Origin: Octopus vulgaris
Taxonomy: Eukaryota
Assembly: GCA_951406725.2 (NCBI GenBank)
Contig: OX597826.1
Location: 248,001 to 312,000, forward strand
Direction: 5' to 3'
DNA: 64,000 nucleotides
In this document: positions 1 through 64,000 of the stretch, piece after piece
How positions within the stretch are numbered: position 1 is the stretch's first letter
How the letters are laid out: every line of letters begins with the position of its first letter
The notes under the pieces: generated by a model
The model's database searches: none
What the model saw: the letters and a program-made list of their open reading frames with translations, nothing else
Told to the model about the DNA's origin: nothing
Program-made: the position numbers and the translations under genes

Positions 1-324
1 GCAGATAGATAGCCGGAGAGCGGCTTACAAAGGACTTGGTGAGTGATGCCAAGACACCCTCAGCCTTCTTGGCAATTGTAGCAATGTGTTTTGTCCAATG
101 CAAATCGCTGTTGACAACAATGCCCAGGTCAAGTTCACAAGAAGACTTTTTGAGATTATTGTGGTGGAAGGAGTAAGTAGACGCTGGGTTTTCCTCCCAA
201 AATGCATGGTGGTACATTTGTCAACAGCCAGCTTGAGTTGCCAGTCCATGACCCACTGGTACATTGTGTCCAGGTCTGATTGCAATAAAGATCTATAGTG
301 TACAGGATCTGACCTCTTTATTTC

Positions 325-326
<2 letters not shown>
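1..326 (-). mobile_element. LINE (CR1/Jockey-group) reverse transcriptase C-terminal fragment, degenerate
   Basis: ORF 25..285 (-) reads LQSDLDTMYQWVMDWQLKLAVDKCTTMHFG, typical of the post-RT region of APE-type LINEs; frameshifted; ends at a (TA)n tract. Confidence 0.7.
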
Positions 327-381
<55 letters not shown>

Positions 382-385
<4 letters not shown>

Positions 386-540
386 ATGTAATATGTGACA
401 ATTATTCGGTAACCATGATAAAACTCGGAGTTTTATCATGGTTACCGAATAATTGTCACACATTACATTTTACAGATAAATTCTTCTATTTACATAATAT
501 CGAGGTCTCTTTCATTCTTTTGTTGTCTTACTGTTTTTAT

Positions 541-545
<5 letters not shown>
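382..545 (+). mobile_element. Short Penelope-associated fragment with a near-perfect fold-back hairpin; same family as 21520-22000
   Basis: 382-426 is the reverse complement of 428-472, centred on aaactc-g-gagttt; the downstream part matches 21881-22000; (TA)n on both sides. Confidence 0.7.
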
Positions 546-591
<46 letters not shown>

Positions 592-734
592 TATATATAT
601 ATATCTTAACTCTTTTACTCGTTTCAACCTTGCGGCTGTCCTCATGCTGGAGCACCACCATGGTCTTTCTGACTTCCTAAGTCTGGGTGTTTCACATCAC
701 CACTCCTGTATGTACATTTTCTCCAGCTATTGGT

Positions 735-925
735 ACATTTGGTGCATAATTGAGTTTGATTCCGCTGCCCTCGTCTGTACCTCATGTCAAGCTGTTGGCT
801 CATCCGGTATTGTGGGGAGGAGGATGTCTAGTTCCTTTTTGAAGACATCTACTTCCACCTTATGCAAATTTCTTAATTTTTGTGGCATGGCATTGAAGAG
901 CTGTGGGTCTATGAACCCTAGACCA
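735..925 (-). mobile_element. LINE ORF2 extreme C-terminal fragment
   Basis: Minus-strand translation PQLFNAMPQKLRNLHKVEVDVFKKELDILLPTIPDEP resembles CR1/Jockey-group ORF2 C-termini. Confidence 0.55.
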
Positions 926-989
926 TATGTATATATATATATGCGTGTGTATATACATATATATATATATATATATATTATTTTCTTTT

Positions 990-1230
990 CATTTACTCTT
1001 TTTATTTGGTTCAGTCATCTGACTGCGGCCATGCTGGAACACCGCCTTTAGTCGAGCAAATTGAACCTAGGACTTATTATTTGTAAGCCTAGTATTTATT
1101 CTATCGGTCTCTTTTTCCGAACCGCTAAGTTACGAGGACGTAAACACCAGCATCGGTTGTCAAGCGATGTTGAAGGAACAAACGCAGGCATACATACATA
1201 CATACATACATACATACATACATACATACA

Positions 1231-1262
<32 letters not shown>

Positions 1263-1400
1263 CGACCTGCTTCTTTCAATTTCCGTCTTCCAAATCCACT
1301 CACAAGGCTTTGGTCGGCCCGAGGTTATAGTTGAAGACACTTGCCCAAGATGCCACGCAGTGGGACTGAACTCAGAACCATGTGGCTGGTAAGCAAGCTA
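990..1400 (-). mobile_element. tRNA-derived SINE family A (internal microsatellite), 5' part eroded
   Basis: Near-identical blocks (gactgcggccatgctgga..., caaatccactcacaaggctttggtcggccc) shared with the copies at 11654, 23328, 36148, 49427 and 54566. Confidence 0.8.
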
Positions 1401-2061
1401 CGTTATTTCAAAAAATTTGTCATTATAGACAGTACAAAGAGTGTGTAGCTTTGCGGGCCGGACAAACACATTAATGAATGAAAATGAAATAAAAAGAATA
1501 AATGAGAGACGAAACCCAACACCCGCCGATTGGATTTTTCTCGAAAACATTTTTTTTTTAATATCAATATGAGGTTTCAAACCTCTTACAAGAAGGAGGC
1601 ACTAAAACTTCTTACTTAACATGTCTTTTTTTTTAAACACACAATTGAGGTTATAAACCACTACAAATAATACAATAAGATGAGGTTTCAAACCCTCTAA
1701 CGAGGCTTTTTCACCTCCTACTTTTCGATATATCCATCGGTATATTCATCATTATCTTCAATGCCGCTTGAGTTCCTGTATCCCGCCATTTCCCATGCCT
1801 CACGCATGTTGGACATGTAAGTCGTGTAAGGGCCACCCGGCCATATGCGACACTCCTCCCCAAATCCTTTAAGCCTTTCCCACAACGGAAACCTTATGAC
1901 CTCCACAGCTATGTGCGGAGGCCATTCGGGATCCCGTGTGAAGAGCATATCTACTGTCTCTTTACACACTCGTCTTTTGTTTTTTGTAAATTCTCACTTT
2001 GTGTGTGTGTTTGTGTGTGTGCGCGCGTGCGCGCGCGCGTGTGTGTGTGTGCGCGCGCATA

Positions 2062-2637
2062 CAGTAATGCCTCGATATAAGAGTTAATTTGTTCTCAGTG
2101 ACTTCTTCTAAAGCAATACAATAATTTCTCATTGTATGTATGTTATAAATCGTATTATCCCAGAAAATATATTTTACCCATAAAATTTTTACATAAAAGA
2201 CATGAAAACAACAATATAATCTAAAGAATATTTTATGTAAAATGCAAAAAGAAAGTGAAGATCATTTATGATAAAAAATGTTATTTATATAATCGTTTTC
2301 TAAGTCACTTTCACACGCACTAGTCCCAAGCAAACCATTACTTGTAGACGCGATCGCCGATTCATTAGCACTCGTACACAGACTTGTAGGCTTCTGTTTA
2401 AAAACAATTCTAGAGTTATTTGATTAGAAAACGTTTTTTTCGCTTTCTATAAATGTCTCGGTAGCATGCAGATCCATTTAGTATGGTAATCGAAGCTTCG
2501 CATGCTACCGAGACATTTATAGAATCGAAGCTTCACACTTCGTTCAAAATTAAGGTTCAGTTTTACCTTTTTATATTTATTATAAAATATAAATCGTAAA
2601 CCTGTAAAGCAGGTCCTCGTAAAATGTAGTATTACTG
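2062..2637. mobile_element. Putative Tc1/pogo-type MITE
   Basis: Imperfect terminal inverted repeats cagtaatgcctcgatataagag / ctcgtaaaatgtagtattactg; left end preceded by TA; no ORF. Confidence 0.45.
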
Positions 2638-2651
2638 AATATATATATATA

Positions 2652-3017
2652 TTTATTAATCATAATAAAGGGTTAATTGCAACAAGTTGCTCAAAACCAC
2701 ATACCGAAAATATTAGAAATGGCTGCCAAATTGGTCACCATTTCTCCTACTAGTAAAAAAGTCTCCACAAACAAACAGAATTTGCAACCCGTATATGGTA
2801 AAGAGAAAGAAGAGACTTTTTTACTAGTAGGAGAAATGGTGACCTATTTGGCTGCCATTTCTAATATTTTCGGTATGTGGTTTTGAGCAACTTGTTGCAA
2901 TTAACCCTTTATTATAATTAATATAATCCTTACCAAATATGGTCTTTTCTATACCGATAAAACTACTAGGTGAAATTTATTAATTTTATTAAATTAATTA
3001 TATTTCACCCTTTTTGT
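2652..3017 (+). mobile_element. Penelope-associated terminal fragment with an inverted 5' arm
   Basis: 2652-2765 is the inverted copy of 2812-2925; carries the gctgccatttctaa...ttcggtatg motif shared with the hammerhead families; (TA)n flanks. Confidence 0.6.
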
Positions 3018-3034
3018 GTATATATATATATATA

Positions 3035-3432
3035 ATAATATAGGGTGAAATTAATTAATTTGGAATAATCATTAATTTCACCAAGTAGATTTCGGCATGT
3101 AAAAGCCCATTCGAGGGAGGTTTAAGTAATACTAAGTAATTAAGGGTTTAGCAACGATTTGCCTCACCACACACTGAATTTAGAAATAGCAGTCAAAGAG
3201 TTCTGACTATTCTTTCTACTTAAAAGGGAGATCTCAGTAAAACCACAGCACTTAAAAGGCAAACAACGCAGGCAAAAGAGAAAGAGATGACGACAATCAT
3301 TCTATATTAAGTCACCTACGGACGTACGTTTCGAAATTAAGTCATAGGAAAGCATAAAAATTACATAATTATGTCTTACCCGACTATTTTTCTCTTCAGC
3401 GTAGGACTCTACAATTATGAATAATTGTGTAT
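3035..3432 (-). mobile_element. Hammerhead-bearing PLE pLTR-like fragment; same family as 30122-30683 and 42551-43118
   Basis: Colinear similarity to the reverse complement of 30270-30680; (TA)n on both sides. Confidence 0.75.
3315..3405 (-). ncRNA. Type I hammerhead ribozyme, canonical core
   Basis: Minus strand: CCTACG-CTGAAGA-GAAA...TTTC-GAAA-CGTACG-TC^CGTAGG; 6-bp helix I, G-C-closed helix II, palindromic helix III, GUC cleavage triplet. Confidence 0.9.
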
Positions 3433-3511
3433 TATATATATATATATATATACACATACATACATACATACATACATACATACATACATACATACATACA
3501 TACATACATAC

Positions 3512-4095
3512 ATCCGACGGGGGCTGGGGGATAGCGGGCCCAGGCTCTTAAATGTAACGGTATTGCCGGCGGTCGATTGGGAAGGATCAAAAGCGATTTT
3601 GACCCTGTGGACCCCATCGGCCGCAACAGATCTGGTTTTTCCAGATTTTGTTTTTTAAATGGCTGGCTGCAGGTATCCGGTGATACTTGAGGGACGTCCC
3701 TCCAAGTGTCACTCGTGCCTGCAGCCAGGCCACACTAAAAAGAACTGCCCCCCCAGGACCATGGTATGGTCCTGGAACAGTCACTGGATGCTACCTTCTC
3801 TACCCGGTCAAAGGGAGAGGTGGATGTGGTCGAGGAGGCTTCAGCCTCCTCAACCCAAAAAGGATTAAAAAGGAAGAAGGCGGGCAACAATAGTTGCCCA
3901 CCGAAGGAACCTAAGGCTTCGGGAGGTGGGGGAGATACTCCGGACAAAGCGGAAGAGCTCCACTCTCCCGAAGTCAGGAAGAAAAGAAAAAAATGAAAGA
4001 AGAATGGGTCATCGCAGTGGGGAGATGATGTGCCGTCTGCATGTCCTAAAGTTGTGCCACCCACGGTGGAAGAAACGACCCCCCACCCTTAAAGA
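3512..4095 (+). mobile_element. Non-LTR retrotransposon ORF1 (gag-like, L1/Tx1-type) fragment
   Basis: CCHC zinc knuckle in ...YPVILEGRPSKCHSCLQPGHTKKNCPP, followed by a basic low-complexity tail; frameshifted. Confidence 0.6.
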
Positions 4096-4149
4096 TGATG
4101 ATACATACATACATATATATCGGCGTACGTACACTTTGGTCTCTTGTAT

Positions 4150-4895
4150 GTAAGTATATATTTATCTAAATCTTGTACGACTCTATTCTTTCTATTATTC
4201 TTTCCTTCTTTCTATCAGCCCTTTCACGCTTACTTTGTTCATTCCACTCTTCGTTCTTTCGTTCCCCCTCTCTCACATTTCCTTGCTTTCTCTTCATGTT
4301 CACTTTCCGTCCTCTTTTCACTTCACTGTGTCCCCGTCATTTTTACTTGCCCCTCCTTATTTCTTCTGTTCCTCTGTCTCTAATTCCCTCTCTTCTCTCC
4401 CCACGTGACCGGTGTTCGGCCAAGCCTGACCTTTTTTTCTTGGTTCGGCCGCCGTCCGTGCAACATCTGTATTCCTCCCTGGGCCTGTGAAATCTTGTAT
4501 CCCTGCCGTAAGTCTTAACTTCCACACATACCAGCTTAATTTAATTCGTCCTTAGTCGAAAGACACCTGTTGTTATGTCCTGTTATTTGTATTTGTGTAA
4601 CATTCCCCGTTTTTTTGTCCTTGTTTTCATATACATTCACTGCTTTCTTCCAAAGAATCTAATGCTCTTAGCTTAGTTTTTCTTTAGGGCTGGCTAGATT
4701 GGAGCAATCTCGTGTATAACCAGCTGAAATTGCAAAGATAATTTCAAGCTCAACTGAGAAAAGAAAACTCCAAATGACCCGTCCTTGTTTTCTTTGTATC
4801 GTCTGTCTCGATGTTTTGTTGTCCCTTTTTTGTATCACCTGCCTGTATGTTTTGTGTTCTTGTCCCATTTTGTATTTTTTATATATAAAACATAT
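4150..4895 (+). repeat. Interspersed repeat family, also at 15820-16070 (-), 24170-24835 (+), 35200-35690, 48300-48960 and 53592-54095
   Basis: Shared blocks cgactctat..., cacgtgac, gacacctgt, gaatctaatgc, ggctggc..gattggagcaatctc, gaaattgc. Confidence 0.65.
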
Positions 4896-4938
4896 AGCGG
4901 CGTACGTACACCTTGGTCCCTATACACACACACACACG

Positions 4939-5039
<101 letters not shown>

Positions 5040-5386
5040 TTATATTGACTTAGAAATACTTGCTGGTTAGAGAGTTATAGCGTAAGGGAGATAATTGTAA
5101 ATATATAAAAAATATATGAAGGAAAAATTCATTCACATGGAACACACACGTATCCACCTACACAAAACATATAAATACTATTTTTGCACAAATAGACTTT
5201 AAAATACATCGACATGTCGCTGTTTCTTTTTCTCTTCTTTTTTCTCATTTACAATTTACTTGCAAATATCCGGTCAGTTTGTCCTTATTAGCCTATTTGT
5301 TTTTCCTTTTAGATTTTATTTGTGGTAATATCTTTTTTGATGTTTTCCTTAAAATGTTTACACTGACGAGAATGACAATACATAAA

Positions 5387-5456
<70 letters not shown>

Positions 5457-5459
<3 letters not shown>

Positions 5460-7207
5460 TAGTTTTATTTTTATAGCGTGCTTTCACTTCACTACAGAGC
5501 GCAGCTCTGTGTGCCTTGGGTATGTGCTGTGATTTGTTGTGATGCTCTGATGGTTATTGTATGGAAAGTGTTCTGCGTAGGATGTGTGCAGTGCCTAGTA
5601 GTGCAATTTTCTGTATGTTATATGTGTTTGTAAGTCCTGGTGTTTTTGTTATGTATTTGTCTGAATATTTTTTTATCATGCCTAATGCAGCTACTATGAT
5701 AGGAATTGTTTCTGTTTTCAGATTCCACATTCTAGTTACCTCTATTTCCAGGTCTTTGTATTTTGAGAGTTTCTCCATTTCTTTTAGAGACACGTTGTCA
5801 TCTGCCGGTATTGATACATCAATTAGAAAGCATTTTTTTTCTTCATGATCTCTGACAACTATATCTGGTCTGTTGGCCTTAATTTCTCTATCTGTGTGTA
5901 TCGGCATATCCCAGAGTATGGTTGCTTTCTCGTTTTCTGTGACCTTTTCTGGTGTGTGCCTATACCATCTTTTTTCTGTTGTTATTCCATAATGTTGGCA
6001 TAGCTTCCAATGTATGTAGGTTCCTACTCTGTCATGTCTGTGAATATATTCCTTCTTAGCCAGGACTGGGCAGCTAGAGATAATATGATTTATTGTTTCT
6101 TGTCCATCTCCACATATTCTGCAGTTACATGTAATATTTCTTTTCATTACATGTTTTTGGTAATTTCTGGTGGGGAGGCTTTGGTCTTGTGCTGCAATTA
6201 AAAATCCCTCTGTTTCTGCTTTGAGTCCTGAGCTTCTCAACCATTGCTGGGATTTTTCTTTGTCTATTTCTTTTACGTTTAGTTTAGTGCAGTATTTACC
6301 ATGAAGGGGCTTTTCTTGCCATCGTTTTATCATGGTTCGTTGCTGTTCTATTTTTAGTTTGGATTTCATTTGTTTTATAGCTTTTGTTGTTTCTTCATCA
6401 TCTTCTTCTTCTTCTTCTTCTTCTTCTTCTTCTTCTTCTTCTTCTTCATGTTTATTAGGTGGTATGATTTCTTGTTTGTATTTGTCAGCTTCCTTAAATA
6501 CTGAGAACAGTTTTTTGTTTTGCTCGTGTTTTGCTGCTATCTGGATCAGTTTTCCTTCCTTCTGAAGTAGATATTTTTGCAGTCCTATGGTGGTTATTTT
6601 ATAGTAGTTTTCCAGCTGTATAAGGCCTCTACCACCTTCTATACGTTGTATATATAGTCTTTCTATGTCAGATTTTGGGTGATGCATCCTAGATCCTGTC
6701 ATTATTTTTCTTGTTTTCCTATCTATTTTGGACAGTTCATTTCGTGTCCAGTTAAGGATATTGTAGCTGTAACTTATAACTGGGACAGCTAAAGTGTTGA
6801 TACCTATTATCTTGTTTTTAGCATTGAGCTCTGTTTTTAGTATTGATCTAACTCGTCTATAATATTCTTTTTTATTTTCTCTTTCATTTGTGTGTGTTGT
6901 GTCTTATCTAGTTCATGGATTCCTAAGTATTTGTAAGTTTGGCTTTGGTCTAATTCTTTTATTTCATTGGTTTTATCTAGTGTGATGTTGTTACTCTTAA
7001 CTAGTTTCCCTCTTTTCATGGTTACTTTGGCGCATTTTTCTAATCCAAATTTCATATCTATTTCTTTGGTAAATCCATGAACTGTCTTTAATAGTGTTTC
7101 CAGCTGTTTGTCATTTGCAGTGTATAGTTTTAGGTCATCCATATATAAAAGATGGCTGATCGTTTTGCCGTAACATTTATATCCGCATCCAGTTCTATTT
7201 AGCATTA
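5457..7207 (-). mobile_element. Dong/R4-clade RLE non-LTR retrotransposon, lineage A, 5'-truncated (RT C-half + CCHC + restriction-like endonuclease)
   Basis: HLLYMDDLKL (6837..7205), then ORF 5554..6702 with CRICGDGQETINHIISSC, RHD, RPDIVV..LIDVS, KLSKY; both ends abut (TAA)n. Confidence 0.92.
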
Positions 7208-7221
7208 CCAGTTCTATTTAG

Positions 7222-7273
<52 letters not shown>

Positions 7274-7466
7274 ATTAATATTTTTTATTGCAGATTTCTA
7301 TTGCTCTTTGAAACGGTCGTATGTGGATATTAAAGTCTATTTTGAACTTTTAACATCTCTTCTCCATTTTTATAATTGTTCATAGTGTTTTATATGAGAT
7401 TTTATCTTATACATGCCTATAACGAACTTTTTACACACACACACACACACACACATATATAATACA

Positions 7467-7524
<58 letters not shown>

Positions 7525-8513
7525 AATGCATACACACACATACATACATACATACACTTTCAACTAGCAACCAGCGAGCGAACTTGTCACTACCACTACA
7601 ATTACCGTATTTTGTAGCGTATAAGCCGCTATTTGTCTTGTTTTACCTTCATGTTTTGATAATGCTTTTTGTTATCTAATAAAGACTTTTACATTGACGG
7701 AATGTGTTTGTTGTTGATTATAGTAAGATAAAATCATGACAATAACAATACATCTGATACTTGTAAAATAAGGCATTTTGAAACTACATATACGTCAACA
7801 ACAAAAAACTAGGTGCGGACTCGTTGCTCTATAGGTCTTTTAAACACCGGTGCGCTCTATGTCTGTGAATAAAACACCGATGTGGGGCAACCAAATAAAT
7901 ATATGTAAATAATATTTCTTCCTTCTTGGTATTGATTCGTCGGACAGAGTGGTGACATATAGTAGAGGTGACCCGGAAGTTGTTCCTCTTCGATCATTAT
8001 CGCAAATAGTAGTAACTTTCTTCAACCGAATACACGTCGTTGATTGGTGGTTGAAATACGACAACTTTAACACGAAATAACTTCTAAAATACGAAATTTT
8101 TGTCAAAAACTTTCAAAGTAAACCCTGTTCTACGTGAGAAATTCTACCAGTTTCGAAGTTTCAAGCTATTTAGTTAAAAAAAAAAAATTAATCAAAAATC
8201 TGTGAACGAGATGGAATAGATCCGTATAATATTTACAAATTAAAAATTTGTTAAAATAAATAAATAAAATAAAATAAATAAATTATATATATATGTATAT
8301 ATATATATATAGATGCAGCACGGACTTTGTCAGTGAACAGGTCGCGGATTTTAGCGACGAAAATATTTTGACAAATTAGACTTAAATGTTGAAGTGAATC
8401 GAACGGCTTTTGTGTGTTTCTTAAATGGCTTATAAACACCTTCCACGCTGCAATTGTTTTCGTTTCAGCACACGATCTCAGATCAAATTACTTGCTATGC
8501 GAGTACATCTCCG

Positions 8514-8571
<58 letters not shown>

Positions 8572-8706
8572 ATATACGCAAAGCTAGAACATCCCAATGC
8601 TACATATATATATACCTCAACATTTGTAGAGATAAGCCACATTTGGAATAAAAATGCAAATTCTCCGCTTTACCTTCAGGCATTCAGTTTGGGAGAGAAT
8701 CCCTTG

Positions 8707-8747
<41 letters not shown>

Positions 8748-9028
8748 GTACGTGCGTGCGTGCGTGCGTGCATGTGTGTGTTTTTGGGAATATGTCCACG
8801 TTTATACTGTGTAACTTCGATGTTTTGGCTTGAAAATCACGCTTGTTTCAATTTCATGTTTTTGCTTTAGAGAACATTAGTATAACACTTACAAAGTAAA
8901 AGAAGCACTCAATATTTAGAACATCTCAATGCCACACATATACACCTGAATATTTACTGAGATGAGCCTTATGTTTCCGATATTTGAGTTATATTTAGAA
9001 TACAAAATGTACTGTCTCTGCTTTTCTT

Positions 9029-9370
9029 TCAAACATTTAATTTTGGAGAGAATTTTTTCATGAAATGTAATTCCATTGCTCTTCGGTATTGTGGATCGTC
9101 CCGTGCACATTTGTAAAAGGGAAAAATTTTGAATTTTCCGTCACTGCATATTTCCAGAAGCTTACTTAATGAAATCTTGCGAAATTCCTCTTGTCGGATA
9201 TGTTGCCTATGGATTCTTACAGAAGGAATTATTTGTTTCGCCAATGTAATTCTCTGTGCAGTTTGGGCAGGTAATGAAGTATATGAGGTTTTGCGTTTGC
9301 AGTTCATATCTGCATTTATTTTGAAAAGTGGTCCGTGTATATTCTTGCGGAATTTCATGCAAAGTTTCAT
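9029..9370 (-). mobile_element. Penelope-like element GIY-YIG endonuclease C-terminal remnant
   Basis: RIHRQHIRQEEFRKISLSKLLEICSDGKFKIFPFYK...RRAMELHFMKKFSPKLN resembles the end of a PLE endonuclease domain. Confidence 0.65.
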
Positions 9371-9711
9371 GCAATAATCTCAAAAGAGAATATTCGTCAT
9401 CTAATCAGTAATATGCCTGATAAGGTTCTTGCATTGAAAAATGCAAAGGGTTATGTCTACTAAATATTAGATATTCACATTATTATAATTAATAAATAAT
9501 TGGAATGTATATTTTCTGATTTAAATAAATTTTAGCGATTATAAAGGTGTGTGTTTACTTCTGTCATGTCTGTATATATGTGCATGCGTGTGTGCTTGCG
9601 TGTGTGTGTGTGTGTGTGTGTGTGTGCACATGCAACGTGCACTGACATATTATGTGTACACGCACGCACATATGCATACACACATTGACGCAGATGCATA
9701 TATACATACAT

Positions 9712-9746
<35 letters not shown>

Positions 9747-10380
9747 TAAAAGAACAAAGACGCGTTTATACGCGGACACAACACGAACGCACACACGCAT
9801 ACATGATATGCGTGCATATAAAATAATATCGAAGAACAAAAACATGCATACATACACACACACACACATACATATATAAAAAGTACAAATTAATGAGAAA
9901 GACACCACAAACACAAACACACACGCACATGGTCTGAGAGCCATTGAGTTAGTAACTGAAATATGAAACTGCCAACTGTTTTGGGTTTGAGATTATTTCC
10001 TAGAATTTTCTCTGTTGCAGTTCGTTATTTAGTTTTTCAGTCATGGTTCGAATTCCTTTTGACCGTAGACGTAGGTCTACTAAATAACAACAGTAACAGC
10101 CATAATTTCAACAACAATACCAACAACGTCAGCACAACAAGCAGCAACATCAAAGGTAAGGAAAATTTAATTACGTATATTGGAGAACAACTTGACGAGA
10201 AATGCGAGGCTTTTGTGTTGTAAGCGTCATTTTTGTTCATGAGCAAATCAATGAACTCATTAACACTTGTTAAAGTTCATTACCCCTCATTAAAAACACG
10301 TGACAAAGAAAGTGATTTTATGTGGTCGATCAGCATACTAAAAGTAGTTACCAAATCACCTTGACATCCCGTCTTAAAAA

Positions 10381-10466
<86 letters not shown>

Positions 10467-10519
10467 TAATAATACAGGAAAAGAAGTAAGCACGCGTTAG
10501 TGGTGGACTGTAGAGTTTT

Positions 10520-11097
10520 AGATATGAAATGGAGCACACAAACCACTTTTGAAAAGTGATAGAATTTTTTTTATCACCTTTGCATATTAAACTTGAATAC
10601 TTTAAGCAATTTGTGAAAGCCTTAGTCAAGGAATCCTCCGCATTGGCATATCTTTCAGAAACGTTCCCTTCCCTGAGTCAAGCTAAAATGAAACAAGGTT
10701 TCTTCATAGGTCCCCAAATTCGAAAAAAATTAACTTTATGAAAACTTCGTCAAACATCTCAAGAGAAATGAGAAGCTTGCCTTTGAGTCATTCAAGAAAG
10801 TTTGCGATAACTTCCTGGACAACTATTCAAGTTGTGAATGATCTGCTGAGTCATTATCATGATATGGGATGTAACATGTCTCTAAAAGTTCATGTGCTTC
10901 ACTCTCATTTGGATTTTTTTGCGGAAAATATTGGTGATGTTAGTGACGAACATGGCGAAAGATTCCCTCAGGATATTTCAGTAATGGAGCGACGATTCAA
11001 AGGAAAATGGAACCCTGGCATGTTGGCAGACTACTGCTGGGGTATACAAAAAGATCACACTCCGCACAAGAGGCTTAGAAGGAAAAAAGTTGTTTAA
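10520..11097 (+). mobile_element. Chapaev3-like (CMC) DNA transposase remnant
   Basis: PLHIKL..KQFVKAL, FIGPQIRK, MGCNMSLKVHVLHSHLDFF, SDEHGERFPQDI..MERRFKGKWNPGMLADYCW; frameshifted. Confidence 0.75.
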
Positions 11098-11438
11098 ACT
11101 GATAGGTGTGTTTTTAATTCATAACCAATATATGTTTTGTTATACCAACTAAATTTTTATTTTGGTTTTTGTAACTTTCAGTATTTGCAATGTTTGGCTC
11201 AATACGCAGTATTATGCAACATATTATAAAACATATGGTTCATGGTACAGGAAAACGGTGCCTAATCTGGAGAAATAAACGTTAGAATCAGAACCAGGAC
11301 AATTTTTTGACCCAGAAACAAGTCTTAACTTGTACTTTTTTTGAACCTGAAATTTGTTGCACAGTTATCGAACTATTACATCAGAACTGCTGACTGGCAT
11401 GGAGTTAAGCTGCTGCTGGTGTTGCTACAACAACAACA

Positions 11439-11492
<54 letters not shown>

Positions 11493-11653
11493 GCTACTAC
11501 TACTACGATAACATAAATAGTAGCAGCAGCCATGGAAGTAGTAGTAGTAGTAGCAGTACACCATGCCAGTCCTGATAAGGAACAGACTGGTGACCAAAGT
11601 CGTTCCAATTATGATCATCCGTGAGTATATATATATATATATATATATACATA

Positions 11654-11745
11654 GGCGCAGGAGTGGCTGTGTGGTAAGTAGCTTCGGGCCGACCAAAGCC
11701 TTGTGAGTGGATTTGATTGACAGAAACTGAAAGAAGCCCGTCGTA

Positions 11746-11830
<85 letters not shown>

Positions 11831-12040
11831 TTGTGTGTCTGTTTGTCCCCCTAGCATTGCTTGACAACCGATGCTGGTGTGTTTACGTCGCCATCACTTA
11901 GCGGTTCGGCAAAAGAGACCGATAGAATAAGTACTGGGCTTACAAAGAATAAGTCCCGGGGTCGATTTGTTCGACTAAAGGCGGTGCTCCAGCATGGCCG
12001 CAGTCAAATGACTGAAACAAATTAAAGAGTAAAAGAGTAA
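11654..12040 (+). mobile_element. SINE family A with internal deletion
   Basis: Head ggcgcaggagtggctgtgtggtaag; body and aagagt tail match the other copies. Confidence 0.8.
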
Positions 12041-12091
12041 TATATAAATATATATATACACACATATATATATATATAAATACATATACAT

Positions 12092-12122
<31 letters not shown>

Positions 12123-12173
12123 CATATATATACATACATACACGCACAAATACACACACACATACACACACAC

Positions 12174-12208
<35 letters not shown>

Positions 12209-12301
12209 ATCCAAACAAGAAAGCACAAAAAACACAACAACGCGAGGACGTGGAACAAACATAGTATTATTGGACGCTCAGGAAAGAAGGAAAGAAGGAG
12301 G

Positions 12302-12336
12302 GTTTAACGTTTCGAGCGGAGCTCTTCGTCGGAAAC
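12302..12336 (-). ncRNA. Minimal type I hammerhead-like motif (U4C core variant) in a short element at 12205-12406
   Basis: Minus strand: GTTT-CCGACGA-A-GAGCtccGCTC-GAAA-CG-TT^AAAC; helix III is the palindrome AACGTT. Confidence 0.6.
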
Positions 12337-12403
12337 ATAGGAGAAGGAAAGATCTAGAGAAGGGAAGACAGAGGGAAAAAAATTGCCAACGGTACACACG
12401 CGG

Positions 12404-12538
<135 letters not shown>

Positions 12539-13074
12539 CAGATATATATGTGTGTGTGTGTGTGTGAAAGACAGCGGAATGTAATCTCCATGAGATTTCA
12601 ACCTACTATTTATAGTAGACTGAATGACCATGTAAAAGATACTGCATTGTCAAGTGATGTTAATGAGAGTTAATAAGCATTAATGAGTGCTAATGAGTTA
12701 ATTGATTGGTTCACAAGCACACAAGCAATGGCGCTTAGAAATTAAAATTCGAACAATCACACCGACCAGGTTTCGTTTAATACCCGTTACTTCATTTTTC
12801 TTATATGCATTTACTGTTTTTGCAATATAATAAATAGTCTTATAATCAAATCAATCAAGCCATTACCATCACAGTGATCTGAGTGTACATTGTCAACTGT
12901 GCCCTTCCTTAGTGCCCTTCCAAATTAATATGTAATATTTGCGCCCGAAAATCGAAATCGTGCGCCGCCATAGTCACTATACTCTGCAAACTTAAAATAC
13001 TATTTCACGTGCTCTGTGCTGCCTGCAATATATATATATATATTTTATATATATACATACACACATACATACAT

Positions 13075-13108
<34 letters not shown>

Positions 13109-13139
13109 TCTATATATATACATACACACATACATACAT

Positions 13140-13191
<52 letters not shown>

Positions 13192-13246
13192 GTATACATA
13201 CATGCATTTATACATACACACACATATATTTATACATACATATATA

Positions 13247-14118
13247 CGAAGTCAGATCAATTAGTATCCGGACTGTTGCCAAATTAACGAGGCTAAAGCA
13301 AGGCAGAGTAAAGCTGCTCGGCAAAAGTTGACGTTGAACTCTGCCGTGCATGTGCATTAAGTTTTAACGTTCTAGCACATTTCCGTTGCTTACAGCAGTG
13401 CTTGGAAGGAACTTGTGTAGCGTGTGATCATCGCAATGACCATGGCAGAGAAAGTTGTCATGGCAATATCTGTTCAGAGGCCTGCGCAACGTTGCAGAAA
13501 GTGTATGGGAAGGAGTGTATAAGCTGCGCACAAGTGTACGAGTGGTTTACACATTTTCAAGATGGCCGAAAAAATGTCGATAATGACGAACGTTCTAGAA
13601 GATTCGCAACCAGCAGAAATGAGAAAACACATCTCAGATGTGCTAGTAGCTGTAAGGCGAAATCGTCGAATCACCATCCGTGAGTTATCGGAAGATGTGC
13701 AGATTATTTACGGTTCAGTTCAGTCCATTATCACTGAAGGTTTGGGTATGAGACGCATGTTTGCCATGTTTGCGTCAAAACTCGGGTTTCAGTTGCACAA
13801 GATCTTTTTGATTGTGTTTAGAACGATGAAAACTTTTTGAAAACTATGCGTAGGCTTCTGAGCAGGTATCGCCAAGATTTTGGCAAAATTGGATTCTGAT
13901 TCACTGCTCAACTTTTTCTATCATGGTCAATGAGACGATCACACGCTACACACCTTCCTTCCAAGCACTACTGTAAAGAGTGGGAGTGAGCTAGAACGTT
14001 AAAACTTAGTGTACATGTACAGAGTAACCCAAGGTCAATCTGTGCCAAGCAGCTACAATCTATATGCATTAGCTTTGTTACATTGACAACAGGCCGGATA
14101 CTTATAGATCAGACCACG
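13247..14118 (+). mobile_element. Internally deleted mariner-like transposon with TIRs and TA target-site duplication
   Basis: TA-cgaagtcagatcaattagtatccgg ... ccggatacttatagatcagaccacg-TA; HTH remnants VYGKECISCAQVYEWF..FQDG and RRITIRELSE..IIYGSVQSII. Confidence 0.85.
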
Positions 14119-14140
14119 TAATACACACATATATATGTAA

Positions 14141-14451
<311 letters not shown>

Positions 14452-14738
14452 ATTTCAACAATTGAGGGTAAAATTAATTAATTATTAATCAATTTCACCA
14501 AGTGTGCAGTATGCAAAGGGACCATTTAAGGCGAATTCAAATTATTACATTATATAAAAGGGCTTAGTAAAATAAATTACTTTGCCGCATACTGAACTCA
14601 TTAGAAATAGCAGCTAAAAAACTTTTTTAAAGCTATTTCTAATACTTAAAGAAAATCTCTCTCATATATAGTGTTTGCTTGATTCAACTCACAAAAGTTT
14701 GGGGGTAAGGACTTAAAAAATCAAATGCTAAGGTTATT

Positions 14739-14790
14739 TGAGAACGTACGTTTCAAGATTAGTCAAAACAACACTTCTATCTTCAGCTCA
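14739..14790 (-). ncRNA. Type I hammerhead ribozyme (mirror copy of 15405-15456)
   Basis: TGAG-CTGAAGA...GAAA-CGTACG-TT^CTCA on the minus strand. Confidence 0.7.
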
Positions 14791-15404
14791 GAAACTCCTT
14801 GGTTTGATTTGGAAACACTGAAAGTAAGAACATACCCTTTCGAAGATCCGCTCGTAACTAACAGTGCCAACAAACCCAAATAAGCAAGTGAAGAATTTCT
14901 GTTCTCCCTTCCACCAGCGTTAAAATCATCAAACGCTGCTTATTTCGGTAAAATGAAGCATTAATTAGAGGAGATTAATTATAATTTCAACAATTGAGGG
15001 TAAATTAATTAATTATTAATCAATTTCACAGTGTTCAGTATGCAAAGGGACCATTTAAGGCGAATTCAAATTATTACATTATATAAAAGGGCTTAGTAAA
15101 ATAAATTACTTTGCCGCATACTTAAATGGTCCCTTTGCATACTGAACACTTGGTGAAATTGATTAATAATTAATTAATTTTACCCTCAATTGTTGAAATT
15201 ATAATTAATCTCCCTCTAATTAATGCTTCGGATTTTACCGAAATAAGCATAGCGTTTGATGATTTTAACCCACGCTGGTGGAAAGGGGAGAACAGAAATT
15301 CTTCACTTGCTTATTTGGGTTTGTTGGCACTGTTAGTTACGAGCGGATCTTCGAAAGGGTATGTTCTTACTTTCAGTGTTTCCAAATCCAAACCAAGGAG
15401 TTTC

Positions 15405-15456
15405 TGAGCTGAAGATAGAAGTGATGTTTTGACTAATCTTGAAACGTACGTTCTCA
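15405..15456 (+). ncRNA. Type I hammerhead ribozyme
   Basis: TGAG-CTGAAGA-tAGA...TCTt-GAAA-CGTACG-TT^CTCA; U-U mismatch at the base of helix II. Confidence 0.7.
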
Positions 15457-15648
15457 AATAACCTTAGCATTTGATTTTTTAATGTCCTTACCCCCAAACT
15501 TTTGTGAGTTGAATCAAGCAAACACTATATATGAGAGAGATTTTCTTTAAGTATTAGAAATAGCTTTAAAAAAGTTTTTTAGCTGCTATTTCTAATGAGT
15601 TCAGTATGCGGCAAAGTAATTTATTTTACTAAGCCCTTTTATATAATG

Positions 15649-15706
<58 letters not shown>

Positions 15707-15777
15707 TATATAAAAGGGCTTAGTAAAATAAATTACTTTGCCGCATACTGAACTCATTAGAAATAGCAGCTAAAAAC

Positions 15778-15817
<40 letters not shown>

Positions 15818-16074
15818 TAATACAAAATGAGACAAGAACGCAAAAATTTCAAATAGACGATACAAAAAACACGGACCGGTCATTCGAAGCCTGTAATCTT
15901 CAGTCAAGAACCGGATCATCCTCGCAATTTCGGCTGATTAATCATGAGATTGCTCCAATCTGGCCAGCTCCAAGGAAAAACTAAGCTACGAGCATTAGAT
16001 TCCTTGGAAAAAGGATCGCATGTATACAAAACGAGGACAGAAAAACGGACGATGTTACACGAATAGCAAACAAG

Positions 16075-16690
16075 TTTATTTTAATATGGCGTAGGACCAC
16101 CTTTGCCAGTAATTACAGCTTGACTTCTACGAGGTATGGACTCTTACAAAATTTGAATTGTTTCCAAAGGAAGGAATTTTTGTCCATTCTTCAGCTAAAA
16201 CAGTCTCCAGTTCCTGTAGTGATGATGCTGGACTCCTTAATTGTTTTTCTAAAATGCACCATAAATGTTCAATAATACTGAGATCTGGGGACTGTGGTGG
16301 CCAGATAAGATGTTCATCTTCACTAGAATGTTCCACGTGCCATTCAGTAACAACTTTAGCTGGGTCCCTATCTGAAAGTTTTGGTTTTCTTCTGGCGTTT
16401 GTTTCGACAGAGAAGTTTTTCCCTCTTTCTCAAAGGCTGTCATTAGTTTCCAGACATTATTTCTTGATACACCAAACATTTCGGCTGTTTAGTTTACGCT
16501 AGCCCCTGCCATACGAGCACCAACAATTTGACCTCTTTGAAAGTCCGATAGATCTGTCATTTTAATGAATTTTAATTTGCTTTTTCTGATGATATCTGAA
16601 AAGAAACAACAATTTTAGTAAAACATATTAAGCAACACTATTAATAAAGAAATAAAAACCATAAAAATAAATCTACTTTTGACAGTTTTA
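16075..16690 (-). mobile_element. Tc1-like transposase remnant, internally deleted
   Basis: WPPQSPDLSIIEHLWCILEK motif (16127..16336) and N-terminal DLSDFQRGQIVGARMAG...MFGVSR. Confidence 0.8.
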
Positions 16691-16711
16691 TAGATATTTC
16701 AAAATTATGAT

Positions 16712-18392
16712 ACTACTAGCAGAGTTACCCGGCGTTGACCGTGTTACATACAATTGAAGAATTAGACTTCTCTGGTATATTTTCTGTAATGAACTGGAAT
16801 ACCTATATTTCGAATTTCCTGAAAATTGCAGATGCGAGTTATTTCCCTCTTTACACACCATAAATAAATTGTAATCGTGCCACATGTATCCCATACTACG
16901 GATTTGTATGCGCATATTCCAAAATTCCAGTCTTATAGAACCTGTTAAAAGGATTTTGCTCCTGAAAAATGGAGGTCATGGAGCTCTAAAATGTGAGAGT
17001 TAAGGCCCCTGTAGGGGGTGGGCATCTTAATGTCAACCAGAGAAGTTGAATTGTTGAGAATCTTTTTAACTTGGGTCTTATATCTATTGTTTGAATTTCT
17101 TTGAAATAGGAAATATATGCTCACTGGGTTTGTAAAAGAGAGCAAAGATACAGGAAACCAAAAGATGAATGATCACAATAAGCAGTCAGCTACAGTACCC
17201 TAGTTGTTACCACTCCTAATGTAGTATTCCTCACCATCCAGGTGATATGCACAGCCGTAAGATGCATTACGAATCTATAGCAACTGGAAGGGCGTGACCC
17301 AACTGAAATAAACAATAACAACTGTGTGACGTGAGGGCTAAGGAGAAATGAAAGTTGGAGTTTGCAAATGACCACTATACTGATACGTAACTTCACAGAA
17401 TAAATTTACAATCTATAAATGTCTTTGAATAACCAGTCATTCATCTGGGAAGGTCTTTAAATCAATGTTACCATCTGGGGTAACCAGTGTGACCCAGTGA
17501 TAATAAAAATAATGAAAGGAGATCTGCAATCAAATAACTTTACTTAACACTTTGCAGCAGAATCAGTGGAGGCAAAGATGCATCTCATATACTTGACAAT
17601 TTATGCACCACATTGCAGAAATCACAATGTAAGTGTATGTCAAAGCAAACTGTTACACTGTTGTACCATTGAATTACAAATAATGCTAATCTTTTATGCT
17701 CGGGTGACCCTACAGCTTCCAAGAGAACAACTGTATTCATCTTTGCTTAGATAAAATGACAAAATTGCGGGTGTTAATTCCCTATGAAGGGGTTTTTATA
17801 ACTTGTAAGAAGATGAAATTTTATAAATATTACTTCATTTGTATCTAATATCTATGGTAAATATTTGATCAACAGCAAAAATATATGAATTGTCATGGGG
17901 TTTATGGCCCTTATGCATAGAATATAATTTCTAAATTTCGTAAAGATCCATTCAGTACTTTTGACTTAGATTTGGATCATAAAAGAAATGACTAAAATTT
18001 GGGAGTTAAGGCCCCCATTAGATGTCTTAGAATCCTCATGTGAAGTGGAAACTTTGAGAATACTTCTTGATGTGTGTTAATTACCCATAGTTGAAATTTT
18101 AACAATATCGAAAATTTAGGAATTTTCATGAGGGTTCTGCCCCCTTTAAGCCATCTGAAATTCAAACCAAACATATTGCATTATACCCGCCCTTATGCAT
18201 TGAATCTAAGTTTCAGATATCATAAGGATCCATCCAGTAATTTTGGTCCATGAAATTGCGTGAAACACACAGCATTACCCTTCTCCCTAGGCTTCGATTT
18301 TGTGTTCCAAATTTCATTATGATCTGTGCAGCAGTTTCCGAATGTATAAGTAATAAACGAACGCATAAAGATGTTGTCTTTGATATAATAGA
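16712..18392. repeat. Possible non-autonomous Helitron-like repeat region
   Basis: End motifs actagcagagttacccggcg (16714) and aaatttcattatgatctgtgcagcagtt...gatataatagat (18309-18393) resemble invertebrate non-autonomous rolling-circle elements; internal continuity unverified. Confidence 0.3.
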
Positions 18393-18418
18393 TATGAATG
18401 TGCACATATACATACATG

Positions 18419-18534
<116 letters not shown>

Positions 18535-18626
18535 ATACACACACACACACACACACACAAAGATAAATTGATAGATACAACTGAGTATATATACGATTGA
18601 TTTCTTTAAGTTTCTGTCTACGAAAT

Positions 18627-18737
<111 letters not shown>

Positions 18738-19095
18738 TCTATATATATACATCTATATATATATACATCTATATATATATATATATATATATACAATAAA
18801 AATGGTAAATAATTTTCCTGTGGTTTTTCATGTAACCAACAATTATTTACCGGTAAATTTCGGTATGTAAATACGACAAAATAATTGTCAAGACCTTTGT
18901 AAGGTTCAGTATATAGTAAAGAAAAATAAGTTGGCTAGCAGCGAGCTGTTTCGCCTCATACCGAAGGAATTAGAAATGGCAGTCAAAGACCGTTTTTTCC
19001 ATTTCTATAAGTGGAGATTCCAAAAACGAAGGCCCTTGCGGCTCACATACACAAAACCGGAGTGGCAAATATACGAATTCAGTCACTTACCGTTA

Positions 19096-19165
19096 ATAGC
19101 GAACACGGTGTTTCTGGATCACAAACATATAAAAAAGGGAGTTTGAATTCCTTCTTCAGCGCTAT
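19096..19165 (-). ncRNA. Type I hammerhead ribozyme of the 555-bp unit
   Basis: ATAGCG-CTGAAGA-aGGA..CAAAC...GTTTG..TCCa-GAAA-CACcGTG-TT^CGCTAT. Confidence 0.8.
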
Positions 19166-19648
19166 ATTCGTTAGCTTTATCAAATGCCACCAGCCCTCAC
19201 TTCTGACCCAGCGACATCAGATAGTGGGGGGAAGTGCGCAGATGCTAAAACCAAGTAACGACTGGGAACGTAAACTTTCCCTCCAAAATTCTGCCATGCG
19301 CGCCTTCTGGGTAATCGTAATGGAATGAGGAATCCACATGGTAATACAATAAAAATGGTAAATAATTTTCCTGTGGTTTTTCATGTAACCAACAATTATT
19401 TACCGGTAAATTTCGGTATGTAAATACGACAAAATAATTGTCAAGACCTTTGTAAGGTTCAGTATATAGTAAAGAAAAATAAGTTGGCTAGCAGCGAGCT
19501 GTTTCGCCTCATACCGAAGGAATTAGAAATGGCAGTCAAAGACCGTTTTTTCCATTTCTATAAGTAGAGATTCCAAAAACGAAGGCCCTTGCGGCTCACA
19601 TACACAAAACCGGAGTGGCAAATATACGAATTCAGTCACTTACCGTTA

Positions 19649-19719
19649 ATAGCGAACACGGTGTTTCTGGATCACAAACATATAAAAAAAGGGAGTTTGA
19701 ATTCCTTCTTCAGCGCTAT
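19649..19719 (-). ncRNA. Type I hammerhead ribozyme of the 555-bp unit
   Basis: Same motif as 19096-19165. Confidence 0.8.
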
Positions 19720-20201
19720 ATTCGTTAGCTTTATCAAATGCCACCAGCCCTCACTTCTGACCCAGCGACATCAGATAGTGGGGGGAAGTGCGCAGATGCT
19801 AAAACCAAGTAACGACTGGGAACGTAAATTTTCCCTCCAAAATTCTGCCATGCGCGCCTTCTGGGTAATCGTAATGGAATGAGGAATCCACATGGTAATA
19901 CAATAAAAATGGTAAATAATTTTCCTGTGGTTTTTCATGTAACCAACAATTATTTACCGGTAAATTTCGGTATGTAAATACGACAAAATAATTGTCAAGA
20001 CCTTTGTAAGGTTCAGTATATAGTAAAGAAAAATAAGTTGGCTAGCAGCGAGCTGTTTCGCCTCATACCGAAGGAATTAGAAATGGCAGTCAAAGACCGT
20101 TTTTTCCATTTCTATAAGTGGAGATTCCAAAACGAAGGCCCTTGCGGCTCACATACACAAAACCGGAGTGGCAAATATACGAATTCAGTCACTTACCGTT
20201 A

Positions 20202-20273
20202 ATAGCGAACACGGTGTTTCTGGATCACAAACATATAAAAAAAGGGGAGTTTGAATTCCTTCTTCAGCGCTAT
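20202..20273 (-). ncRNA. Type I hammerhead ribozyme of the 555-bp unit
   Basis: Same motif as 19096-19165. Confidence 0.8.
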
Positions 20274-20756
20274 ATTCGTTAGCTTTATCAAATGCCACCA
20301 GCCCTCACTTCTGACCCAGCGACATCAGATAGTGGGGGGAAGTGCGCAGATGCTAAAACCAAGTAACGACTGGGAACGTAAATTTTCCCTCCAAAATTCT
20401 GCCATGCGCGCCTTCTGGGTAATCGTAATGGAATGAGGAATCCACATGGTAATACAATAAAAATGGTAAATAATTTTCCTGTGGTTTTTCATGTAACCAA
20501 CAATTATTTACCGGTAAATTTTGGTATGTAAATACGACAAAATAATTGTCAAGACCTTTGTAAGGTTCAGTATATAGTAAAGAAAAATAAGTTGGCTAGC
20601 AGCGAGCTGTTTCGCCTCATACCGAAGGAATTAGAAATGGCAGTCAAAGACCGTTTTTTCCATTTTTATAAGTGGAGATTCCAAAAACGAAGGCCCTTGC
20701 GGCTCACATACACAAAACCGGAGTGGCAAATATACGAATTCAGTCACTTACCGTTA

Positions 20757-20828
20757 ATAGCGAACACGGTGTTTCTGGATCACAAACATATAAAAAAAGG
20801 GGAGTTTGAATTCCTTCTTCAGCGCTAT
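20757..20828 (-). ncRNA. Type I hammerhead ribozyme of the 555-bp unit
   Basis: Same motif as 19096-19165. Confidence 0.8.
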
Positions 20829-21430
20829 ATTCGTTAGCTTTATCAAATGCCACCAGCCCTCACTTCTGACCCAGCGACATCAGATAGTGGGGGGAAGTGC
20901 GCAGTGCTAAAACCAAGTAACGACTGGGAACGTAAATTTTCCCTCCAAAATTCTGCCATGCGCGCCTTCTGGGTAATCGTAATGGAATGAGGAATCCACA
21001 TGGTAATACAATAAAAATGATAAATAATTTTCCTGTGGTTTTTCATGTAACCAACAATTATTTACCGGTAAATTTCGGTATGTAAATACGACAAAATAAT
21101 TGTCAAGACCTTTGTAAGGTTCAGTATATAGTAAAGAAAAATAAGTTGGCTAGCAGCGAGCTGTTTCGCCTCATACCGAAGGAATTAGAAATGGCAGTCA
21201 AAGACCGTTTTTTCCATTTCTATAAGTGGAGATTCCAAAAACGAAGGCCCTTGCGGCTCACATACACAAAACCGGAGTGGCAAATATACGAATTCAGTCA
21301 CTTACCGTTAATAGGGCCTTCGTTTTTGGAATCTCCACTTATAGAAATGGAAAAAACGGTCTTTGACTGCCATTTCTAATTCCTTCGGTATGAGGCGAAA
21401 CAGCTCGCTGCTAGCCAACTTATTTTTCTT

Positions 21431-21514
<84 letters not shown>

Positions 21515-21555
21515 GTATATCTGTAAAATAATATGTGACAATTATTCAATAGCCA

Positions 21556-21618
21556 AGATAAAACTCTGAGTTTCGGAGGCCGAGGTGGAAATTCACAACA
21601 CCCTCTCTTCGGTTATCT
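21556..21618 (-). ncRNA. Type I hammerhead ribozyme, U4C core variant
   Basis: AGATAA-CCGAAGA-GAGG...CCTCc-GAAA-CTCaGAG-TT^TTATCT. Confidence 0.7.
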
Positions 21619-21833
21619 GGCCATCTGAAAAACGCTATGAAAAAAGGTTGCAACACGCAACGAAGATTTTAGGAAAATAAAAATAAGAAATAAGTGGAAA
21701 TTTTACCGGTGAGTGTGTTAAATAATAAGGCACAAAAAGAAAATGACTCTCCCCAGACACAACAGAATATGCTTCAACACACGAACTCATATAAAGAATC
21801 TTGCAAACCAAATCATAGCGTTTTCAGATGGCC

Positions 21834-21896
21834 AGATAACCGAAGAGATGGTGTTGTGGATTTCCACCTCGGCATCCGAAACTCAGAGTTTTATCT
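21834..21896 (+). ncRNA. Type I hammerhead ribozyme, U4C core variant
   Basis: AGATAA-CCGAAGA-GATG...CATCc-GAAA-CTCaGAG-TT^TTATCT. Confidence 0.7.
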
Positions 21897-22088
21897 TGGC
21901 TATTGAATAATTGTCACATTATTTTACAGATAAATTTCCTCTATTTACATAATATTGAGGTCTCTTTCTTTCTTTTGTTATCTTACCGTTTTTTACCAAT
22001 ATATATATATATATAAATATATATTTCGCTTTTTGATTTGGTTTTCAAGATTCTTTATATAAAGATTCTTTATATAAAGTCAAACATA

Positions 22089-22170
<82 letters not shown>

Positions 22171-22171
<1 letters not shown>

Positions 22172-22770
22172 GGAATATATTCACAGACACGACAGAGTTG
22201 GAACTTACATACACTGGAAGCTATGCCAACATTATGGAATAACAACAGAAAAAAGATGGTATAGGCACACACCAGAAAAGGTCACAGAAAACGAGAAAGC
22301 AACCATACTCTGGGATATGCCGATACACACAGATAGAGAAATTAAGGCCAACAGACCAGATATAGTTGTCAGAGATCATGAAGAAAAAAAATGCTTTCTA
22401 ATTGATGTATCAGTACCGGCAGATGACAACGTGTCTCTAAAAGAAATGGAGAAATTCTCAAAATACAAAGACCTGGAAATAGAGGTAACTAGAATGTGGA
22501 ATCTGAAAACAGAAACAATTCCTATCATAGTAGGTGCATTAGGCATGATAAAAAAATATTCAGACAAATACATAACAAAAACACCAGGACTTACAAACAC
22601 ATATAACATACAGAAAATTGCACTACTAGGCACTGCACACATCCTACGCAGAACACTTTCCATACAATAACCATCAGAACATCACAACAAATCACAGCAC
22701 ATACCCAAGGCACACAGAGCTGCGCTCGGTAGTGAAGTGAAAGCACGCTATAAAAATAAAAATAAAACTA

Positions 22771-22773
<3 letters not shown>
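22171..22773 (+). mobile_element. Dong/R4 lineage A 3' fragment (RLE + 3' UTR)
   Basis: ORF 22317..22670 is nearly identical to the C-terminus of 5554..6702; (TAA)n on both sides. Confidence 0.9.
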
Positions 22774-22827
<54 letters not shown>

Positions 22828-22881
22828 GTAAATATGTGACGCAGTCAAAGGAGTATGGATCAATAGCAAGTTCTAAATAAC

Positions 22882-23142
22882 ATCTGCACATTGAAATCTA
22901 GAATACCTGATGTCACCTAATATCCATTGTCATCATTATCACCACCACGCCCTCTACCGACGTCATTGATATGCGGAGCCGGGAGCAATGATAGATGTGG
23001 TGGCGAAGTGGTTGCAGGCAGCGGTGGTGGTGACGCTAGCATTAGCACAATGGCAATGACGTCGGTAGAGGGCGTGGTGGTGATAATGATGACAATGGAT
23101 ATTAGGTGACATCAGGTATTCTAGATTGCAATGTGCAGATGT
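22882..23142. repeat. ~85-bp inverted repeat with ~85-bp spacer (mirror copies at 36714-36972, 50002-50260, 55148-55405)
   Basis: atctgcacattg..tctagaatacctgatgtcacctaatatcc...gacgtcattg versus caatgacgtc...ggatattaggtgacatcaggtattctaga..caatgtgcagat. Confidence 0.85.
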
Positions 23143-23296
23143 TATTGTGTCTGCACTTATTGTTCCACCTGAGTACATTAACTTTAATAGAATGACCTCA
23201 TTACGTGGACGCTCACTCACCTTATGTACATAACTTTAATAACTATACAATCTATGACTTATGTATCACGCAGGCAGACATACAATCACACGCTCG

Positions 23297-23327
<31 letters not shown>

Positions 23328-23708
23328 TTACTCTTTTACTTGTTTCAGTCATTTGACTGCAGCCATGCTGGAGCACCGTCTTTAGTCGAGCAAATCAACC
23401 CCAGGACTTATTCTTTGTAAGCCTAGTACTTATTCTATCTCTTTTCCCGAACCGCTAAGTTACGGGGACGTAAACACACCACCATCAGTTGTCAAGCGAT
23501 GTTGGAGGGTCAAACACAGACACACACACACACACACACATATACGACAGGCTTCTTTCAGTTTCCGTCTACCAAATCCACTCACAAGGCTTTGGTCGGC
23601 CCGAGGCTATAGTGGAAGACTCTTGCCCAAGGTGCCACACAATGGGACTGAACCAGGAACCATGTGGTTGGTAAGCAAGCTACTTACCACACAGCCACTT
23701 CTGTGCCA
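23328..23708 (-). mobile_element. SINE family A
   Basis: Full body with tRNA-like head (tggctgtgtggta; ggttcagtccc). Confidence 0.8.
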
Positions 23709-23993
23709 CATGTTCACATTTTCAGTTCGAAAGCTTCCTGCCTCCATTTAAAAAAAAATTCTTTGTTTCATATACAAAACGGTGCTATTAGTCAACAGAA
23801 AACCAACACTTTCTTGTCACCGCCATCTGTCTCTAGAAAATCACGGTGCAATTAATAATGGTGCATACCAGCGATATATAAATGAGTGTGTGTGTGTGTG
23901 TGTGTTTTGCGTACTTGTATGTATGTGATTGTATATTTGTGTGTACGTGCTTGTGTGTTTGCATGTATTTGTACCTGCATATATGTGATTGTA

Positions 23994-24033
<40 letters not shown>

Positions 24034-24890
24034 CGTACGCGCGAGGTGCCAGGCTTAGTGGTTAGACTATTGAATTCACGATCTTACGATCGGGAGTTCT
24101 ATACGCGGCAGCGCGTTCTTGTTCCATTTTTCTTCCCTTTTTGGTCTTATATGTAAGTACATATTTCTTTAAACTTGGTACGACTCTATAACACTGTCTC
24201 TCTCTCCCCCTCCCCTACATTTCTCTGCTTTTCACACTTTGCACTCCACTTTGATCTGTCTCTTTCTCTCTCTCTCTCTCTCTCTCCCTCTCTTCTCCTC
24301 CTCCTTTGTTCCTTGTTCCCCTTTTTTGTCTCTTCATCTGTCCCTCTTTTCCTCACTCTTCTCCTCAAACGTGACTAACTGACCGACTGCCGGCCTTTTC
24401 ATGGTTAGCAGCCGTCGCGGCAAGACACATGTTTTTCTCTCTTTGCCCCAAGGCATTTTTCTAATGCGCCAGCTCAAAAGTTTACTCGTCCTGTCGAAAA
24501 GACGCCTGTCTGTGACTTCCTGTCTTTGTTATTATTATTATTATCATTATTGTTTTTACGTATTTTTGTATTCTTATTCGTGTAACATCGTCCATTTTCC
24601 CGTCCTTGTTTTGTATATATTCGAGGCTTTTTTCCAAGGAATCTAATGCGCTTGGCTTATATTTTCCTTTGGGGCTGGCCAGGTCGGAGCAATCTCAAGA
24701 TTAATCAGCCGAAATTGCGAGGATGATCCGGTTCTTGACTGAAGCTTGAAGGCTTCGAATGTCCCGTCCGTGTTTTTTGTATCGTCTTCTAAATGTTTTG
24801 CGTTCTTGTCCCAGTTTGTATTTTTTTATATATACATATATACATAGCGACGCCCGTACCCTTTTTGGTCTTATATCTAAGTACATATTT

Positions 24891-24930
<40 letters not shown>

Positions 24931-25934
24931 GCATATATGGGTGCAGCACGTCACCAACGGTGCAAATAAGATGACATACGTAAACAAACGAGAGTAAAAC
25001 GAGTGAAATTCGTAAAGAACGAAAAGAATGGCAAACAGGACAAGTTAACAAAAAGAAAGGACACTTCATCAGTTGTCAGCTGTCTATCTACTCATCGTTG
25101 TTTCAAGCATTCAACGATAATAATTTATGCTCCTATAAATTCTAAAATAAAATTTAGGATTTATGGAGGGTCAAAAGTTGGGAACAAAAAATGACAGTGG
25201 AGACATACAAAGAAACCGAACAAGAAAAAACATGGAGGGTCGTTAGACCAGAACGAGATGAAAATAGTGAACGCCGGGAGAAACGTATTTTTTTAAAAGA
25301 GAGAAGACAGAAAAGAGAGAGAGAGAGAGAAACACGTTCGCTCGTTTAAACGTCAGTGCAGGGAAAAGAAGATGGTCACGTGAGGAAAAGGAATATGGAC
25401 GATGGTCACGTGTGAGCAACGGGAGAGAGAGTGAGAGAGAGAAATAGAAAGAGGGGAGAAAGAGAGGGAGAGAAGAAACAGGGACAATTGAAGAAGGGGA
25501 ATATTCCTTGTGTTGTGTCTTATACTCTGTTTTTTTCGTTCTTTGAAAAAAAGTTCGTTTCTATTTTTTGTTTTTATGTTTTCGTTTCTCATTGTGTTCC
25601 ACGTTTTTTGATGTCCTGTACCCATATATCCACGCATATATACATGTATATGCAGGTATGTACATATATGTATATATGCATATATTTATATATTATTTAT
25701 ATCATATATATATATATAGTTTTAAATCTCTGACTGAGAACGATGTAGTAACAATACTGGATAGGATTATATTACTTCTTTTTGACCCCAGGCAAACATC
25801 CTTTCCGGTTGATTTATCGACACATGATCTTTGTTCTAGATATACTGTAAGCAAGGGGGTTCACAGCTCCCTTCTGTGTCTAGGACACAGATCATGTGTC
25901 AATAAACCAGCTGGAAAAGATACTTTCCTGGAGT

Positions 25935-26553
25935 TAAAAGTTGTAGCATAGTCCTATTCAGGATATATGCTATCAATCTTTACACCAACATCCCACATGA
26001 CTACGGAAGAAAAGCAATCAAATTCTGGTTGGAAAAGTATACCGAAGTACTTTTGGAACACATAAATCAGATCTTTATTATTGGATCTTTCAAATTTAAT
26101 CTTCAGCACAATTATTTCCTATTTGATGACACCTACTATCGTCAAAAATGTGGAATTGCGATGGAAACGAAAGCAGCCCCTGTTCTTGCGAACCTAATAA
26201 TGGGATATTTTGAATTCCCCATATACGAAGTGTCATTGCAGAATTATGGTTATCCATTTCACCATTATATAAGAGAAAACTGGAAAAGATACCTGGATGA
26301 CTGTTTTATCATTTGGAAGGAGACCATTGATAAACTTCAGGAATTCAAATCCATACTAAATGATATAAACCATAACATTTAATTAGCAATGGAATATAAC
26401 AGAGAACAGCTCCCATTTTTGGATGTTATGATAAAAAATGTCAACAACCAAATTATAACTGACATCTATCATAAACCAACGGACTCGAAACAATATCTCC
26501 TTTTTAGCTCATGCCACTCGACACACATCAAAATAAATATTCCTTTTAATTTG
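25935..26553 (+). pseudogene. Penelope-like element reverse transcriptase fragment
   Basis: NLYTNIPH, YYRQKCGIAMET..APVLANLIM, WKRYLDDCF, LPFLDV, DIYHKPTD..QYL..SSCH; one in-frame stop. Confidence 0.88.
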
Positions 26554-27232
26554 ACATTGAGCTGCTGCTGTCCTAAGATCCGAGAAAAAGAGATACAGTT
26601 CTTGTATTCCTCTGTGAATGTGTGTTCACTCACGGTGTTGCCATCGTGGTAGTTGTTGTTGCTATTGCATCGTTGGCACCGCCGCTGCTGCTGACGTTAT
26701 TAGTTGTGTTGTTGACATTGTTATGGCCGTCCATGAAATTTCATGTGTTTGCGTTTATGTGTGTGTGCATAGGTTCGCTTCGTATGTTGTATGTATCCAT
26801 TCCCTTCGTATAGTTTTATTTACTTATTTTATATATCTTTATGCTTTATATTTATCACAGTTATGCGACAGATATATTTATATATTTATCTATTTGTCTA
26901 TATATATATTCATTTATTTGTCTATATAGTTATTTATTTATTATTGTTTTTTATACATCTATTTCTATTTCGCATAAGTATCACAGGTAAGTGAATATAT
27001 GTATATTGTGTGTGTATTACCCTGTTTCTGTGTATTATTTACGCTTTTTTGTTTTTTCTCCTCTCTCTTCTCATCCCTACTGTCTTTAGTCATGTGGTGT
27101 GATGTGGTGGTGGATATTCTGCTCCCTTCGTGCTTTCTATTGAGGCCCGGTCTCTCTACTGTTATGTGTGTAGCCTCTGTAATCTAAGTGTTGTGTCAGT
27201 TCTTTGTTTCGATAGTACTTTAACCCCTGCTA

Positions 27233-27442
27233 TTAATCGAGCCTACATGCTTTGCCTGAGCATGTTGGTAGAGCATTGACGAGCTTTCCTTCTTTGAGCT
27301 CTCGCCAATGATCACCTATACGCTCTCCTGTGCTGCGTGCAGTCTCTCCAATGTAGATAATTGTCATGTTTCTGCACCGCCCTTCAGTACATCGTAAGCT
27401 ATACACTACATCCCTAACCTTACAGTTAACCTGTGGATTCAT
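27233..27442 (-). pseudogene. Penelope-like GIY-YIG endonuclease fragment
   Basis: NCKVRDVVYSLRC..GRC...YIGETARSTGERIGDH. Confidence 0.85.
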
Positions 27443-27937
27443 CCTACATACAGCACAAGTCTACTCCGTAAGGGGTACTTACCAAAGGGATAGGTATTGC
27501 AGATGAGGGATTTTTCGGATCTTAGGATAGCAGCAGCACAATGGGGTGAGAGGATAGAACTGAGGGGAAGGCACACTGCTGCTAAAAACTATGACACACA
27601 CACATACATATCCCCCCACACACACGCGCATAAACAAACAGTGACACAAACGCATGTGCACATAAGGATACACATCCTACAAGAAAAGAATGGAGTAAGT
27701 AGAACAAGAACACATACGAAAACGAAAGGTTTCGCTATGAAGAGGTCACAGATATGTGACGAAAGATTTCCGGACAATGGACATGAGTTAAAATATTAAA
27801 ATAAGAAAAGTAATAAACGAGTGAAGAAAAATATACAGTGCGTGTGTTTATTTGGCAAAAACAAATGACAATCCCATAATATAACAATATCTGTTTCAAC
27901 ATAAGATTTCACATCAGGAATCTTGCAAAACGAACTG

Positions 27938-27999
<62 letters not shown>

Positions 28000-28228
28000 T
28001 ATTTTATACATCTATAATTTTATAGAAGAGTTATTTGCACCATTCTTTCATGGACCTACGCGCATTTCAAGGACATCAACTGTAAACTGTGACGTGCATA
28101 TTTTGGTGTTACTGTAGATGGAGTTTCTTCAAAGTCTGTTCTTTTTGTGTATGTGTGTGTGTGTGTATGAGTGGATAGTCGAAAATATGTGTCACTCATC
28201 ACAATTGGTAGAATATACATATATTATT

Positions 28229-28572
28229 GAAGGCGCATGGCTCAGTGGTTAGAGCGATGAGCTTACGATTAACGTGAGGTTGTGAGCTCGAATCCTTGGA
28301 CCGGCTGCGTGTTGTGTTCTTGAGCAAGGCACTTTATTTCACGTTGCTCCAGTTCACTCAGCTGTAAATGAGTTGCGACGTCACTGGGTGCCAAGCTGTA
28401 TCGACCTTTGTCTTTTCCCCTTGGATAACACTGGTGGCGTGGAGAGGGGAAGCTGGTATGCATGGGCGACTGCTGGTCTTCCATAAACAACCTTGCCCGG
28501 ACTTGTGTTCTAGGAGGGTAACTTTCTAGGTGCAATCCCATGGTCATACATCGAAGGGGGTCTTTACCCCTT
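28229..28572 (+). mobile_element. tRNA-derived SINE family B
   Basis: A box tggctcagtgg, B box gctcgaatcc, tttaccc tail; matches 61988-62330. Confidence 0.85.
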
Positions 28573-28684
28573 ACATATATTATTAATAAGAATCTGGTTT
28601 AACTTTGTGCAACTTAACATTTCGAAAGTTCGTTTTACGAGCTTACGAAACATCTGTTACATGGAGTCAAATCCAGTTGTTTTT

Positions 28685-28742
<58 letters not shown>

Positions 28743-29449
28743 CACACACATACATACATACACACACACACATAGTAGTTGCTTTCGTAAACGAGCAAAG
28801 CCATTGCTAGAAAGAATCATTGAAATGAGTCATTGATGATGCAAATGTGAGGCCCTTGAATGACTCTTGACTCTACCTTTGTAAGATTCTGTTGCATAAT
28901 GCACCACTGTGGTGGCTAGCAGAGGGAGCAGGTTCCACAGTAGAATTCTTTGATATGCTTTTCAATCCTCCAACTGAAACACACACCTTTCCATAGGTTG
29001 CACGTGTTCTGTATATACACATATATACATACGAATATATTTGTCACTTTTACTATACACACTCGTCCAATCACCAACAATTAAGACTTGAAAGCAGGCC
29101 AAAGCAGAAACTCATCAGAAACTGTACTGATTTAACTCTGTTACTGTGGATGCATGGAAAGCCACATATCTATAACTGAGGACGAGGTATCGTGGTTTAA
29201 ATTCCATAATGATGTCATCATGCACACAAAATGAGAACGACAAACAAACAAAACTTAACGTTTAGAGAATATTTATATTAGCATAAATATAAATATCTCG
29301 GAACCGGTTAGTTGATAGAGTTTCCTGATCGTGGTGCTAAATTAACAACGAGTAATTAACAGCTAATTAACAGTAATTAACACACACAAGCACACGCACA
29401 CATATATATATAGATATATGTGCACAAAATAACGGAAACACCTAGCATC

Positions 29450-29750
29450 ATCTATATATATAAAACTGTGTGTCTGTTCTGTGTGAACTCAAAACTTGAG
29501 AACTACACAACCAATTTCATTCAAATTTTACACATGCCTTACTTAGGGTCCATGTAGTGTCATGGGCAAAAAATGTTTTAACTTCTTGCCTAGGCGAACC
29601 CACAGCAATATCATATCTTCTCCACTATTTCAGTATTATTTAGTCAAAAGTTAAAACAAACATCTCTCTATTGTAATGTCAAATGCTTTCACTTTAATAG
29701 TGGTTTCTTGAACTGAAAGTGAACATCCTTCTTATATGTATGTTATATAA
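29450..29750 (+). repeat. Possible non-autonomous Helitron-like repeat
   Basis: Starts atctatatatataaaa, then a gtgtgtctgt microsatellite and ccaatttcattcaaatttt. Confidence 0.35.
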
Positions 29751-30121
29751 TTTTTCTGAAACTTCAGACTTTTCAATATGCTCCACCACTGGTTTTAAAT
29801 TGATATTAATCATATTAATATTAAACTTTTTCACCCTTATTATTTTAAATATAAATTTACATATATATATATATATATATATCAGTAACAATAAAGGGTG
29901 AAATTAATTAATTTGGAATAATTATCAATTACACCAAGTAGATTTCGGCATGTAAAAGCCCCATTCGAGGAAAATTTATAATACTAGGTGCAAGGGTTTA
30001 GCAACGAATTGCCTCACCAACACACCGAATTTAGAAATAGCAGTCAAAGAGATATAGCTATTCCTTCTACTAAAAGCGGGGATCTCAGTAAAACACAGCA
30101 CTTGAAAGGCAACACAGACAG

Positions 30122-30680
30122 TAAATGACCACAGCATTTTGTCTTGGCTACACGCGGGGTGGGCTGGTGACACAAACTTTCATTCACACTTTGAATTTCG
30201 TGGTACTGGTCATGCTTTGGCTCGCTCTGACACTGAGTTGAGATAATGCCTTCTAGTATCTCAAAATTTAATATACAATTATTCATAATTGTAGTATCCT
30301 GCGTACGATGAGAAAGAAGTTTGGGTAAGGTAGAATTTTCTAATTCTTATGCTTTTCCTAAAACTTGATTTCGAAACGTACGTCCGTAGGTAACTTAAAA
30401 TTGTATGATAGATTGCCGTCATTTCATTCTTTCTTTCTTACCTGTCTGTGTTTGCCTTTCAAGTGCTGTGTTTTTACTGAGATCCCCTTTAGTAGAAGGA
30501 ATAGCTATATCTCTTTGACTGCTATTTCTAAATTCGGTGTGTTGGTGAGGCAATTCGTTGCTAAACCCTTAATTACTTAGTATTACTTAAATTTTCCTCG
30601 AATGGGGCTTTTACATGCCGAAATCTACTTGGTGTAATTGATAATTATTCCAAATTAATTAATTTCACCCTTTATTGTTA

Positions 30681-30683
<3 letters not shown>
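30122..30683 (+). mobile_element. Hammerhead-bearing PLE pLTR-like unit at the centre of a large palindrome
   Basis: Same family as 3035-3432; 30442-30683 is mirrored at 29882-30121. Confidence 0.75.
30298..30390 (+). ncRNA. Type I hammerhead ribozyme (core reads TACGATGA here, probably a base-call error; see 42731)
   Basis: CCTGCG-..GATGA-GAAA...TTTC-GAAA-CGTACG-TC^CGTAGG. Confidence 0.65.
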
Positions 30684-30732
<49 letters not shown>

Positions 30733-31846
30733 AATTTATATTTAAAATAATAAGGGTGAAAAGTTTAATATTAATATGATTAATATCAATTTAAAACCAG
30801 TGGTGGAGCATATTGAAAAGTCTGAAGTTTCAGAAAAATTATATAACATACATATAAGAAGGATGTTCACTTTCAGTTCGTTACCATTAAAGTGAAAGCA
30901 TTTGACATTACAATAGAGAGATGTTTTTGTTTCACTTTTGACTCGTAATACTGAAATAGTGGAGAAGATAGATATTGCTGTGGGTTCGCCCTAGGCAAGA
31001 AGTTAAACATTTTTTGCCCATGACACTACATGGACCCTAAGTAAGGTATGTGTGTAAAATTTGAATGAAATTGGTTGTGTAGTTCTCAAGTTTTAGGGAT
31101 TCACACAGACAGACACACAGTTTTATATATATAGATGATGCTAGGTGTTTCCGTTATTTGTGCACATATATCTATATATATATGTGTGCGTGTGCTTGTG
31201 TGTGTGTTAATTACTGTTAATTAGCTGTTAATTACTCGTTGTTAATTTAGCACCACGATCAAAGGAAAACCTCTATCAACTAACCGGTTCCGAGATATTT
31301 ATATTTATGCTAATATAAATATTCTCTCTAAACGTTAAGTTTTGTTTGTTTGTCGTTCTCATTTTGTGTGCATGATGACATCATTATGGAATTTAAACCC
31401 GATACCTCGTCCTCAAAGTTATAGATATGTGCTTTCCATGCATCCCACAGTAACAGAGTTAAATCAGTACAGTTTCTGATGAGTTTCTGCTTTGGCCTGC
31501 TTTCAAGTCTTAATTGTTGGTGATTGGACGAGTGTATAGTAACGAAGTGACAAATATATTCTGTATGTATATATGTGTATATACAGAACACGTGCAACCT
31601 ATGGAAAGGTGTGTGTTTCAGTTGGAGGATTGAAAAAAGCATATCAAAAGAATTCTACTGTGGAACCTGCTCCTCTGCCAGCCACCACAGTGGTGCATTA
31701 GGCAACAGAATGTGCAAATCTTTAGCCGGAGTCAAGAGTCATTCAAGGGCCTCACATTGCATCATCAATGACTCATTTCAATGATTCTTTCTAGCAATGG
31801 CTTTGCTCGTTTACGAGAAAGCAGCTACTATGTGTGTGTGTGTGTA

Positions 31847-31924
<78 letters not shown>

Positions 31925-32035
31925 AAAAACAACTGGATTTGACTCCATGTAACGATGTTTCGTAGGCTCGTAAAACGAACTTTCGAAATGTTAAGTTGCA
32001 CAAAGTTAAACCAGATTCTTATTAATAATATATGT

Positions 32036-32373
32036 AAGGGGTAAAGACCCCCTTCATGAATGACCATGGGATTGCACCTAGAAAGTTACCCTCCTAGACA
32101 CAAGTCCGGGCAAGGTTGTTTATGGAAGACCAGCAGTCGCCCATGCATACCAGCTTCCCCTCTCCACGCCACCAGTGTTATCCAAGGGAAAGACAAAGGT
32201 CGATACAGCTTGGCACCAGTGACGTCGCAACTCATTTCTACAGCTGAGTGAACTGGAGCAACGTGAAATAAAGTGCCTTGCTCAAGAACACAACACGCAG
32301 CCCGGTCCGGGATTCGAGCTCACAACCTCACGATCGTAAGCTCGTCGCTCTAACCACTGAGCCATGCGCCTTC
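32036..32373 (-). mobile_element. SINE family B (mirror of 28229)
   Basis: Reverse complement of 28229-28572. Confidence 0.85.
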
Positions 32374-32678
32374 AATAATATATGTATATTCTACTAATTG
32401 TGATGAGTGACACATTTTTCGACTATCCACTCATACACACACACACACATACACAAAAAGAAAACGCACAATTATTTATAGTAGCACCAACACCTAAAAG
32501 ACACTATTCATTCAGCTTCAAGATTTCTTCAGTAAATAACAGATTTTGAAGAAACTCCATCCACAGTAACACCAAAATATGCACGTCACAGTTTACAGTT
32601 GATGTCCTTGAAATGCGCGTAGGTCCATGAAAGAATGGTGCAAATAACTCTTCTATAAAATTATAGATGTATAAAATA

Positions 32679-32748
<70 letters not shown>

Positions 32749-35567
32749 CAGTTCGTTTTGCAAGATTCCTGATGTGAAATCTTATGTTGAAACAGATATT
32801 GTTATATTATGGGATTGTCATTTGTTTTTGCCAAATAAACACACGCACTGTATATTTTTCTTCACTCGTTTATTACTTTTCTTATTTTAATATTTTAACT
32901 CATGTCCATTGTCCGAAATCTTCGTCACATATCTGTGACCTCTTCAGCGAAACCTTTCGTTTTCGTATGTGTTCTTGTTCTACTTACTTCATTCTTTTCT
33001 TGTAGGATGTGTATCCTTATGTACATGCGTTTGTGTCACTGTTTGTTTATGCGCGTGTGTGTGGGGGGATATGTATGTGTGTGTGTCATAGTTTTTAGCA
33101 GCAGTGTGCCTTCCTCAGTTCTATCCTCTCACCCCATTGTGCTGCTGCTATCCTAAGATCCGAAAAAATCCCTCATCTGCAATACCTATCCTTGGTAAGT
33201 ACTCTTACGGAGTAGACTTGTGCTGTATGTAGGATGAATCCACAGGTTAACTGTAAGGTTAGGGATGTAGTGTATAGCTTATGATGTACTGAAGGGCGGT
33301 GCAAAAGCATGACAATTATCTACATTTTGGAGAGACTGCACGCAGCACAGGAGAGCGTATAGGTGATCTTGGCCAGAGCTCAAAGAAGGGAAAGCTCGTC
33401 AATGCTCTACCAACATGCTCAGTGCAAAGCATGTAGGCTGATTAATAGAGGAAATTGAAACATGACAATTATTACAATAGCCAAGATAAGAGACTCAACG
33501 GTCGGAGCAGAAATCCACCACCACATCACCATCTGATAAAACGTAGGGATGAGATTATATGAGAGTGTGAGGCTAGCTGTTTGTCTGAGGGTAATTTAAC
33601 ACACAATATAAATATATTCACTTACCTTATATTTTTAAAAGTGTTGCAATAATATAAATCATATAGACAAATAAAGGAATTATATAGACAAATAGATAAA
33701 TTTTATCTGTATAACTTATAAATATAAAGCAGATATATTAAGTAAATATATATAGATATATATATAATATATATACAACATGAATATTAGAAACAATAAA
33801 TTTCAGATCATACAACACAATAAAATGGCAGTCACCGGTGCCAATATAAGTGAACAAAATAGATGGCAAATAGTGAATTAAGAGGTAAAGATGTATATTT
33901 AGGAAAGCAGCCGCAAGGAATATTTATTTTGATGTATATGGCTAAAAACAGATATTGTTTATTCCTTCGGTATGAAACAGATAATTTGGTTGCTGACACA
34001 AACATAAAAATACTGTCCTTATACTTGACAATTATTTTGGTTTTACATAGAAATTTACCAAATAATTGTTGGTTACATGATAAAACCACAGGATTATTTA
34101 CCATTTTTATTGTATTACCATGTGGAAACCATAACTGCAGAATCGTATATGGGGAATTCAAAAACCCATTATTACGTTAGCATCTGCGTTCCCCCCACTA
34201 TTTTTGGTCAGAAGTAGGTGGTGGCATATGAATAAAGCGCTGAAGAAAATTCAAACTCCTTTTATTATATGTGAAAAGTACCGGTATACTAACCAGATTT
34301 AGCTTTTCCCAGTATGTGGGATGTTCAAAGATTATATATATTGTGGTATGCACATTTTTAACTCCAATTCTTTTCGGTATTAACAGCTCGCTGCTAGCCA
34401 ACTTATTCTTATATTCTGAACAAAGATTAGTGTCGTATCAACCAAATGTTTGCCCAAAGGTAATATAATTACCATATGACATTTCCATAGAGATTTCAAT
34501 AATATATTAATTATTTATTGCTATATATATAGACATCGAATTACATTATATATCTGATAACTGTGACATCAAATGGAAACATAAAAGAAAAATCAAAAAA
34601 TAGGATGAAGAAGGAAACGCACAAACATGAAATTTTTTATGTATGTCCTGTATGTTTGTATAACATTTCTCCTCCATCTTTTGGTAAGTGATGAATTCCT
34701 ACCAACACTTCTTTTTGTGACAACACAGAAGGGAAGCTGTCTCTTTATCTTTGTTTCTCAAAAAAAAAAAGTTTTGACTGCTATTTCTATCTCGTTCTCA
34801 GTTAAGAAGCTCGCTTTGTAGCATGATTTTTATTTACTATATACTGAACTTACAAATCTAAATTTTATTTTAGTTTTAGACATAAATTTACTTAATGTGC
34901 AACATGAAAAACAGGAAATATTTCCTTTTTTTGTATTGACCATGTTTCCATTCCTCATTCTTTCGATTTCATCTTTTACTCTCGTTTGTTTACTTTCACT
35001 TACACCGTTCTTGCACCCATATATGATGATATATATTTATTTTATATTTAAAGAAATATGTTTCGTATAAGACCTCTCTCTCTATGTATATATGTATTAT
35101 TACCTGCAAACGCTTTCGATAACACGGCTGACTATTCATATTCGCTTCGGTCAAGAACGACCCTCGCAAGGTTCGTTTCTTGGAATCTCCGAAATGGAGC
35201 CCCAAAGGAAAATATAAGCCAAGCGCATTAGATTCCTTGGAAATCGAATATATACAAAACAAGGACGGGAAAATGGACGATGTTACACCAATAAGAATAC
35301 AAAAATACGTAAAAACAATAATAACAAAGACAGGAAGTCACAGACAGGCGTCTTTCGACAGGACGAGTAAACTTTTTGAGCTGGCGCATTAGAAAAATGC
35401 CTTGGGGGCAAAGAGAGAAAAACATGTGTCTTGCCGCGACGGCTGCTAACCATGAAAAGGCCGGCAGTCGGTCAGTTAGTCACGTTTGAGGAGAAGAGTG
35501 AGGAAAAGAGGGACAGATGAAGAGACAAAAAAGGGGAACAAGGAACAAAGGAGGAGGAGAAGAGAGG

Positions 35568-35599
<32 letters not shown>

Positions 35600-35828
35600 C
35601 AGATCAAAGTGGAGTGCAAAGTAAAGTAGAAAAGCAGAGAAATGTAGGGGAGGGGGGAGAGAGAGACAGTGTTATAGAGTCGTACCAAGTTTAAAGAAAT
35701 ATGTACTTACATATAAGACCAAAAAGGGAAGAAAAATGGAACAAGAACGCGCTGCCGCGTATAGAACTCCCGATCGTAAGATCGTGAATTCAATAGTCTA
35801 ACCACTAAGCCTGGCACCTCGCGCGTAG

Positions 35829-35864
<36 letters not shown>

Positions 35865-36147
35865 TACAATCACATATATGCAGGTACAAATACATGCAAA
35901 CACACAAGCACGTACACACAAATATACAATCACATACATACAAGTACGCAAACACACACACACACACACACTCATTTATATATCGCTGGTATGCACCATT
36001 ATTAATTGCACCGTGATTTCAGAGACAGATGGCGGTGACAAGAAAGTGTTGGTTTTCTGTTGACTAATAGCACCGTTTTGTATATGAAACAAAGAATTTT
36101 TTTTTTAAATGGAGGCAGGAGCTTTCGAACTGAAAATGTGAACATGT

Positions 36148-36523
36148 GGCACAGAAGTGGCTGTGTGGTAAGTAGCTTGCTTACCAACCACATGGTTCCT
36201 GGTTCAGTCCCATTGTGTGGCACCTTGGGCAGAGGTCTTCCATATAGCCTCGGGCCGACCAAAGCCTTGTGAGTGGATTTGGTAGACGGAAACTGAAAGA
36301 AGCCTGTCGTATATGTGTGTGTGTGTGTGTGTGTCTGTGTTTGACCCTCCAACATCGCTTGACAACTGATGGTGGTGTGTTTACGTCCCCGTAACTTAGC
36401 GGTTCGGGAAAAGGGATAGAATAAGTACTAGGCTTACAAAGAATAAGTCCTGGGGTTGGATTGCAGACTAAAGACGGTGCTCCAGCATGGCTGCAGTCAA
36501 ATGACTGAAACAAGCAAAAGAGT

Positions 36524-36525
<2 letters not shown>
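36148..36525 (+). mobile_element. SINE family A (mirror of 23328)
   Basis: Reverse complement of 23328-23708. Confidence 0.8.
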
Positions 36526-36558
<33 letters not shown>

Positions 36559-37859
36559 CGAGCGTGTGATTGTATGTCTGCCTGCGTGATACATAAGTCA
36601 TAGATTGTATAGTTATTAAAGTTATGTACATAAGGTGAGTGAGCGTCCACGTAATGAGGTCATTATATTAAAGTTAATGTACTCAGGTGGAACAATAAGT
36701 GTAGACACAATAACATCTGCACATTGCAATCTAGAATACCTGATGTCACCTAATATCCATTGTCATCATTATCACCACCACGCCCTCTACCGACGTCATT
36801 GCCATTGTGCTAATGCTAGCGTCACCACCACCGCTGCCTGCAACCACTTCGCCACCACATCTATCATTGCTCCCGGCTCCGCATATCAATGACGTCGGTA
36901 GAGGGCGTGGTGGTGATAATGATGACAATGGATATTAGGTGATATCAGGTATTCTAGATTTCAATGTGCAGATGTTATTTAGAACTTGCTATTGATCCAT
37001 ACTCCTGCGTCACATATTTACTTATTTATTATTTTGACTGCGTCACATATTTAGAGTGGCTGTGTGTAAGTTTGGATTTTCCTGGTTCAGTCCCAGTGTA
37101 TGTGCACAAGAGTTATATGGGACCAAAGCCTTGTGAGTGTGGTAGAGTCTGAAACATGCCAGCACCACATGAAGTGGCTGACTTCGACCCTCCACATCGC
37201 TTACTCTATCGGGCGATAGAGTCTCCACTAGAGCCTCGGGTACGTACACAATAGAATAACACAGGCTACAAAAGTCCTGTTGGTTAATTTCTCACTGTAG
37301 GACGGCATATCCCAGCATGGCGTCGTGACCTGGTGAAACATAAACATAGCGTGAGGTGTGGTGTCTGTGATATACATTTAAATTAACAAGGAAAAAGAGA
37401 TTAGAAAAGAAAGAAGTTATTAAATTCTATGTTGACAATGTCTTTATGATCTTGACAAAGCGTATGTCATTGTTATTGTATAGTTATTGAGGTGTACAGT
37501 AAGACCTCAATATTATGTAAATGAGCATTATCTGTACATAATGCGCAACAATACCGTTGTATGCAGGTGGTCCACCACCACCACACTGCAATCTAAAAAC
37601 CTGATTGTCACCTAATCATTGAGTTGTGTTATCACCAGCACACCCTCTACCGAGTCATTATTGTGTAATTAGCGTCACCACCACCACCACATCATACCAA
37701 AATCGTTGCGTGGCTCCGCATAATATTCAATGACGTCGGTAGAAGGCGTGGTGGTGATAATGATGATTTGGATTGTAATTATAATTTTACAGATGTACAT
37801 ATATTATTATTATTATATATTATATATTTTATTTATATTTACTTATATTATTATTATTA

Positions 37860-37906
<47 letters not shown>

Positions 37907-37979
37907 TATATTTTATTTTATTTATTATAGCGTGCTTATATATTATTATTCTGTATATATATATATGTTTGTTTTTTTT

Positions 37980-38079
<100 letters not shown>

Positions 38080-38174
38080 TTTTTTTTGTTTTTTTTTTTT
38101 TTTTCTAGATTTTTTTTTTTTTTTAATATTTTTTGATTTTTTTATTATTATTATTATTATTTTTTTTTTTATTA

Positions 38175-38217
<43 letters not shown>

Positions 38218-38328
38218 TTTTATTATTATTATTATTATATTGCTTGATTTTTTATGTTTTATATATTTTATATCTTTTATTATATTTATATATATATATA
38301 TTTTTTTTTATTTTTTTTATTTTTTTTT

Positions 38329-38554
<226 letters not shown>

Positions 38555-39069
38555 ATTATATATTATTATTTTATTATTATTATTATTATTTTTTATTTTT
38601 TATATATTTAGTGAAACCAAAACATATTTTATATTATATTTATTTTTTATATATTTTGTCGTATTTATATATATATTTATATATATATAATATATATATA
38701 AAAAATAAATATATATTTATATATATATATATATTTAAAAATATATAAGATTACAAAAGAACACAAAGAGAAAAAAATGTAAATAGACCCCATAAATCCC
38801 AACAACATTCACACACAAAACAAAAGCGTAACACAAATAGCCCGCAACCTTCAATCTCCACTTATAAAAATGGAAAAAACGGTCTTTGACTGCCATTTCT
38901 AATTCCTTCGGTATGAGGCGAAACAGCCGCTGCTAGCCAACTTTTTTTTATATATATTTTATAAAAAACAATTTTATTTTTTATTTTATATAATTTTCTT
39001 TATTTTAATTATATGAAAAAAAAAACAATTATTTATTTTTTTTATATAATATTAATATTATTTTATTAT

Positions 39070-39109
<40 letters not shown>

Positions 39110-39267
39110 TATATATATATATATGTCTGCGCATATAGAATCTGATGTCGCTGGTTTCACCAAAGAAAAATAAGGGCTGATGGAATTTGATAAGAGCTGA
39201 ATATAGCGCTGAAGGAATTCAAAGACCGTTTTTTCCATTTCTATAAGTGTTTGAGATTCCAAAAACG

Positions 39268-40758
39268 ACCGTGTTCGCTATTAACGGTAAGTGACTGAAT
39301 TCGTATATTTGCCACTCCGGTTTTGTGCATGTGAGCCGCAAGGGCCTTCGTTTTTGGAATCTCCACTTATAGAAATGGAAAAAACGGTCTTTGACTGCCA
39401 TTTCTAATTCCTTCGGTATGAGGCGAAACAGCTCGCTGCTAGCCAACTTATTTTTCTTTAATATATACTGAACCTTACAAAGGTCTTGACAATTATTTTG
39501 TCGTATTTACATACCGAAATTTACCGGTAAATAATTGTTGGTTACATGAAAAACCACAGGAAATTTATTTACCATTTTTATTGTATTACCATGTGGATTC
39601 CTCATTCCATTACGATTACCCAGAAGGCGCGCATGGCAGAATTTTGGAGGGAAAATTTACGTTCCCAGTCGTTACTTGGTTTTAGCATCTGCGCACTTCC
39701 CCCCACTATCTGATGTCGCTGGGTCAGAAGTGAGGGCTGGTGGCATTTGATAAAGCTAACGAATATAGCGCTGAAGAAGGAATTCAAACTCCCCTTTTTT
39801 TATATGTTTGTGATCCAGAAACACCGTGTTCGCTATTAACGGTAAGTGACTGAATTCGTATATTTGCCACTCCGGTTTTGTGTATGTGAGCCGCAAGGGC
39901 CTTCGTTTTTGGAATCTCCACTTATAGAAATGGAAAAAACGGTCTTTGACTGCCATTTCTAATTCCTTCGGTATGAGGCGAAACAGCTCGCTGCTAGCCA
40001 ACTTATTTTTCTTTACTATATACTGAACCTTACAAAGGTCTTGACAATTATTTTGTCGTATTTACATACCGAAATTTACCGGTAAATAATTGTTGGTTAC
40101 ATGAAAAACCACAGGAAAATTATTTACCATTTTTATTGTATTACCATGTGGATTCCTCATTCCATTACGATTACCCAGAAGGCGCGCATGGCAGAATTTT
40201 GGAGGGAAAGTTTACGTTCCCAGTCGTTACTTGGTTTTAGCATCTGCGCACTTCCCCCCACTATCTGATGTCGCTGGGTCAGAAGTGAGGGCTGGTGGCA
40301 TTTGATAAAGCTAACGAATATAGCGCTGAAGAAGGAATTCAAACTCCCCTTTTTTTATATGTTTGTGATCCAGAAACACCGTGTTCGCTATTAACGGTAA
40401 GTGACTGAATTCGTATATTTGCCACTCCGGTTTTGTGTATGTGAGCCGCAAGGGCCTTCGTTTTTGGAATCTCCACTTATAGAAATGGAAAAAACGGTCT
40501 TTGACTGCCATTTCTAATTCCTTCGGTATGAGGCGAAACAGCTCGCTGCTAGCCAACTTATTTTTCTTTACTATATACTGAACCTTACAAAGGTCTTGAC
40601 AATTATTTTGTCGTATTTACATACCGAAATTTACCGGTAAATAATTGTTGGTTACATGAAAAACCACAGGAAAATTATTTACCATTTTTATTGTATTACC
40701 ATGTGGATTCCTCATTCCATTACGATTACCCAGAAGGCGCGCATGGCAGAATTTTGGA
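39268..40758 (+). mobile_element. 555-bp hammerhead unit tandem array (~2.7 copies), running into the gap
   Basis: Reverse complement of the 18791-21314 units; hammerheads at 39765-39836 and 40320-40391. Confidence 0.88.
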
Positions 40759-40858
40759 NNNNNNNNNNNNNNNNNNNNNNNNNNNNNNNNNNNNNNNNNN
40801 NNNNNNNNNNNNNNNNNNNNNNNNNNNNNNNNNNNNNNNNNNNNNNNNNNNNNNNNNN
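40759..40858. other. Assembly gap (100 N)
   Basis: Run of n. Confidence 0.99.
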
Positions 40859-41097
40859 AGAGAGGCTGGTATGCATGGGCGACTGCTGGTCTTTGCATAA
40901 ACAACCTTGCCCGGACTTGTGTCTAGGAGGGTAACTTTCTAGGTGCAATCCCATGGTCATTCATGACCGAAGGGGTCTTTACCCCTTACATATATTATTA
41001 ATAAGAATCTGGTTTAACTTTGTGCAACTTAACATTTCGAAAGTTCGTTTTACGACCTACGAAACATCGTTACATGGAGTCAAATCCAGTTGTTTTT

Positions 41098-41167
<70 letters not shown>

Positions 41168-42271
41168 TACATACACACACACATAGTAGCTGCTTTCTCG
41201 TAAACGAGCAAAGCCATTGCTAGAAAGAATCATTGAAATGAGTCATTGATGATGCAATGTTTGAGGCCTCGAATGACTCTTGACTCCGGCTAAAGATTTA
41301 CATTCTGTTGCATAATGCACCACTGTGGTGGCTCAGACAGTTCCACAGTAGAATTCTTTTGATATGCTTTTTCTTAATCCTCCAACTGAAACACACACCT
41401 TTCCATGGGTTGCACGTGTTCTGTATATACACATATATACATACGAATATATTTGTCACTTTTACTATACACTCAGTTCACCAACAATTAAGACTTGAAA
41501 GCAGGCCAAAGCAGAAACTCATCAGAAACTGTACTGATTTAACTCTGTTACTGTGGGATGCATTGGAAAGCACATATCTATAACTGAGGACGAGGTATCG
41601 GGTTTAAATTCCATAATGATGTCATCATGCACACAAAATGAGAACGACAAACAAACAAAACTTAACGTTTAGAGAATATTTATATTAGCATAAATCCATA
41701 AATATCTCGGAACCGGATAGTTGATAGAGTTTCCTTTGATCGTGGTGCTAAATTAACAACGAGTAATTAACAGCTAATTAACAGTAATTAACACACACAC
41801 AAGCACACGCACACATATATATATAGATATATGTGCACAAAATAACGAAACACCTAGCATCATCTATATATATAAAACTGTGTGTCTGTCTGTGAATCCC
41901 TAAACTTGAGAACTACACAACCAGATATATATTAAATTTTACACATGCCTTACTTAGGGTCCATGTAGTGTCATGGGCAAAAAATGTTTTAACTTCTTAC
42001 CTAGGACGTACCCACAGCAATATCATATCTTCTCCACTATTTCAGTATTACGAGTCAAAGATGAAACAAAAACATCTCTCTATTGTAATGTCAAATGCTT
42101 TCACTTTAATAGTGGCTTCGAACTGAGAAATGAACATCCTTCTTATATGTATATTATATAATTTTTCTGAAACTTCAGACTTTTCAATATGCTCATCCAC
42201 TGGTTTTAAATTGGTATTAATCATATTAATATTAAACTTTTCACCCTTATTATTCTTAAATATAGCCAATT

Positions 42272-42308
<37 letters not shown>

Positions 42309-42550
42309 TAACAATAAAGGAGTGAAATTAATTAATTTGGAATAATTATCAATTACACCAAGTAGATTTCAGCATGTAAAAGCCCCATTCGAGGAAAATT
42401 TAAGTAATACTAAGTAATTAAGGGTTTAGCAACGAATTGCCTCACCAACACACCGAATTTAGAAATAGCAGTCAAAGAGATATAGCTATTCCTTCTACTA
42501 AAAGGGGGATCTCAGTAAAAACACAGCACTTGAAAGGCAAACACAGACAG
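40859..42550 (+). repeat. Direct duplicate of ~28445-30121 (left arm of the second palindrome)
   Basis: Colinear match from the 3' half of SINE B through ggcaaacacagacag. Confidence 0.88.
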
Positions 42551-42730
42551 TAAATGACCACAGCATTTTGTCTTGGCTACACGCGGGTGGAAGGGGCTGG
42601 TGACACAAACTTTCATTCACACTTTGAATTTCGTGGTACTGGTCATGCTTTGGCTCGCTCTGACACTGAGTTGAGATAATGCCTTCTAGTATCTCAAAAT
42701 TTAATATACAATTATTCATAATTGTAGTAT

Positions 42731-42822
42731 CCTGCGCCGATGAGAAAAGAAGTTTGGGTAAGGTAGAATTTTCTAATTCTTATGCTTTCCTAAAACTTGA
42801 TTTCGAAACGTACGTCCGTAGG
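42731..42822 (+). ncRNA. Type I hammerhead ribozyme, U4C core variant
   Basis: CCTGCG-CCGATGA-GAAA...TTTC-GAAA-CGTACG-TC^CGTAGG. Confidence 0.75.
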
Positions 42823-43115
42823 TAACTTAAAATTGTATGATAGATTGCCGTCATTTCATTCTTTCTTTCTTACCTGTCTGTGTTTGCCTTTCAAGTGCTG
42901 TGTTTTTACTGAGATCCCCCTTTTAGTAGAAGGAATAGCTATATCTCTTTGACTGCTATTTCTAAATTCGGTGTGTTGGTGAGGCAATTCGTTGCTAAAC
43001 CCTTAATTACTTAGTATTACTTAAATTTTCCTCGAATGGGGCTTTTACATGCCGAAATCTACTTGGTGTAATTGATAATTATTCCAAATTAATTAATTTC
43101 ACCCTTTTATTGTTA

Positions 43116-43167
<52 letters not shown>

Positions 43168-44284
43168 AATTTATATTTAAAATAATAAGGGTGAAAAGTT
43201 TAATATTAATATGATTAATATCAATTTAAAACCAGTGGTGGAGCATATTGAAAAGTCTGAAGTTTCAGAAAAATTATATAACATACATATAAGAAGGATG
43301 TTCACTTTCAGTTCAAGCCACTATTAAAGTGAAAGCATTTGACATTACAATAGAGAGATGTTTTTGTTTCACTTTTGACTCGTAATACTGAAATAGTGGA
43401 GAAGATATGATATTGCTGTGGGTTCGCCCTAGGCAAGAAGTTAAAACATTTTTTGCCCATGACACTACATGGACCCTAAGTAAGGCATGTGTATAAAATT
43501 TGAATGAAATTGGTTGTGTAGTTCTCAAGTTTTAGGGATTCACACAGACAGACACACAGTTTTATATATATAGATGATGCTAGGTGTTTCCGTTATTTTG
43601 TGCACATATATCTATATATATATGTGTGCGTGTGCTTGTGTGTGTGTTTAATTACTGTTAATTAGCTGTTAATTACTCGTTGTTAATTTAGCACCACGAT
43701 CAAAGGAAACTCTATCAACTAACCGGTTCCGAGATATTTATATTTATGCTAATATAAATATTCTCTAAACGTTAAGTTTTGTTTGTTTGTCGTTCTCATT
43801 TTGTGTGCATGATGACATCATTATGGAATTTAAACCCGATACCTCGTCCTCAGTTATAGATATGTGCTTTCCATGCATCCCACAGTAACAGAGTTAAATC
43901 AGTACAGTTTCTGATGAGTTTCTGCTTTGGCCTGCTTTCAAGTCTTAATTGTTGGTGATTGGACGAGTGTATAGTAACGAAGTGACAAATATATTCGTAT
44001 GTATATATGTGTATATACAGAACACGTGCAACCTATGGAAAGGTGTGTGTTTCAGTTGGAGGATTGAAAAAGCATATCAAAAGAATTCTACTGTGGAACC
44101 TGCTCCCTCTGCCAGCCACCACAGTGGTGCATTATGCAACAGAATGTGCAAATCTTTAGCCGGAGTCAAGAGTCATTCAAGGGCCTCACATTGCATCATC
44201 AATGACTCATTTCAATGATTCTTTCTAGCAATGGCTTTGCTCGTTTACGAGAAAGCAGCTACTATGTGTGTGTGTGTGTATGTA

Positions 44285-44355
<71 letters not shown>

Positions 44356-45115
44356 TTAAAAACAACTGGATTTGACTCCATGTAACGATGTTTCGTAGGC
44401 TCGTAAAACGAACTTTCGAAATGTTAAGTTGCACAAAGTTAAACCAGATTCTTATTAATAATATATGTAAGGGGTAAAGACCCCCTTCGGTCATGAATGA
44501 CCATGGGATTGCACCTAGAAAGTTACCCTCCTAGACACAAGTCCGGGCAAGGTTGTTTATGGAAGACCAGCAGTCGCCCATGCATACCAGCTTCCCCTCT
44601 CCACGCCACCAGTGTTATCCAAGGGAAAGACAAAGGTCGATACAGCTTGGCACCAGTGACGTCGCAACTCATTTCTACAGCTGAGTGAACTGGAGCAACG
44701 TGAAATAAAGTGCCTTGCTCAAGAACACAACACGCAGCCCGGTCCGGGATTCGAGCTCACAACCTCACGATCGTAAGCTCGTCGCTCTAACCACTGAGCC
44801 ATGCGCCTTCAATAATATATGTATATTCTACCAATTGTGATGAGTGACACATTTTTCGACTATCCACTCATACACACACACACACATACACAAAAAGAAA
44901 ACGCACAATTATTTATAGTAGCACCAACACCTAAAAGACACTATTCATTCAGCTTCAAGATTTCTTCAGTAAATAACAGACTTTGAAGAAACTCCATCCA
45001 CAGTAACACCAAAATATGCACGTCACAGTTTACAGTTGATGTCCTTGAAATGCGCGTAGGTCCATGAAAGAATGGTGCAAATAACTCTTCTATAAAATTA
45101 TAGATGTATAAAATA

Positions 45116-45185
<70 letters not shown>

Positions 45186-45679
45186 CAGTTCGTTTTGCAA
45201 GATTCCTGATGTGAAATCTTATGTTGAAACAGATATTGTTATATTATGGGATTGTCATTTGTTTTTGCCAAATAAACACACGCACTGTATATTTTTCTTC
45301 ACTCGTTTATTACTTTTCTTATTTTAATATTTTAACTCATGTCCATTGTCCGGAAATCTTTCGTCACATATCTGTGACCTCTTCAGCGAAACCTTTCGTT
45401 TTCGTATGTGTTCTTGTTCTACTTACTCCATTCTTTTCTTGTAGGATGTGTATCCTTATGTGCACATGCGTTTGTGTCACTGTTTGTTTATGCGCGTGTG
45501 TGTGGGGGGATATGTATGTGTGTGTGTCATAGTTTTTAGCAGCAGTGTGCCTTCCCCTCAGTTCTATCCTCTCACCCCATTGTGCTGCTGCTATCCTAAG
45601 ATCCGAAAAAATCCCTCATCTGCAATACCTATCCCTTTGGTAAGTACCCCTTACGGAGTAGACTTGTGCTGTATGTAGG

Positions 45680-45880
45680 ATGAATCCACAGGTTAACTGT
45701 AAGGTTAGGGATGTAGTGTATAGCTTACGATGTACTGAAGGGCGGTGCAGAAACATGACAATTATCTACATTGGAGAGACTGCACGCAGCACAGGAGAGC
45801 GTATAGGTGATCATTGGCGAGAGCTCAAAGAAGGGAAAGCTCGTCAATGCTCTACCAACATGCTCAGGCAAAGCATGTAG
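45680..45880 (+). pseudogene. Penelope-like GIY-YIG endonuclease fragment (mirror of 27233)
   Basis: VVYSLRC...YIGETARSTGERIGDH. Confidence 0.85.
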
Positions 45881-46569
45881 GCTCGATTAATAGCAGGGGT
45901 TAAAGTACTATCGAAACAAAGAACTGACACAACACTTAGATTACAGAGGCTACACACATAACAGTAGAGAGACCGGGCCTCAATAGAAAGCACGAAGGGA
46001 GCAGAATATCCACCACCACATCACACCACATGACTAAAGACAGTAGGGATGAGAAGAGAGAGGGAGAAAAAACAAAAAAGCGTAAATAATACACAGAAAC
46101 AGGGTAATACACACACAATATACATATATTCACTTACCTGTGATACTTATGCGAAATAGAAATAGATGTATAAAAAACAATAATAAATAAATAACTATAT
46201 AGACAAATAAATGAATATATATATAGACAAATAGATAAATATATAAATATATCTGTCGCATAACTGTGATAAATATAAAGCATAAAGATATATAAAATAA
46301 GTAAATAAAACTATACGAAGGGAATGGATACATACAACATACGAAGCGAACCTATGCACACACACATAAACGCAAACACATGAAATTTCATGGACGGCCA
46401 TAACAATGTCAACAACACAACTAATAACGTCAGCAGCAGCGGCGGTGCCAACGATGCAATAGCAACAACAACTACCACGATGGCAACACCGTGAGTGAAC
46501 ACACATTCACAGAGGAATACAAGAACTGTATCTCTTTTTCTCGGATCTTAGGACAGCAGCAGCTCAATG

Positions 46570-47190
46570 TCAAATTAAAAGGAATATTTATTTTGATGTG
46601 TGTCGAGTGGCATGAGCTAAAAAGGAGATATTGTTTCGAGTCCGTTGGTTTATGATAGATGTCAGTTATAATTTGGTTGTTGACATTTTTTATCATAACA
46701 TCCAAAAATGGGAGCTGTTCTCTGTTATATTCCATTGCTAATTAAATGTTATGGTTTATATCATTTAGTATGGATTTGAATTCCTGAAGTTTATCAATGG
46801 TCTCCTTCCAAATGATAAAACAGTCATCCAGGTATCTTTTCCAGTTTTCTCTTATATAATGGTGAAATGGATAACCATAATTCTGCAATGACACTTCGTA
46901 TATGGGGAATTCAAAATATCCCATTATTAGGTTCGCAAGAACAGGGGCTGCTTTCGTTTCCATCGCAATTCCACATTTTTGACGATAGTAGGTGTCATCA
47001 AATAGGAAATAATTGTGCTGAAGATTAAATTTGAAAGATCCAATAATAAAGATCTGATTTATGTGTTCCAAAAGTACTTCGGTATACTTTTCCAACCAGA
47101 ATTTGATTGCTTTTCTTCCGTAGTCATGTGGGATGTTGGTGTAAAGATTGATAGCATATATCCTGAATAGGACTATGCTACAACTTTTTA
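46570..47190 (-). pseudogene. Penelope-like RT fragment (mirror of 25935)
   Basis: ORFs 46742..47557 and 46472..46735 contain NLYTNIPH, GIAMET, RYLDD and LPFLDV. Confidence 0.88.
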
Positions 47191-48194
47191 ACTCCAGGAA
47201 AGTATCTTTTCCAGCTGGTTTATTGACACATGATCTGTGTCCTAGACACAGAAGGGAGCTGTGAACCCCCTTGCTTACAGTATATCTAGAACAAAGATCA
47301 TGTGTCGATAAATCAACCGGAAAGGATGTTTGCCTGGGGTCAAAAAGAAGTAATATAATCCTATCCAGTATTGTTACTACATCGTTCTCAGTCAGAGATT
47401 TAAAACTATATATATATATATGATATAAATAATATATAAATATATGCATATATACATATATGTACATACCTGCATATACATGTATATATGCGTGGATATA
47501 TGGGTACAGGACATCAAAAAACGTGGAACACAATGAGAAACGAAAACATAAAAACAAAAAATAGAAACGAACTTTTTTTCAAAGAACGAAAAAAACAGAG
47601 TATAAGACACAACACAAGGAATATTCCCCTTCTTCAATTGTCCCTGTTTCTTCTCTCCCTCTCTTTCTCCCCTCTTTCTATTTCTCTCTCTCACTCTCTC
47701 TCCCGTTGCTCACACGTGACCATCGTCCATATTCCTTTTCCTCACGTGACCATCTTCTTTTCCCTGCACTGACGTTTAAACGAGCGAACGTGTTTCTCTC
47801 TCTCTCTCTCTTTTCTGTCTTCTCTCTTTTAAAAAAATACGTTTCTCCCGGCGTTCACTATTTTCATCTCGTTCTGGTCTAACGACCCTCCATGTTTTTT
47901 CTTGTTCGGTTTCTTTGTATGTCTCCACTGTCATTTTTTGTTCCCAACTTTTGACCCTCCATAAATCCTAAATTTTATTTTAGAATTTATAGGAGCATAA
48001 ATTATTATCGTTGAATGCTTGAAACAACGATGAGTAGATAGACAGCTGACAACTGATGAAGTGTCCTTTCTTTTTGTTAACTTGTCCTGTTTGCCATTCT
48101 TTTCGTTCTTTACGAATTTCACTCGTTTTACTCTCGTTTGTTTACGTATGTCATTTTATTTGCACCGTTGGTGACGTGCTGCACCCATATATGC

Positions 48195-48240
<46 letters not shown>

Positions 48241-49098
48241 AATATGTACTTAGATATAAGACCAAAAAGGGTACGGGCGTCGCTATGTATATATGTATAT
48301 ATAAAAAAATACAAACTGGGACAAGAACGCAAAACATTTAGAAGACGATACAAAAAACACGGACGGGACATTCGAAGCCTTCAAGCTTCAGTCAAGAACC
48401 GGATCATCCTCGCAATTTCGGCTGATTAATCTTGAGATTGCTCCGACCTGGCCAGCCCCAAAGGAAAATATAAGCCAAGCGCATTAGATTCCTTGGAAAA
48501 AAGCCTCGAATATATACAAAACAAGGACGGGAAAATGGACGATGTTACACGAATAAGAATACAAAAATACGTAAAAACAATAATGATAATAATAATAATA
48601 ACAAAGACAGGAAGTCACAGACAGGCGTCTTTTCGACAGGACGAGTAAACTTTTGAGCTGGCGCATTAGAAAAATGCCTTGGGGCAAAGAGAGAAAACAT
48701 GTGTCTTGCCGCGACGGCTGCTAACCATGAAAAGGCCGGCAGTCGGTCAGTTAGTCACGTTTGAGGAGAAGAGTGAGGAAAAGAGGGACAGATGAAGAGA
48801 CAAAAAAGGGGAACAAGGAACAAAGGAGGAGGAGAAGAGAGGGAGAGAGAGAGAGAGAGAGAGAGAAAAAGACAGATCAAAGTGGAGTGCAAAGTGTGAA
48901 AAGCAGAGAAATGTAGGGGAGGGGGGAGAGAGAGACAGTGTTATAGAGTCGTACCAAGTTTAAAGAAATATGTACTTACATATAAGACCAAAAAGGGAAG
49001 AAAAATGGAACAAGAACGCGCTGCCGCGTATAGAACTCCCGATCGTAAGATCGTGAATTCAATAGTCTAACCACTAAGCCTGGCACCTCGCGCGTACG

Positions 49099-49140
<42 letters not shown>

Positions 49141-49806
49141 TACAATCACATATATGCAGGTACAAATACATGCAAACACACAAGCACGTACACACAAATA
49201 TACAATCACATACATACAAGTACGCAAACACACACACACACACACACTCATTTATATATCGCTGGTATGCACCATTATTAATTGCACCGTGATTTTCTAG
49301 AGACAGATGGCGGTGACAAGAAAGTGTTGGTTTTCTGTTGACTAATAGCACCGTTTTGTATATGAAACAAAGAATTTTTTTTTTAAATGGAGGCAGGAAG
49401 CTTTCGAACTGAAAATGTGAACATGTGGCACAGAAGTGGCTGTGTGGTAAGTAGCTTGCTTACCAACCACATGGTTCCTGGTTCAGTCCCATTGTGTGGC
49501 ACCTTGGGCAAGAGTCTTCCACTATAGCCTCGGGCCGACCAAAGCCTTGTGAGTGGATTTGGTAGACGGAAACTGAAAGAAGCCTGTCGTATATGTGTGT
49601 GTGTGTGTGTGTGTGTCTGTGTTTGACCCTCCAACATCGCTTGACAACTGATGGTGGTGTGTTTACGTCCCCGTAACTTAGCGGTTCGGGAAAAGAGATA
49701 GAATAAGTACTAGGCTTACAAAGAATAAGTCCTGGGGTTGATTTGCTCGACTAAAGACGGTGCTCCAGCATGGCTGCAGTCAAATGACTGAAACAAGTAA
49801 AAGAGT

Positions 49807-49845
<39 letters not shown>

Positions 49846-50314
49846 CGAGCGTGTGATTGTATGTCTGCCTGCGTGATACATAAGTCATAGATTGTATAGT
49901 TATTAAAGTTATGTACATAAGGTGAGTGAGCGTCCACGTAATGAGGTCATTATATTAAAGTTAATGTACTCAGGTGGAACAATAAGTGTAGACACAATAA
50001 CATCTGCACATTGCAATCTAGAATACCTGATGTCACCTAATATCCATTGTCATCATTATCACCACCACGCCCTCTACCGACGTCATTGCCATTGTGCTAA
50101 TGCTAGCGTCACCACCACCGCTGCCTGCAACCACTTCGCCACCACATCTATCATTGCTCCCGGCTCCGCATATCAATGACGTCGGTAGAGGGCGTGGTGG
50201 TGATAATGATGACAATGGATATTAGGTGACATCAGGTATTCTAGATTTCAATGTGCAGATGTTATTTAGAACTTGCTATTGATCCATACTCCTTTGACTG
50301 CGTCACATATTTAC

Positions 50315-50374
<60 letters not shown>

Positions 50375-50377
<3 letters not shown>

Positions 50378-50973
50378 TAGTTTTATTTTTATTTTTATAG
50401 CGTGCTTTCACTTCACTACCGAGCGCAGCTCTGTGTGCCTTGGGTATGTGCTGTGATTTGTTGTGATGTTCTGATGGTTATTGTATGGAAAGTGTTCTGC
50501 GTAAGATGTGTGCAGTGCCTAGTAGTGCAATTTTCTGTATGTTATATGTGTTTGTAAGTCCTGGTGTTTTTGTTATGTATTTGTCTGAATATTTTTTTAT
50601 CATGCCTAATGCACCTACTATGATAGGAATTGTTTCTGTTTTCAGATTCCACATTCTAGTTACCTCTATTTCCAGGTCTTTGTATTTTGAGTTTCTCCAT
50701 TTCTTTTAGAGACACGTTGTCATCTGCCGGTACTGATACATCAATTAGAAAGCATTTTTTTCTTCATGGTCTCTGACAACTATATCTGGTCTGTTGGCCT
50801 TAATTTCTCTATCTGTGTGTATCGGCATATCCCAGAGTATGGTTGCTTTCTCGTTTTCTGTGACCTTTTCTGGTGTGTGCCTATACCATCTTTTTTCTGT
50901 TGTTATTCCATAATGTTGGCATAGCTTCCAGTGTATGTAAGTTCCAACTCTGTCGTGTCTGTGAATATATTCC
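50375..50973 (-). mobile_element. Dong/R4 lineage A 3' fragment (mirror of 22171)
   Basis: Reverse complement of 22171-22773, between (TAA)n tracts. Confidence 0.88.
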
Positions 50974-51046
<73 letters not shown>

Positions 51047-51621
51047 TATGTTTGACTTTATATAAAGAATCTTTATATAAAGAATCTTGAAAACCAAATC
51101 AAAAAGCGAAATATATATTTATATATATATATATATTGGTAAAAAACGGTAAGATAACAAAAGAAAGAAAGAGACCTCAATATTATGTAAATAGAGGAAA
51201 TTTATCTGTAAAATAATGTGACAATTATTCAATAGCCAAGATAAAACTCTGAGTTTCGGATGCCGAGGTGGAAATCCACAACACCATCTCTTCGGTTATC
51301 TGGCCATCTGAAAAACGCTATGATTTGGTTTGCAAGATTCTTTATATGAGTTCGTGTGTTGAAGCATATTCTGTTGTGTCTGGGGAGAGTCATTTTCTTT
51401 TTGTGCCTTATTATTTAACACACTCACCGGTAAAATTTCCACTTATTTCTTATTTTTATTTTCCTAAAATCTTCGTTGCGTGTTGCAACCTTTTTTCATA
51501 GCGTTTTTCAGATGGCCAGATAACCGAAGAGAGGGTGTTGTGAATTTCCACCTCGGCCTCCGAAACTCAGAGTTTTATCTTGGCTATTGAATAATTGTCA
51601 CATATTATTTTACAGATATAC

Positions 51622-51692
<71 letters not shown>

Positions 51693-51699
<7 letters not shown>

Positions 51700-53591
51700 A
51701 AGAAAAATAAGTTGGCTAGCAGCGAGCTGTTTCGCCTCATACCGAAGGAATTAGAAATGGCAGTCAAAGACCGTTTTTTCCATTTCTATAAGTGGAGATT
51801 CCAAAAACGAAGGCCCTATTAACGGTAAGTGACTGAATTCGTATATTTGCCACTCCGGTTTTGTGTATGTGAGCCGCAAGGGCCTTCGTTTTTGGAATCT
51901 CCACTTATAGAAATGGAAAAAACGGTCTTTGACTGCCATTTCTAATTCCTTCGGTATGAGGCGAAACAGCTCGCTGCTAGCCAACTTATTTTTCTTTACT
52001 ATATACTGAACCTTACAAAGGTCTTGACAATTATTTTGTCGTATTTACATACCGAAATTTACCGGTAAATAATTGTTGGTTACATGAAAAACCACAGGAA
52101 AATTATTTACCATTTTTATTGTATTACCATGTGGATTCCTCATTCCATTACGATTACCCAGAAGGCGCGCATGGCAGAATTTTGGAGGGAAAATTTACGT
52201 TCCCAGTCGTTACTTGGTTTTAGCATCTGCGCACTTCCCCCCACTATCTGATGTCGCTGGGTCAGAAGTGAGGGCTGGTGGCATTTGATAAAGCTAACGA
52301 ATATAGCGCTGAAGAAGGAATTCAAACTCCCCTTTTTTTATATGTTTGTGATCCAGAAACACCGTGTTCGCTATTAACGGTAAGTGACTGAATTCGTATA
52401 TTTGCCACTCCGGTTTTGTGTATGTGAGCCGCAAGGGCCTTCGTTTTTGGAATCTCCACTTATAAAAATGGAAAAAACGGTCTTTGACTGCCATTTCTAA
52501 TTCCTTCGGTATGAGGCGAAACAGCTCGCTGCTAGCCAACTTATTTTTCTTTACTATATACTGAACCTTACAAAGGTCTTGACAATTATTTTGTCGTATT
52601 TACATACCGAAATTTACCGGTAAATAATTGTTGGTTACATGAAAAACCACAGGAAAATTATTTACCATTTTTATTGTATTACCATGTGGATTCCTCATTC
52701 CATTACGATTACCCAGAAGGCGCGCATGGCAGAATTTTGGAGGGAAAATTTACGTTCCCAGTCGTTACTTGGTTTTAGCATCTGCGCACTTCCCCCCACT
52801 ATCTGATGTCGCTGGGTCAGAAGTGAGGGCTGGTGGCATTTGATAAAGCTAACGAATATAGCGCTGAAGAAGGAATTCAAACTCCCTTTTTTTATATGTT
52901 TGTGATCCAGAAACACCGTGTTCGCTATTAACGGTAAGTGACTGAATTCGTATATTTGCCACTCCGGTTTTGTGTATGTGAGCCGCAAGGGCCTTCGCTT
53001 TTTGGAATCTCCACTTATAGAAATGGAAAAAACGGTCTTTGACTGCCATTTCTAATTCCTTCGGTATGAGGCGAAACAGCTCGCTGCTAGCCAACTTATT
53101 TTTCTTTACTATATACTGAACCTTACAAAGGTCTTGACAATTATTTTGTCGTATTTACATACCGAAATTTACCGGTAAATAATTGTTGGTTACATGAAAA
53201 ACCACAGGAAAATTATTTACCATTTTTATTGTATTACCATGTGGATTCCTCATTCCATTACGATTACCCAGAAGGCGCGCATGGCAGAATTTTGGAGGGA
53301 AAATTTACGTTCCCAGTCGTTACTTGGTTTTAGCATCTGCGCACTTCCCCCCACTATCTGATGTCGCTGGGTCAGAAGTGAGGGCTGGTGGCATTTGATA
53401 AAGCTAACGAATATAGCGCTGAAGAAGGAATTCAAACTCCCCTTTTTTTATATGTTTGTGATCCAGAAACACCGTGTTCGCTATTAACGGTAAGTGACTG
53501 AATTCGTATATTTGCCACTCCGGTTTTGTGTATGTGAGCCGCAAGGGCCTTCGTTTTTGGAATCTCCACTTATAGAAATGGAAAAAACGGT
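51693..53591 (+). mobile_element. 555-bp hammerhead unit array (~3.2 copies) with leading inverted stub
   Basis: Stub 51693-51816; hammerheads at 52303-52374, 52858-52928 and 53413-53484, spaced 555 bp. Confidence 0.9.
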
Positions 53592-54234
53592 CCAAAGGAA
53601 AATATAAGCCAAGCGCATTAGATTCCTTGGAAAAAAGCCTCGAATATATACAAAACAAGGACGGGAAAATGGACGATGTTACACGAATAAGAATACAAAA
53701 ATACGTAAAAACAATAATGATAATAATAATAATAACAAAGACAGGAAGTCACAGACAGGCGTCTTTTCGACAGGACGAGTAAACTTTTGAGCTGGCGCAT
53801 TAGAAAAATGCCTTGGGGCAAAGAGAGAAAAACATGTGTCTTGCCGCGACGGCTGCTAACCATGAAAAGGCCGGCAGTCGGTCAGTTAGTCACGTTTGAG
53901 GAGAAGAGTGAGGAAAAGAGGGACAGATGAAGAGACAAAAAAGGGGAACAAGGAACAAAGGAGGAGGAGAAGAGAGGGAGAGAGAGAGAGAGAGAGAGAG
54001 AAAGAGACAGATCAAAGTGGAGTGCAAAGTGTGAAAAGCAGAGAAATGTAGGGGAGGGGGGAGAGAGAGACAGTGTTATAGAGTCGTACCAAGTTTAAAG
54101 AAATATGTACTTACATATAAGACCAAAAAGGGAAGAAAAAATGGAACAAGAACGCGCTGCCGCGTATAGAACTCCCGATCGTAAGATCGTGAATTCAATA
54201 GCCTAACCACTAAGCCTGGCACCTCACGCGTACG

Positions 54235-54276
<42 letters not shown>

Positions 54277-54726
54277 TACAATCACATATATGCAGGTACA
54301 AATACATGCAAACACACAAGCACGTACACACAAATATACAATCACATACATACAAGTACGCAAACACACACACACACACACACACTCATTTATATATCGC
54401 TGGTATGCACCATTATTAATTGCACCGTGATTTTCTAGAGACAGATGGCGGTGACAAGAAAGTGTTGGTTTTCTGTTGACTAATAGCACCGTTTTGTATA
54501 TGAAACAAAGAATTTTTTTTTTAAATGGAGGCAGGAAGCTTTCGAACTGAAAATGTGAACATGTGGCACAGAAGTGGCTGTGTGGTAAGTAGCTTGCTTA
54601 CCAACCACATGGTTCCTGGTTCAGTCCCATTGTGTGGCACCTTGGGCAAGAGTCTTCCACTATAGCCTCGGGCCGACCAAAGCCTTGTGAGTGGATTTGG
54701 TAGACGGAAACTGAAAGAAGCCTGTC

Positions 54727-54758
<32 letters not shown>

Positions 54759-54948
54759 CTGTGTTTGACCCTCCAACATCGCTTGACAACTGATGGTGGT
54801 GTGTTTACGTCCCCGTAACTTAGCGGTTCGGGAAAAGAGATAGAATAAGTACTAGGCTTACAAAGAATAAGTCCTGGGGTTGATTTGCTCGACTAAAGAC
54901 GGTGCTCCAGCATGGCTGCAGTCAAATGACTGAAACAAGTAAAAGAGT

Positions 54949-54991
<43 letters not shown>

Positions 54992-55460
54992 CGAGCGTGT
55001 GATTGTATGTCTGCCTGCGTGATACATAAGTCATAGATTGTATAGTTATTAAAGTTATGTACATAAGGTGAGTGAGCGTCCACGTAATGAGGTCATTATA
55101 TTAAAGTTAATGTACTCAGGTGGAACAATAAGTGTAGACACAATAACATCTGCACATTGCAATCTAGAATACCTGATGTCACCTAATATCCATTGTCATC
55201 ATTATCACCACCACGCCCTCTACCGACGTCATTGCCATTGTGCTAATGCTAGCGTCACCACCACCGCTGCCTGCAACCACTTCGCCACCACATCTATCAT
55301 TGCTCCCGGCTCCGCATATCAATGACGTCGGTAGAGGGCGTGGTGGTGATAATGATGACAATGGATATTAGGTGACATCAGGTATTCTAGATTTCAATGT
55401 GCAGATGTTATTTAGAACTTGCTATTGATCCATACTCCTTTGACTGCGTCACATATTTAC

Positions 55461-55522
<62 letters not shown>
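53592..55522 (-). repeat. Further inverted copy of ~22790-24669 (includes SINE A 54566-54950)
   Basis: Matches 48459-50350 directly. Confidence 0.9.
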
Positions 55523-55523
<1 letters not shown>

Positions 55524-55524
<1 letters not shown>

Positions 55525-58248
55525 TATGTTTGACTTTTGCTTTATGTCTGTACAAGTTGGTTCCAAGTCTCACCCAGAGACCTCAAGAGACAACAGGTTG
55601 GAAGTTCTGTGCCATATATTTGGGGGGTTTTTTTGTATTTTTTTTGTACTAGTGAATGTCTAATACATAAAAAAATAAATAAATAAATAAATTAAAAAAT
55701 AAAAAAATAAAAATAAGAATAAAAAAAAAGTTTGTTTTAAACCTTGGGATTACATAGAGAGTATTTTGCGTAGGATATGAGCAGTTCCCATGAGCACTAT
55801 CTTTTGAATTTCTGCCATTTTGGGGTTTCCTGGTATCTGAGTTAGGTAGCAATCAGTCCCTTTCGCTATCATTCCCAGGGCACCTATGACAACAGGTATT
55901 GTTTTAGTCTTCAGCTTCCACATTTTGCTGATTTCTATTTCAAGATCTTTATATTTGCTCTGTTTTTGGTAGGTCTTGACAGATACGTTTATATCGATTG
56001 GGACAGTCATATCAATGAGGAGGCATGTTCTTTGTCTGAAGTCTTTCAATATGATGTCTGGCCTATTTGCATCTATCTTCCTGTCAGTTTGAATGGTGAA
56101 GTTCCAGAGGAGTGAGATGTGGTCATTTTCAAGCACTGGAGGTGGATTGTGTTTCCACCAGTTTTTTTCATGGGGCAAATCCAGGTTTTTGCAAATTACC
56201 CAGTGAATATATTGTGCAGCTCTATCATGCCTATTGAGGTACTCTGTAGGCGCTAGAACACTGCATTTGGAGACAACATGATCAATGGTTTCATTTTGTT
56301 GTCGGCATACACGACATGTTGAGCTACTGCCGTTCTTTAATATGTTGGCCTGGTAGTTTCTTGTTGGTAGGCATTGATCTTGAGCTGCTATGATAAACCC
56401 TTCTGTTTCAGATTTTAAGCCAGAGGCCATTAGCCATTGATGGGTCAGGGCTTTGTCGATATCTGCGTTATTCGCTCTCTTTGGGTATTTGCCATAGAGA
56501 GGTTTTTCTTGCCATTTATTATTCAGAATATCTAAGGCCGCAGTTTTGGCACGGGTTTTCATGCGCCTAGCTTTTTCTGTGCTTGTTTCTTGTATGTCTA
56601 TCTCTAATTCCGAAATTGGTTGTATTCGGAATTCACTTAAATATTCCTTTGCCTGTTTTGTGACCGAGTATGATGCTTTCTTGTTTTCTTGTTCCTCAGA
56701 CTTTTTCAGGTAGGTGTCTAGGCCAATTGTAGCAATCTTCATTGTTATTGCCAGTTGCAAAAGACCGCGGCCTGCCTCTTTTCTTGGCAGATAGAGCCGT
56801 TCTGTATCTGCCTTAGGGTGGTGCATTCTATGCATTGTCAACAGTTTCCATATTTTTCTGTCGAGCTGACATATTTCAGTAATTGACCAGTTAACAATAT
56901 TGAAACTGTAAGTCACGACTGGTATGGCTAATGCATTGATCGCTTCGATTCTGTTTCTTGCATTCAGCTCTGTCTTGAGTATTGCTCTCACTCTTCGATA
57001 ACATTCTCTCCTGATCCTTTCCTTCATCTCTGAATGCCTTATTCCGTTCCCTTCAATTACCCCTAGGTACTTGTAGCTCTCCGCTGGGTCTAGTTCTTTT
57101 ATGACATTCTGCTGGTCAAGGTTAATGTTAGATGTTTCTGTCATTTTTCCTTTGATAAAGGTAGCTTTTGCACATTTATCGAGGCCGAATTGCATTCTGA
57201 TGTCGTCACTGAATTGTTTGACTATCGCTAGTAAGCCCTTGAGTTGTTGGTCATTTTTTGCAAAAAGCTTTAAATCGTCCATGTAAATGAGATGATTTAT
57301 ATTTTTATCAAACATTTTATACCCGTAATGCGCGTCATTGAGCAGCTTTGAGAGAGGTATTAAGGATAAACAAAAGAGGAGTGGTGACAGTGAGTCACCC
57401 TGGAAAATGCCACACGAAATTTTTATATCACCAGCATTTAGGGATTCATTGTCACTGTTCAGAGTTAGTGTGGTTCTCCATGATCTCATACTTACAGTCA
57501 AGAAGTTTCGCAGAGTTGGTGCTATCTTATACATTTCCAGGCATTTCCTAATCCAGCTATGTGGTAGGCTATCAAAAGCCTTTTTATAGTCTATCCAGAC
57601 TATTGATAAGTTTTTGTGTCGTTTGTGACAATCTTCTAAGATCATCTTATTGATGAGTAGTTGGTCTTTACAGCCGTAGGATCCACGTTTACATCCTTTC
57701 TGTTCATTAGGGAATATGCTGCTGTCTGTTAAAAAACTATAGGTATATTCCGTCAGGACAGATGTTAATGTTTTGTACATAGTTGTTAAGCAGGTTATGG
57801 GTCTATAGTTTTTTGGTTCATTTGTTTCTTCACTTTTTGGAAGCAGGAATGTTAACCCATTAACTAGCCAAGGAGGCATCCTACAAGGGTGTTGCAAAAC
57901 ATCATTGTACAGTTCTGATAGCAGTTCATGGCTCTCTGGGAAGGCATTCAGCTAGAAGTTAGGAATATTATCCTTTCCTGGAGACTTCCATGTGCTTGAC
58001 CTCCTGAGAGCAGATCTTATATCTTCTACCTTGACACCCTCCCAGTTTTGCTCTTCTAAGGGGTCCAGTTCTGTAGATATTCTGTCAATCCAGGGGGCCT
58101 TTTCGTTCTGTGTTTTTTCTTCTGCCCAGATTTTATTCCAAAATCCCTGCACTTCTTCTTTTGATGGTACAGACCTTGCAGTAAACGCTGTTTTTCCTAT
58201 CTTCCTGTAAAAATTCTTGGTGTTATTTTTGAACATGTTGTTCAAAAA
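55524..58248 (-). mobile_element. Dong/R4-clade RLE retrotransposon, lineage B, 5'-truncated (RT + CCHC + RLE)
   Basis: ORFs 57952..58245 and 55750..57897: KSPGKDNI, NYRPITCL, DYKKAFDS, GIFQGDSLSPLLF, YMDD, CRVC..ETIDHVVSKC, RHD, RPDII..IDM; (TAA)n on both sides. Confidence 0.95.
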
Positions 58249-58270
58249 TTTATTATTATTATTATTATTA

Positions 58271-58341
<71 letters not shown>

Positions 58342-58390
58342 GTTGTTATTGTTATTATTATTGTTGTTGTTGTTGTTGTTATTATTATTA

Positions 58391-61300
58391 TTTTTTTTTT
58401 TTCTTCTTTCAAATTTGCATCCATTTCTTGCCGAGTGTCTTCCCGGCTCCTAGGGCAAAGAAACTCATAGTATACATTGGTAGGCCATTAAACCAAACTC
58501 AGTAGTTCGTTCATTTTTTTTTTTTTTAAAGTTAAATTTAAATTAAAATACATGAGCAGCAACAGTTCTCACATCGACAATGCTCTTCTCAATACGTGTG
58601 ATGTACCAGTTAAGACAATCTTTTGCACTTCTTGCAGGGATGGTAAGCCAGGGATCATTCTCATATAATTTTCGGTTCCCTTCTTCATCATTCCTAGTGC
58701 TCCTACGATCACTGGTATTGTAACCGCCTTGAGATGCCACATTTTCTCAATTTCAATGAGTAGGTCTTTATATTTTCTGAGCTTGTCAAACTCTTTCGCT
58801 GAGATATTATGATCACAGGGGATGCTCATGTCGATCAATAAGCAAACTTTATTGTTTTGGTCTTTCACAACAATATCTGGTTTATTGGCCTTGATGGTTC
58901 GGTCTGTATGTATGGTTACATTTTCTCCTTCCGTTACAGCCTCAGGGTGGTGATTATACCACTTGTCGGCAGTTTTGATATTGTAATGCCGACTTATTAG
59001 CCAGTGGAGATATTGGCCAACTCTGTCATGTCTTAATTTATACTCCACTGGTGCTAAGACTTTACATCCAGAGATTAGGTGGTCCACTGTTTCAATCATG
59101 TCGTTGCAGAATCGGCATTTTGGGTCTGCTCCATTTTTCATCACATTGGCCTGGTAGTTCCGGGTTAATAGGCTTTGATCTTGAGCAGCCAGGATGAAAC
59201 CTTCGCTCTCTGCTTTTAGCCCTGAGCTCCGTAGCCACTGATGGGTTTGCTTCTGGTCAACATCAGCTTGTTTGCTGCGGGTCACATATTTGCCGTGCAG
59301 AGGTTTCTCCTCCCACCTATCAGCCAATTGCTCGTGCGCTTTTTTCGTTGCCATCATTTTCACCTTCTTTGCAACAATAGTTGCCGTACTTCCCTCGGGT
59401 TGTTCAGTTTGGGTATCCTGCACGAGATCAATAGCAAATTTTTTGCTTTCCTTTATGATAGAATGAAGCTTCTTTCGTCTCTCGTGATTTTCCACGAGCT
59501 TTAGCATCCAGTCATTCGATATTTCGAGATATTTGGCCAGTCCAATTGTGGTTGTTTTGTAAGCTAGTTCAAATTGGATCAGGCCTCGACCTCCTTGGGC
59601 TCTGGGAAGGTAAAGGCGATCTACGTCTGCCTTTGGGTGGTGCATCCTATTACAACTCAGCAGCTTGCGTATTTTTCTATCTATATTCTTTACTTCACTC
59701 ATATTCCAGTTCAACACATTGTAGCTATAAGTAACAACTGGAACTGCTAAGGAATTTATAGCTAACACCTTGTTACGTGCATTTAGTTCAGATTTCAGGA
59801 CTGCACGAACTCTCCTATAACATTCCTTCCTGATTTTCTCTTTCATGCTTGCATGCTGAATACCAGAGCCTTCATTTATCCCTAAATATTTGTATGTTTG
59901 TTCTTGCTCAAGCTCTCTTATGACTGTGTCAACATCTAACACGACTGAATTTGTGGTCTTCACTTTCCCTTTCTGGAAAGTGGCCTTGGTACACTTCTCA
60001 AGTCCAAACTCCATCTTGATGTCATCGCTGAATGCTTTCACGGTGCGCAATAGGCCTTCAAGTTCATTATTGTCTTTACCATAAAGTTTTAAGTCATCCA
60101 TATAAAATAGATGGCTTATTTTTTTATTGGCAATTTTATACCCATACCCTGTTCTGTTTAATTCACTTGTAAGGGGTATTAGGGCTATGCAGAATATTAA
60201 AGGTGAAAGTGAGTCACCTTGAAAAATTCCACAGTTGATGTTTATATTTTCTGAGGCAAGTACTCCATTAGAGTGGTATAATTGGAGATTCGTATTCCAC
60301 AACGACATATTGTGCTTCAGGAAGTTTGAAATCACAGGGGAAATTTTGAAGATGTCCAGCGATCTCAAGATCCATGGATGCGGTATACTGTCGAAGGCCT
60401 TTTTGTAGTCAATCCATGCGGTGCTGAGATTTCTGCGCTTGTTGTGACAGTTCTCAAGGATCATACGATTGATTAGCAGTTGATCTTTGCATCCGTAAGA
60501 GCCTCGGCGGCACCCTTTTTGTTCAATGGGGGAAATATCATTCTTCTCCATGAATGCATGTTTTCTCCGCCAGGATAGATGTTAAGATTTTATACGTGGT
60601 GGATAGACAGGTTATAGGCCGATAGTTTTTTGGAAGGTCGGTTTCGTTATTCTTTGGGAGTAGGTAAGTAATGCCACTTGCTAACCATTCAGGTGTTTTC
60701 TTTGGGTCTCTCATAATTCCATTGAGCAGCTGAACTAGCTTACCGTGTGCGCATGGGAGCGATGCGAGCCAGAAATTCGGCACCCTATCTTTACCGGGGG
60801 ATTTCCAATTATGGGCCTTCGTGAGTGCCTTTCTTAGGTCTGCTATTGTGATGTCTTCCCATGCTTGTTGTTGTAAATTTTGGTAGGATCCTTCAGTTTG
60901 TATAATCCAGTCTGCATTTATGTTGTACGTCTTCTTGTCACTCCAAATCCTTTTCCAAAAGTTTTGAACTTCTTCCATGGGAGGGGGTCTTTAACGGTTA
61001 CTTTCTCCTTCCCTATTTCTCTGTAGAATTTTTTGGCATTGGATGTGAACAGCTTATTTTGCTTGTAAAACTTGTTTCTCTTCTCAAATCTACGTATTCT
61101 TTGGGCTTTTGCTTGGACTTTTTGTTTCAGCGTTTCTTTTATTGATATCAGTTCTTCTCTTGGTGAGGGTCCAAATTTTCTCTTCATCTTTCTTCCTGTT
61201 CTGGATCTTACATCATTTCCACATATTAGTTCATTTAATATTGATATTTCCCCTCTCATAAATTCAATCTCTTTTTCAATTTTACTTCTCCAGGTTTGAT

Positions 61301-62593
61301 TTCTTCCCAGGTTTTGTTTTCTTTGTTTTTTCGGGGGCATACAGCTGGTTTCAATTGCCTTAGCAGAAGCGTAAATAATTTCATTTAACTCAGTAAAATC
61401 AGGTTTTAATTCTCGTATTATTTCATTTGTTACATAGTTGCCAATTTGGATTTGTTTTTTATTTTGGTTTGTATTTGAGAGTTTATGAAGTGGTTCTCTA
61501 TCATTCATACTTGTATGTCTTACAACTTCAAGCGTATTCAGGATTTTCTGCCTCATTTCTGCCATAGACTCTCTGTGTTCTTCAGCAAATGCGAGATCTT
61601 CAGTTACTGTTGTTTTTTCGTTTTCCTGGCTATCTTTAACAGGTACAATAGAATTTCTTGTATCTTCAGGCCTTTGCGTACTTTGGTCAGATGGCAGTCT
61701 TTCAATTAAGCCTCGTGGCGGGCTATACTGTTCATCTGATTCTTCATTTCCTTTGTGTCTTATATTTATGTCATTTTCCGTTGCGTGCTTGATCGCGCTT
61801 ATTTCACTGTCTGTGAGTCTGTTATTTCTAAGGATATCCCTCCTCACATTTGCTAATTTGTTCTCGTCCAAATAGGGCCTACTGTCTTGATTCCGTGTTC
61901 TCCATATACTGTAAGAGTTTGCGGTGTGTCTCTCTTGAGATGGCCTACCTAATGCATAGTAATAAGCGTATATTACTTCTTTATGGTGAAGGCGCATGGC
62001 TCAGTGGTTAGAGCGTCGAGCTTACGATCGTGAGGTTGTGAGTTCGAATCCCGGACCGGGCTGCGTGTTGTGTTCTTGAGCAAGGCACTTTATTTCACGT
62101 TGCTCCAGTTCATTCAGCTGTAGAAATGAGTTGCGACGTCACTGGTGCCAAGCTGTATCGACCTTTGTCTTTCCCTTGGAAAGCACTGGTGGCGTGGAGA
62201 GGGGAGGCTGGTATGCATGGGCGACTACTGGTCTTCCATAAACAACCTTGTCCAGACTTGTGTCTAGGAGGGTAACTTTCTAGGTGCAATCCCATGGTCA
62301 TTCATGACCGAAGGGGGGTCTTTACCCTTTACTTCTTTATACTCTTCTCGGGTCCATTTGTTCCGCTTACATTTTTCTTTCTATGGTGGTTGTGGTGGTG
62401 AACTTGGAGGGCTCGAGTTGGGGGATTTCCCGTTCAAGTGACCATCCATGTCCGTATTCGGAGAAGAATTTGTGCCAGTTGATGACTTTTCGATCCCAGG
62501 CTGGCTCTTCCCTGGGGGATGCGCTTCCAGATTAACCATAGGACAAGCGATTTGGTATACTGATTTAGTTTTCCTTTTAGTTTCCAAAAACAT
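58391..62593 (-). mobile_element. Near full-length Dong/R4-clade RLE retrotransposon, lineage C (frameshifted, interrupted by a SINE); 5' UTR may extend to the (TAA)n at ~63628
   Basis: ORF pieces 62381..62593, 60918..61984, 60538..60978 and 58569..60551 with KWTREEYKEVIYAYY, KSPGKD, YRPITCL, QGDSLSP, YMDD, CRFC..H..C, KPDIVV..IDM. Confidence 0.95.
61988..62330 (+). mobile_element. tRNA-derived SINE family B inserted into the Dong ORF, with target-site duplication
   Basis: A box tggctcagtgg, B box gttcgaatcc; ttacttctttat at 61973-61984 is repeated at 62329-62340. Confidence 0.9.
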
Positions 62594-63626
62594 TTTGGTG
62601 CTACGATAATGTTATCATTTTTTAGCTTTGATTGGCTCGTGGGGAGACGGCCATCATTGTCGTTACAATTATAATCGTACCATTATAGCAGCCGTAGTCG
62701 GCTTATTATTGTTATTATCATCGCCATTACCATCACTCTCATCATTATCACCACCATTACCATCATCATTATCATCATCACCATCACCACCATCATCTTC
62801 AATGATATTGTTTTATGCGTAGTCACAGCAGTATCTTATTATTGTTATTTTTGTTTTTTTATCATTATCACCATCACAGTAGTGTCTGTCTGTCTCGTTG
62901 GCTGGCTTGGTGGTTGGCTGGCTGACTGTCTTCAACACCAGAGTTCTTGCCTGTCAAATAATACTTTCTTTGTGTTGGTTGAACTCTTTGTGTTGGTTGA
63001 ACTCTTTGAGTGTGTGTGTGTAGATAGATAGATAGATTATCAGCACTATTACTATCATTATTATCATCATCACCATCATCACCATCACCATCAGTGTTAT
63101 TTTTTTTTTTTTTTTTTAGGTGGGGTCCTATCGGTCAAAAAAAGTTCAGGTGTTTACTACTATTAGGCTTAAGAAAAATTAAGGAAGGGCTGTTCTGTAT
63201 TGTTTGTGAATAGAGAAGTTGTGTTCGACCAGAGAGAATCTTAGCAACATCATTTTATTTAGTTTTTTTAAATGTGCGTTTGTGTTATTGCAATAAAACG
63301 TGTTTGTATATTTCCTGTAAGGTAATATTGTGGAGGTTGAAGTTGACTTTTCTGGAGATGTTTGTATGTCCAGTTAGAAGAACAGGTGTGTTTTTACAAT
63401 AAAAAGTATATGTTTACATTTATATTTGAATTTCAGGGAGGAAGCAAAGAAAAGTCAGATTTTCATAGAAAGTTTTAGGGTTTTGCAAGTCCACAAAAAG
63501 AAAAGCGTGATGTTTTTAGAGAGAAGAAAAAAAAAAAAAGGATGTTTACAGAGGCAATTGTGGGTATCAAAGTTTTTAAAGCTGGTCGAATGTATGATTG
63601 AAAACTGTAGACATGTAAATTTGTAA

Positions 63627-63696
<70 letters not shown>

Positions 63697-64000
63697 GTTA
63701 TTATTATTCGATGTGAAATACGACAGAAGTGTTTCTGAAGGCTCGGAGTAAGTTCTCATTAATTTTTTTGCATACACCCGTTTGGTGCTTTTGTTTGAAA
63801 TTTTAATCCCATGTCGTTATTGAAAAAAACCCAGGAACCCGTTGCTGGGCTTTCTGCACTTGTTTGGCCCCGTAAGGGTCAAGTTTCGACCCTCTAGAAA
63901 AATCGCCCTTTAGGTGTTTTAAAAGCAATAATTTATAAAGATGGCGTGAGTGAAAAATGAGTTATTCTACCCAGCCTTCCTACAACTGAAGACCTCACTC

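Follow-up and report, generated by a model that had tools for sequence, protein, structure and literature searches.

A hammerhead-bearing retrozyme array in a (TA)n tract of Octopus vulgaris and the probable two-primer origin of its inverted layout

Introduction

In the stretch of Octopus vulgaris DNA analysed here (64,000 nucleotides; hereafter, the window), a tandem array of hammerhead-bearing units breaks off close to a predicted ribozyme cut and continues as an inverted copy of itself, which raises the question of whether the junction records cleavage of the RNA in vivo. The initial annotation held that it does, proposing that reverse transcription primed in a (TA)n tract had copied a multimeric RNA to its hammerhead-generated 5' end and that the cDNA had then self-primed. 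The element type and the inverted layout with a tail on one arm are already known; what is added here is the statistics of the arms across the whole family, against which this index locus can be read.

Results

Architecture of the locus and its junction

The units of the array (Table 1) differ from one another by 1 to 3 mismatches and 1 to 3 gaps; the unit is 554 bp long, with a GC content of 0.40 to 0.42, the monomer folds stably (z -3.75), and the array holds no open reading frame of at least 120 amino acids. The motif CCGTTAATAGCG^AACAC, where the caret marks the predicted cut, is found in the intact units at 19090, 19643, 20196 and 20751, and in the fifth and last unit it begins at 21305 and breaks off at 21314. 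Sequence comparison confirmed that the array passes at this point, through an "ag" microhomology, into an inverted copy followed by (TA)n, the segment 21313-21439 being the exact reverse complement of 21125-21251. Given the 2-nt overlap, the forward arm ends at unit position 304 to 306, and the predicted cut falls after 308, so that the distance initially annotated as within 2 nt stands as the best case of a range of 2 to 4 nt.

Table 1. Features of the index locus and of its surroundings in the window
Feature	Position	Strand	Remarks
Arm A, tandem array	18791..21314	+	4.55 units of 553-554 bp in cDNA sense (RNA = minus strand); starts at site A (unit position 552), ends at unit 304-306; unit starts 18794, 19347, 19901, 20455, 21009
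(TA)n target, left side	18629..18793		inferred primer of arm A
(TA)n target, right side	21434..21520		inferred primer of arm B
Start site B	21125..21130	+	TATATA, unit position 117, in last unit; 119 nt from site A, the A-to-B stretch being the 119-nt "tail" carried by one arm only
Arm-joining microhomology	21313..21314		2 nt
Arm B, inverted	21313..21439	-	127 bp, unit 117-243; terminates in imperfect palindrome at unit 236-244
Type I hammerhead motif, unit 1	19096..19165	-	predicted cut 19101/19102
Type I hammerhead motif, unit 2	19649..19719	-	predicted cut 19654/19655
Type I hammerhead motif, unit 3	20202..20273	-	predicted cut 20207/20208
Type I hammerhead motif, unit 4	20757..20828	-	predicted cut 20762/20763
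Duplicate of junction and 3.2 units	51691..53592	-	inside 8.6-kb inverted duplication
Third, garbled copy	38853..40758	-	adjoins N gap (40759-40858); mixes pieces of both arms
Nested inverted and direct duplications	19541-28144 vs 44971-53592		94-99% identity, near contig start
Further duplicated blocks	22774-24689, 35187-37033, 48441-50374, 53592-55520
Low-quality A/T-rich stretch	about 37800-39100
Diverged, rearranged unit-family pieces	33500-35000		69-89% identity; no clear intact hammerhead
Long open frames with reverse transcriptase	55750-62000	-	non-LTR retrotransposon, next to (TTA)n; frames in tandem
Long open frame with reverse transcriptase	5554-7217	-	non-LTR retrotransposon, next to (TTA)n
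Long open frame with reverse transcriptase	22173-22670	+	non-LTR retrotransposon, next to (TTA)n
Decayed Penelope-like reverse transcriptase remnant	25906-26616	+	detached from array; duplicate at 46508-47578 (-)

The mirrored junction at about 51816 lies inside an 8.6-kb inverted duplication (44971-53592 against 28144-19541, 99.1% identity) and, as had been recognised at the outset, is not independent; this duplicate differs from the array by 3 mismatches and 16 gap positions over about 2,160 nt. The third copy is probably the product of a poor assembly consensus, and the nested duplications around the locus represent either a real segmental duplication or a misassembly. None of the contigs listed from four public sequencing runs bridges the junction (287 further pieces stand outside that list), and the sole "joint" reported from them is a plain intact unit.

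The predicted hammerhead

In the motif of unit 4 it is possible to recognise a 6-bp stem I, a CUGAAGA core, a long stem II, the GAAA element, a near-palindromic stem III and a GUU triplet. Stem II has one extra base on either side, and the G-C pair at 10.1-11.1 is present but displaced by one base on each side of the core. The array motifs follow the pattern CUGANGA...GAAA...UH with the ends closed by stem I, and the presence of four complete motifs in 4.55 non-coding units corresponds to the tandem organisation of a retrozyme. The catalytic fold lies about 4 kcal/mol above the lowest-energy fold. In Rfam, the whole window gave no match at the gathering score, and the interval 20100-21500 gave at E<=10 sub-threshold matches only, the best of which was caused by the inverted repeat itself.

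Across 152 copies of the motif, the core reads CUGAAGA in 58, CUGAUGA in 46 and CCGAUGA in 31, with U3-A8 variants in 12 and five others. In 15 haplotypes hand-chosen from this variation, 98.5% of the cells are paired, and double (compensatory) changes affect three stem I pairs, one stem II pair and the C3-G8 pair (replaced by U3-A8), compared to none in slid controls; since these changes mostly trace to one split between subfamilies that are 83-85% identical, they represent few independent events. The hammerhead and the cut position predicted by the initial annotation are thus supported by covariation. An interplay between C3 and G8 is described for the hammerhead of a Penelope-like element (PLE) in PMC11167929, and PMC4209133 lists among PLE-hammerhead traits both a palindrome in stem III and an additional base following the core on the 5' side.

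Two subfamilies deserve separate mention. The one with the CCGAUGA core (U4 replaced by C, 31 of the 152 motif copies; L060-L067, L164 and L189-L194) has spread, so that either the core change is tolerated or spreading needs no cleavage. A sister subfamily (L179 and relatives), 83-85% identical to the unit of the window and endowed with the U3-A8 core, is young, with best copies 96-100% identical, and close to the end of one contig it forms an array that reaches at least 7 units (G000 C18:83923513-83927121). Its candidate copies number about 940.

Copies of the family throughout the genome

The genome surveyed (2.8 Gb in 227 contigs, rich in microsatellites) gave 1,137 candidate copies at first look. 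We parsed 174 loci, spread over many contigs: the index locus, 37 loci retrieved by similarity, 53 by the site-B motif (the new ones among the first 100 of 165 matches listed), 3 by a cut-region pattern and 80 by start patterns (67 starting at A, comprising every new one listed, and 13 starting at B, out of 19 new ones). Inverted loci number 99, single-armed loci 69 and complex loci 6. The two-arm layout is the usual shape of the family, and the index locus is one of many copies.

The outer arm ends pile up at two unit positions abutting (TA)n, namely, A (552) and B (117). Seventy of the 99 inverted loci combine one A with one B arm, none combines A with A or B with B, and in the other 29 one arm comes from elsewhere, the odd starts being often short TA-like words or eroded B ends. 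Furthermore, single arms derive from both sites (32 from A and 37 from B). The exact-pattern lists, whose pairs overlap with the fetched loci, contain by eye 18 A+B pairs and neither A+A nor B+B pairs (100 of 107 A and 65 of 65 B sites listed), and A starts adjoin (TA)n at 107 exact-pattern sites genome-wide. The complex locus L231 has an apparent B+B structure, which by eye resolves into a deleted A arm and a B arm.

No LTRs were seen at the copies, whose ends adjoin (TA)n. The family is dispersed and multi-copy, lies below the 45% GC that delimits non-LTR retrozymes, and presents the Penelope-like signature of a microsatellite target, an inverted truncated copy and a tail at one end only. 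By the features considered, the unit would be classified from its sequence as a non-LTR retrozyme with a Penelope insertion signature. Moreover, the RNA-mediated origin and the priming at (TA)n put forward in the initial annotation find support in the family loci, where sites A and B abut (TA)n.

A two-primer model of insertion

We consider it likely that Penelope-type inversions have a two-primer origin, in which two reverse transcriptases would copy one RNA from two fixed sites, one for each target strand. A Penelope-like reverse transcriptase/GIY-YIG protein would cut both strands of (TA)n; the two 3' ends would prime on the same RNA, one at the internal site A and the other 119 nt from it, at site B; each cDNA would then run for a variable distance, passing the hammerhead sites on an uncut multimer or circle, and the two cDNA 3' ends would finally be joined by microhomology. 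The product would be an inversion, head-to-head in the RNA sense, with the tail on one arm, and single arms would correspond to events with one effective primer. As for the index locus, with somewhat less assurance we favour its being a 554-bp hammerhead-bearing retrozyme inserted into (TA)n by a Penelope-like reverse transcriptase/endonuclease through two primings on a single RNA, the nearness of the junction to the cut being due to chance.

Circular templates have been proposed (PMC4209133 and PMC7229834). No other array of its subfamily among 40 scored loci is as long as the index array, and subfamily variants are common to all passes of a locus in 211 of 217 non-CpG cases, which together fit a circular template. 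We had also considered that an array of this length requires a circle, an argument that we abandoned because the sister-subfamily array reaches at least 7 units, so that a linear multimer is still possible.

Arm ends and the predicted cut

Whether arms end at the cut was examined on 259 arm ends from 164 loci (excluding the index locus, the 3 loci selected by their cut region and the 6 complex loci), mapped with microhomology intervals and five real reference units. Approximately 180 to 185 passes reach the cut in these loci, and about 95% of them carry on through it. At positions 304-312 (cut ±4 nt) 8.3 ends fall, compared to 4.06 expected under a constant stopping rate (P 0.055), with P values of 0.05 to 0.15 under local-flank nulls and of 0.07 under a jitter null. 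In the first 89 loci the counts are 2.8 against 2.25 at 304-312 and 1 against 1.25 at 306-310; in the 75 start-selected loci they are 5.5 against 1.7 at 304-312 (P 0.008), and this second sample weakened the view, drawn from the first, that there is no excess at all. The ambiguity interval includes 308 in three loci (L045, L238 and L201, compared to 1.26 expected; P 0.13), a fourth locus (L190) is compatible by eye with the exact cut, and two others (L177 and L196) stop at 304-306, as the index locus does. A pattern test found no stop at 304-308 among the first 100 of 211 listed copies; it was given little weight because its filter missed L238, whose end is compatible with the cut. A base other than C at position 311 occurs in 6 copies genome-wide, with only the index junction and its duplicate truncated at 304-308. 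The probability that either end falls by chance within ±2 nt of the cut is about 1.8% per inverted locus and about 60% for some locus among 50.

The strongest cluster of arm ends lies at unit 208-246 (window 21216-21254 in the last unit) and includes arm B of the index locus. It contains 44 ends compared to 23 expected (41 compared to 28 under the jitter null, P 0.003); a pause site, a transcription start and colliding polymerases are candidate readings. A narrower hotspot at unit 243-244 fell, once microhomology intervals were taken into account, to 6.1 ends compared to 3.2 expected (jitter P 0.41), and we discarded it.

These counts bear on the best-surviving alternative, namely, that two primers were used but that the synthesis of arm A reached the 5' end of a linear RNA cleaved by the hammerhead, 2 to 4 nt then being lost at the join. 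The cut site had been named before the test, the excess around it is twofold overall and threefold in the start-selected subset, only 26 of the 554 possible 9-nt windows score as high as 304-312, four loci are compatible with the exact cut, and the hammerhead covaries as a selected ribozyme would. However, there is no excess in the first 89 loci, the cluster at unit 208-246 is stronger, the junction interval of the index locus excludes 308, and its arm A passed four intact hammerheads, none of which could then have been cleaved on that RNA; a genuine excess would still leave about half of the ends near the cut attributable to background. We regard this reading as unlikely. If it were true, the junction would be a footprint of cleavage in vivo left by a minority class of events. 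A broader version, to which we assign the same low probability, holds that the inversions are two-primer products, with the trailing enzyme often stalling behind the leader, and that a few percent of them, including the index locus, derive from hammerhead-cut linear RNA, in which case the 5' end of a cut RNA would be fossilised in the genome at this locus. Thus, a small class of cut-end templates is possible, if unproven; that the index junction belongs to it appears doubtful, if slightly less so than either of these readings in full, and the nearness of the junction to the predicted cut is probably due to chance.

Two independent arms or a fold-back

Self-priming, the second step proposed initially, would have the cDNA of arm A (or an antisense RNA, as suggested for Penelope in the account of PMC3846280) prime on itself through a 2-nt match, copy back to the TATATA of site B and be transferred to the target. 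Such a fold-back requires one arm to be wholly contained in the other. Neither arm contains the other in 30 of the 70 A+B loci (38 of all 99 inverted loci), and the permutation mean for the 70 is 29.4; it follows that the arm lengths are independent and that fold-back, impossible in these 30 loci, is refuted as the general mechanism. Moreover, it does not account for loci with a long B and a short A arm that terminate exactly at site A (L066, L067 and L105), nor for single arms starting at B.

At the index locus the geometry of a fold-back is permitted, and the last unit includes the whole of arm B without a mismatch; however, arm B matches unit 1 just as exactly, so that the identity does not point to the last unit, and a 2-bp primer closing a 61-nt loop is weak. 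Elsewhere in the family, turns with a near-zero loop occur at palindromes in L079, L120, L103, L222 and L228, pairs with a short loop and a permitted fold-back number 12 compared to 7.1 expected (P 0.045), and it is from palindromes at inverted junctions that PMC3846280, where it treats these, infers self-priming. A few of the palindrome-turn loci may be true fold-backs, but for the index locus we deem this explanation quite improbable.

The arms of one locus nevertheless behave as copies of one RNA. They differ from each other by 0.7%, compared to 3.2% from other loci (34 loci), and private variants are common to both arms in L054 and L072, where fold-back is impossible; gene conversion or a single source locus could alternatively produce this similarity. 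On the unit circle, the distance between the two arm ends is at most 35 nt in 22 of the 70 A+B loci (11.0 expected, P 0.0004) and in 10 loci of the fold-back-impossible class (4.0 expected); in 9 of these 10, arm A stops 7 to 27 nt behind arm B, as a trailing polymerase on the same RNA would give. Finally, 46 of the 99 inverted loci have a junction overlap of at least 2 nt, compared to 17% for random ends.

Since most passes read through the cut and the arms are independent, the index junction is not demonstrated evidence of ribozyme activity in vivo, and neither copying to a hammerhead-generated 5' end, as proposed in the initial annotation, nor the accumulation of truncation points at the cut, on which its own test rested, is borne out by the bulk of the copies.

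A DNA-level inversion after insertion, or an artefact of assembling this complex region close to the end of the contig, could be suspected from the large inverted duplications, the N gap, the garbled third copy and the lack of a junction-bridging contig among those listed, but it is highly improbable, given that the same junction occurs in two assembled copies and that the outer end of the inverted arm lies exactly at site B against (TA)n, as in 70 loci genome-wide, a site that neither rearrangement nor artefact would pick.

Candidate mobilisers

The unit lacks the open reading frame with reverse transcriptase and GIY-YIG domains of an autonomous PLE, and where PLE protein matches occur near the loci, they represent separate remnants in the flanking DNA. 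Among the few families examined of thousands of PLE candidates, we found no autonomous element with significant homology to the unit. Two young families are possible candidate mobilisers only. The first (753 to 764 amino acids; L147-L156) has many intact frames with a reverse transcriptase, a CX4CxxC linker and a GIY-YIG domain below the Pfam cut-off, and by the linker criterion, as given in the relevant part of PMC8557442, would be of the Neptune or Nematis type. It is inserted in (TA)n, with both outer ends at two sites in 5 of 10 loci, all of them A'+B', and a 45-nt tail. Its pseudo-LTR shows no significant homology to the unit (local score 22, shuffle mean 23), the only likeness being a stretch of 17 nt at site B (P 0.013, post hoc), and a descriptor search found no hammerhead in it. 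Large inverted insertions occur in this family, one with up to 4.3 kb per arm.

The second family, a GIY-YIG PLE of 781 amino acids (L247, at approximately 2780-2930, and L252), carries tandem subrepeats of about 90 nt in its 3' region. By eye, its (TA)n end is closely preceded by a minimal hammerhead-like motif that did not pass the stem I filter; the U3-A8 core and the palindrome in stem III of this motif match those of the sister subfamily. No alignment was obtained between this family and the unit. The decayed reverse transcriptase remnant of the window is about 60% identical to the young 753-amino-acid family, and a Pfam search of it gave no match.

Discussion

The unit resembles the metazoan non-LTR retrozymes described by Cervera and de la Pena in 2020 (PMC7229834) and in the preprint of Li, Clavereau and Pollet of 2026 (10.64898/2026.07.22.740005), which in the portions of these sources relevant here are short, non-coding, low-GC tandems with a type I hammerhead in each unit, dispersed, as in this family, as monomers to multimers, and are proposed to be non-autonomous derivatives of PLEs. 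At 554 bp it exceeds the usual 150 to 450 bp but lies within the range of 150 to >1000 nt given in the discussion of PMC7229834. Different from the usual retrozymes as these texts present them, it has a hammerhead whose stem II gains a base on either side and whose core exists in three variants, depending on the subfamily. No paper on this octopus hammerhead family was found among the articles listed in the literature search, the main text of PMC13282606 contains neither "ribozyme" nor "retrozyme", and PMC6155905 contributed nothing relevant.

With the endonuclease-bearing PLEs of the Neptune type (Craig et al. 2021, PMC8557442; Arkhipova et al. 2013, PMC3846280), the family shares, as far as their descriptions of insertions go, the (TA)n targets, the partial tandems and the inverted 5'-truncated copy adjoining the element, with a tail at one end only. 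Unlike those elements, the unit has no open reading frame, its tail measures 119 nt instead of 30 to 40, and none of the pseudo-LTRs from the autonomous families that we examined shows significant homology to it. The formation of Penelope-type inversions is listed as unresolved in the corresponding passage of PMC8557442, and the account of PMC3846280 explains them by self-priming, which the 30 octopus loci exclude.

The in vitro work on Poseidon of Anolis (Frangieh et al. 2024, PMC11167929) reports, in the sections considered here, that the PLE protein cuts and extends both target strands, that two internal RNA start sites downstream of the hammerhead delimit the tail, and that hammerhead cleavage is dispensable, with no RNA-seq reads ending at the cut. 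The start site does not differ between the two strands in that system, different from the strict one-A-one-B rule of the octopus family, and the same sections do not link the two starts to the inverted layout. An explicit two-primer account of PLE inversions was not found among the articles listed in the literature search.

A further parallel is the twin priming of L1, in which the second target strand primes the same RNA and the cDNAs are joined by microhomology to give an inversion. In L1 the position of the second priming varies and there is hardly any overlap between the arms; the octopus family has two fixed start sites, and its arms overlap without restriction, in many cases over more than one unit.

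As regards the ribozyme, its role is bounded by the family, in that at most a few percent of the passes end at the cut, in agreement with the dispensability of cleavage in vitro; if the weak excess at the cut holds in the full set of copies, it would constitute genomic evidence of hammerhead cleavage in vivo. As regards the insertion, the short non-coding unit provides many clean events in one genome, and the family counts separate two models of Penelope-type inversion, namely, self-priming and two primings on one RNA.
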